Positions 1-64,000 are shown, counted from the stretch's first letter. The stretch: 64,000 nt of DNA from Bigelowiella natans CCMP2755 (GCA_000320545.1 ADNK01002625.1:1-64000); one strand, 5' to 3'. A program made the numbers and translations. Notes: generated by a model not told the origin, from the letters alone.

Positions 1-659
1 TAATACCACACCTTCCTCTTTCTCGCAATGTGGTACTATCAATCCTGGTGCTACTGCGACTAGAAACACTACAAATACCAGGAACCTTTCTCCTCCTCCT
101 CCTCCTCCTCCTCCCCATTCTACGAAGAATAACCGTAAGCGAAAGTCTAACGATGGTACAGCAGCAGCAGCATCATCAACAACAACAGGTGTAATAAATT
201 TGGTTGATTGGAATGGCAAAAGTGCCTCTTCTCCCTCTCCTTTGCCAGTAGAGATCCGTAAAACAACTAATTATGCAGCAAATAGCAAATGTGATGACGA
301 TGATGACGATAAGCTCGAAAATAAGAAGCAGCACACTGGAGAAGGAGAGGAAGTATGTGGTTGCAATGTTGAGTCAAGCAGCAATAGCACTGTGATCAGC
401 AATAAGAAGAATAATAAACAAGGAAAAAATGGGGAGAATAGCAAAGTGACTAAGAAGAGAAGGACAAGCTACAAAGGAGTTGTTAGCGATATGGAACAAG
501 AAGAAGAAGAAGAAGAAAAAGACAAAGATCGACCAAAGAAGATAATAGCGAAGAATATAACGTTTATTGACTTAACAAAGGATGATAACAACATAAACAT
601 CATCAACAACGATAACAATAACACAAAAGATACTGATCTCGATGCTGGTGCTACTGCAG

Positions 660-693
<34 letters not shown>

Positions 694-1221
694 CGCTGCT
701 ACTAAACAACTCCTATTATTACCAAGGAAGAACTTGAATTTCATAAAGGGTAGAAATAGCAGAGTCAAGATGAAGAAGGAAGAAGAACATAAGGGTGCTG
801 CAAGGAAGAAGGAAAGTAAACCGAAAGAAGTGATAAGAATCATAAATCTCATAGGTGATGATGATGGTGATGATGCTGGTACTATGAGATTCCCTTCAAA
901 GACAACCGAAGATGTTAAAGAATTAGTAGAATTACCCTCTGTGATACCAATGTCACTAAGAAGAAGAAGAGTCAAAGGGGAGATAGAGGAGGAATCCAGG
1001 CAGTTTCTCATTATGGAAGATGTAGCCAAAGGTGAGTCGAAATTGCCTGAATGAAGTAGAAGGAGAAGAAGAAGAAGCAGGGGGTTAGAGATAATTGGTA
1101 GATACATATATTTTTCTCTAATAAATTTTTAATACAGCACATCTTTACATCAAAACTGACAGCTGCTATTTATTTCTGCTCCTACTCATGTTTGTACATG
1201 TGTTAGTGTGTATGAAGAGAG

Positions 1222-1265
<44 letters not shown>

Positions 1266-1510
1266 GCAATTCTCTTTTTAAAACATACACTTCGTCGTAG
1301 AGAACATGCATTGGTACCGCCGACCTACTACCCTCTCAATGCGTTACATAATCACTAAAAACTGATGTTGTTGTTGTTGTTGTTGTTGTAAGTATGAAGT
1401 GGTAGTTTGTATTTATGATAACGATGATAATGATGATATGTGAGATAAGATAATAATATTTATATTTAGGTTCAGAACCTGTGGCTGTACGTGTGTGGAA
1501 TTCGGTTGAA

Positions 1511-1547
<37 letters not shown>

Positions 1548-1645
1548 GTGTATCATATATGCTGCTAACAAATAATACGCAATCAACATATCAGTAGTAC
1601 TTTGTCCTTCATCGATCTATTGTGCCATATGGATTGCAATCACAT

Positions 1646-1681
<36 letters not shown>

Positions 1682-2351
1682 GATGGTCTTTGATGCCGTG
1701 TGTTGTAAAAACTGATACTAAATAAGGCCTTATTCTCTTCTTGTTTACTACCTGTGCTGTTGGCTGCTGCTACTACTACTGCAACTACTACTTAATTCAG
1801 CTCTCCGACGAGAAGATCCCATCAGACTTTGAATACATAACAGAGAATCGTATAAATCCCCCACTTAAAAGACAACGTGGGGATGGATGTAGTTGCGAAG
1901 GTAGTAGTAGTAGTAGCAGTAGTAGTAGTAGTCGTTGTTGTTGTTGTTGTTGTAAATGTAGGAGAACTGATCTATCATCATATGCTGCTGCTGCTGCTGC
2001 GCCTAATGCACGTGTATTGGATAGCGTGCAGTATCCATCCTGTACTATATAGTAATAATAGTTTATACTATACTTAAAAGAAAAAGCTATTAACATATAT
2101 AAAATAAAATATATAGTAGTAGAATAAAACATAATAACCATTTGGTAGGCGATTGTGGTTCAAATCCTGATTGTGAATGTCGTATGAGATACGAGGCAAA
2201 GGTGGTATTTCCAGTAAGGTTTATGGCAAAAGAAGAGGAGGAAGAAGAATGATGATATGAATGACGATGGGTGATGTAGATACCCTTTCCATATTTACCA
2301 ACAGCATCACCACCATCATCGTTATCATCATCATCCTCATGATCTTTGCAT

Positions 2352-2383
<32 letters not shown>

Positions 2384-3395
2384 CTCTTACTACTTTTGAT
2401 GACAACAGACTTTTCCTTGCAAAAGACCACGCGTCCTTGTGAATGGAGTACAAAATATTTTCGAGTGCCATGAGGTTAGTTATTTATAGTTACTCTGTGT
2501 GATCTTACTTCTTGTTACAGGCAGCATGACAACACATGCTGTACTCACGATTCGTTTTGATATTATTCACTTCCTTTTGATTATATATTAAGGATTTATT
2601 TGTTTTGTTTATTGTGTTTAACAGGGGTGTAATTGTAGCGAAAGGTGCATAAACAGAGTGACTCGAGGTAGTATATAGCATGATAATATAAGATTAGGAC
2701 AAATTGAATAGAGCTCCTATGTATGTATTATTGTATGAGTGAGACAAATAGTATGAATGATATGGTGTTGGTCAATATAGAACAACACATGTGAGGATCT
2801 TACTACTACTTTAAATAATATCACAGAACTAAGATATAGAAACCAAAGATTGTAACAAAATTACTTTGTCAGTATTACATCACAAAATCGTTGTAGTTGT
2901 AGTTTGGAAACATATGCACAATACTTCACTACTACTACTACTACTGCAACTGCTCTCTACCACTGGTAAGAATTGAGAAAGTAATGATGACAGGTCTTCA
3001 TTACAAGCTTGAGATATACAGAACTAAGTTTAAGGTAAGCTACTCGATGATTCAAATAGAAACAACATGAGTGCTAAATTATGTATGTATGTTTCCCCAT
3101 AATATGTCAATTATTATGGTGCTGCTACTTATATCTGAATTTATCCTCTTCTACATTATTATTATTATTATTATTATTGTTGTTGTTGTTGTTTTAATAA
3201 CAAGGGATGGGCATTACGTACCCTCGAAGACATAGAACAGGGCTCTTTTGTTTTGGAATACATTGGAGAAGTGAGAAGAGCAAATGATGAAAGTACAACA
3301 TTAATACGCACCATGGATTATTATATACTTGCTAAACAAGTCCTTTTGTCATTGTGCTAACTCTCAAGGCGCTTTGATTTCTAGTCACTCATAAG

Positions 3396-3430
<35 letters not shown>

Positions 3431-3458
3431 TTCCTACTACCAATTGTTGTTTCTTTTG

Positions 3459-3491
<33 letters not shown>

Positions 3492-3667
3492 AACTCTAAT
3501 GTTGTCAGATGAATTTACCTACTTGTTCAAAATTGGGGAACATGTGGAAATTGACCCGAAGCATCGTGGTAGAGTAGAGTAGAGTAGAGTAGAGTAGAGT
3601 AGGGTAGCGTGCTGCTGAAAGTGTTTCTCCTTGCTACTTGAAAGCGGAATATCTTTACGTCTGCTGC

Positions 3668-3706
<39 letters not shown>

Positions 3707-4187
3707 GTGTGTGTGTTTTAGGGAATGTTGCCAGATTCTTGAACCACTCATGTACTCCCAATTTACATGGTAAGTAGTTCAACATTATTTTTAATTTTAT
3801 ATCCTTTCTTGCACGGTGAAGGGTTATTATTTGCAACATATTCTCCTCGGATCCGTAGGTGTTCAATCCATGCCACCGAGCGTAGGAGAAGAAGAAGAAG
3901 TAATGAAATATATTAAAATCTAGAATACTCTTCATCTCAACTCATTTAGTTATGTTTATCATAGAGCTATCACCGTGTGGTCTTTTTCGCAAATCAAAAA
4001 ATTTTGCGTGGTCAAGAACTGACGTTTTCATATGGGTATTGTTGCTTCGTTGGTGTATCTATCTATCGTACTTGTCTAATGTAGAATGTTTTACAAATCC
4101 TTATCTAGGTACGACAAACAACGACATCCTGGGGTCTGTTTGCCTTGCAGATGCTATTCTCCAGGCTGCAAGCAAATTTTGATATGA
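1..4187 (+). CDS. SUV39/G9a-like histone-lysine methyltransferase (pre-SET, SET, post-SET); 5' end lies outside the window
   Basis: Frame is open from base 2 to about 1030. Spliced exons read EDVAK|GSEPVAVRVWNS|LSDEKIPSDFEYITEN..GCSCEG|DCGSNPDCEC..|IFECHE|GCNCSERCINRV (pre-SET), GWALRTLEDIEQGSFVLEYIGE (about 3204-3270), GNVARFLNHSCTPNL (about 3722-3770), GQELTFSYG (about 4005-4035) and post-SET CRCYSPGCKQILI* ending at 4187. Confidence 0.9.
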
Positions 4188-4229
4188 TTTCCAGTACAGT
4201 TTTCATGCAAGATTTGAACCACAGAAATT

Positions 4230-5240
4230 CACAAGCTACACGGCTATTGCTAGATTGCTAGATTGCTGTCAATGCCAACACTCCATCAAATTTTGTTTTC
4301 CATTGCTAGATTGCGACACATTTGCGTGCACATGATAGTCTATTATGCACACATTGTGGTCTAGACTGCACAAACAAAATGATGCTTTTTGCACCCGTCA
4401 CTGTAACCGCACTAGCGCATCTTTTCATTTTGTCCAGCTATAGCCAGTTCGTATATGCGCATGCTAGCGATAGCAGCATGAACAATGACGAGCGATGTGT
4501 GATTGTCATGTGAGCAGCACAGAGCACTATGTGCTACAGCATGCTCTAGTGCTAGCTAGCTAGCTAACTAGCATGCTAGCATGGTGTATGTCGCATGTTG
4601 TCATTATGACAATGCAAACTTTTTCCGCACATGCATGTCCATGGATGTCTAGATGTGCAAAAGACGCACTGGATGTGAGAGCTCATGATCAGTACTTTCT
4701 AGCTCTAGTAGCAGAGCTTTTTGTGTTAAAGTTTTGCTTTGGCTTGAGCAATAGGCAAGCAACGCTAGACTAGCTAGCTAGAGTGAGTGCTAGTGTTGCA
4801 TGCTGTCTAGCCGTGTGTGTCTAGCTGTGCTATGATGGACAAGCAATACTCGCTTATTGCTAATGCAAATGCTCTTAATGTCTAGACGTGCAGCAATGTT
4901 ATTTTGTCATTGCAAGCTGTTGATGTCTAGACATGTACACACGTTCTAGACGTTCTCTAGTTTTGACAAATACTATCACACGTTCTAGCGTTGTAAACAT
5001 GATCTAGATGCATGATGTGCACAAGCTCTAGAAGCTAGCAAGCCAGTTCTGGATAGCACACCTAGCTAGCTCTAGAGCTAGCTAGATGACTCTAGAACTC
5101 TACGGCGACTAGGAAGATAGTACCAAGTCTAGAAGTACGCATAGCTAAATAATGTGGCGACGATGTTACAAGTCCATGTGTCTAGCACATGTGCTATGTC
5201 TTTGAATACACTGCAACGCACTTCATGTGTGCTGAATAAT
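4230..5240. other. TpA-depleted, CTAG-rich intergenic block 1
   Basis: (CTAG)n runs at about 4551-4572, 4766-4781 and 5062-5085. Rich in TG/CA/GCATGC. Lies between convergent 3' ends. Depletion is less complete than in blocks 3 and 4. Confidence 0.75.
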
Positions 5241-5625
5241 TGTACGGACAATCAACCTCATTCTACCATTATGTCGGCCGGCAAGGTTCAGCATGATCTT
5301 GTATTACATCTATGAAATTTACTGTGCACCTTAGCATAAAAATAAGCTGTACTTCTACAAGCATGTACTTACGGATTCTTTGGTTATAAAAATAATAAGT
5401 ATGAAACAATTACAGTACTAATGACTGCTTTCTGACAGAAAAAAGAAATTATACTGAAAATCGAGCCCTGACGGTTGATAATAATTTCAAATTCCACGTT
5501 CCACCACATAATATTGGAACTGTATGTCCAAATAAACCTGATACTACTATTTTAACTGCAATCGTCATTAATTCTTACAGGGTAAACTCTAAAAATCTCA
5601 TTACCAAAGTCATTCTACGACTTCC

Positions 5626-6949
5626 CTACGACCACCTGCAGAGAATAAAAAATAATTGGTAAAATTGTTCGATGAGTAATTTTCCATAATTTCGCTCGTT
5701 GTTAAAAATTACTGTCTGTTGGGCTTTAGGTTGCTCAGATTCAGTTTGGTCTGATTTTAATGCACCAGCCCCTTGTAGAAGAGCAGGAAGGTCACCAGCA
5801 TACGCAATGACATTAGCTCGATTTCTGATGCAATGGCGCAACTCCCAGTCATCTTCTAACTCTTGACATTTCATCCCCACTAAATGAAATAGTCGCATCC
5901 CGGTGCTGATTGATTGATGACGAAGTTCAAAGGCAGTCAGTCGGAGCAATAAAAAAAGACCGTTCCGAAGTTTAATAAAATTTGATACCTGCAGCCGGTG
6001 TTCTCGATAAAAGACTTTTTTACTTCACCCACAGTATTATTGTTATACACCGACAACTTCATAGTTATGATTAATGTCACTATTTAAACTAGATGCGTAA
6101 TAGAATTAGAGTTACCTGTTCTTTCTCCTTTGTCAACGCATTCACAATAGTTACGGTCCATGCGAAAATAGCTTCAGTGTCAACCCAATTTAGAGGGTCT
6201 GTGAAAACATTGATTCGTTTTCTATCTTCAGATTTAGTGATTTCCGTTGAAACGGGCTGAGGAGACAACGCTGGCGATGCTGAGATAGAACCAGATGCTG
6301 TAGTGCATTCCCCCTGATTAAGTTAAGCAAGTGAGGCGACGATTGATCCATCATAGAGAACGATTTGGTAGAATTCTACCGTAGAGTCCATCTCTGCAGC
6401 GGATTCTCTTTTATCAAGATTGAAAGTAGTCACCGACTTAGCAGTAGCAGCAGCAGCGGGTACAAGCAAATTTCTATAAATGATCTTGTCAGAGACGTTG
6501 GGTGAGATATAAATACAATCTTTACGAGTCTCGACGTCGGAGTTGCGCAGATCCCTCTTCATCATCCTCTCCCGCATCAACAGGTAGTGTAGTTCGACTC
6601 CGGCTGGTGTTAAAAAATAGAGGAAAGATGAGAAATAATTTTATCTCTTGAGTTGAGAGAGCGCCCTCTCAACCTCTTTTGTGTATTAGCACTATCTGCG
6701 GATATATTTGATCCACTGAATAAGTATTTTTTTTTTCTTTTGAGAGGCATATCCAGTGGAATCCATCAAACCCAAACAAATAGTGAACCCCAAAGAATGC
6801 ATTGAATTAAGTGTTAATTTCGGTTCATTTTAATAGATATGATGTAGTTAAAATACGTACAGCTCGCTCTTCTTGCCAATATCCTGTCCCATCGGGCTAA
6901 TATTCGTTGGATCAACAGAAGGCCCCCTAACGATGTATAAAGGGTTCAT
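5626..6949 (-). CDS. Hypothetical spliced protein, no recognisable family
   Basis: Several open segments with plausible AG/GT ends, e.g. about 6116-6312 (GECTTASG..EKEQ), ORF 6323-6580 and ORF 5626-5949. The gene model is uncertain. Confidence 0.35.
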
Positions 6950-8315
6950 GTGGAATAGTCGATGGGAATTAGAGAAGTATTATTACGATCTCGCTCTGTA
7001 AGTCCTCTTATAGGTGCTCTGGCATGGCTTTCGCACGTAACAATCATTGGCGCATGAGCGAGTCGGTGGTTCAGAAGATGAATCCCCATCCTGTTCGTCT
7101 AAGGCCCCATCTTTTTCGTTCAGATCGAAATCTACATTCGTTTGCCAGCTGTCTCGTTTGGAATCCCAATCCTCAGGGGCTTAATTATTTCAATTACAAA
7201 AATGGTAAGATACTGTGAACAATTCCTTTGGCAAAAAACACGTTTGTCACACATTGCGTTTGACGGAATGTGCACGAAGATCTTTCACAGCTGTTGACGC
7301 CTCCCATGCTTTCGAATCTTCTGCGGACAGAAACCTCCTATGGGTTCGAGAAATTCAATTCCTTTCTTCTTTTCCCCTTGTATGTCCGTTTTCGATGGAA
7401 AACGTTCTGAAGGAAGAGAGTTAGGGTTAGGGGAGGCTCTCCCGGGCAGAAGAACGTCTCCTCGTGGCGTCTCCCCTCGTGGTTTGAAACCAAGGTTTGA
7501 TGACTTGGATACGTCCCAAAAATATTAGTTCTTGATGGAAAAGACATCAAAACATAACATCCGACACATATGATCTTATGTCGTTTTTGCGATTAATGAA
7601 ATTTTCGAAAGTCTTTCTAAGAATATTTAAGACTTAATCAAGCTCCTTTGGTGGAAGCACCGAATTGATAAGACACAGTCATGCACATAAAACCTTGGAA
7701 AAATTCTAACATCCTTGGATAATGCTCTTTAAACCGAATATGGTTACTTACTTTACTATTTCCCCCCATGTTAACATCAAAAGCTTAGATTTTCCAAGGT
7801 CTGATCCTCATGCTATTCCGCGGAGAACATTTCAAGCATCGGACAGCCAACTTGCTACGAATTGCACGTGTTTCAGCAAAACTTCCTCCAAATCCCGATA
7901 CTATCGGCTGTGACTCTTTTGAGTATGTCCTACACGAAACCACCTGTAGCTGTGAGCACCGCATAGAGACAGGTAGTCTACGTAAAACTTAGTGCCATTT
8001 TGCATAATTTACCTAGATTTAGAACATCATACATGTAGACATGTCACATTATTTCGTACAATTCGAACTTGATGGATGATTGTACTCGTAGATCTATGCC
8101 TCGATATTATTTGATGACGAGCTTTCTCGGAAGACAGGAGTTCATTTTTTTTCTTAGGTAAAAAGGAATCTATAGACATTCTAGCATTTTCCAGCCTTTG
8201 TTAATGTCGCACGTGGAAAATGATCACATTTTTGGTGATTATGTGCGAATCGGTAGAATCTATGCTCGTGGACTCCCAACTCAAACATCTGCTTAAAGGA
8301 GACAGAGCTTCATTT

Positions 8316-9111
8316 ATGGCTCACAGGCTCTCCACCAGAAGAACTCCTCACCATAAAAGACTGGCGAAGGTATTTTGTATAATAAGTAAATCTTTCAAAT
8401 TCGGCTGAGTATTTCACATACCGTGTCTGTTGAATGTGTTGACCTCTTCTTCCTCGCATGTAACTCATATCGTATTTAACTTACATCGACTGATGATTTA
8501 TCAGGTGATGAACCAAATGGTACCATGCTCTAGACCGGTCAAAGTGACGATGAGTGAAGGTAATTACAGGGGATCATCTTTACTATCCTCAGCAATTCAG
8601 CGGAACCTAAACCAGCATCGGGGTCTCGTTCCTTTGCTGCGATCATGTCATCAGCAAGCTCCACCACAGCCCGACGAGAAAAATATACGAGGGGCAAATA
8701 TCATCGCCGAAGAAATTAAATATCTTACTGGTATGATGTAGACGGGTTTGTACACTTCTTACTGACTTGGATAAAAATAATGACACTTGTACTAATTCAC
8801 AGCGCGATTGCACCGGTTACAGAGGATCCGATTAAGGAAAGTTCGGAAGAGGGCAGCTGTCCTAATTCCAATTTGCAATGTACGGGGGATACCATCGATT
8901 GTCTACAACGTCGTAACCACCTACTAATAGTTCATATCCGTGAAGAAGTACATGGTAATAGATAACGAGCACCACAAGATAATTAATGTTACCACTTCTA
9001 CCACAATAGTTGCGATCCCAGCATATGCCCACACACAGCGGAGAGGTCCAAACATTTCTTCTGTATATGCTGTCATGAGTAGTAGTGTCCAGCAATATCG
9101 CCCCCCCTACC

Positions 9112-9152
<41 letters not shown>

Positions 9153-9174
9153 TTCTCTCTCGAATCAACATAAA

Positions 9175-9212
<38 letters not shown>

Positions 9213-10545
9213 CTAATAGATTTTGCAACTATTATCTGAAGTTACGAGTGGACAACAAGTTTTCTCTTTCTTCTGTTGCGAAACCTTATGTACACATTGT
9301 TTAATCTAGGTGAGTTTTCCTGGGGGCTCAGAAGAGCCAGGTACGAAAATCAAGATGAAATTATGACGTATTTACAGCAACTTTAATAATAGCAGGTCTG
9401 AAAGGAATCAAATTCGCCCCGTTTCTACAAATAATTACTTTTTGAGCAAAGTGCTTTTGTAATTGTTTGGTTCATACAGGCGATAAATCAATGATTGATA
9501 CGGCACTTCGAGAAACATATGAAGAGATGGTAGCTTTACATGCTGTACTGGTTGAATTTCAAGATGATAGGATTATGTAACTTTATTTTTAAGATAGTAT
9601 AACGACTGGCTCAACATCCAAACTTACACGCTGAGCCTGTTATCGTTCTGCTCCCCCTTGTGAATATATGATAATTGAAATTGTGCTAGCAAAAGAAATG
9701 TTTACCACGTTTGCTTCTCAGGGAATAGAAAGAAATCGGATTGAAGTTCTTGGACAAATAGGAGAAGTAGTACCAAAAAGATCATGGTAGTATGTGTTCT
9801 GTAGGATTCATAGTATTTGTTTTGTCCCTTCTAGTTTCCATCGAAGCACAATGTTGGAGTAACAGCAGTGGTCAGTGTATCTTGCATTACATACTTCAAT
9901 ATGGAGACGATCTCGCACAGCGTGAAATGAGTTAGTATTTATGTGATCAAAAGGTAGGCATTTTGAGTGGAGACATAGATCTTGAAAAGGTATTTCCAGC
10001 AAGCAGCAGCAGCCATGCAATAGTACCGTTACATAAACACCTCAATACCGCTACTTAATAACTCATCAGGATCCACTAATAAATCCAAATTCGGACGAAA
10101 TAGAGACAAATTTTATTGTTGCCATAAGTGCACTTCAAAATCCAGATAATTGGACTTGGGTGTGTAATCGTCATCATTATTTATTCATATAGAGTGTTTG
10201 TATGATCGAGGGCAATGCGTGCGATGATACTTTTGCATGGCAGGACGATTTTGGTCAACATGGCAAGTTTCCACGGTACATTCGATCTCCGCATCCAATC
10301 TGGGGAATGACAGCGGTGCTCAATAACTATGGCCAGGTTTAGGCTGCCTAAATTAAATTATATTAACATATTGCTTTTTGTAGGTAATAACGAAAAGAAT
10401 TTTGAGTGAGATAAAGGAATCAAGGAAGGAAATGATGGAAGATCGTAGGATAGTGGGTAATGATTTTGGACCAAACAAGCACGATAATAATGGGGATGAT
10501 ATCATTACAGAGCAACCATATGCTGGTACAATTTCTAAATTTTAA
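8316..10545 (+). CDS. Nudix hydrolase, CoA-pyrophosphatase NUDT7/NUDT8-like
   Basis: Exons give KRAAVLIPICN (about 8847-8880), VSFPGGSEEP|GDKSMIDTALRETYEEM|GI (Nudix box), NSDEIETNF and HPIWGMTA; stop at 10543-10545. The start codon is approximate. Confidence 0.88.
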
Positions 10546-10739
10546 AGAATCCATAAATTAAGCGCTCAGCAATATAGAAAGAATAAAATATGGCGCATAA
10601 GCGATGAGGGAAGAATACGTTATATTCGTCTTGCATCGATACAAATTTTGATGCGCCGGCGACCACTGTAAACGGTGCATAGTTCGAGTACATGTCATTT
10701 GCCGATGAACTGTGCTTGAGCTTGCGTAACACCTTTGTT

Positions 10740-11830
10740 TTGGGCACGTTGACCAGATGAGTTAGCTATGTTGAATGCCTTGAGAACATTGACGCTTACG
10801 CAAGTGCTAACTCACTAGCTAGACTAGTTTATTGGTAGAAATCATGTACAGCGTTGTTTGAATGAGCATGTGTGCATCATAGAAGATTGTCCATTAGCGT
10901 TAGGCACACAGCCAAACTTAGGTAAACTGGTGGCAGTACATTTAGACACATCGCACACTAGCTAGCTAGCTTGTCGCGAAAACTTGAACATAACTAGATG
11001 AGTACGCACACTGTTCAAGGCTTCTCTTCCAATTTACACTTTCACACATTCCAATCCTCGCACGTCGTGCGCATCACATGAGTTTCACAGCGCTAGTCAT
11101 TGTTGTGCTGCGATCGCGCCCACGCACGACGTTGCATTTGTTTGCGAAAAATGACAGAGCATGCCATGCGGTGCCTGTTAGCCTGCGCTTGCATGATGTG
11201 CAACATGCATGTGCGTAGCAACGTACAAGAGCAATGAGGTGTCTAGCTATAGCTAGCTAGCTTACGGCTTAATGAAGTGGTTGCTCAGCGCATCGCTAGC
11301 TGCGCTAGATCGCAAACAAGCTAGAGAAAATGAAGCATGTATGCATGTGCCCTCTAGCTCTGCTCGATAGTGACGCTTCTTCGCGGCCAAATGAGCACAG
11401 GCGACCTAGCCACCAGCTACCCTGCTAGCCTGGTGAAAAATTCAACGCCGGGATTTACCCTAAAAACGTGCATTTTGTAGCTGCTGATTGCACGGTGCGA
11501 AGCTAATGGATGCACAGCAAAAATTGCTTTTGACTCTCTGTGAGCTTGCGATGAGCGACAAGCTTGCGTCATGTTGTGATGAGCAAAATCGATCAGGTAA
11601 CTAGTGGCAGACTATTATCAGGTTAACTAGCTAACGGTGTGTGCACTTCTAGCATTTTTGCCTCACCCATCCATCTCGTCGAACAATTTGACCTTCTTTT
11701 TGCGAGCTGTCGAAGTATTTTTTGACCATGTTGTCATCGACATTGTAGCCTCAAATTGAGGTCATAACTTTTGACAAGCTTATCTCTTTATGTGTGACAA
11801 TTAGATGCTAGCAATGATAATGCGATCATG
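10740..11830. other. TpA-depleted, CTAG-rich intergenic block 2
   Basis: CTAGCTAG runs at about 10958-10970 and 11244-11261, with abundant TGCA/CATG. Lies between the convergent Nudix and TPI-fusion 3' ends. Confidence 0.75.
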
Positions 11831-11971
11831 TTGTTTCGGTTTATGTGACCAAAATCCTTAGAAAATTATAGTATTTTTTCTGATTTATAAATAAATGGAT
11901 GAAAACTAATCTTAGAGTAATCTTTGGTATGTGGTGTTGTGGTGATTGAATGATATCGATAAACTGATCTT

Positions 11972-14900
11972 TCAAAACTTGTTTCCATTTCGCTGCAAGT
12001 GGAGCAAGAAATTGGCCGCCATAGCTGCAGTAGCCGTCATAGAATTTGAGGATGAGGAAGATGATCCATTGCCGTCAGATGTATCCACAGTGTTGCTTTC
12101 ACTTAAATCTTCCTTTAATTCAGACAAAGTGGGTTCTACCGCATCTGATTCAACTTTCTTCTCAGATGAACTATCAACCACTTTGCTGACTTCTTTTTGG
12201 TCACCAATTTTAGCTTTCTTGGCATTTGTTGCTTTGGAAGCAATGTCAAACAGTGGGATAAATCCAATCCTTCCGTTGCGATAGACTACCTTCTGCATTG
12301 GAATTTCATCTTTTTCCTTCTTCTCAGCTTTGATATCTTCTTTCTTCTCAGCCTTGACTTCTTCTTGCTTCTCAGCCTTAGCAGCCTTTACTTCTTCCTT
12401 CTTCTCAGCCTTAACAGCCTTGACCTCTTCTTTCTTCTCAGCCTTTACAGCCTTGACTTCTTCCTTCTTCTCAGTCTTAACTTCTTCCTTCTTCTCAGCC
12501 TTAACTTCTTCTTTCTTCTCAGCCTTGACTTCTTCCTTCTTCTCAGCCTTAACTTCTTCCTTCTTCTCAACCTTGACTTCTTCCTTCTTTTCAGCCTTAA
12601 CTTCTTCCTTCTTCTCAGCCTTGACTTCTTCCTTCTTCTCAGCCTTAACTTCTTCCTTCTTCTCAGCCTTGACTTCATCCTTCTTCTCAGCCTTGGCTTC
12701 ATCCTTCTTCTCAGCCTTAACAGCCTTGACGTCTTCTTTCTTCTCAGCCTTAACTTCTTCCTTCTTCTCAGCCTTAACTTCTTCCTTCTTCTCAGCCTTG
12801 ACCTCTTCCTTCTTCTCAGCCTTGACTTCTGCCTTCTTCTCAGCCTTGACCTCTTCCTTCTTCTCAGCCTTAGTAGCCTTGACTTCTTCCTTCTTCTCAG
12901 CCTTGACTTCTTCCTTCTTCTCAGCCTTAATTTCTTCCTTCTTCTCAGCCTTCTCAGCCTTGGCTTCATCCTTCATCTCAGACTTGACTTCGTCCTTCTT
13001 CTCAGCCTTACCAGCCTTGACGTCTTCTTTCTTCTCAGCCTTGGCTTCATCCTTCTTCTCAGCCTTGACCTCTTCTTTCTTCTCAGTCTTGACCTCTTCT
13101 TTCTTCTCAGCCTTAGTAGCCTTGACTTCTTCCTTCTTCTCAGCCTTAGTAGCCTTGACTTCTTCCTTCTTCTCAGCCTTAACCTCTTCCTTCCTTTCCT
13201 TCTTAGCGGTCTTGACTTCTTCCTGCGTCTCAACAGCGACGTTTGCTTTGCTCTTAGAAACCACCTCTGCATCATTCTTCTCCTCAGCTGCTGTAATTTC
13301 CGTTGAATCCGAAGACTTTGCGTGAATTTTGTCCATGTATGTTGCCTATAGTTACATTCCAAATAGCGCAGGAAGATTATATAGAATATAAGATATCGTA
13401 ATTACAATAACATACATTTGTTTATCTTCCAATTGTGGTAGTTGTATCACCTCTGGGATGCCTCTTGCAGTGATGCTAACAGGCAATTTCACGCCCAAAA
13501 GGCTTCCTAAGAAGACGAGACGTCAAAGCACACACACACACACACACACATAGAGTGAGAGAGAGAGTGAGTGAGAGAGAGAGAGAGAGAGAGGCAGCGA
13601 GGTTGGGTTAAACACTGAATGCATCATTTTGAAAAGTTCATGAGAAAACTTCCTTTCTAGCGCCATAATCCTACCTTGTTCAGGCCCTCCACGAGTTGTG
13701 ATGAATAAAGTATCTAGATAGATATTGGTGGTGGTATCAACAACGATGAACATTATTTGACCTTTAAAAAGAAGATGAAAGGAATAATATTTGGAGAAAC
13801 GACGGTAGTAGTATCATCAAAAAGAGACTGCTACCTAGATTGGATCCCCCAATAGTCACTGAGGTAGGGTTATGGCCTTTCACATCCACCACAACATCGA
13901 TATTGCCTTCTGGAGAGATTCGTATTACTTTTTCTCCTCCTGTTATAGCAACCTGGTATTTGTTGATAAAAAGTGATGATGAGCTTGGCGACTATCACCA
14001 CGTTAGTAGCGGTTATGTTATTACACGTGTATAGTCATTTCTTGTGTTTCGTATTCTTCCAAACTATACTACTCGAATATATCTTTCATATTGGTAGCTT
14101 GCTTTGTCCATGAATTATTGTTGTTATTGATGATGATTATCACCCATATTCCTCCTTCTGAGTCGGTGTTAGCACCATCAGGCATCCCTGTGTAAATAAC
14201 AATAAACATTTGTAAGATCAAGTGTAAATAACAAGAAACATTTGTAAGAAGCAGGCACCCATCTTCTCACATCACAACTTCTGCACCTACTACGACTAGT
14301 AGTACCACCTGCCATCTCATTAGGCAATTCTTTGAACAAGATAGGCTCAGAGAGAGGAGATCCGTCAGCAGTTGCATCATACTTAAACTTGAAGATTCGT
14401 CGAGTAGGCGTGTCACAGAAATACATTCCTTTAATTTAAGGAGGAGTAGGAGGAGGAGGAGGAGGAAGAAGAAGAAGAAGAAGAAGAAGAGAAAGAAGAG
14501 GACAAAAGGGTATTATAAACCATCAGCTTTAGGAGGGACCAGTAGCTATGAAGAAAGCTGCTGTAATTACATGGGAGAACACACACACACACACACACAC
14601 ACATCTCGTGATCTACCTTTTCCATCGGGGGTGAAAGATATGCAGTTAGATACCCTGATAGATTATGTGGGAAAGAAAGAAAGAAAGAACCAAAAAGGAA
14701 GAATAGATCATGCCGGTAATGACGATGATGTAGAAATAAATCAACAAATGAATAAATAAATGAACATACGTCTAATAGCAAAGGACTAAAAAGGAAGAGA
14801 TATCAGAGAAAGAGAGGAGAAAAGTAAATATGATACAGTAAAGATGTTAATGTAGCACTTTTTTTTTATGGAAACAACGATTCATGCCTGTGATGATACT

Positions 14901-15378
14901 GAAAAACAATGATGATGCTTATGTTGGTGCTGCTGCTGCTGCTGCTACTACTACTTGCTACTCATATGTTTATTAGCGTGTGCTCATATCCAACCATAAG
15001 AGAAAGATGTTGATGGCGACCTGTGCTTTGTGTTCAGTATCTTTCGTAACCCCCCTTCGCTGTCAAGGCGATATAAAGATCCGATCTAAGAGGGAGGGGT
15101 TAAAAACAACCAGAAGAACCAAAAAAGACGTATCATGATTTTTGTAATGATATTACATTTACCTCTTGATTAAATGAAACATCGTAACACTCTCTTCAAA
15201 GATGATTCAAATCTTCACACCTCCTGTGCATTGAATTTATGCTGAAAGTTATAGCTTCCTACGATAAGATTTCCATTCCTATCACATCTTCCATCGTTTG
15301 GCCTGGTATCTAATCCTTCGTAAGTTGCCTCACTCCAGTCAGAGATTCTCTCAATATTTTCCAATGAATAATAGGAGG

Positions 15379-15414
<36 letters not shown>

Positions 15415-16627
15415 AGTTAGAAGCGGAGGATGCAGCTGCTGAAGATGATGAAGGCAATAATCGGTAAAAGCCATCTTGTAGACCAACTAGCACTCCACCA
15501 CTAAACATATTATTATGTGTTTATCAAATCAACACTCGTTTCTTCTGAGTAGTAATTTGTAATTTGAGGATGCATCATCTATCTAACAAGTTGTTGTTGG
15601 TGCAACTAATAACTTATCTAGCTGCTATTACTATTATCATTTGTAGTAATAGTGGTAGTAGTAGTAAAAATATCTCTAAATGTAGTGAAATGTAGTAACT
15701 ATATTGTAGTAGATGATGTTATTTCCCTACTGTTATGGATGGTATATTCTGATTTGGAATACTAGCACTCTTATTACTATTTATTATTACTATTACTATT
15801 AAAATCATTATTTTCACTATGTGTATTCTTCATTGAATACCCCTCTCTCAAGGCAACACATCCAACCATGCTGGGCATCGATCTGAAAATAGTAGTAAGT
15901 TGTAGTTGTTGGAGAGTAGGATATTAGTTCACGTATCTACTGCTGCTGGTGTCTCAACATGAATAATTCATTTTAACTGTAGTGAGGTGGTGTTGCTTGC
16001 TACTCGCTATTTACTCGAAACAAACCACATCACAAAAATGCTGTACAGTTAGGGGGAGGGGAGAGCTGCCTAATATTCAATAGCTAATTGTATTCAAGGG
16101 ATTATAATGGTGGAAAATATGTAGAGCTTTCATTGTACATCATATATCTTAAAGTAACATATAATAACCATTTGTTATATCTCACGTGTATTATTGCTAC
16201 TATTCTTTCTAATGAAGTTGTTGCACGCACACAGATCTAGCCTCCCTTGGTGCTGTAGAAGGATCCCAATACCACAACTTCTTTCCTGAGATGGTGGGGG
16301 TGGTAAGTGGACGGAGGAGGAGGAGGAGGAGGAGGAGGAGAAGGAGGAGGATCAGGATAAAGAGAATTTTATAGGAGGCAGGAAGAACTATCTGGTGCCT
16401 ATCTTTCCTAAAATGCTGATTATAATATGTGTGTGTGTGTGTGTGTGTGTGTACGAATAATCATGTTGATGATGGTCTTACTTCCCCCTCTCCTGTATTT
16501 TTTACTACATAGAGTAATAGTAGTAGTACCTTGAATATCCACCCAATAGAGCTTATTCTCACGTGCACTCCAAACGGGTGACTCTCCTGATCAAATTATT
16601 CAAAGCAACACGGAGTAAGATACACCT

Positions 16628-16661
<34 letters not shown>

Positions 16662-17334
16662 ATATCGTTTAAAGATCGGCTATTTGTGCTAATAACTGTC
16701 ACCTACCAAACATTTTTCTTTTTTTTGCTTTCACTTCATTAATTTCAAAAGCGATTTCAATGTTGATCATACAGCCTGAAAAGAGTCTACGCGTAAAGTG
16801 GTATACCAAGATCATTTCTGCATGGAACTAGCTCCTCTGCTTTCAGATACGTGGCCCCACCTTTCTCCTAATTTAGAAGAAGAAGAGTACAAAACAATAA
16901 GAACAAATTATGATGATGACAGATGATCATGGAAGGGAGAAGAGAGAGAAGAAGAAGAAGAGTTCAAGAAGAGAAGATCTCACCCAGTTTAGTATTACGA
17001 TTAATGGTGAAGAAGTGCTTGTTCATCATATTTGTATGTCTAACCCCCCACCATTACAACTACCATCACCACCACCTCTCCTCATTGAGATTTTCATCAT
17101 ATACAACTCACAACATGCTACTAGATATATTATCACTGTTAAATGCCATCATCATCATCATCATCATCATCATTAGTGGTGGCATATCAATATTAACATA
17201 GTCGTTCTGGTACATATATGAATTGTATGCCTGTCACCAACCTCTGCTATTTTTTTAAGGGTATCTTTGGCCTTTTCTAGCTTTTGAGTCACCTCCTCGG
17301 ATGCTACAGTCAGCTACATAATATATCATATTTA

Positions 17335-17373
<39 letters not shown>

Positions 17374-19361
17374 TATATAAACCACAAGACTACGACTGCT
17401 ACAAAAAGCTTTAAAGTTAACTTGGCTACAGCCTGAATGTATGTGTGTATGCATCACATGATGTTGAGAAGAATGCCCTCTATTATTATGTTTCTTATTC
17501 TCACTATTGATATTATTCGTAATGATTATTTGTCACCTTTTTTACTTCTTCAACAGCATCCCACACCTCATTAGCCCCTAGTTAGTTGTAGTGAGAACAT
17601 AATATTGCATAGAATCATTTACTCATCATTCTCATCGTATGCAGCAGCAAACCAATCGATCGATGATGATGAAGATGATGATGATCTTCAGAATAATACA
17701 TGGTAGTATGTTGAAATCGAGTCTTTCAGTAACAATTTCGTTACGATTGACCCCTCCAAGCCCTTCGTTTATCATCTACCGCTACTGTAACAACAGTGTA
17801 ATATATCGTATAATTATCAACTGCAACTACTACTACCTATTGGTAGCACGCTTTTCGTGAGAGCCGGCGAAACTCCTTGTTTCACACCTAGCAGCAATGA
17901 GCAAAGTTAGGGAGATATATCAAACCGTCTACCAAACCGTCATCAAGCTGCTGATAACAAGGGGAAGGAGCATCAACACATTAAATATCGTGTGTGTTTG
18001 CTATATGATAGCTAGTTACTACTACTCATTTGCTATTTGCTACGAAGTGATTATAGTAGCAGTATGCATTTATGAAAATCTGTCTCGACGATTCTTCTTC
18101 TTCTTCTTCTTCTTCTTCTTCTTCTTCTATTGAAAACATGAAAGGAAGTAGGGTTATACTTCCTACTGACCCAACATTACCTGCTTCTAAAGCGGCCGAT
18201 GACACGATGTTATTGAATTTATCAGCGGAGAGTGAGGCCCTGTGGGTGGCAGAAAGAAGAACAAAAAGAAGATGTGTGTAAGAAGAACAAACAAATATAA
18301 CTCATACCATGACGTGAGAGGCCATCGTATTATTTCTCATGTACTTGTTTCTAATGTTATTTCTCATGTACTTGTTAGTTATTAGTATATATAGCTAACA
18401 TGTAATGAGGAAAGTTATACAGCTTTCACCATCTTCTTCTTTTTCTTCATCTTCTTGATCTACATGTTCGTCTTGACTACAATACTTCTTCTACTACTAC
18501 TTACTACCCGCCAACAAGAGCTCCATCAATATCAGGCATTTGCAGTAGCTCTGAACTTGTTTCTGGTGTTACACTACCACCGTACCTTAACATTATCATT
18601 ATCAACAATTTACCATCAGTATCCTATCATAAGAACAATATCATCATAATCATCTGTATTTCCAGCACATCTCGATGGAGTCCACATAGTCATCTTGCTA
18701 TGATGTCATCAAAAACTACCAGTAGTAGTAATGCACAACACAACACAACGAAGAAGAAACTTCTATTACTGAATCGATATGTAGCTTGCAGCTTCTTTGC
18801 CTGTGAAGTAAATCATTCATGCAGATGGTGTCATCAAATGCGAGCGGCAAGGTGTCAAGTGGCGTGATGATGTGGTAAGAGAAAGAGGAAAGATGGTTGC
18901 TTATAAGATGATGATGATGATGATGATACACCTACCATATTGATTCTCAAGCCAGGTTCTGATGACCTAATAACAAACAGTTTAAGAACCTCCCAAGGAA
19001 AGGGTTGTAATCGATTTAACTAAAGAAAGATCATCGTGAGAGTAGTATTAGTCACTAGGTACTCCTCTCTCGTTTTATTATTTTTTCTTTTGAGCAGAGG
19101 AGGAGCAGCAGCAGCATTGACCTTATGCACTGCTTGCGCAATCTCAGGTGTTGCGGTTAACCCTGTACCTATTGCCCATACAGGCTCGTATGCAATGGTA
19201 AGATGCTGAACCTGAGAGTGAGTAGAAGGATGCAGTATCATCACACATCGTCATCAGGAGAGGAAAAGGAATAAACTATAACCATCGCCAAACATACATA
19301 TTATACCATTCCTTCATTCGATATTCAAATATGTGTGTCAGCAATAATTGCATGAAGAAGC

Positions 19362-19404
<43 letters not shown>

Positions 19405-20335
19405 TCTCTCCCTCTCCCTCACTCTTTCTCCTTTTTTCTCTTTTACTATAGTGTAAAATGTTTTTTTTTTACCACTTCTCGGGTAGATACCCCAGCAAGA
19501 CCCTGATTGAATCATTAATAATAATAATAATAAGGCGATGATAAAAGCAGCAGTAAGTATTGGAACTAAATTATGATGATGGTAAATAATGCTGACTTTA
19601 GATAACGACTTACAATTAGGATGCTGGTATTGATGATGATAATGGTGGTGTTAAAATGAGGAAAACATAGCTGATAAAGTGTTGTTTCATCTTATTATTT
19701 AACATCGTCATCATCATCATCATCATCATCATCAATAATACACCAATTAACACCTTTGCCAGTTGTGTAGTGCACACGCTTTCGACAAGATCCGCTTGAA
19801 ATCTTAAGTATATTTGGTGATGCACAATATTAATATTAGTAAGGAAGGAAGGAAGAGGGACGTTATCATACAGCATTTTATGTATGATTTTTATAATTAC
19901 TAATATTGTACACATAAAACTACAGTAGATGTCTTTCACTTTGGCACTTTTAATAGTAGCATGTGCACACCACAAAACAAAGTGAAATAAAAGCAAAAGA
20001 AGACTTACTCTTCAAAAGTCTCCCCTATACAGAGCACAACGTCTAAATCCTTAAAATTGAAGAAAAAAAGGAGGGGGAGGAGAAAGAGCCATATTAGTGA
20101 TGAACTTGCTTATTGATAATTTATAAATATTGTATATGTGAAAGTAGTATCACCTGTGTCAGGGCTGCTTTGACTTTCAAGTTGATTTCCTCGTCTGTTT
20201 CCTACATAATGAATTATAGAAGTAGTAGTAGTATTAGTAGTAGTAGCAGCAGCAATTAGGGGAATCATAAATAAGACTACGACAACGACGAAATGGATGC
20301 TTCATGACCGTTGTTAGTAATGTCACTATTCCATA

Positions 20336-20381
<46 letters not shown>

Positions 20382-20808
20382 CCTAAAGCAATTCTGAATT
20401 CAAAATAACCTTGCAACTACTTTTATCTCTTCTATCATGATCTCTTCACTGCTATACTACAGCAGCCTCTCTTATGCATTCACGCACAGGTGTTTATCTT
20501 GTTTTACCTTGAATATGCTCCGTCGTTCACTATGACCTGCCAGTATAGCATAGTCATCATTAAGATATGATGGAAAAGCCAAAATATGAAGAAGAGTAAC
20601 ATATTAACATTCCGAGCTTTCAGTATGTGAATCTCTTCTCTTTCTTTCTTCTCCCTTTCTCTCTCTCTCGCTCTCGCTCTCGCTCTCTTCTTACCACACA
20701 GAACGAAGGATGCTCCTGCCGATTTGAGCATAGAAGCAGCTACCCCACCAGTGTGAGCCCCACATCTTCCTGAGAGAAAGAAGTAGTAGGTGTCATACAC
20801 TAGTCCCG

Positions 20809-20845
<37 letters not shown>

Positions 20846-21246
20846 CGTGTGTAACATAAATAAAAACATAATAGCTATACAAGATTGAAAATATCTATCA
20901 TTGTTTGAGCTAGGATGTTCTTTTCTACTACTACCCTCCCAATGAAGGTCTTGCGCTCCTACCTTTACCCCAGTACCTTCAATATCACATTAAGACAAAC
21001 AGAAAGCAACGAGAAGGAAACGACGGCAATGATGGTGATGAATGATAATAAAATCCAGCTGATTCATAACTCAAAGGTTGATGAGTATTGGTTTCCAAAT
21101 CATTTATGTCATACAGCTTTAACAAACGATTAGAATGAGGTACCCATGATCACATCATTGATATCATTTACACAACATGCAAAATGTGAATAATGGATTC
21201 ATTCAGCAGCTAAATAAAATAATATCGATGATAATGATGACTACAT

Positions 21247-21315
<69 letters not shown>

Positions 21316-22538
21316 AGAATACTTGCTACGACAGGGAGGAATGGGGAAGGAGGTGTAACTCCAATTCGAATACTGGGCAAATCTGGTCTATCCCTTTGAA
21401 GGGCTGCAAGCAAGCAAGTAAGCACCGATAATAGTCGAGTTGTCATCCAAATCAGTTAAATTAAATGTGTGTAACTGCTAGCCTTCTCTTCTATTCTTTC
21501 CTATAAAGCAGGCCTATACCGTGTAATCAAGCTACGACGAAGCTAATGAATTCGACAGCATATATATAATATACACACACAAGTATACATGTACATGCGA
21601 AGAAGCACCAATAGCTGCTGCTCCGACGAGACTTGCAAGAGACTCAGCTTCAGTGACGGTTCCTGGATTCATCTTCCAGTTTCCTAATGGGAGGGGTGGA
21701 AGGGAGGGAGGGGAGGGAATGGGGTAGTGAGGAAGGAGAATAAGAGGGAGCTGAACTACCACGATTAAAATATCCACAAATCATTGACATCAGTAGCCAA
21801 CAACGTTATATCATCATCTCATCCTCCTTTCGTTTGACCTCTTCTATTCCCATTCATAACTTCAATTAATAATGCTTACTAGCACGTAGTACCTGCTACA
21901 AACATTTGTCTTTTCTCTACTCCCCCCCCCTCTAGACCATTGGCAGGTCCAGCAATGGCGGATGTGATGGACTCAATCTGATCTTCCTTCGATGCATACG
22001 CTGGTGAGATGTGCGCCTTATGGTGGTGAGAGAGGGATGATGAGGAAGATACAAAAGGATAACGGGAGACGATGCTCAGAGGATGTCGTCGTAATTGGTT
22101 ATGATGACGAATTCGTGGCGAAGCTGGTGCAAAAGCCCGTGTAGTAGGAGCAGTTCTTGACAAGGGTACAGCAGGTCTTATATCACTGCGATGATAACAC
22201 AATGATGGTCAATGACGATGGTGACGCCAAGTCACAACAACCGAAGAAATATCGGTGCAAGCGTAGTGGTCATTTGTTGTAGTAGTGAAGGAGATCGAAC
22301 CTGCTGCTGCTCAACAACAACACTCCCAGAGTAGCCGAGATAGTTACCGCAGCAGCCAGAAATCCCACAGCTATGCGAATACTACTTCTTCGACTTCTCT
22401 AAGGATCATGCACGAACATTGGTAGCCAGGGATCAGAAAATCAAAGAATCAAAGAAAATAGCGTGACATTTTGTTGTGATCACTGACCGCCGACGTAGCT
22501 TGAGGTTTGATCAGGAGAGGTGCCTGGATGTGCATCAT
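11972..22538 (-). CDS. Predicted plastid-targeted fusion: bipartite leader + triosephosphate isomerase + linker + SMP-30/gluconolactonase (regucalcin) domain + KE-rich repeat tail
   Basis: Leader [17 protein letters not shown]|[31 protein letters not shown] followed by an R/S/P-rich transit-like exon. TPI motifs FVAG|[32 protein letters not shown] and LVGG|ASL are present. Phase-compatible GT-AG junctions carry the frame through SSAALEA|GVKQG..LPI|[14 protein letters not shown]|LTVASEE..KKIAE|[11 protein letters not shown]|GESPVW..LYWVDI (SMP-30) and ..RGIPE|[10 protein letters not shown] into ORF 11972-13336. Confidence 0.75.
12320..13220 (-). repeat. Coding tandem repeat, 24-nt unit encoding KAEKKEEV, about 30-35 copies with occasional 9-nt (ATK/AVK/AAK) inserts
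   Basis: Directly visible as ttcttccttcttctcagcctt(a/g)ac on the + strand and in the translation of ORF 11972-13336. Confidence 0.95.
13451..16867 (-). CDS. SMP-30/gluconolactonase/LRE (regucalcin-like) beta-propeller domain of the fusion gene
   Basis: [80 protein letters not shown] and LFITT are family-typical motifs in the expected order. Confidence 0.92.
18181..21910 (-). CDS. TPI: Triosephosphate isomerase domain of the fusion gene
   Basis: Catalytic Lys (NWKMN, about 21680), His (GHSERR, about 20530), Glu ([11 protein letters not shown], about 19190) and phosphate loops YGGS and LVGGASL are all intact. Confidence 0.95.
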
Positions 22539-23182
22539 CTTGGATCGAACAGATCCTGCCGAAAATCAGGAATACTATTCGACTAAAATGTGTCCTGCAG
22601 TTCGCTCAGCACGCGAGTATTACAGGGGGGTGTGGCCAAAGGGGAGGTGCAAGCAATCGAACGAAGCTCGTATTTGTACGACAGCCACGTTCGAACTTGT
22701 TCTCGTGGTTGGTGTAGGATATGTCGCTACATTACCGGTAAGATCTAAACTAGATCACTCCTGCTTTCTTGTACAACACCGATCAAATGGATCATGGGAT
22801 TGCGACAAGGAATTAAGACACTTTTTTTTAAGTAAATTGCCGTTAGCAAGTTGGGTCATACGGGCCTTCGAACTGTTACATTGGTTCTCCTCCACAAAGC
22901 CACGGATAAAATACCCGTAGTCATATGTACCCAAAATCCACCAAGAATTTCGATGTCGCATCTTACTAAACACAGGTGAAATTTCTAGAAATCGGATTGA
23001 CATCCAGATATGTTGCTGCTGCTGTGGCCACGTGACTAGGGTTTCCTTTCGAAAAGAGTCGAGAGGACTCGATGAAACGAAAATCTGTCCGGAAAACATC
23101 TACTGGTTGAACTACATTTTTGAACTACGACAATCTAGAAGTACAGTTCTTCAAAACAATGGGGCAATTTTCCGATGACCTA

Positions 23183-24510
23183 AAAAAGATCTTCTTGAAT
23201 CTCCCAGCTGCATGTTTGAGTTTTGAAACCACAAAATCCCGCAACAAGGAGGAGACGTTGCTTTCCGTGTTCGAACAAACGGAGAAGATTCAAAATCTTG
23301 AATCTTGAAGATTCAAAATCTCTCAAGAACACTCTCGCACTCGTGGTTCGCAATTCCTCTTCTTCTTCTTCTTCTTCTTCTTCTTCTTCTTCGTCATCAT
23401 CACGGACCTCTCGGCACTTCAGACTTCTGGACTTTTCTTTTTCCTGGTTTCTTTGCGTCTCCAGCATTCTGGCATCACTGAACTCGCCTTGGATTTTGCG
23501 GCACTTGGTGATTTTCGGGTTTCCTCAGGAAAGTTGATGCTGTGATTAGGCTAGCAGGGCTTCCTGCCCACCAGCCTGGCCAATGGCTGCTGTGGCAAGC
23601 CCTCCAGCACCAGCTAGCTAGACACCTGAAATTCTGTGCTGATGTTGGAATGATGTGCTAGCTAGCTAGCTAGCTAGCTAGTGTGGCCCACACTAGCACA
23701 CACACGTGGCAAGCTAGCGAGTCTGCTGTGCAGTCTAGCTCCAGCTGCACTAGCTAGCTAGCTAGCCAGTCCAGCCAGATGGACAGTCGCTCTGCACATG
23801 GCTAGCCAGCTAGCTGGGAATGATGGACGTGTGTCCACAATGGGACTGCGTTGGCTAGCTAGCTAGTCATTGCTAGCTAGCTAGACATGCGCATGTGGAC
23901 TAGCGGACCACAGCTAGACAGCATGCGATGCAGACTGCGCACAGCACCAGACTAGCAGAGCACACTCGCTAGCACTCGATCTGACACTCTCAATCGAATT
24001 GGATTTCCAAATTGTTCTGTTCATGCTGGCATGTTCTCTTTCCCTCGTTCGGCGGCAAACTTGCTAGCTAGCTAGCTAGCTTGTGGCGTGAATTTGACAT
24101 CCATGCAAAATGATAGACACAGCAATGCACTATTTGTGCATTGCATGTCTATCATCAAAAACAGAAAATGAATCTGATTGCCTAGCTAGCTAGCTAGCAT
24201 GCAGCACTCAGGATCAAGTTGTCAGCAGCACGTAGCTGCTAGTGACACGCGCTAGTTCCAGTATTAGATGAAGCTACAGGCACACATACTTCAACACATA
24301 GACATGCACATGTTCGATCACTTGATTGCACAAACTTGCATTGCAACTACTTTCAGCATTTGTGCATGACGAACGTGAGATAGATCTCTAGCAGCTACAT
24401 GAGCGCGTGATCATGCAACATGACAATGGACACAACACATGTGCATGCCGTAGCGTGTGTGCTATGTGCCATGCGTGTAGCACACGTGTACAGCGTCTTT
24501 AGGCATGCTG
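23183..24510. other. TpA-depleted, CTAG-rich intergenic block 3
   Basis: By eye there is no TpA from about 23183 to 23545, then TpA occurs almost only in CTAG up to about 24110. Long (CTAG)n runs at about 23658-23682, 24064-24080 and 24182-24197. Confidence 0.85.
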
Positions 24511-24729
24511 CAACTCTCTTCGATCTTAACCATATTCTGAAGGACCAAAACCATTGCAGTTGTATTTGTACACTATTCAACTTCTATTTTATTCCCCCTC
24601 TGTATTTGTATCATTCCAAAGATTAGGGCCTGGGTAATTACATATGGAGAAGGTGAGTTGTAAATCAAATCTACAGATGCCAAAAAGAACATAGTGTGAA
24701 TCTTGATATATTTCGTAGTTGTGCTACTT

Positions 24730-25268
24730 ACTACCACCAGAGTCTGACGCACGCCCCCCGTTGAATGATTCTCGATGATATTGCTTGGGGAAAAAATGTG
24801 CTATATCAACAACTAATGGCTGGTGGTCACTGCTGAGCTTCTCCACGGCAAGTCTTTTACAAATCATACATCATATAAGCTGGTTATAGAGAATTTTAGA
24901 TAATTATACATGCCATGATCTTCTTCACTATCACTCATAAAACTTAACATGCCATGAAACTACAATGTGTGCAACAACGAAAGTGTAGTGTACACCCTAG
25001 ACTTACTTCTCAGCAGCTTCATGCGGTATGGGTACCACACCGAGAGGGCCAAGCTTCTTTGTGCACCATACGTATCTATAAATAGCAACCACACATAATA
25101 TTTGCAGTAATATTGTTATCAGTTTATCGTATATTCTCAAAACTCTTTGCACTTACTCAACAACAGAAGTCTGGACGAGCTTCTTGCGACGATACCTACA
25201 TGCAATAGTTTATGATGAGCCCATAGGACACACCAGCTCATCACACACACTTACACACACACGCACAC

Positions 25269-25312
<44 letters not shown>

Positions 25313-25830
25313 GCATATAATAAATAATACCTTGGTTCATGACCCAATATTGTATTTATGCATATAATAAATGATACCTTGGTTCATGACCCAATATTGT
25401 AGCGTAAGCACTTCGCATCATGAAGGGGTTGGATAAATCACCGGGAATGACAGTACAGCCTTTGATATCAGCGTCGTCTGCATGAACAACTCCATGCTTC
25501 ATATATCGGTAAATGGAACTGGTAGGAGCGCTATTGAAATCCCCTATTAAACAATAAATCAACAACAGTTATGTATAAAATTATTGTTTGGGAGATGGAC
25601 AAAACAATTATCACCATCATCATCCACCGATAATAATTTATTAATTTAGATTAATGATAATATCACGCTCCCCCCCCCCCCTCCTCCTCCTCCTCCTCCT
25701 CCTCCTATAATAGTCTTTTATTTATATTTCAAGAATAGTTGCTGCTTCTTGCTTACACACCTGCGACAACTATCCTTGGGTTTGAGATTCCCTTGCACAT
25801 GTTTGAGATGGCATTCATAACCTACCATAG

Positions 25831-25863
<33 letters not shown>

Positions 25864-27842
25864 TTGATGATGATGTTGATGTTGATGATGATGTTGATGA
25901 TAATGATTTATAAAAACAATTATGGAACAAAATGGGTTGATTCTCATCGTTGTTAGATATTGGTGTCTTAGTCGTCGTTGTCTTACATGTGGTAATAATT
26001 GGTTGATTGGTGGATAAAAATTAGAAAATATGATTTGAGAAGTTGATGCATGAATGTCAGCTATTTCCTACTACTACTTCCGCTACAACAACAACAACAA
26101 CAACTACTACTACTACTACTACTACCACTACTACCATATGAGCTTGTAGCAGTCTAATAAATGGCCATGGTTTTGAATCTGATGCATAAAGGTGCACCGT
26201 TGACACAAATACGGAATTGTCGCTATTCCTTGGCGTAGTCTGCTTCTTCTTTCGTTGGTCACTGGCCATGCCCCCCCCCTTAATTTCATGTTTGAAAGAA
26301 TATGAAGGAGTTCCCGTAGGAGTGGGAGGGACCATCATCATCATATTTTTTCTCAGTTTCGGCGTTGGAGGGATGGGGAGTGGGGCGCTTCTCCGTGCTG
26401 CTTTCATAGCTTCAATAGCAGCCATAGATGGTGGTTTAAGCGACAAAGAACTTTTACGTCGTGAATTCGATGAGTAGGAGGAGGAGGAGGAAAAACTGGA
26501 GGCACGGCTACTACTGTTGGCATTGAAGTCTTGACCCGAGGTAGTATTATTATTATCATGATCATTAGTAGTTGCAGGGACTACTCGTTCCAACTCAAAT
26601 ATCAAGGCTTTTCGATTACACTTAAGGACTCTGCACTCGTCTTCAAATAAACGGTTATATGTTTCTATGTCGCTTAAATTTTTGTGTGCAGTGGGGAGAA
26701 ATGGCGACTTGAGCATATTTGCAAATTTCTTTCTTAATGTGCTATTACTATTGCTCCTATTTTTATCTTCGGACCACCCTCCTTCACCTTGAGCTTCCTC
26801 ATTCTTGCTCCTACTACTGCTTTGCCTTCTCATCTCCCTGGCCCATTTCTCAGCTACATCCAAAGAAACAACTTCATGTCGAACTTTTCTGAACACACTC
26901 TTTCGGTAGAAAATAGCACATCCATACTTGTGATTGCCCGCATACTCCCCATCGTAGCCCAAATGTTGCATATTTTGGATCCAATGCGTTTGCCAGTGCT
27001 TTTTATCAACCTCTTGAATGCATATCACATCTGCATCGTAAACACGAATGTGTTTCAGTAAGTTGTCTTTCCGATATGGCCATTGTAAAGCCCAGCCAGG
27101 GCATTTGCCTTTGAAACCTTGCCTAGTTGCCGCATCAGCTAGCGTATTCCACGTCAATAAACGAAACTTACCCATCCCCTCATCAATGGATTCCGAACGG
27201 TTGATATTTCTGTGATGCTTCCAAGGTCTTGGTGATGGCGTGCTTGGGTGTGGAATAACCGGCTGGCTAAATTCCAAGTAAGGCTTTTCATTTACCATAA
27301 GATTCACGCGTAGCACAAGGCCAACATCTTCTTGCTTCGGCGTGTACTCCCAAGTATCTCCAACAACCTCCCATTCTGACACTACCTTTCTCTCTGATGA
27401 AGAGGAAGAAGATGGAGACGATGAAGAAGATGGCTGAGAAGACTTGGCGTTGGTTGTTGTCTGTTGGTGTAGTAGTAGGTGCTGCTTGTTGTTCTTCCTA
27501 TACCATTTGATGGAATCCGGTCTCCTTGAAGGATCTGCTATCTCTGGATGAAGGGCAACACCAACAACAGGTTGAGGCAGTCGCACTATTTCGAATAGAT
27601 CTAAAGGGGGAGGCCGATGCCGCTGTGGTAGAGCCATATGGTTGTTCTGCACGGAAGGTGATCTACGGTGCGTGCCTATTTAGGAATGATACGAACAAAG
27701 AACAATAGCAATGTGTATAAGTTGATGATGCATACAGAAAAGAGAATGTAGCGGTGACAAAGTGGAAAAGTAGTATTATTCTGATCACCTGTCGGCTTCT
27801 TTCTTGGTGATTCAGCAGAAAAATTAAGCTTCAGATCAGGGC
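24730..27842 (-). CDS. CCR4/PDE12/nocturnin-family EEP deadenylase with a plant-CCR4/PDE12-type N-terminal domain
   Basis: ORF 26057-27652 has PVVGVALHP..WYR..WEVVGDTWEYTPKQEDVG, WNTLAD, WPYRKDNLL, ICIQEVD, GCAIFYRK and STVHL. Downstream exons give GDFNSAP, MRSAY..EP, YVWCT and SSDHQPL. Both ends are approximate. Confidence 0.9.
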
Positions 27843-28079
27843 TAACAAATATTATAACAACGTCATAAACAAGTTTCATGATGATGAAGATGACGATTCG
27901 AATCGGCACTTTTACTTTGATGTTTTTACATCACCATGCCACCATAAATTGAGACGACTTGGAACCAAAACATCATCACCACCACCACCATCAGTAGCAG
28001 CAGTAGTAGTCCATCAGAGTAATAATAATAGCAAACTTGTTTTCTTTATCTTCATTTTCTTCTTCTTTGATCATGGACT

Positions 28080-28193
28080 TACACACGGAATCCGCCACCG
28101 GAAAAAGACCTCCCCAAGCCCACACTACTCAATCCTCCACTGTTTGTGCTACCAACAGAATGACCTAGTAATAGATATCATGTTGTTAGATGA

Positions 28194-28225
<32 letters not shown>

Positions 28226-28697
28226 AGGACAAGATTGAATAAGAAGGCAATGAGGACGAAGTAATATCTTCTATAATGATGTTACCAGCCGCACCGTGAT
28301 AATAATGCTATTTTTTAGTGGATAATATTCATATGTATAATTAATGAGCACATTTCTATCATCGGAAATTGATGCAACATTCGATGGAATAATTACGATA
28401 TACACACGCTATTCTTGGTTAGTATTGTGATGCATATCTCACGTGCATGCTGAGGAGATGTATCTGGAGGCTGCTTGGACTTGGATGATGGGCTATTTCT
28501 TTTCCTTATATTTCCAAGAATCTCAGGAGATTTAAGCAGATTAGGGGACGATAAAGTGCGATGATTGTGCCTGAACAACCAAGGAATATCATCTGCCTCA
28601 GTCTAGACTCCCTCCTATTCTGTTTGCCTTCTTCTTATTCTTCTCTTTTGTGTTAACATTCCTTCTACTGCATACCCTCCTCCATACAATATAATAT

Positions 28698-28766
<69 letters not shown>

Positions 28767-29604
28767 TCCAGGAAAAACATCATTTTATACCTTGGAAACG
28801 TCAACGCGTATGTCGATGATGGAGTGCTGGTGCTAAGAATAGTAGTAGTAGGAAGTAAAGGATTTCATCATAGATCATGATCATATTGTGTATTTTGTAA
28901 CAATTTAATGGGTTAAAATCAACAATACCCCATTCTAGAGTCGCCTATCTCCCCCCAATGAAACCCTGATAAGATGATTACATGGAGATGAGAAAGTGGT
29001 GGAGGTGGATCACAAATATTCGCAAGGAAGAGAGACCGAGAATAATAAAGGGAGATATTCAAAAATGCCATGTTATGTTGACTGACAAAGCACGAATTTC
29101 GGAGACGACTTAAGTATTCAACGGCGAGATTAGGAAGTACTATCACGTGCTCACCTCCACGTTTTTGAGAATTTTTAGAGGTCATAAGTGGAGATGCAAG
29201 CCCCCTTGGTGCTGGTGGGGACTCTGAAAGATATTCTGAGGGCGAGTTTGACAACACAGAGACTAAAGATAGTATTACACAACATACCAAACCAACAAAG
29301 GAAGAACTCCGTAAATCACAATGGCTATATAACAGCGGAAATGACTTGATAACAGTGCACAAACGACGATTATTAGCACAAATGACTCCATAACAGAGCA
29401 CAAATGACGATTACTAGTATGGCCCCAAGGAAACCCCACATAGCACTTAGTCCTGTTACAGGTGCTGTTTCTAATACTACTACCGTGACTTCTAATAGGT
29501 GTAGATATTGGTGTAGGAACAGTAGGAGGAGGAGGCGCACATCCCTTCGGTCGATCCTCCTATAAAAAGTGAACAAGAAACCATAAATCAAAGAAAAACA
29601 CACA

Positions 29605-29645
<41 letters not shown>

Positions 29646-32480
29646 ATGAATCCACCTCCTAGTACAGTTCAGAGAGAAAATAGATAAACATATACAGCAG
29701 CAGCAAGAGTACTCACAGTAGGTGCTTGAAGAGTAATATTCATTTTCGAGGACATCATCGGTTGGTCTTCATCATTTGACTCTGTTGGTAGTATCAGAAA
29801 ACAAGTACACAGAACAATCAACAAATTTGGGTGATGGCTTGAATGACGGCATCCAGTATCGCCCTTTTGAACGCATCAAGTACTAACATAGAACCATGAG
29901 CTGCTAAAATATTATTAACCTTTGACTATTGTTCGCGGTATTGCGAATATAAATCTTTTTGTTATGTTTGCTGAACGGTGTTTTAATGTACATTTTCGGT
30001 GTTTTTTCACATGATTTCCAGATGCAAAATAAGAATATTTCATATTACCCAAAATGCCAAAGATAGAACATAAATGTGCATGAATAAATAATAACAATGA
30101 TTAATGATGATTGATGAATCATAGCTACTACCTGATTCCGATCCCTTCTGTTCTTCATCTTCTTCCTTTGCATCATCATCGTCCAGTAGCTTATTGTCAT
30201 TCTTTTTCTCAACCCTTTTTCCTTCGAAACTGTTTAACCGCAACCCTTCTTCACTAGCCTCCTCCTCATTCTTTTCATAGCTGGTGCTACTACTATTGTT
30301 ATCTTTGCTCTTTTTAATAATTCTGGAGGCAGTAGTCGAAATGGATAGAGGTCTCCGCAATATCCCCCCCCCTTTTTCATTGTTGTTGCTGTTGGTGGTA
30401 CTACTGCTATATGGCATGGGAATCCCTCCACCGCCACCTTTTCTTGGAGGAGGGGGACTCATCGGCTTCAAAGGACTCATATTGTAATGAAGTATTCGTC
30501 CAGGGGTACTGAGATCATCCACCAAGTAATACATTAAAAAACCACTGCGAGAATGCATATTTACTACATATTCAATGACATCCTCTCTGGAGTTGTGTAA
30601 TTTATAATATCGATTAGTGGTAGTAGTAGTAGTAGTAGTAGTAGTAATAGCCATTTGATAGACCGATTCTTCGATGGTAACGTCAACCAACATGTTATTA
30701 TTATTATAGTGCGTATTTTAAATTCTGACCGTATTCCATTGGGATCTTCGTCGTCATAATCCTCTTTGCAACGTGTACGGTTCAAAGAAGAAGAGTGGTC
30801 TCGTGATCTCTCCCTGCTAAGTTCCCTAGAGGAAGAGTGTAAACCACCGACGACGATCTAGAGAAGAAGAAATATTCAATAAAATAAACCACAACTCAGA
30901 CGTGTTGTACGTGGTCACCACTACATTTCTCAAATATATTCGAAGCTAAAATATATGCGGTTGACATATTTTCGTGATTTGAGAGCTGTGAACACCTCCT
31001 TCTCTTTTGTAATGTCATGCTGTGGAGGCTTGTGAGAATCGTTGTTCATTAAACCCATCATCATCATCACCCCAATTTTCTTGTTTTTCTCCAACTACAT
31101 TTCCAAGTGCATTAAAATTTCTTTCATTCTATGTTTAATATAATTTCAATGCAAATGCATGCATTCAGGGAATAAAAGATTGGTCAAAATGAGCAATAGG
31201 AGCTATGTATGCTACCCTTGTCCTATCTTCAAAATTCAGCCCGGGGATATTTATCGGCGATTCTCCAGCCTTTGTTATTTTTGGTATATTCAATTCAAAC
31301 CCAGTAGCTCTTTTGGTCTCGTTCCTGGGGTTTACAATATAGACACAACAACCGTTAGGAGAAATGCTAGTTTTGCGAAACCACTACAGGAGTTTTGCGC
31401 TACAATATCTTTAAAATTACCTCGGAGATACATGGCAACGCTCTGAAAGAGAGCTTGAAAGATCGGAATACTCCCGATCGCCTTTTGAAGGAACAGCTAC
31501 ATCGTCATCAATCTCCATTTTCGAATTTCCACCTCGGACCACCCCTTCCAAATTGTTGGTTCTTATCATGCGTTGTGGACGTTGCAACTGAGTAGCTGAG
31601 ATTTATTTTCCCCACACCTGCAATTCAAAAAACCAATAAATTCTATTATAATACAGGCCTTCCGATCTAGCAATATATCAATTCTCAGTATAAGTCCTCC
31701 TGTGATCGCGGTAGTCAGTGGTGGCAAAGTATGCGGTAGACAGTTTCACGTTTGAATGCCTTCACCACCGACACCACATCTCAATTATAATTTTTCACGT
31801 ATTGAAAGAAGTCTATATTTCTGAAGAAAGAATGACGCTTCATGTGAATGTTTCGTATTGTCCACTACAATCTTTTTTTCATTTTTTGAGCTCCGCGATT
31901 GCAATACAGAGGTTTTATCAGAGCTACGTTCGGGCTGACCTTCTTCAGCAGTCCAGTATATTGGTGTGATGGCCTCAAGGCAAGTGTAAGTCCTCTACCT
32001 TTCCTTCTAAGTGCTATGGCCACCACAGTAGCAATGCCATATCCGCTTCTTCTTCACACACTTCCAAATGGCTTCTTTTCAGGGCGTTCGTTCAGAGGTA
32101 GGCAAGCAGTTAGATCAACGATTGCTTTGAAATAACACTGAATTTCCTTCTGAGACATCAATAAATACTAAAATATTGCTATAAATCACTGCATCAGTCA
32201 CTTAATCGGTTGCAAATACTTTTTCAAAACTCAGCGCTGAAGTTAAAGTACGACAAAATTATCAACACCGTCTCAACCTTTTCCAAGGCGGAAGTAAAAA
32301 AGGACCTACATCTTTAAAAGGAAGGTTGAAAACGATCGTAGTGGAGAGTTCCTTTTTGTCCAAAAAATTTGGCCAAGCGATTGTCGTACATACTATGAAG
32401 TAATGAAATCAGGGCCGCTTAATGTGTGTTGTGCCGAGCGAGCTCGAACAACTACCAAGAATACCGGCTGCAAACACGCC
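28080..32480 (-). CDS. Further low-complexity spliced exons: either a 5' extension of the CCR4-like gene or a separate hypothetical gene
   Basis: Open segments with splice-like ends at about 28082-28150, 28440-28680, 29153-29210, 29455-29560 and 30130-30615. No domain recognised. Confidence 0.4.
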
Positions 32481-32956
32481 CAAACAACGACTGGAATAAT
32501 AGACGTATGTGTGACAACCATCCGATCAAGATTTTATCTTTGCGGATGAATAATGTGCTATTTATAGCATGAGATGGCTTCCTTCCCAAGAATTCTTATT
32601 CTTTGATCCCAGTACATGTGCAACAGAGGTGACCGTAAACAGACACATTTTGGTAAGACATATCACCGTTGAGTTATGAACAGATTGGGGTAAAATGTGG
32701 GCATAATATTGAATATTTCCTGATATTTTTTTACGATATATAAGTGTCAAATTATTGTCTAATTGGTGCACATGTTGTTGTTTCTGTTCTCCGCATGCTG
32801 TCTGGGTATGCAGTCACAGATGCCCCCATCTCATCACAACGATGATGCAGAGAATGTTCGGCCACTCTTGTCAATAACTGTACTATGGATCATTTAGCGT
32901 ACGAAGTAGCAATAAGTGGTCCACTGGAAGGGCAAGAAACATTTTTGTGAGGAAGA

Positions 32957-35900
32957 ATGAAAGTTTTTGACAGCAGCAGGGGATCCAGCAGGGGGAGGAG
33001 AATCTGCTGCGACTGCAAGGGATATGGGATTTATGCGGCTGCTGGCAATTCTGTTTACTACCACCGACTTCTCTCTGTGCTGGCCTCCGCTATATGCTCC
33101 GTCATAATGATGATGATAGCAATGCCAATGGTAGAAGTAGACTAAACCGTACAAACGATTAACCACGATATTCTTCTCTAATTATCTACTATTTGTTATC
33201 ACCATACAGCAGATGGAGGACCAACAGGGTTATGAGGGTAGATATAACAGCACACCAGCCTCATCTTCATACTCCTACCATCACAGTCATTATTGCCACA
33301 GTAGAAGCAGTAGTAGTCCCAGTAGTAGTACTAGTAGTGCTAGTAGAAGTAGTAGTGGTAGTAGTAGTAGAGGTAGGAATAATCTGGGTAGCAGCTTGTA
33401 TATGTTGAGGCATAAATCGGCTTATCACCAAATTGGGAGTGAAAAGTATAAGCAGAAGCCGCAGGCAGAGGTCCGTGAGAGCATTCCATTCAAGAAAGTC
33501 CCCACAAACTGGCTACCAAAGGTGAGTCGATGGATGACACGATCATGATAATTGATGATGATTCAGACGATAACGAAACATATAGTGGTGGTGATAGCTG
33601 GGAATACTTTTGTGTGGTATTATTATTATTATTATTATTGTTGTTGTTGTTAGGACACCTTGGTAAGCACCGTTACTGGGCTAGGATGCTATCCAGTTGA
33701 AGTTAGAGATATCATTTGGCAAGTTGGCCGAAGAGGGAGAGATGACCTCTTCATACAACATCCATATTCCCTTTGTTTTGGCCCGGATGGGTGAGCAGCT
33801 TAGTCATCATCATCATCATTATCATCATCATCATCATCATCTAGTGCATTCATGATCCATTCTTATCAATATGTTCCTCCTCATCCTTGATACTACTACA
33901 CATACAAACAGGTGGCTTTACGTTGTCGATTCCATGGTGCATAGAATTGTGCGAATTCACCCTAAGCATGGGTACGGAGAGCACGTAGCAGGATTCGGCT
34001 TAAACCACATATCAGAAGACATGTACGCTGGGACAGGACGGCTGTTTAGAGATGGGGTTGGATCGGAGGCCATGTTTGAAACGCCTATGGGCATTGCTAT
34101 CGACAAGAAGAGTGGAATCATCGTGGTATTCGATGCACGTATGTGTGTATGCAATGAAGATTAAGTGAATGGATGAGGATGTTCACGATGACGGAGTGCT
34201 AGTTGCGGGACTAAACTGCTACTTTTATTGAGAATTAGCATGATGGCATCTTCTTCATCATCATCATCATCTTCTTCTTCTTCCTTGCTCATTGCTGGTA
34301 TTAGGTAGCTGATACGGATAACAACCGTATTCGAAGGATTTTCCCTAACAGAAACGTCGATACGCTAGCAGGACCAGGAATCAATCCGTAACTAGTTACT
34401 ACTACTACTACTACAACTGCGTGTGTTGTTGTTTGTTTGTTTGTATGCGCATGTACTGTATCTTATTATGTAGTTCAAAAGCTAAGGAAATAAACATTCA
34501 TTACATCGTTGTTTTTACTTTCCTCACCTCCTCTCTCCTCTTTCCACGGTTAGCTTCGGTTATATTCATTGTTGCGATTCTTCCTTTTAGTGGTTTGGTT
34601 CATTTTGATGATCTTATCTGATGATAACACACAACAATGACTTAGATACGAGCATGTGTTGAAGGACCTGCTAGGAATATCAACGAAAGACCTTAAAGCG
34701 CGGATATCAAATTCCGAAGATGAATCACTTGCTTCTGAGGATGCACCGTAATAGGAGATAAATAGAGTATGCGTACTAGATGGAAATGGATAATAATAAT
34801 AATGATAATAACAATCTCACATATACTAAATCTTTCATATTTAAAGTGGTTCATAATTACATAGTGAGACGTCATTATTTACTACTGGTTGGTGCTGAAT
34901 ACTAGGTTACATGAACGTCAGTTTTTATACCGAAAGTATCGCAACTGTCCTTTGAATTCTCCACGTGCTGTTGCATGCGACAAGCATGGAAATGTTTACA
35001 TAGCAGATTCCTCAAACTATATGATCAAAAAGGTACTACTACTACAACAACAACAACAACTACTACTACTACTACTATTACTACTACTATTACTAGCGAG
35101 TTGTTTGTAGTGATAAATAGTTTCTATAGTACTCACTACACACGTGTACATCGATAATGTGATATTGCTATTCATCGTGCAATAACAAGACATATTGCTC
35201 ATGCAGGTATCCCCAAACAAGCACTTGACTCATGTAGCTGGAACTGGAGAGAGGGGGTGGAGAGATGGGCCTTCAAAATACGCAAGGTTGGGTTGTGTGA
35301 AATCTCTCGCAGTTGACGATGAAGGAAACGTCTTCTTCACCGATCCAATCAAATTCATAAGCGGGGATAACCACCACATACGAAGAGTCACCCCTTGGGG
35401 CTATGTAGAGACTATTGCAGGAGCAGGTCACAACAAAGAACAGCTGTGTGAATATTGGCTAACAATACCTGCTGCTACTACTACTGCTGCAGTCTAATAA
35501 TACATAAAGAACATGGTTATGTAATAGTAGTAAGTATCAACATGGATGTTCTTGTTAAAAGTGTTATTCTTCTTCATATTCTTCTCATGAATCTTCGTCT
35601 TCTTCTTATTTTTCTTATTATCATGACACACAGGAGAGGCTGGCATAAGAGACGGCCCCTTTTCATCGGCATTATTTCATAACCCAGCAGGGCTATGCAT
35701 TGATAAGTACGGGAACATCCTAGTCGCTGATACTACTAATTGCAAGATTAGACGCCTAACTCCGGGTGGAGAAGTAACGACTATAGCTGGGTCAGGGGGG
35801 TATAACCCTATCTTTGGCCATAGAGATGGATATGGTAATAGGAGTACCATCATATCTCTACTGCTACTACTGCTGCTACTACTACTACTATGTGATGACA

Positions 35901-36166
35901 GTGATAGAATGAAGTAGATATTGACTCATGATTGATGGTTATTTCGATGTCTTGATTCTGATGTTAGTGTTGTTGGGTGTTGTTAAGGACCCTTCTCGTA
36001 CTTCGGTTATCCCTTTGGTATTACCACCGATGTGAATGGGGAGATCTGGGTTGGTGATACGTTCAATGGCATGATAAGAAAGCTGTCCTACGATCCTGCC
36101 AGGGCATGCCTGGCAAAGGAAAAGGTTCAATGTGAGAATGTGCCTGATAAAGGGCGACAGTTTGAT

Positions 36167-36200
<34 letters not shown>

Positions 36201-37323
36201 GGTGCTAAAAAGAGAGGAGAAGATAAGACAAATATACAACAATGTCCGCGGTAGTAGAGATCAACAGCTTCCCATTCATAATAGAAGTAGTAGTAGGAGG
36301 CGTGTGAAAGGGATTGTGCACTACTGTAACGACGATATGGATGATGCTAATGATGACTACCATGGGGGTAGCACTGATATGATGGAAACTGTATCTATTG
36401 ACGACGACGATGATGATGATAATGACAATGAGAATCAAGGCAAGAAAGAGGAAAAGGAAGAACAAGAAGAGTCTCGAAGACTCTCTAAGTACTATAACAA
36501 TGATGACTACCATCAAAGTATCAATGAAATGGCCTTTAGTCGCGAAAACCTACTGCGCACACAAGGAGGCAGCAGAGATGTGATGCCCTACTACAAGATT
36601 CAGTCGGTCTTAGACGCTCTCAAGAAAGCTTACTTTCCTAAGGCCTTTCAGGCACATGAATTGCTGGAGGGAAGGAAAAAAACAAATGAAATCATACGTC
36701 ATGATGAGAAGAATGCATTAGAATTTATCAAGGTTCTATAATGCATTGAACGTATCGATAGTACATCAATAAATGATATGTTTTAAAGGCTGTCTACAGG
36801 GCATATTCCATCACCACCATATCCCTTCATCCCAATTATTGTTGTTGTTGTTGTTGTTGTTTTGCCATTCATCCTGACAGAATGCAATCAGTCTTTAATG
36901 ACACTGATATCGTTTATTTTCCTCGCTTCGTGTGTTGTTGGTGCTGCTATCCTAATGCGACGAATCGAGCAATAATGATAACATTCTACGATGTTTGATT
37001 CATTAGGCTTTACCACAGCTGCTGCTTAAGGAGGGCGGTTTCGATCTCCAGCATCCTCATGTGCTAATCAATCCTGATAATAATGATGATAATGATGGTG
37101 ATAATGATGACTGGACGATAATATATTTATAATATATCTTCATTGTTATGATAAATTCTTCTCAGCTTCCATGGCGATGCAGTCTCTGTGGAAATATGAA
37201 CAACATAGTAAAAGATGAAACATGCGCCAATTGTGGTGATACAAAAGCGCAAACGATAAACCAAGTAAAGGAGAAGGCAAGAAGGCTGGGCATTGCTAAC
37301 ATAAGCGGTCATTTCGCAATACA

Positions 37324-37359
<36 letters not shown>

Positions 37360-37928
37360 CGCGCACATGTATATTTCAGAGGCTGTTGCAATACTATCCA
37401 CACTTTGTTCGCATAGTTCTTTATATTTCCATGCATCCTACTATTTGCCATTGTATCTTCTTCTTCCTATTCTTGCCTAATTTCCTCATACTGTCTATAT
37501 CCATTGCTTCATCGATTTATTTAGCCATTTACCTATTGATATTTTGATTTAAGCAGAATTGGTAGAGTCACGCTTTCTCGATGGCTCCGTAAGTCTTCCA
37601 GCGGATCGAATAGCTAATCCACCAAAACTATCATCAATTAGCGACAATTCCCTTGTGTCTGCTGCGAAGAAAAAGGCCTTGGAGAAAGAGAAGGATAAGC
37701 TGATGGCGCAGGGGTTTGATCTCTCTAACGAAGGTCTAGTCAAAGACATGCTGCATTTGCCGTCTAGAATGACTCTTTTGAGAGAGGCGCGTAAGAAGGC
37801 CTTTGGAGGAAAAGCTGCGAAGAAGCTCGATCAAGATGCTAAGAAGGTTTGTTGTCAACTATTAGATTACTGATTTATACGACGATGAGCTTATGTATTC
37901 GTCCTAGATTGATTGATGGTCATTGATA

Positions 37929-37962
<34 letters not shown>

Positions 37963-38106
37963 CTTGATGATGATGATTATGGTGATGCTGATTGGAAAGA
38001 CAAAGAGCCATTTAAGATATAAAGATGTAGAACTACGGTGAAGCAATGAAAATAGTAAAAGAGATCATTGCTCGAAGTAATCTAATCTTATCATTACGAT
38101 ATAACG

Positions 38107-38145
<39 letters not shown>

Positions 38146-39233
38146 TGTTTGTGTGTTTGATTTTTGCCTAACTCTGCTTATTCTTTCTTCTTCTTCTTTG
38201 CATTTCCACACAGGTCAAATTTAGAACTAGTGGCAAGGATATGTCGGCAAATAAGCTTCGTGACTTAACAGCTGAGAAAGCTGGAGAGGCGTTGAAATAT
38301 AAGGGTGATATGGATGCAAATCTTGATGAAATGTTTAAGCAACGGTATGTGACCAAGAATGACCTCCTACAACCCGACTTCTACGACGATGATGATAAGG
38401 CACGATCCAGCAATGAGGATATTGATGATGATGGCTATGATGCCAAAGCAGGAGGAAGAGGAAGAAAGGGGGAATATAAAAGCAGCACTAGTCGTCGCAG
38501 AAACAGTTATAGCCTACCAGATATTGCTGATAATGATGGTGTTAGTGGTAAAAATAAGACGAGGGAGGAGAAATTGACAACAGATAGAGTGCAATATAAA
38601 CTGGAAGAAGGCAAAGATCGTATAGCCTCAAGCCTGATGGAAGTAGCCTCGCCCTCCTCTTCATTAACAGCAGCGAAGAATGAAATGGCTGCGACAGAAT
38701 CTAGAAGTGCAAAGACTGTAATACAACGGAAAACTACCAAGGGCAATAGCAAGAAAAAAAGGTTTCCGAAGGACAGTATACGCGGTGATGACGATGAAGG
38801 CCTCAATGGCCTCGTTGTTGGCGCACACTCATCTTCCTCCTCATTAGATGAATTTGAGCAAATGCTTAAAGACGCAAACGACGATGTAAAGGTTGAAGGA
38901 GGGGGTAAACAGAGAATCTACCCAGAAGACTTTGAATATGAAGGGACTTTCAAAACCCCTCCACGCACTAATCATGAGGGTGCAGCAGTGCCGATACGGT
39001 ACTATAAGGTTACTCTAACATCGAAGCCATTGGGAATTACTCTTTACCCAGATACCACAAGAGTGCAATCTGTTAGTGACAAGGCCAGACGCCTTGGCGT
39101 ATCCATCAACGATTCTCTTATCACAATCAACCGAAACTTTGTAGGCCCATTTAATTGGAAGAAGAAGTTTGAGGAGGTGGATGTGCCTATGAAGATGGGA
39201 TTTGCTGGTGTGGATCATTCGGTACTAGTATTC

Positions 39234-39279
<46 letters not shown>

Positions 39280-39907
39280 TATATTTATATATACATTTTC
39301 ACAGATGACAACGCAAAGTGTGTTTTGCTATTGTTAATGGTGTTGTATTATTGTGCTTTGTCTCTATTACTAGCGTCTTCGTGAGATGAAAAGGAAAGAA
39401 AATGCGGAAAAGGAACAGGAGCACGAACCAACAGCAGAAAACCCAAATGTCTTTGATGAGAAGCAATATCACAACGCTACTACTATTACTACTACTACTA
39501 CTACTGCTATTTCTACTACCACCGGCAGCAGCAGCACCTGGAACATGCCAGAACCGTAAGACATTAACATAACAATGTCCTGACCTCTCATCATTAACAA
39601 ACAGCAAGAACATCAATACCACGATATTAACTAATAAGGATCATTTTCAAATTAATGATATAATTAGAGCAATGCATCTATCCCCTCCCAACCGTCCCCC
39701 TTGCTGCCTTCTTAGTTTTACAGATCCAGTGGATGCTGAGACCAAGCGTAAGATAAAGACGCTGGTTAGCCTGATGCATCGTATGGGATTTCGAGACTAT
39801 GGAAAGGGGCCTTATCCAGGAGCAAGGGTAAGTGCGTTGTCTCTTCCTCAAGCGTGTTGATTGAAGAGTGCGTTTCATGTGATGATAACGATGACGATGA
39901 CGACGAC

Positions 39908-39940
<33 letters not shown>

Positions 39941-41769
39941 ATTGATGGTCAAACTACTACTATTCACAGGATATATTGCTCAAGAATGCATCTCATCCTG
40001 GAGGTCGCATGTACTTTCTCTTTGACAGCGACGAGGACATAGGCTTTGAATACAAGAATGGCACTGTAGTCCGTATCATTGAAAACTCACAATCTCAGCT
40101 CTATGGGGTGGAGGTGGGACAATAAATCCTCGTAGTATTATTATCATATATATATACCAACTATATCATATGGTGTAGTAGTATTAGTAGTAGTCGTACT
40201 AATATATTTATATATACCAACTATATAATATGGAATAGTAGTAGTAGAGGTACTGCTCTCTCCGCCTCTCTTCTGTCACCTCTACCACCGAGAAACAAGA
40301 TATTTCCGACATAAGAAGGAGGGGAGAAAGAGAGAGAGAGAGAGAGTGAGGGAGATTGAGAGTGGAGGGGTGTGATTTTATACTTTACATTAGTATCTAG
40401 TAAGCACATAATTAGTTCTTTGTTGTTGTTTGTTGTTGTTGTGATTGTTATGCTTATGCAGGTTGGATGGCGCATTCTAAATGTAAATCGAGTACCTTTG
40501 AGGTGCTGGGCCACAGCATCATCTACATCGTCGTCATCATTGCCTTTTGCCCCTTCTTCTTCCTCTTCGCCTCAAAGAAGTACTACTACTAGTAGTAGTA
40601 CCCTCCTTGCTGTAGACGAGGAGATAAAAGAAAGAATAGAAAGGGCAAGGCTATACGGTGAGTATTCTATCGACTTTTACGTGCCACCATTGCCTGTGAA
40701 GGATGCACTCATCAATGCTTTTCGAATGGAGTATCAAGTTAAAGAAGCTTTGGAGAGAGTTGATTCTCGTCTTATGGCAATGGATACTACTTCAATCGAC
40801 TTCACACCCAAAAAATGGGATTTGATGGGGTTAGAAACTATTTGTACTTTGTTGTTCTTCTCCTGCTATCTTGATGATACCGTCATCTGTTTCCATATGA
40901 TACCTTTACTTAGTATGATCTATACATCTCTCTGACACTACCACACATCCCATATTGTGATATTATATACAATTCAAAGGCAGGAGATGGGACTATACCC
41001 CAAAATCAATGAAGATGAGGAGGAGGAGGAGGATTACATGCAAAGACGCACGGGGGGGGGGAGATTCTTCACCAAAGATGACGATTGTTGCGGCTGCGAC
41101 GATGATGATGAAGATGAAGATACAGAAGTTCTAATGGAGAAGAAACGTCGGAGAAAAGTAAGGGCAGAAGCTAAAAGAAGCCTGGATTTGATCGGACTTA
41201 AAGAAATTGACGATAATGATCCTGAGATAGATCCTGATTGGCGGCGTGTTTTGATTCAAGTTGAAAATGTTCCTTTTGGAATGCTTGTATGGCCAAACCC
41301 CCCCCCCTGCAACTACTATATCTCAAATGACTCAGCGGTGCTACAGCTACTACTGCTACTACTACTAATACAACTAATAGTATTGCTGTCTCTCATCAAT
41401 ATGCTGTATATGTGCTCTTGCTACTTTTGGGTACTTATGATTGTTATGAAAAGGGAGGAGAAGATAGTTATCATCTGATAGTATCAATCGATTTATCTGC
41501 AGTAGTAGCAGTTAGTAGTACTAATAATAGTAATAGCAGCACCAACAACAGCAGCTTGAGGCCTAAAGTGCTCCGATAACACTTAATCTCTCTCCCTCTC
41601 TCTCTTTCACTATCATCATGGATCTAATATATGTATGTATATGACAATAATGCGTTGTAGGTCGTTGAGGGTGTAGTAGGTGACGCTATGTACCAAGGAG
41701 TGAGGGCTGGAGATATCATAATAGGAGTTGATGGATACAGTGTCAATGTCTCGACGTGGAGAAAGGTAC

Positions 41770-41809
<40 letters not shown>

Positions 41810-42973
41810 CGCGCGTGCGTGTGTGTTTCTGGGCGTTAAGTAATGTTGTAAAGTATGAGGTAGAACACAATTCTCTCCTCTTTTCTACAAACACTACTAC
41901 CATTCATTCTCTTCCAGGTATTTAGTAGTGCTAAAGTGCCATTTAGGCTGCTTCTCCGGCGAAGAATTGCTTTTGGTGATTCAGAGGATGAGCACCTTCG
42001 TTCCAATGAAAAGCTGAGAGCAAGGGATAAGGGCCGAGGATACTGTTCTTCGTGTGGAAAGATGTTTCTATCACGCAAACGTTTGAAAGACCATGAGGCA
42101 AAGTGTGATGGGGTATGTGTGTGTGCGTGTGTGCTTGTGAACGACGATCTTTAACTACTACTTGTTTCTTATTAGGTTGAGGCTGCAGGCAAGATAATGG
42201 CAGAAAGACTACAAGCAAACTTCATGAGGCACGCCGCTGCTAATGATGGAGAAGACCGAGATCCAAATGCCGACATATTTGATGTAACCGAGAGAATGAC
42301 TGGTCTTAATGATGTCGGAGTAGTGATTCCTAGTAGCATCCCCAAATCTGCATCATCGTCGTCACAAAAGAAAAAGATGAAGTCCAAGAAGAAACCGACC
42401 CAGAAAAAGACCACGGTAGTAGGTGTGGATGGTATGAGAAGCAATGCTGCATCTTCAAGCAGGAACAATACACGCAGCCAGAGGAGTGGTAGTAGAAAAC
42501 AGGCCGATGTAGGACACAAGAAACGGGGCGGTGTTATCATCAAAGGTAAATCACATCATCATCATCGGAAAAAACGTCAAGAGAAGGAAGCAGCACAGCT
42601 GCAAGATGAAGAAATGAAGGGAAGAACCAGGAGAGAAGGAGAAGAAACAACGGCACATCAGCAATTCGAAACAGTCAGGGAAATGAATGAACGCCTTATT
42701 TCTGCAGATCTAAAGCGAAAGAAGTTGACAAGGTGTTGATTAGTGTCTATGCAATATGCACATTTGTTTCTATGTGGGATTGGTACTGGTAGGCCCTGAA
42801 AAACGACGTATTCTGTTTGATGCTATTCAACGACGTATTCTGTTCGTTGTTATTCAAGGTTTGGCGGGGGTGACCCTATAGAGACGGAGAAGGCGGAGAA
42901 GAGAGTAGCTCACTTCCTAAGATTGCTAAAGAAACACATTGCTATCTGCCTTAAAGCCATCAACGATGAGATC

Positions 42974-43009
<36 letters not shown>

Positions 43010-44318
43010 TAGTAGCAGCAGTGGAAGTAGTAGTAGTTGGTTTGAAACAGATAGATGCAGTAACAACTACCATTCATACAATAACTACAATAACTATGTT
43101 AAGTCGTGCAGTTCTAGACGCAGTATTGGTAGTCAACATCGTCATCATCATTATGGCCATTGAGTATGCTACTGCACACCTTGATTCCTTCCTCCTCCTC
43201 CTTGTTCTTCTTCTTCTTCTTCTTCTTCTTTCTCTTTTTAACTCAAGATATTTGGAGTTCTCCGTGGCAAGCAAAGAGCAAGAAGTTACTGCTATAGAAG
43301 CGAGTAGACTTCAAGTACTAGATACAATGTACCAATACATGATCAATGAAAACAGAAAAATAGAGGAGAGAAACAGAAACAAAGCAGCAGCTTCAAAGGC
43401 ATCCTTATCATCAACGGGTAAAGGAGAGAATGATTTCCTGTACAACACCACCAAGATAGTCAACGAGCGCAAGGATATCGAAGATAGAATACGCGGAAGA
43501 AGAGATGCAAGGAAAGATAGGACGGAAAGACTCATGGGGTGGCTAGAGTACCTCGAAGCAAAGTCTCTAAGACTTAAGAACAAAATATACACGGATCCTG
43601 GTGATACACGGCTAGACTACGTGGCAGGTGATGCTGATGTACACGGAAAAACCTTGCATAGCAGAGAACACAGTGGCTTTATTGAGGTTCCAGAACCATC
43701 CAGCATCGTCTCCATGAAGGATGATCGTATAGATGAGACGATGATACCATTCGAGGTCGAGGTAGAGCGCCCAGATGGCACGATGGAAATCAAAACAAGG
43801 TCCTTTCACACGCAAGAGACTCTCCTAAATGCTGAAAAACTTCAACAGGAGCTCAGAGCTGCTGTTGGGAGGAAGGGGATTGAAGTACTATCCCCCGTGA
43901 ACAGCAGCAGCAGTATTTGTGATGCCTCTGCCCTACTTCGGAAAGTTGCAAAGCCACCAGCACTATCATCATCATCATCATCATCATCATCGTCGTCGTC
44001 ATCTTCAAAAGGACGGCAACAACAGCTTAGTGCTGCTGCTGCCTGTTGTTGTAGTGGTAGTAGTAGTGACAGTGATGCTATGAAGAATGAATCTCAAGAA
44101 CAGCAGCAACAGCAAGGAGGCTATGCTGATGATCTCATTTCAATATCTGGTTCTTTGTCTCCGTTTGGTGAAACCATCACCGATGATGAGAAGAAGAACA
44201 ACAACAACAACAACCTAATTACTTGTGGCAGCAATAAGGCCGTTAATGATGAAAAGGAGGTCATCTTTGCCGATAAAGGTACTAGGATAAACCAAATTCT
44301 ACCCCCGCGCTATCTCTC

Positions 44319-44358
<40 letters not shown>

Positions 44359-44439
44359 TCTCAGGTGTGTAGTGTGTATTTGATAATTATGCTCAATGGT
44401 GATATAATAATACTAAATGATATATCAGGTAAATTTTGA
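32957..44439 (+). CDS. Large multidomain protein: NHL-repeat propeller, RanBP2-type zinc finger, up to three PDZ-like domains, C2HC-type finger, coiled coil (could be two genes)
   Basis: NHL repeats: AMFETPMGIAID, VADTDNNRIRRI, LNSPRAVACDKHGNVYIADSSN and FHNPAGLCIDKYGNILVADTTNCKIRRL. Zinc finger WRCSLCGNMN..CANCG at about 37172. PDZ-like segments KPLGITL..GVSINDSLITIN, IGFEY..GVEVGWRILNVN and PFGML..GVRAGDIIIGVDG. YCSSCGKMF..HEAKC at about 42040. Confidence 0.65.
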
Positions 44440-44529
44440 ATGCAAACGTATCGTATGGCAATATCTAGACATATTAATGAAGATCGATATGATGATGTAA
44501 GCCTGTAAATCAGATTAAATGTGGTACCA

Positions 44530-46090
44530 CATGCATCTCTAGATCTGGCAGATGTTGTGTCCATCAGCATGATGCATCACTCATCGCGGCAGCTGCGATT
44601 TGAAGTGTCCTAGCTAATCTTAAAATGTGGAGATTCACAGGAGTCTACCTGCAAGTGGCCCTCTAGCCCCTCCTCCTGCTGCATGTAGCCGTGTTCGCAT
44701 GTCTAGCTAGATGAACGCAAATTTGTCTGTTAGCCATGTGTGCATGTTCAGATTTGTGCGCATGTGCCATCTAGCTGTAGCACATGCTGGCAATTCAGCA
44801 TGGCATGTGTGCTAGCTAGCTGGCGGCATGCACACATGCATGCATGTGATGTCATTGTGTCAGTGTGTTCAGTTGGTGCACTGACACGTTGAGGGCATCA
44901 GCAGCATGTCTAGATGTGCATGCAGCTAGCTAGCTAGCTAGATGGATCAGATGGATGTGACAAAATGATCAAATTTGTGCAACGATCGACGTGATCGGGT
45001 TGGGATTGTCAGGGTCCCAGCTAGCCAGGCATGTCTCTAGCTAGCTAGATGGATCAGATGGATGTGACAAAATGATCAAATTTGCACAACGATCGACGTG
45101 ATCGGGTTGGGATTGTCAGGGTCCCAGCTAGCCAGGCATGTCTCTAGCTAGCTAGCTAGTGCCAGCTAGATCCAGAGATGTCCATGCACGTCACTGACGC
45201 ACATGCGCATCGCATGCACACGTTGCACCAGCACACCCATGGTGGTGCGGTGGCGGCAGCCGGCTAGGTGTGCGCGTTGCATCCAGTGTTCCTAGTTTTG
45301 TCGCTAGCTAGCCACGCTAGCTAGCTAATTCGCTGCGGCCTCGCGCTAGCGCTAGCTTCCAGAGCCGCTGCAGCTGCTAGCTCGCGGAAAATTTCAATTT
45401 TTGCAACCACTAGCTGTGCATCTAGCGCCGGCCATCAGCAGACCGCACCACAAAATGCTTGCGCAAACAAAGCTAGCTAGGTGGACACGACATGGATGCG
45501 ATGTCTAGATGTGCTGCTGCTGACATGTGCGCATGCACAACTGCATCAATCCCGGTGACGAGTGGGTTTTGAACAAACTGTGCTTTGCGCGTGCGGCCTG
45601 GCGCGCTCAATCGTTGCAATTGGTCATTGGAAGCACACTGGAGCCTGTTTGAGGTTCAAATTTGATTTTTTTTCGAATTTCAGCTTGAAAACTTCATTTT
45701 TCAACGCCTGCTAGCGGGCGAAAATTGAAAAATTCTTGCCACTTTTGAACACGCTAGCGCATTTGCATTTGCGTGCCACGCACAAGTTTCATTGCAAGCT
45801 CATGAGGGTGTGCACACACTGGCTAGCTTCATGGACGTGCGAAGTTTTAGCACACGCACGCAAAAAGCAGCCACCTGGGCGCACAAAAACGCGCAAATGT
45901 GTGCTCAATGGCTCTCAATTGAAAATTCAGGCCATTCGTTACACACTTGATGCAGTTGTGCATGTGCCAGCATGGAGTTTTCAAATCGGGATCTAGAGAT
46001 GTCTACACGTCTAGACGTTCTAGCGCACAATGTCTGTCTTAGACAACCTCAGTAATAATCTTGCACTAGCTATCTAGTCTAGATGGCATG
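44530..46090. other. TpA-depleted, CTAG-rich intergenic block 4 (clearest example)
   Basis: From about 44781 to 45930, TpA occurs essentially only as CTAG; the exceptions seen are CTAA at about 45325 and TTAG at about 45847. CpG is plentiful. Lies between convergent 3' ends. Confidence 0.9.
44930..45155. repeat. 107-bp tandem duplication bounded by (CTAG)n
   Basis: ATGGATCAGATGGATGTGACAAAATG starts at 44942 and again at 45049. The copies differ only at 44978-79 (TG) versus 45085-86 (CA). Confidence 0.95.
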
Positions 46091-46433
46091 GGAGTTATTA
46101 TGGCTGCACATCAAAATTCAATGCGCGTCTACTCATCGTCTGGTGATCATTGCATAGATAAAAATCACGCGAACCCTTAGTGAAGAGTGGACGAACAATC
46201 GCATAGAAATTCTATCTGGCAAGGTATGTACTGATCGTGTCTTAAGAATCCTTTACTAAATTATAAACTTAGTTCAAGGACACAAAAGACGAGAAGTAAT
46301 GCACATCTAGCTATAGAAATGTGCGATATAGAAGCAAGCAGCAGCAGTTACACTCGATTGGGATTGACGGGCTAGGATCCTAAACAGAATTTAACTACTG
46401 CCCCATATACCACGATTCCAGTACATTTGTAAT

Positions 46434-47693
46434 TTAACGCCAGTAGGAAATCATAGGTGCCTTGTCCTTAGGCTTGTAGTTCTTTCCCGCGAGACCAGCG
46501 TTAAGGTAATCAAGAAGGGAAGGGAAAGAGTGAGCGTAGAAAGGATCCTTGTAGGAAGTCTCTAGAGGAGTTCCCTTGATCTCATCAGGAATATCGGTTG
46601 GGGTAAGGCCCATGTTGAGCTCATTGTCTGCGCGCTTGAGATTCTCTGGCTTACCCCATCGCTGAGGGTCTAAAAGTTAACAGTTTAGTTAGTTGGTGTG
46701 TTTGCGAGTTGCTAGAGCATTGGCGAGCATGGTGTGGACGTTGAAGCTTCATTTTGGTGAGAGAATAAAAGCTTCACATTAAAAATCTAACCGACAAGGA
46801 TCGGAAACAAAAGCAAAATTGATTTTTTTAGGTGAATGCATCTCGATGTATTTGTCTAAATGCAAATAAGCTGCATTACTAAGCTTTTCGAGCTTCTGGT
46901 AACGAGCCAATAAGTATCCCCTGAGGACTTCGTGGAAGGCAGCAGCTCCCAGTCCCATGTAGGCAATTCGCTGTGGATCTGCGAAAAATATTGTGCAGAC
47001 AATGTGAGCGTTGCTTAATGTCTAATTAAAACGACGGGTTGAAATTAAAAATTTCACAAAAGTTTACCGAAAGGGGATCCTGGGGTAAGGAAAGATCCTC
47101 CTCCACCAGCACCGACATTGACGCGTGTGCGAGAAGGCATGCGAGTTCTTGCAACTGATTACCATTATTAGAAATTCATTTAGATAGAGCATTTTTTTAG
47201 TGTCAATTATTGCTATCACTGTAATTTTTCATGTAGGAAGCATATTAGCGTTATTCGTTGTATTAGCAGCAAAAATCCCGTATGGACTACACATTTTACA
47301 ATCCATCTCGTTTTATGTGAAAGGAACTTCGGTATCAATCCCCCCTCCCCTTTGTCATCCTACCTCCACGTGGAGCAGCAAGCGCAACGTCATTAGATCC
47401 GGAAAGAGCAAAGCTTAGGCCAACGCAAACGCAGACTATGCCTGCGGCAGCAAGGACGCCATACCTAAAATTATTTCACGTGTGAGTAACAATGATGGTT
47501 GTTAACGACTCGCATATAAGCTATTTTTTTCGTAGCCACCAATCATAATGTAATTCCACTTCGTGTGGCCATTATCAAGGGTCGTAAACATGAATTCTCC
47601 ACTATGTCTAGCTGGGCTAAATACGTACTTCAGCATCTTCTTGTTGGAGAGGGAAGAGGAGGAATGCGGGAAGGAAGCGTAGTTTGCGTCCAT
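46434..47693 (-). CDS. Small plastid-targeted protein of unknown family, five exons
   Basis: In-frame splice: MDANY..KKMLK|YGVLAAAGIVCVCVGLSFALSGSNDVALAAPRG|VARTRMPSRTRVNVGAGGGGSFLTPGSPF|DPQRIAYMGLGAAAFHEVLRGYLLARYQKLEKL|NPQRWGKPENLK..MISYWR*. Signal peptide plus R/S/T-rich transit-like peptide. Confidence 0.8.
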
Positions 47694-49679
47694 TGTAATT
47701 TTGATCTCAATCTGAAGCTTCGCGCTTTCTTTCCAGTTGCTACTAATTAAGATCTAAGTTTCGTCTTTATCAAGATCAGTAAACTCCAGTATAAAACAGA
47801 TATTTGGATATACATATTACATAATGTGAAAAAGACAAGGTAATTTTCCACAATATAAGTAAAATATGCGCTCGCGAATCATGCACTATCAACAGCAGTT
47901 GATAAAATAAATTTTGCCTTTTATGTCTCTATTTATTTTATACGACAGGAAAGTAATATTTACTTGTAATAATTTATAGGATATTTTTGTTAAATGTGAA
48001 AGTTTTTTCGAAAAAAAGGGATTCTTACTGAATAACGATTTAATTTTCTTTCTTTGCAAACCGAGATGATTTTAGAACGCCGTTAGTTTCCGACATAAAT
48101 TTGAGTCGTAGGGGATATTATCAATTTAATAGACTATATTTATTCAATTTTCTTCTCGGTCAATATATTTAGCACTCTCTTGGAGTTATGTCCCCCCTTT
48201 TATTTCGCATCTCGCCGGCCTCTTTTTGCGCTTGTGGTCTTAAATGAGCCGAGAAAGATTAATATGTATCATGTATTTCCTCCTTTATCTAGTAACGACA
48301 ATAATATGTATTTTGTCGTAAGGAAATTAGCTCGATTCAAACTGTTAACATTTATTAAAATTGTCTTCAAATATTGAATGAGACATCATTTCATGGTTGT
48401 CGTCAATAATTGAAATCAGCGAAGAGCTCACTTCGGGGCCTAAAATGTTTTTCTGGATTCCGAGAACGGGACCGAAGTTTTTTAGATTGTCGCAAGGTAA
48501 AAACGTGATGTAATTTTACTAATTGTTGGATAACATGACGTACTCAAACGATCGATGTCCTCCCTCGAATAGATCTACCACATCCAAAGAGGGCCTCCCT
48601 GCTGTTTTCACGCTGCTTTCTTGTGAGCGATGATGTATCGTATTTGCAGAGGGCGGCCTTTTTACTGCATCATCGCCTATTCGATGCCCTCACGATCATC
48701 TCTCCTAAGTCGACGAGATCGTTTCCACAGTCAGAATATTTGTAGTGGTGCTACTACGGCTGCATCGCCGTTACTTGAAAGCATCGTGGACATGAACCGC
48801 TGCCCAATTCACGACCCAAAGGCAATTATGTCATAATTATGATACAAACTTATCGAACAACAAAATAGACTCAGTGATAAGATAGTGCATGTCTGGTTAA
48901 ACAGCTTCTTCCATTGCAACTGAGCGAATACACAACACACTCTCCTTGCCGTAACATTGCAATTATAAACAAAAACTGTCAACGAACAGTTCGCAATTGA
49001 ATGCCGAAAGAAAATGGACTACTCTGTCGAGGATGGGGAGGGGCTGTGTCACTTAGCAGGTCTCCTTCCATACGAAATGCACCAACGCATGGATAAAGAG
49101 AAAGAGAGAGAGAGAAAGAGAGAGAGAAAGAAACAGAAAGAAAGAGATAAAAATACGTATCTGATTCCAAAATATACATTGGTCTTTCTCTTCGATGAGA
49201 TATGTTGGTGGACCGGCGATTTGTTATGACTCACCGTCATAAAACTACGTAGCACGAATACTAGACGCTGTCATCACACGCGCTTCGCACTCCATTGATC
49301 ACTATTATTCTCCATTCTATCTATCTTAGATTTTCTTACACCAGAGGGCACACGCCTGCTTCAAGCTGAAGCAAATTCGGTCATTCGATGGTTTACAGAA
49401 TAAGTGTAATGTTGGAAACCACTTGGCATTTTCACCACCACTCATCGGTAGCATTTTATATATGATGTATATAAGTAGGTAAAGTCGCAGGCCTTCTACA
49501 GTGATGAAAGCCACAACGCTTATTTGGAAAAGGTAGTGGCTGATTGATCGTTGTAATCATCTTTTAGACGACTTTCTCCCCTATCATAGCATCTGTTAAA
49601 TACCTTACCAAACCGCAGGAAGATCAAAACTATCCAGCCAACCACGCAAGAAATATGCAGCAAGTCAGTTCTTCTTTGA

Positions 49680-50420
49680 TCATATTTCTCGTTTCATTCG
49701 ATCTCCTACATAACACATACGACATGCAGCGTAAACAGGATGTATCTTGACTTGAAATGTGTAGAGCTTATGTCCAACCGAATACCCCCCTTTTGTAGAG
49801 GAGCACGAAACGACTCGTCGCTGCAGATCAAATGGAGTTCCCCTCCTCCGCATCATCATCCGGCATTCTTTTGGTGAGAACGTGCAGCATGACGTCATAA
49901 CGTTGTACTTCAAATTGTATTGGTAGTATGGATCTTAATGCAATGGTTTGTTCTGCTGTATCATCATTCAGTATCTCTATAAGTCACCATTACTCAAATA
50001 TTTTGTCCAAGGTACTCGTACTCGTAGTGGTAGTAGTGGTAGTAGTAATAGTAGTAGTATTCAACATCTTGCTACTGGATATGCCAACCCACACCAACAA
50101 ACAACCTCCTAACCCACCCCCCCCTCCTTTCATCATCCATTCCTCTCTATCTCTCTAGCATGCGGTCTTGAGCATGTAAGGCCTCCTGGCTATTCGTCCT
50201 GCCAGTTCCTCCCCCCTCTATATTGCTGGTGTTCTTATACATTGTGTGGTTTCTCAAAGAGGTGATAGGGGTAAAGCCTTTGTACTTACAGGCAGATCCG
50301 ATGAACAAAGTAGTAGTAATAGTAGCAAACCCTTATTTTCTTAAATCAGTTGTCGTTCAATGAATGAGCGCGTTGTTATGGAATACTACTCTAAAGTGCG
50401 TGCATGAATTTCATGTAGTG

Positions 50421-50464
<44 letters not shown>

Positions 50465-50584
50465 GCGTGCGTGTGTATGTGTATGTGTGCGTATACACGT
50501 GCACACTTGATTTGAAATTACTGGTGTAATTTGTTGAGGTACATCTGAACTACTTCTCTCCTGGCGATGAGCTCGGTACTAGAT

Positions 50585-50620
<36 letters not shown>

Positions 50621-50892
50621 AAAGGGGTGTGCGGTGTAGTTAGCCATAGAGAGCTACATAATCAATCTAAGAATATATGAAGCGATGTTTGGTAACATTA
50701 AGTTCCTACCCGTTTTTCCTCAGGCTGGCATTTTGATAATTCTGAGTTCTTCGTCAACCTGCTCTTGCAAGCGCCAACGTAACCACACATTTTGCAAACA
50801 AAACGTTAATAATTTGTTCACTGATGGAATGAGAAGACTCATTTTTATATCACTAGTTGTATGTAGAACATATACGAATATTATGATTTATA

Positions 50893-50931
<39 letters not shown>

Positions 50932-50954
50932 TAAAGTGTGGTAATAATATATAC

Positions 50955-50994
<40 letters not shown>

Positions 50995-51100
50995 TAAATA
51001 ATATGCTAACGTGATATTAAAGTAGCGAGTGGCAGAACTAACGTTTGTATTTGCCATACACATTGGACGAACCATCATAAGTCACACTACTCATGCGATG
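49680..51100 (-). CDS. Possible small hypothetical spliced gene
   Basis: Short open segments between microsatellite-bearing intron-like stretches (about 50520-50580, 50710-50790, 51043-51100). No motif recognised. Confidence 0.25.
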
Positions 51101-51793
51101 CTGGTTTATTGAATTCACCGCCTTAGTTCTGGTGGTGAGTTTGAGTTCGTCGCTAGAAGTAGGACAGAAACGGATCCAAACTACTCGATTGTGAAACAGG
51201 TTTTTGTATTAATTGCACTAGTACTAAGTGGTGCAATCGCATGTGTTCGAATTGCAAAGAAGAAGAAGAAAACAGTTTCCACTTCATCAACAGTAACTAC
51301 ATACACCCAAATTTGGCTAAGGAGCAATAGTTCTGTATAGTTGTAAAAATAATATATCCTTCCTACAAGGTCCTCGATGGAAGGAAATCTGTGACGACAG
51401 TGGAGGTCATTAGTTGTTCGTTAATATAGGAGCTATTTTACCTTCTTATGTGATTATGTGGGGCGATTGTATAAGAACAGAAATAGACAACTCAAAATAC
51501 CTATTCCAACATGATCGCGCACGTGCCGATATTTTGCGACAATAATATTCACTTCTTGTTATCTTATGTCAGCCTACTTCCGGTTCTCTGCTGATATTTC
51601 GGGGAAAATATTCGATACATCGCGTGAGGCAAGTTATAGGTAAGATGCGGCGCTGCTTCATGTGCTAGTCTATAGTAGCACGTGCGTGTGTTACTCCACC
51701 GATATATAGAGTTTTATGTGTAGATCATCATTGCTATCATCATCTCCACCTCACATTAACAACGACAACACTGTTATATAACCCTGATGCAGA

Positions 51794-52207
51794 TGGAGAG
51801 CGCATAACCGCTATTCTAAATTACGAACAGCAGCCTGGGTACCACATTACGCATTTCTAAGTCTATAATTTATAGCAGTGTTGGGTGCAGAAAGAAAGTC
51901 GAAATAGTCGAGATACTACGTCTGCTTTCTTCATTATACCTACTCTTACATCTCTGGCAAGTTGGATTTTTTTTTTCAGAGTAGGTTGATACATGTAAAA
52001 GTTATTTTAATGTAACAGTGATCTGTGTCTTTACATGTTTATGTGTGTAATTTATCTAGATTTAACGTTATGTACGGATGTAGTCGTTCTCCATTCTCTC
52101 ATATGCTAAACTATTTTCACTTCATCAGAGTAATTATGAATGAATACACGAGGAAGAAATTCTTTGGAAGAACGTTGGACGATGTACAGCCGCAGAACAC
52201 ATCTTGA
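51794..52207 (+). CDS. Possible short hypothetical spliced gene
   Basis: Candidate exons MGERITAILNYEQQPG, VGCRKKVEIVEIL and RVIMNEYTRKKFFGRTLDDVQPQNTS* with AG/GT-like ends. Unverified. Confidence 0.25.
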
Positions 52208-52289
52208 TTCCACAAAAGAAAATTGTACGCGGAAGAAATAGTCTGCAGGTACTAATTAAAACACATCTTTGTGATTGTTGGCGCATGGA

Positions 52290-53070
52290 TTATGTGCAGA
52301 TGCAAATATGCACAGCTTTGCTATGTGCACTGGTGTGTCTTGATCTGTGCATCTAGACATCTCCAGATCTACGAATGAATGTGTGCGTAGACATCACTAG
52401 CTAGCTAGATCACAACGCGGCACCCTGCATTTGTTAGCTTGGACTGTGATGTGCATGAAAACATCGTTTCAAGACAGACACAAGTTGCGCATTTTCAAGG
52501 TGCATGCGTGCTAGCGTGTCCATGCATCAATGCATGCTAGCTACTGCCATGCCAGCATGCCCCAACGTGAGCCCTGCAGTCTGGAACCAGCAAACACAAG
52601 CGTGCAATGCTGGAATGGACAACTGTGCACGTCTCTAGGTCTAGCTAAACCTGCTGAAGACGTGTGCCTGTGATTGGCAGCAGTCAGAGATGTGCACGCC
52701 TGGCTAGCTGGATGCACGCCAGCACGCGTGCACGTTGTGAGATTTGACTCCTGCGGTCAGAGTGTGGATCATTGTGAACACGGCCACAACTTGCAACGAG
52801 GGGTCAGTGCACAATCACCGCCCAACAAACAAACGTGCAAAAAACGCGTGGACGGAACACTCGGCACAGGCACCGCAGACGACGGTTTGGCGGCTGCAAA
52901 CGCTGGAAACAAACGGCATCCTTGCAACTGTGATCATTCCTGGAAGTTGATGTTCAACAGCTGTGCAGATTCGGACACAGAGTTGGCCAATCCATCTTTG
53001 TCCGTCCATCGTCTGCCTGCAGCTGGCTTAGCTGGAGCCAGATTGTCCGTCCATGAAGAAACATGAGTGC
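52290..53070. other. TpA-depleted, CTAG-rich intergenic block 5
   Basis: TpA nearly confined to CTAG and to CTA/TAG half-sites, with CpG retained. Confidence 0.8.
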
Positions 53071-53285
53071 AACATGAAACATAACCATTGGTGTTTTTGC
53101 ACCGGTAGTGCATGCTCTTTCTGATCGAAGTGAAACACGCATACTTTGATGTCGTAATGAAGAAATTGCCTGGTCTAAGCCTCTTCCGTGACTACGCGAC
53201 AACAATGATGCACCCATGCGCTTGTTGTCTCACAAACAAAACACAGGCCATTTAATCATTGCTTCTGCGATACCCTTCGGAAAAA

Positions 53286-56281
53286 ATGGGTGCTAGCGAT
53301 GAGAAGCAGCTTTGGTCATTGCGGAAGACACCAGAGAAGAGTGGCGGTAAAGAGAACAAAGGCCCATTAGAAGCTCTCCAACAATTGCCATGGATCGGAC
53401 TTGTCATAGTAACGAAAATGAAACACTACACATCTGCATGCTACCATTGAGGATGTGGAGTAAAATTTATCGAGACAATGGTAATTGTACAATTTAAATT
53501 TTTAGACTGTTAAAGATGCAGTAAAGCTTACTGGCCCAAACTCTAATCAAAAGAAGTATTACAAATCAATCATACTTTTAGTTTTTGAAATTGTCTGATG
53601 AATTGAAGACACTAAACTTTAAATCTAAAGTACGCTTAAAAAAATAGGTTTTTGCAAACTAGTGAAAAGTGTGTGGATCCTTACTGCATTATTGGTAAAT
53701 GCACAACGGTTACTAACTTGAGTTGATAAAAAATAGTTATGCAAATGAGATTGCTTATTAATATTTGTAACAGACGTAATGTCAATCCGCGATGTTACTT
53801 CTGCGATACTAAAGCAGAGTAAACGTACGAAGTAAGAGCCAAAAACTTGGTTCAGTAATTACGAATTTAATTTAAGTCAATATTTGAATAATAGGACTTT
53901 GAAAAAGACTTTAAATCCAGTAAGTCCCGAATTGTGTTCGATATGTAGTGTAGCTGTGTAACATCGTTTGTGTTTCATTCCATCAACTCTACAAACTTTA
54001 TACTTTAAAGGGAATGAACTAATACCTTCAATTTTGTAACGATAATAAAATTAATGCAGGTATGGGATGAATCGTTTACTTTTAGAGGTGCATCATTTTC
54101 TTATGCATGTTGAATATTGTTAAAGAAAATTTCATTTAGCCTACCTAAATGGAAAAACTACCATAAAGTTCAAAGTAAGAAACGCCAGAGTGAATTGTGA
54201 TCAACCGTTTAAGGGCAAGGTATAATATAAGAGAATTGATATGTCGAAGAAAATCAAATAACCTCGCGTGGTTGGTAGGCCAGGATCGATCTTGTAATAT
54301 CATCGCATATGAGGCAAAGGCAATATTGGTTACCACTGGAGCAAACTGACTCAGGATTATTACATGTTGAGGTTCGTGAATCAAAATATAATATTTTATA
54401 TCCCAATCATCTCTTTATATTCTCGATATATTTTAATTGGTAGTCTGCTCATTATTTTCTCCTTTTATTTTCATAAGTGGACATGAATACAAAAGCATAT
54501 TCATTATATATCTCTTAGAGAAATGCTAACTCAGGTGTCTACTCGAGAAATAACAGGGTTGCAAAGATGGCACAAAGCTCTCCATCAGATTATTTTGAGC
54601 AAATCTTCGGCAGATGAAACAAGGGCTATGTTGGGAGAGGAGGAAAGCCTAAGCAGCATTGGAGCCGATAGTGAGAATCTGAAAAAGAATACGAATCCAC
54701 GACTAGCATTGCTTACATCAGGAGCTTCTGTGCACCGTTCAGCCAATGAATCTGCACGGTCTATGTCCCATTCTATATTGGACAACGAAATGAAAAAGGT
54801 GTTGCGGACGAGGACGAGGAGCGCATCTGTTGGAACCCGAAGGGAGGAAAATGGTTCTGAAGAACAGGGTGATGAAAGCACACATGATAGCAACTTAGTT
54901 GAAGCTGATCCAAGCACCATCTCCGTTCGCAGTAAAACAGGTTCCAAGAAATTTGTTGCAAAATTAGTTAACATGAATTCAGTACCCACACCACCTTCGA
55001 AGAATCACAGTATAAATATACGAACTCTGACCGAAGGTATGGTTTCAATTAGATTTTATACAGCGCATAATTCTTCTTATTATAGATGACATTCTTATTT
55101 TAGGTACCGATAGTCAATCTCCTAACCAAGTCTTGTCGTCCCCTGACAAAGCTACATCACTTCCTGAGGGAAATCTACCATCACCTGCTGAGCGTAACGA
55201 TATTGTTGTAATATTAAATGAAATTATATACTTAAAAGTTGATTCTCATTCAAATACATTGTAGGATGGTATCAGTGGAGAAACTGAAATTCAAACCAAA
55301 GAAAAGAAAGAAGAAAATGACAATAGTACGGCCAAAATAAATGACCCGAGGAAGAACAATGTGAGAGAAATTGAGAAGAACTCTTTGGAGAAAAGGGAAA
55401 AGGGAATTAAATCATTCGAAGAGCGATTGAATGGAACATTCGATCTAAGACAAGGTATTAGAAGACTTTGACTATATATTTGTATCTCTGTGCTTTTTGC
55501 AACGTTAAGCATTTACATTATGTTTTCTATGTGTACATGATCTGAATATAAAATTTACTTTAATCAGATGAATCAAAATTAAGAAAACGAATCATCTCTG
55601 GGCGAAATCTATTAAAGAGACCTAAGAAAAGTCGGATAATAGCTGAAATGAAAGATATGGTTAGCCTACATGTTCGAATGGTGGCAGCCGAAATACGGCA
55701 TAAGGTTTTGAAATCGAAATATATTCTGACTATTTAAGTTATTTTATATTTAAATACAGGTTGAAATATATAGAGCAGAAATAAGAAAAGAACTTGAGTG
55801 GGCTCGTGATGAGATAGAAACTTCTAGTAAGGTATTATGTAGCCTCTATAAATTTAGACAAGAATATGTTATTCTAACTATGCATATCCAGGGTGCTGAA
55901 ACGCAGGTAAAAGATCTTCGCCGAAGAATTCTTCATGTCCAGGAAACAACAGCTCCCGCTAAAAGCTGGGAAGAAATCATTGAACGACAAACTAACATGA
56001 TGAACACTTTAAAAAAGATGAAAATACGGATGGAGGCGATGGAATCAAAGTATTTACATATTTAGCTAACGTAATCTATTATATTGTTCTAATATTGATC
56101 TTCGAATGTGTTAAGGTTGGAAGCTATGAATGCAAGATCTTCTGTACTTCCAGAAATGCAAAATCGCATCGAAACTTCATTTGGACCGACATTAAGTATG
56201 CTGTTAAATTATTTCTTTGAAGGCTTAATGGTAATTGCTGGTGCAATGATGCAATTAATGAACCTAGCTTTGGGTCAATGA
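53286..56281 (+). CDS. C2-domain protein with coiled coil and hydrophobic C-terminus
   Basis: Short exons read TVKDAVKL, DPYCII, TLKKTLNP|VWDESFTF and QYWLPLEQTDSGLLHVE|VS (C2 signature), followed by ORF 54523-55037, coiled-coil exons and LMVIAGAMMQLMNLALGQ*. The start is approximate. Confidence 0.8.
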
Positions 56282-56289
56282 AGCATCTA

Positions 56290-56950
56290 CTTGTCTAAGG
56301 CTAGAGCTAGAGAGGGGTAACAATGACAATGTACTCAAGAATTTTGCTAGTTTGTAATAAAGAAAGCTAGAAAGCCACCTTGAAACATCTAGAGGTACCA
56401 TCGCTGCCCGCGCGCTAAGTGGAATGAGTGGAAGAGCTACGATCTAGCGATGTTGCAGCAACCATGTTTCCATTTTCAAGATCATGGCAGTTCTCTGTTC
56501 TGCAAGATGTGATCTAGATGATCAGAGGACACAGGACAACACATGCTAGCATGTGCCAAATGAGACATGTTGAGCATGTTGACAAAAACAAGATGCGAAT
56601 TGCGCAAATTTGACGCGTAAATCTAGCTAGCTGGCACTGAGAAAATGCATTTTGTGTTTTCGAGCTCGCTCGTGTTTTTGGAATTAGGTCTAGATCAGTC
56701 GCTGCAATGAGCAAATGTTGTGCATTGTTTCGTCAGGTGGAGTTGGTTGTTTCCTTCTTTCTCCTCCACATGGAACTCACACTGGGGAGTTTGTTGATTT
56801 TTCCCATGATGCTGCCCTGTTTGCTTGAATTTCCATTTTCATCGTTCTTTTTTGAGGTGATAACTAAAATTGTCTGCAAAATGGATGAACAGCATGAGTT
56901 ATTTCTCACATGGAGGCATGCAGGTAGCAATGATGCTACGAGCTGATAGC
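56290..56950. other. TpA-depleted, CTAG-rich intergenic block 6
   Basis: Begins right after the C2 gene stop, with the same TpA-mostly-in-CTAG signature. Confidence 0.7.
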
Positions 56951-58013
56951 AATTCTGTGGGGTGATGATGGTTTCCAATGCACCTTTGCCTCTTCGTAGA
57001 CTTTGATGACCTTAGACAACAGTGCACAAGCTTCAACTTTGACCGACATCGGGTTAAAAAAAATTAAGGGGCTGGTATACTTTGTTATACAACTCCTACC
57101 GATCCATCAACACCCATCAGAGTTAATCCAAGAGCTTTTGAGGAAGATGAGGTGACATTGAGATCTCTATCAGGCTTTGAGTCTGTTCCAAGTATGGAAA
57201 AGAAGTTAATTGCTCAAGTTATTAGAAAGGAGATGTGACTCTAACCATGTAGACTCTTGCCAAAGGAAATCATGATACGAAACACTGAAGCCATTTGATG
57301 CACAACAGCCTTGAAGTGGATATATGGTCAATGAATTTCCCCAAACTTAGCAAAAATATCAGTTTTAATCCGAATGGCCATGGTGTTCTGGTGCTTCTTT
57401 TCTTTTACTTTCTCCGCCACCTGTTGTAGCATGCATGAACTACATATATAGTAATCCACTTACTGCATCTTACAATCGCAGGGTGTTCGTCGGTTGGCTT
57501 CAGAATTTGTTTCAAGGAATATTTTCTGTACATTGAGCAATCAGGTTTAGGAATTCTTCAGCGTGCTATCTATTAACATCGCGAGTAACACTTTTCGAAG
57601 TTCTGGAGATCTGATGCAGTTATAGTCATCGAAGCACCACGCGAAGTTGTCGCAGAAGCGCCGAGAATTTGTTTGGTTTCTAAATGATTAATTCAGTCAT
57701 AAATGTTTAATTAAGTCACAAACTATTTTAGAAATAAATTAATAGTGCACGATGCATGGTGGTCTTAACCTTCAAAGGTAACTGAAAACTCCGACTCGAT
57801 ACCGAGAGCTATGAAACAGTCCCGAATCAAATAAAGAGTCTACGGGGAAAAAATTAAGTCCACAAAGATTTCACAATCAGATTACCCACGTCTAAATTTA
57901 GGATCTAACATGCTAACATGCAACCTGAGTTTGAAACGATGTCCTTTTATCGGCTTGATTTCCCAGAGCATCAGCCATTTTTGTTCTACTGTCGATTTTA
58001 AGCTGTGGAAAAC

Positions 58014-58071
58014 AAACAGCACTAAGCGAAAAACAGTAGTTCCAGCTACCGTTTTTCGCTTAGTGCTGTTT
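58014..58071. repeat. Near-perfect inverted repeat / hairpin (21-bp perfect arm plus inner stem)
   Basis: AAACAGCACTAAGCGAAAAAC-AGTAGTTCCAGCTACC-GTTTTTCGCTTAGTGCTGTTT. Confidence 0.9.
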
Positions 58072-58623
58072 AATTTCCCATGTGTAGCTCCGTTTTTTAT
58101 CTTATTGTGCATAAAAGGAGTTGTCGTGTGGTGTCGAACCATTGCAAATAAATCCCTTCAGTGTTTCTCCAACTCAGTGCCAGTGCACTATTGTCGCATG
58201 ATGTCGAAGTAGTGCAAATGATGCAACTGTAGTGTGCTTCAAGAAGCTAGTTGCATCTGCAACTACGTGTAGATTAGCGTGGAAATACTAGAAATATTAT
58301 TCGAAAAAGGGCTGTCGCTATCCTAAAATCGGCTGGATATATACGAATGAGCGAGCGTTGCAATTGCAGAAACGGCTTGCAAACGGCTGTGTTGAAGTGA
58401 GAAAGCAGGTTTTCCCCGATTTTGGACACAGAATACAAAGTCGCACTAGCATTTTCCAGACCAATTATATGGCATAGAATAAAGATTGATTTTTTTCGTG
58501 TCAGTATTTCTCCTTGTTGTTGATTCTTCATTCGTGAAAATCGTACCACGCCCTAGCCGTCTAAATGTGAGCTTCCTTATTTACACACTTAGAATATTTT
58601 TATCATAACTTTGTAGATTGATA

Positions 58624-61600
58624 ATGACTGGAATTAGTGATATTTCCCGCAACGCGAAGGAACTTGGACGAAGAATGGTTCCAAAGTTTATCTTAAAGCT
58701 TCTTCAAAAAGTATTTCCATTTATTCAGAAATTGCCAACGGAAATTGTCGACATTCTTCCCGGGCCAAGCCTTTCGGCTCGTCCAAGATCTAAGAGAAAC
58801 ATAGAAATACCAGATAAAAAAAAGTCAAGCAAAATCATCTCTGGGGAATTTTGCTGCCAATTCGAGGGAGTGACGATCAAAATGAGGCAACTCTTTGTTG
58901 GAAACGGCTTCAGAATTTTGCAGACACTTTGAGGGCTACTACAAGTAAACTCGACCGCTCATGTATTCGAATGTTCATTGGTATCGACAAAGATGACATT
59001 GTGTATACACCAAAAAAGTCTAGATCAAGAATTGAGTCCATTTTTAACACTTTGGGTGTGACGACATACTTTCATTACTTTGAGCCCATTTATTCTGGTA
59101 AGATATGCTGGATTTGGAATGAGCTAGCATGCAAAGCGGTAGAACAGGCTAGCGTGGAGTTTATTATTCTTCTGGGTGACGATGTTGAACTATGCACAAA
59201 TGGTTGGAAGAATGAGATTGAGTCAACCTTTTTATCAGTATCACAAACAACCGGACTCCCATTTGGCATTGCATGTGTTGCCTTTCGTGATGAAAATTAT
59301 GCAGCCTTTCCAACGTTTCCAGTCTTACATTGTACTCATTTACATGTATTTGGTGAGCTATTTCCTTCTGAGTTTATTAATCAACATGGAGATCCATATG
59401 TCTTCGAAATCTACAGAAGATGGGGCGCATCCATGTTTGCAAAAACGTCGAAGCTTCGTAACACAATTGGTGGTGCTGACGCTTCACGCTACAGAAAAAT
59501 ATCATCGTTCTGCTGGCGTGATACTATTTTGTCGAAAGCTATTCAAAAACTCTCGATGTGGCTCGAACACAAAAAGGTCCAGAAAGCTCAACAGTACCAC
59601 TGCTTGGATGTAGTTGTTCCAAGCTATCGCTGTGATATCAACCTTCTTCAGAACTTTGCAAATTTGCGAGTCTCTATCCAACCAGCGTCCATCACAATAG
59701 TGATCGTAGTTGACAATCCAGATCTTTCACCAGAACATCTTGCTATTATTCAATCGCTTCAGTCACATGATCCTAACCACATCGTGCGAATTCATAAAAA
59801 TGAAGTAAACCTTGGTGCTAGCGAATCAAGGAATACAGGATTATCGCAATCATTTGGAGACTATGCCATCCTTCTTGATGATGATGTTATTCCAGAGATT
59901 TCACTGCTTGACGCGTATCTTGGAGCAATAATTAGAAATCCAAAAGCAAAGATCCTCGTTGGGCACACAAAACTTCCGTCACCTCAGACTTTGCTACAGA
60001 AGGGATTTATAGCATCTGAAATGTCATTTTTCTACGACGTTTGTATGCGTATGCCTAATCCAAGCTGGGGAGTAACAGCGAACATTTGTGTTAAATCACG
60101 CACACAGAATAAAGTTTGGTTTTCCGCTTGTTTTCCAAAGACAGGCGGGGGCGAAGACGTAGACTTCTGCTTGAGGTTGAAGAGGAAAGAAGCTTGGCAT
60201 GAACGGAATTCATGTATAATCGCTGTTCCTGGAGCAAAGGTGCTGCATCTTTTTTGGAACAACATCACAAAACAAGTCAGTGGTTGGGCATCAGGAGATA
60301 CTCTTCTGTTAGAAGTGCATCCAGAGTTGGCATTCTTTGCATTTCCAAATTGGGTCGAGTGGATGTTCGTGCAAACAGTTCTTTATTTATTGCTTTTGAT
60401 GGTCCATAGCCTACCTCTTTGGTTACTCTTACAATCTGTTCTAGCTGTTTGCATTGCAGAACTCATTCTTTCTGTGATTATTGTGTACCAGAGAACAAAA
60501 TTTACAGAAAGTATTTGTAATAGATTACTTCAATCAGTTATTGGTACTTGGTTCCTCATGGTTCAGGATGTCACCAGACTATGTGTAAAACTAAAACGAC
60601 TTCAGATTTACCTTATAGGTGTCCAGTTTGATTGGCTAGATAACCAACGAGGGCATGTTGAAACAGTGAGGATCTCAAACTTCATAAAGAACATGTTTGT
60701 TTTATCAATCATGATTTCTTTATTTTACCCTTCAAATTTGGTGAAGCTGATATCTTCGATAATCAGTATACTATTGTTGTATTTCTGGTGCACCTCTCAG
60801 CATGCGAGTGTTGTTAGCGATATACCTCTACCCTTCGAAGGGATTCTTCAGAAAATACCTGATGTTCAGCCTTTTGTCATTCTTACATGGCAAAGAACAG
60901 GTTCAAACCTTTTGTGTGGGATTTTGCATAATCACCAAGACATTACGATGCATTCGGAGGTGTTCCACGCACGAAAGATACACACATTCCATGAGAATAA
61001 ATGGAGCGACTCTAAAGACTGGAATTGGACTTCAAAGTCTCGAGATGAGGAGCCTGAGACCTTTCTGAAAGATTTGCTTTTAAGGACGCCATCTCTGTTA
61101 AAACGTCATAACAATAGCTACGACAATGACCACAAGAAGAATAGCATTATGACATGCTCGAGATCGCAAGCAGTTGGATTTAAATTATTCCCAGAACATA
61201 TTCGTCGCATGGGTGAAACAGGAGATCATGTTTTTCGTAAGATGATGGCAGATCCATATATCAAAAAGATCATTCTTATGAGGAAAAATGCACTTGAGGT
61301 CTTTGTATCTATGAAACGCGCAGCACTTACAGGAAAGTATCTAAAAGATAATTATGACCATCTGCAAGTGCATGTAGATCCACCCGAATTACAACTGTTC
61401 TTGAGAGATTATCACAAATGTTTTAAGTGTTACGATGAAATGCTTAAAAACCAAGCGACCTATAAGATTACATACGAGGATCTTGTAAACTACCGAGAAA
61501 GTTCCATGAAAGCTCTGTTGTCATTTCTCAATTTGGATGATGGCCATATCCCTAAGCCAATCGAAGCCACTCGGAAGCAGTCGAGCAAACCGATGCACAC

Positions 61601-61673
61601 TGCAATAAAGAACTACAGCGAACTCAAATTGTGTTTCAAACATTCAAAATTTGCTTCAATGTTTAATCACTGA
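58624..61673 (+). CDS. Tandem GT2-like glycosyltransferase domains + membrane segment + C-terminal sulfotransferase (Stf0/LpsS-like); uninterrupted 2.8-kb ORF with a frameshift near the 5' end
   Basis: GT-A domain 1: FIGIDKDD..IILLGDDVEL. GT-A domain 2: DVVVPSYR..IVVDN..GASESRNTGL..LLDDDV..GGGEDVDF. Then 3-4 hydrophobic helices, the PAPS-binding loop FVILTWQRTGSNLL, GFKLF, LMRKNALEVFVS and ITYEDL. Confidence 0.85.
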
Positions 61674-61859
61674 GACGCTAGTAAAGGTTCTGGACCGTTT
61701 GTTCACAAAATAGACACAGTAATATTACATATACATATACAGAATGTATTCTGTGTGATAGACACAGTAACCATATTGTTCACCCTAATGCGTCACATTA
61801 CGTTGCCTATATTTCACAATTCCTGAGGAAATTTTTATTGAATACTAGAACTGACAGCA

Positions 61860-62440
61860 GCAACGAATCCATTTAATGCATCCATTCTGACAAATTGAAC
61901 GCGCAGAATCAAGATCTAGCCATAGATGTGTGTGGCCCTCTAGCTAGCAAGCGCTGGTTGAATGCTGCGTAGCCACCATTAGCACCGTGGTCAACAGACT
62001 TATCTTGCCGTAAATCTAGCATGCGCTGCCTTGCTAGTTTCGTCAACATTTTCAGCACAATATCTGGAGCACAAAACACACGAATGAACAACAACGGTAG
62101 GCGAGACTCATTTACTTGAATCATCAAGTTTTCGGTGATTCCGTGCAATCCATGCAGAACAAGTTGTCATCCGAAACGTCATCACACTCCATCATGCTAG
62201 CACGACAGCTTAAGCATTTGGACATTTTTCGACAATCTAGCATTGTCCGACTCCTCCAACTTCACACATGTCGATCTAGATGCATTGCATGGTTGCTTCG
62301 GACATTGTGGTGTTTGCTAGTTCATGCCAGTGCACACAAACATCTATGTACCAACTGAGAGGCACAATTTCCGCAGCATCTTTTCACATGTCCATGCACA
62401 GTGCACGCAGAGCAGCACCATCTAGAGAATTTTTGGATTT
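61860..62440. other. TpA-depleted, CTAG-rich intergenic block 7
   Basis: Same signature, though weaker. Lies between convergent 3' ends. Confidence 0.65.
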
Positions 62441-62565
62441 ATAGATTTATCTCTGTTAGTGCAAACAATCAAGTATAGATGGAATCGACTTTATGTTGGT
62501 CATGACAGCTACACCACACCGTCCTTGCAATCTAGCAATGTGCATTGTGAATGCAAATATGTCAT

Positions 62566-64000
62566 CTACGTCACGTTACTAGAAGGCGCATCAGCAGGAC
62601 ATGAAGATACTTGTTCCTCCGCACGGGAATTCCAAATATTGTCGTTGTAATAGTGTCCCAGCCGTTTGATTGCAGTTCGGATGCTCGAATCGTCTACTTG
62701 AGCCACACACATACGAAAATATCCAGGAACAATCTCGCCAAACGACTCACCGGGAGCAAGCCAAACGCCAGCATCGTCGCGGAGACTGTGTGTTAGTGAA
62801 CGAGAACAAATGTTACCAGATGGATTGTTTAATGTAGGATCGCTGGCAGAAACCTAATGAACCAAACCCTTCCTCTTCTCCACCAATTTCTAAGCGATCA
62901 CTTCTGCAGTCTCATATACTGACATTGTTCTAAAATGGAAGAGAGCTGCATGGCAATGCATTATGCTTCTAGTCAAAAGGATTGTCTCTTTTTCTTTGCT
63001 CCCAATAGATATTTTATAATTCTCCATGATGAGCTACATCCAATAATAGAGCCCATTCCTATTTTATGAAAACCATTTTTATATCGATGTACCGTAGGAG
63101 TAATTCCCGTTCCGATTCAAGCGAAATAATGCCGTTTTGGTCGCTAATATCGGAAACAAGGGCAAGTCCGCGTATAATTATGGTAACAATTAAGAAGAGT
63201 GTGTAATCTTTGTGTTTTCCCTTCCACCCTTCACTCCTATATACAGCTCTATGAATGCGGATCATACCGCAAAAGTTTCCGCAGATCCAGCCATACAAAC
63301 AGCCCCGCACTAAGCGAATCAACAGAGCAAACACGAAATTAGAAGCACCTTAAAATAGCTTGACGATTAAGCGGAAATAGTCTATAGAAACAACAAGTTA
63401 TTGCGACGTGAGAATAAGCCACCTTGGCTTGTAAAAAGGTATTTTCTCCTTCTCAAGTGCAGTTGCCACCTATATATCATTCATCACAATGTGTGTGCGT
63501 AAGTGTGTGTGTGTGTGAGTGTGTGTGTGTGTGTGTGTGTCAATACTACTGACCCTCAAACTATTACTATTTCGTTTGCTTATTCAAATATCTTCGTATC
63601 GTTTTCAATAACACTTAAATTATAAGCGATCTTGGTTCATATCTAGCGTATAACATAGATGACGAGAAACATCTCGGCGTTTGTTTGTTTTTTATTCGTG
63701 TTAATAACCAATTGATGCCTCTGGGATAGACGATCTTTGTTCTAATAACAACAAGAATACGATTAAGAATTGTGTGTGGAATTAGAAGCACCATACAAGC
63801 TCAGTTGAGACCAAGGCTACTCCTACCTCTTTCACGAAGTATTTGACAAACTCTTGGTCCTCTTTGAGATGTCAATGGCGAGTAGAAAGAAGAACAATGA
63901 TTGACCGAGATAAACAATAATCATTAGAAATATGGAACGATAAGCTATTTCATGAAAACAGCACTAATGCATCTTACTGTTCTATGCATAATTGCGGTAG
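62566..64000 (-). CDS. PLP-dependent class I/II aminotransferase, ACC-synthase-like, 3' part only
   Basis: Exons RLSQRHQL|VATALEKEKIPFYKPS|AGLFVWLDLRKLL..ESERELLLR|LRDDAGVWLAPGESFGEIVPGYFRMCVA..; stop at 62566-62568. Confidence 0.85.

What the first reader, a model, noticed from the sequence alone, without database searches (positions are those of the whole stretch)
13451..22538. Plastid-targeted TPI fused in frame to an SMP-30/gluconolactonase domain
Seen: TPI has no stop after LVGGASL..NIVSS. Four small exons (about 17837-17887, 17537-17577, 17242-17313 and 16808-16868) keep phase through canonical GT-AG sites directly into the first SMP-30 motif (LGESPVW). No separate start or promoter gap is evident. 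Both domains keep their key residues (TPI K/H/E; SMP-30 E, N, N, D-type metal ligands). Known: TPI-GAPDH and PGK-TPI fusions exist. I do not recall a characterised TPI-lactonase fusion, though it may be present unannotated in other algae. Inference: it could couple triose-phosphate metabolism to lactone hydrolysis or metabolite repair in the plastid.
Basis: partly seen in the sequence, partly recalled or inferred. Interest (0 to 1): 0.8.

Follow-up and report, generated by a model that had tools for sequence, protein, structure and literature searches.

The report
Conserved algal TPI–lactonase fusion gene
The window (Bigelowiella natans) does carry one intron-rich gene that joins a plastid-type triosephosphate isomerase to an SMP-30-like sugar lactonase, but this locus is already a public gene model and the same fusion occurs in over a hundred algal proteins, none of which appears to have been studied.

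Summary
Confirmed. On the minus strand, 33 GT-AG exons (22538 to 11975) read without a stop. In order they encode a bipartite leader, a complete TPI (Lys/His/Glu kept), a helical linker, a complete SMP-30/SGL propeller (Glu, Arg/Asn, Asn and Asp kept) and a Lys/Glu-rich repeat tail.

TPI has no stop and the SGL part has no Met. Every TPI and SGL exon aligns collinearly with a transcript-derived Lotharella globosa protein of 796 aa. Linker exons LB, LC and LD are conserved in Lotharella and/or Amorphochlora, and the linker length matches (55 vs 53 residues).

More than 120 public protein clusters carry TIM+SGL in one chain. They come from green algae, chlorarachniophytes, diatoms, a xanthophyte and a haptophyte. 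None of the 80 best prokaryotic loci is fused.

JGI model Bigna1 80758 maps at 100% to this locus and already fuses the domains, though its SGL exons are partly wrong. So the gene is real but not new to databases.

The gene also runs further than reported. Exon S12 splices into a 1.37-kb tail exon. No paper describing the fusion turned up, so its function is untested.

The joined spliced model was never searched or folded. Exons were searched by reference.

The parts
22000..23500 (.). CpG-normal 5' region (probable promoter and first exons) upstream of a CpG-depleted gene body
   Evidence: CpG o/e is 0.9-1.0 here against 0.2-0.6 over 11750-21750.
22488..22538 (-). Exon T1: ATG and 17 codons of the leader
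   Evidence: Same start as JGI model 80758.
22301..22398 (-). Exon T1b: hydrophobic, signal-peptide-like part of the leader
   Evidence: max KD 2.18. The JGI model uses only its first half, so the borders are uncertain.
21893..22185 (-). Exon T2: S/T/R/A-rich transit-like region and the start of TPI (..RQMFVAG)
   Evidence: The JGI model starts this exon at 22016.
21609..21683 (-). Exon T3: TPI NWKMN with the catalytic Lys
   Evidence: z=14.
21311..21403 (-). Exon T4 (TPI)
   Evidence: z=16.
20935..20976 (-). Exon T5 (TPI)
20695..20769 (-). Exon T6 (TPI)
   Evidence: (Pfam TIM).
20508..20536 (-). Exon T7: HSERR with the catalytic His
20154..20201 (-). Exon T8 (TPI)
20009..20049 (-). Exon T9 (TPI)
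19754..19802 (-). Exon T10 (TPI)
19473..19502 (-). Exon T11 (TPI)
19122..19211 (-). Exon T12: [11 protein letters not shown] with the catalytic Glu
   Evidence: TIM, E=3e-10; z=27.
18936..18966 (-). Exon T13 (TPI)
18770..18800 (-). Exon T14 (TPI)
18508..18585 (-). Exon T15 (TPI, YGGSV..LVGG)
   Evidence: z=21.
18181..18239 (-). Exon T16: end of TPI ([19 protein letters not shown]), no stop, donor gtaatg
   Evidence: (aligns over its whole length to L. globosa 361-379, z=12).
17837..17887 (-). Linker exon LA (not conserved in sequence)
   Evidence: Used by the JGI model. No significant similarity to orthologues.
17752..17784 (-). 33-nt in-frame exon used only by the JGI model; a possible cassette exon or a prediction error
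   Evidence: It falls in a gap in both chlorarachniophyte orthologues. No similarity.
17537..17577 (-). Linker exon LB (start of the linker helix, ..[11 protein letters not shown])
   Evidence: collinear match to L. globosa 396-406 and A. amoebiformis 346-356, with 2 to 8 of 5000 shuffles as good.
17242..17313 (-). Linker exon LC (rest of the linker helix)
   Evidence: full-length collinear match to A. amoebiformis 357-380 (45 of 5000 shuffles); the matching part of the L. globosa model is one helix, 394-430.
16807..16867 (-). Exon LD: first strand of the SGL domain (..[14 protein letters not shown]), no ATG, TAG just upstream in frame
   Evidence: 0 of 5000 shuffles.
16530..16586 (-). Exon S2: GESPVW with the metal-ligand Glu
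16231..16285 (-). Exon S3 (SGL); missing from the JGI model
   Evidence: (z=9.5).
15841..15882 (-). Exon S4 (SGL); the JGI model reads it in another frame
   Evidence: (z=14).
15221..15500 (-). Exon S5: an in-frame Ser-rich insertion, then TRPNDGRCD (Arg and Asn of the sugar pocket)
   Evidence: z=27.
15021..15085 (-). Exon S6 (SGL)
14617..14654 (-). Exon S7: VSNCISF with the metal-ligand Asn
14309..14428 (-). Exon S8 (SGL)
   Evidence: z=21.
14144..14187 (-). Exon S9: MPDGANTD with the metal-ligand and catalytic Asp
13835..13952 (-). Exon S10 (SGL)
   Evidence: z=19.5.
13675..13713 (-). Exon S11 (SGL)
13451..13506 (-). Exon S12: end of the SGL domain (..ARGIPE), donor gtgata in phase 0
11972..13345 (-). 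Exon X1. ATYMD completes the conserved C-terminal motif. About 335 residues of Lys/Glu-rich 8-residue repeats and a 110-residue end follow, then TGA.

Best explanation
This is one nuclear gene of Bigelowiella natans, on the minus strand from 22538 to 11972, with 33 exons and about 1241 codons. It encodes a single polypeptide with five parts:

1. A bipartite leader (signal-like, then transit-like).
2. A bacterial-type triosephosphate isomerase.
3. A linker of about 55 residues whose core is one 37-residue helix.
4. An SMP-30/regucalcin-like six-bladed propeller with its metal and sugar-binding residues intact.
5. A lineage-specific Lys/Glu-rich repeat tail.

Shown here:
- The reading frame is continuous through canonical splice sites.
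- The same TIM+SGL chain exists in orthologues, including transcript-derived ones.
- The locus is identical to public model Bigna1 80758.

Inferred:
- The protein enters the plastid through the ER route.
- TPI dimerises as TPIs do, bringing two lactonase domains together.
- The TPI part interconverts DHAP and GAP.
- The propeller hydrolyses or forms a sugar or sugar-acid lactone with a divalent metal.

Which lactone it acts on, and why that step is tied to TPI, is not known.
For: - The exon model has all GT-AG introns of 89-374 nt, 2352 nt without a stop up to S12, and exon GC 0.47 against intron GC 0.355.
- Pfam finds TIM and SGL on single exons.
- An exon-only search found P0006, which holds TIM 19-210 and SGL 235-483 in one chain.
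- More than 120 clusters carry PF00121+PF08450, and 14 of 14 re-scanned members have both.
- The closest relative is L. globosa MMETSP0112 (796 aa). Its JGI contig L014 carries the ORF unbroken.
- Exons align collinearly to that orthologue.
- The long linker is shared by three chlorarachniophyte genera. LB and LC are conserved, and the length is 55 vs 53 residues.
- P0150 (Bigna1 80758) maps at 100% and fuses TPI, linker, SGL and X1.
- In the alignment to regucalcin 4gn7, the Glu18, Arg101, Asn103, Asn154 and Asp204 equivalents are kept. Their roles are described in PMC3551927.
- The AF2 model of the orthologue shows a TIM barrel, helix 394-430 and a propeller.
- The other TPI loci of the genome are stand-alone. 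One paralogue stops 23 residues after GGASL, about where T16 has its donor instead.
Against: - No transcript of B. natans itself could be examined, because records of the window's own genome are withheld.
- The JGI model is a prediction and is wrong in several SGL exons.
- LA has no detectable conservation.
- CpG o/e rises to 0.8-0.9 at 17500-18250, between TPI and LB. That could mark an internal promoter.
- Many ATG-first exons could mechanically be spliced to LB, LC, LD or S2: 179 combinations in all.
- Plastid targeting and both enzyme activities are inferred from sequence only.
- Fusion proteins of this kind may be cleaved after translation (Kroth et al. 2008, PMC2173943).
Confidence: 0.9

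Rival explanations
1. There are two adjacent genes. TPI ends by read-through of the T16 donor, with a tail ..NVGSVG..(E)n..ANSK and a stop near 18028. The SGL gene has its own promoter and an ATG-bearing first exon in 18180-16870, for example ATG 17775 spliced to LB.
For: There is a CpG o/e bump at 17500-18250. A mechanically possible first exon runs 17775-17700 into LB, among 179 combinations. No B. natans transcript was seen.
Against: The orthologues, including transcript-derived ones, are single chains with the same junction and a linker of matching length. T16 is conserved right up to its donor. The 17775 piece has no similarity to any orthologue. The read-through tail runs through a (GAA)12 microsatellite of intron-like composition.
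Confidence: 0.05
2. The fusion gene ends just after S12 by read-through (..[15 protein letters not shown], stop at about 13355). The Lys/Glu-rich ORF (ATG 13336 to 11975) is a separate downstream gene.
For: X1 has its own ATG three codons after the acceptor. It is a single 1.37-kb exon, unlike the 29-293-nt exons upstream. It has no homologues or Pfam match. The X1 head shows no local similarity in the shuffle test.
Against: The conserved end of the family is G-[IL]-[PA]-E-[PA]-x-[FY]. S12 'GIPE' plus X1 'ATYMD' fits AEFFD and TEFDD of the two closest orthologues, whereas the read-through 'VIQ' lacks the aromatic residue. The 105-nt GT-AG intron is in phase 0 on both sides. Only 115 nt separate S12 from that ATG. 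The JGI model joins them.
Confidence: 0.18
3. The linker differs from the model given here. The 33-nt exon 17784-17752 of the JGI model is included, always or as a cassette exon, or LA is skipped or replaced.
For: That exon keeps the frame and has AG/GT borders. LA itself is not conserved.
Against: The extra 11 residues fall in a gap in both chlorarachniophyte orthologues. Without them the linker is 55 residues against 53 in L. globosa. The piece shows no similarity.
Confidence: 0.2
4. The SGL propeller is not an enzyme here. It serves as a binding or scaffold module, for instance one that places TPI in a plastid sub-compartment such as the pyrenoid.
For: Thalassiosirales orthologues carry the Pfam DPC4_N motif, named after a diatom pyrenoid matrix protein (bioRxiv 10.1101/2023.10.26.564148). 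Family members have long low-complexity tails.
Against: The metal ligands and the Arg/Asn of the sugar pocket are invariant or nearly so across 14 diverse members. That is what purifying selection on catalysis would give. No DPC4_N motif was found in the window's leader.
Confidence: 0.15

Closest known systems
JGI gene model Bigna1 80758 (fgenesh1_pg.74; P0150, 1135 aa) of Bigelowiella natans
   Same: It is the same locus. There are 100% matches from ATG 22538 through T3-T16, LA, LB, LC, LD, S2, S6-S12 and X1 to the stop. Pfam finds TIM plus SGL.
   Different: The public model shortens the leader and adds a 33-nt exon (17784-17752). It omits S3, reads S4 in the wrong frame, truncates S5 and over-extends S11. 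The model given here is collinear with the orthologues throughout.
TIM+SGL fusion proteins of other algae: Lotharella globosa MMETSP0112 P0134, Amorphochlora amoebiformis P0149, Chlamydomonas eustigma, Mantoniella, Prymnesium parvum, many diatoms, Tribonema
   Same: Same domain order, same junction (..GGASL..F..I.. then ..AEEVV.C.N.LGESPVW) and same C-terminal G[IL]PEPEF motif. Identity is 40-60%.
   Different: Only the three chlorarachniophytes have the linker of about 55 residues with a 37-residue helix; the others have 10-25 residues. Only B. natans has the Lys/Glu repeat tail of about 335 residues. Tails and leaders are lineage-specific.
TPI-GAPDH fusion of stramenopiles and some cercozoans (Liaud et al. 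2000; Nakayama et al. 2012, PMC3527533)
   Same: TPI is the N-terminal part of a two-enzyme chain with an organelle leader.
   Different: The partner there is the next glycolytic enzyme and the address is the mitochondrion. B. natans was reported to lack that fusion. Here the partner is a lactonase with no known adjacent reaction, and the leader is of the plastid type.
SMP-30/regucalcin (gluconolactonase, PDB 4gn7, 3g4e) and firefly luciferin-regenerating enzyme (5d9b)
   Same: These are the best solved relatives of the SGL part (E 1e-26 to 1e-29). They share the six-bladed propeller and the same Glu/Asn/Asp metal ligands and Arg/Asn pocket.
   Different: Those are stand-alone cytosolic proteins of about 300 aa. 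The substrate of the algal domain is unknown.
Bifunctional PGK-TPI of Thermotoga (NCBIfam NF010569)
   Same: A TPI fused to another enzyme. The TPI part here scores best against that bacterial model and against bacterial TPI structures.
   Different: TPI is the C-terminal part there and the partner is PGK. The score here is far below that family's cut-off (267 vs 883 bits), so this is not a member.

Membership tests
Triosephosphate isomerase (Pfam PF00121) | Sequence match to the TIM profile over the whole barrel | tested here: met
   Single exons T6, T12 and T15 hit TIM. The public model of the locus scores 263.6 bits over profile 1-244. Exons T3-T16 are collinear with the orthologue's TIM domain.
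Triosephosphate isomerase (Pfam PF00121) | Catalytic Lys, His and Glu, and the phosphate-gripping loops | tested here: met
   NWKMN (T3), G|HSERR (T6/T7), [11 protein letters not shown] (T12), YGGSV and GGASL (T15/T16) are read directly. They are invariant in alignment A2.
Triosephosphate isomerase (Pfam PF00121) | Isomerase activity and dimer formation | not testable with these tools
   Needs an enzyme assay and sizing of the recombinant protein.
SMP-30/gluconolactonase/LRE-like (Pfam PF08450) | Sequence match to the SGL profile | tested here: met
   Exons S5, S8 and S10 each match SGL just under the whole-protein cut-off. The orthologue P0134 scores 236 bits over profile 1-244. Exons LD-S12 are collinear with it.
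SMP-30/gluconolactonase/LRE-like (Pfam PF08450) | Metal ligands Glu18, Asn154 and Asp204, and the Arg101/Asn103 pocket of SMP-30 | tested here: met
   The alignment of the orthologue to 4gn7 places these on GESPVW, VSNC, PDG and TRPND. The same residues are in window exons S2, S7, S9 and S5. Roles are from PMC3551927.
SMP-30/gluconolactonase/LRE-like (Pfam PF08450) | Six-bladed beta-propeller fold | tested here: met
   The AF2 model of the natural orthologue P0134 has all-beta residues 438-725, mostly with pLDDT around 90 or above and a few lower blocks. This was not done on the window's own joined sequence.
SMP-30/gluconolactonase/LRE-like (Pfam PF08450) | Lactonase activity and its substrate | not testable with these tools
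   Needs an assay on aldonolactones and phospho- or sulfo-sugar lactones.
Algal TIM+SGL fusion proteins (database family, uncharacterised) | TIM then SGL in one open reading frame, with the junction ..GGASL..(linker)..LGESPVW | tested here: met
   Phase-consistent GT-AG chain with no stop and no Met. The junction and linker are conserved with P0134 and P0149. The public model is fused.
Algal TIM+SGL fusion proteins (database family, uncharacterised) | One mRNA and one polypeptide in this organism | not testable with these tools
   Records of the window's own genome and transcriptome are withheld. Shown only for the L. globosa orthologue, via transcript contig L014.
Plastid-targeted protein of a chlorarachniophyte (bipartite leader) | N-terminal signal peptide followed by a transit-peptide-like region | tested here: inconclusive
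   There is a hydrophobic stretch in T1b, then an S/T/R/A-rich T2. However, the hydrophobic core starts about 25 residues from the Met, the leader exon borders differ from the JGI model, and no predictor or localisation data were available.

The most novel reading that the evidence does not exclude
The TIM+SGL chain may be an unstudied bifunctional plastid enzyme. It is conserved across green algae, chlorarachniophytes, diatoms, xanthophytes and haptophytes, and did not appear among the named hits from land plants. It would tie an as yet unknown sugar-lactone step to triose-phosphate isomerisation. Candidates are a gluconolactone step of an Entner-Doudoroff or oxidative shunt, or turnover of a plastid sugar acid. 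In some lineages it may sit in the pyrenoid, given the DPC4_N motif in Thalassiosirales. In B. natans it may be held on a long Lys/Glu-rich helical spacer.
Probability: 0.3. Interest if true: 0.6.

Novelty: already known. Interest (0 to 1): 0.35.

Why it matters
For genome annotation, the locus needs a corrected gene model, since the public one breaks the lactonase domain.

For biology, a fusion kept in several major algal lineages usually marks two steps of one pathway. No paper found here describes it, and the partner reaction of the lactonase domain in plastids is unknown. It is therefore a cheap, well-defined target for expressing, assaying and localising. The discovery itself is already sitting in public databases.

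Tried and rejected
It was replaced by numeric coordinates.
- The look-up of encoding contigs on the X1 ORF was meant to read the public gene calls around it. It came back blank because records of the window's own genome are withheld.
- One exon-internal 34-nt pattern from LC was scanned against metagenome and metatranscriptome contigs to catch B. natans transcripts. There were no matches.
- A search for prokaryotic fusions found that the 80 best loci match only the TPI part, residues up to about 382 of 796. The search patterns were TPI-derived, so this is weak negative evidence.
- A second fused paralogue was sought. The other TPI loci (C2771, C2037, C2180) are stand-alone.
- Six literature searches for a described TPI-lactonase fusion found none. 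Kroth 2008 lists three other enzyme fusions but not this one.
- DPC4 itself is not this protein. Only a short N-terminal motif is shared, and only by Thalassiosirales members.
- CpG profiling as a promoter test gave only a modest bump and was not decisive.
- The joined spliced protein of the window was deliberately not assembled for any search or fold. Natural orthologues served instead.

Full report
**What is there.** The stretch lies on the minus strand of an AT-rich, intron-dense eukaryotic sequence. I fixed exon borders by coordinates and checked them by script. There are 32 exons from the ATG at 22538 to 13451. All introns are GT-AG and 89-374 nt long. The exons total 2352 nt with no stop. 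Exon GC is 0.47 against 0.355 for introns.

- The TPI part (T3-T16, 21683-18181) keeps [27 protein letters not shown] and GGASL.
- The last TPI exon ends ..[10 protein letters not shown] at a gtaatg donor without a stop.
- Four small exons follow: LA 17887-17837, LB 17577-17537, LC 17313-17242 and LD 16867-16807.
- LD already holds the first strand of the SGL domain. It has no ATG and has a TAG directly upstream in frame.
- S2-S12 (16586-13451) carry GESPVW, TRPNDG, VSNC and PDG.
- Pfam recognises TIM on exons T6, T12 and T15, and SGL on S5, S8 and S10, each given alone by reference.

**Is it more than a chain of lucky splice sites?** On sequence alone the case is suggestive, not proven.
- Donor sites here are weakly conserved.
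- A script found 179 mechanically possible ATG-first exons that could feed LB, LC, LD or S2.
- CpG o/e is low (0.2-0.6) over the gene body and about 1 at the 5' end. It shows a modest bump (0.8-0.9) at 17500-18250, between TPI and LB.

So the decision had to come from relatives.

**Relatives.** I never joined the exons for a search.
- A 51-residue piece of exon S5 was searched against the representative library. It returned 13 hits, among them P0006 (637 aa), which matched near residue 330 rather than near 100.
- Pfam shows P0006 has TIM 19-210 and SGL 235-483 in one chain.
- Word searches with this natural protein and with P0134 listed the best 120 clusters. Every one is annotated PF00121+PF08450 except one SGL-only fragment of 410 aa (P0019).
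- Named sources are Chlamydomonas eustigma, C. sp. UWO241, a pedinophyte, Mantoniella, Prasinoderma, Prymnesium parvum, many diatoms (Chaetoceros, Nitzschia, Cylindrotheca, Pseudo-nitzschia, Seminavis, Licmophora, Thalassiosirales), Tribonema, and the chlorarachniophytes Lotharella globosa and Amorphochlora amoebiformis.
- Most carry the name 'triosephosphate isomerase' or 'hypothetical protein'.
- All 14 diverse members that I re-scanned have both domains.
- Among the 80 best prokaryotic loci, only the TPI part matches.

**The closest orthologue settles the junction.** Ranking by exon-wise tblastn put P0100/P0134 of L. globosa first (MMETSP0112, 796 aa). Its JGI contig L014 carries the ORF unbroken.
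- Shuffle tests show most of T3-T16 and LD-S12 aligning collinearly to P0134 residues 125-730, mostly with 0 of 2000 shuffles as good; six short exons give 2-91 of 2000 and T14's best local match is off the collinear place. T16 is conserved to its last codon.
- P0134 has a linker of 53 residues where other algae have 10-25. The window's G+LA+G+LB+LC gives 55.
- LB matches at the collinear place in both L. globosa and A. amoebiformis (2 to 8 of 5000 shuffles).
- LC matches A. amoebiformis over its full length (45 of 5000). LD gives 0 of 5000.
- LA is not conserved.
- The alternative first exon at 17775 and the JGI extra exon show no similarity.
- An AF2 model of the natural L. globosa protein shows a confident TIM barrel, one helix at 394-430 and a confident propeller. 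That helix is 37 residues, the length of LB+LC. Leader and tail are disordered, and pTM of 0.44 leaves the domain arrangement open.

**Identity of the locus.** P0150, named jgi/Bigna1/80758 (fgenesh1_pg.74), maps to the window at 100% identity from the same ATG to the stop at 11975.
- The window is therefore Bigelowiella natans, and the fusion is already a public gene model.
- The genome size of 91.4 Mb agrees, from my own knowledge, with the published figure of about 95 Mb.
- That model is imperfect. It adds a 33-nt exon (17784-17752) that falls in a gap in both orthologues. It also skips S3, misreads S4, truncates S5 and over-extends S11.

**The gene is longer than reported.** The family ends with a conserved G-[IL]-[PA]-E-[PA]-x-[FY] motif.
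- S12 stops at GIPE with a phase-0 gtgata donor.
- 105 nt downstream, a phase-0 tatag acceptor opens exon X1. It begins ATYMD, matching AEFFD (L. globosa) and TEFDD (A. amoebiformis).
- Read-through would give VIQ instead.
- X1 runs 1.37 kb to a TGA at 11974-11972. It encodes about 36 copies of an 8-residue Lys/Glu-rich repeat (K 34%, E 29%) and a 110-residue end without Pfam matches.
- I put the inclusion of X1 at about 0.8.

**What the domains are.**
- The TPI part is nearest to bacterial TPIs (4y96, 1b9b; 42-51% to PVC-group and other bacteria), not to plant chloroplast TPI.
- The SGL part is nearest to luciferin-regenerating enzyme and regucalcin (E 1e-26 to 1e-29). The Glu18, Arg101, Asn103, Asn154 and Asp204 equivalents are kept (roles from PMC3551927).
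- A tree places the three chlorarachniophytes together (100/100), on the green-algal side of a 100/99 split from diatoms plus the haptophyte. That fits inheritance with the green plastid, but the tree is unrooted and that side is unresolved.

**Function.**
- Shown: both domains look catalytically competent, and the fusion is conserved.
- Inferred: plastid import. The evidence is a hydrophobic T1b and a transit-like T2, plus clearer signal peptides in the two orthologues.
- Unknown: the lactone.
- A side lead: Thalassiosirales members carry the Pfam DPC4_N motif, named after a pyrenoid-matrix protein of unknown function. It is absent from the window's leader.

**Literature.** Six searches found no description of a TPI-lactonase fusion.
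- Kroth et al. 2008 list three other fusions in Phaeodactylum.
- Nakayama et al. 2012 reported only stand-alone TPI and GAPDH in B. natans with respect to TPI-GAPDH.
- The library is incomplete, so absence is not proof.

**Verdict.** The object is an already catalogued but unstudied gene family, so novelty is low and interest modest.

Noticed in passing
window 4250-5500, 10500-11750, 23250-24500, 44250-46500, 52000-52750, 56000-56750, 61500-62500: GC-richer patches packed with CTAG (up to 28 per 500 bp) sit between long stretches that are either CpG-depleted (o/e 0.2-0.6) or CpG-normal (about 1). Two of them flank the TPI-SGL gene on both sides.
   Followed up: partly
window 58851-61673 (+): An uninterrupted 940-aa ORF combines a family-2 glycosyltransferase domain (residues 254-366) with a sulfotransferase domain (674-918). 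It is another two-enzyme chain, and intron-free in an intron-rich genome.
   Followed up: no
window 26057-27652 (-): A 531-aa ORF has an endonuclease/exonuclease/phosphatase domain (Pfam PF03372, E=1.7e-14). It could be a retroelement endonuclease or a cellular phosphatase.
   Followed up: no
window 15380-15450 (exon S5) and nearly every intron of the gene: Microsatellites are everywhere: (GA)n, (CA)n, (ATC)n and (GAA)n. One (TCA)n run lies in frame inside exon S5 and adds a Ser-rich loop of about 24 residues that the L. globosa orthologue lacks.
   Followed up: partly
G000:C2180:5132-5878 (L005): An intron-free TPI gene (305-aa open frame, 273 bits to Pfam TIM) is 41% identical to the fused TPI. 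Its style differs from the multi-exon TPI genes on C2771 and C2037, so it is either an unusual host gene or contaminant DNA.
   Followed up: no
P0117 and cluster (Thalassiosirales TIM+SGL proteins), residues 90-122: These diatom orthologues carry the 35-residue Pfam motif DPC4_N (31 bits, cut-off 27), named after a pyrenoid-matrix protein. This hints that the fusion protein is pyrenoid-associated in that lineage.
   Followed up: partly
P0006 and P0033, C-terminal ends: Some orthologues end in a short Cys-x2-Cys...Cys-x2-Cys stretch (for example CERCGCQF..CSQCG) after a low-complexity tail. It looks like a zinc-ribbon and is absent from the chlorarachniophyte proteins.
   Followed up: no
window 12314-13193 (-): The tail exon is a 24-nt tandem array (about 26-36 copies, 74-87% matching) encoding KAEKKEEV-like units. 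Its composition is typical of charged single alpha-helix spacers.
   Followed up: partly
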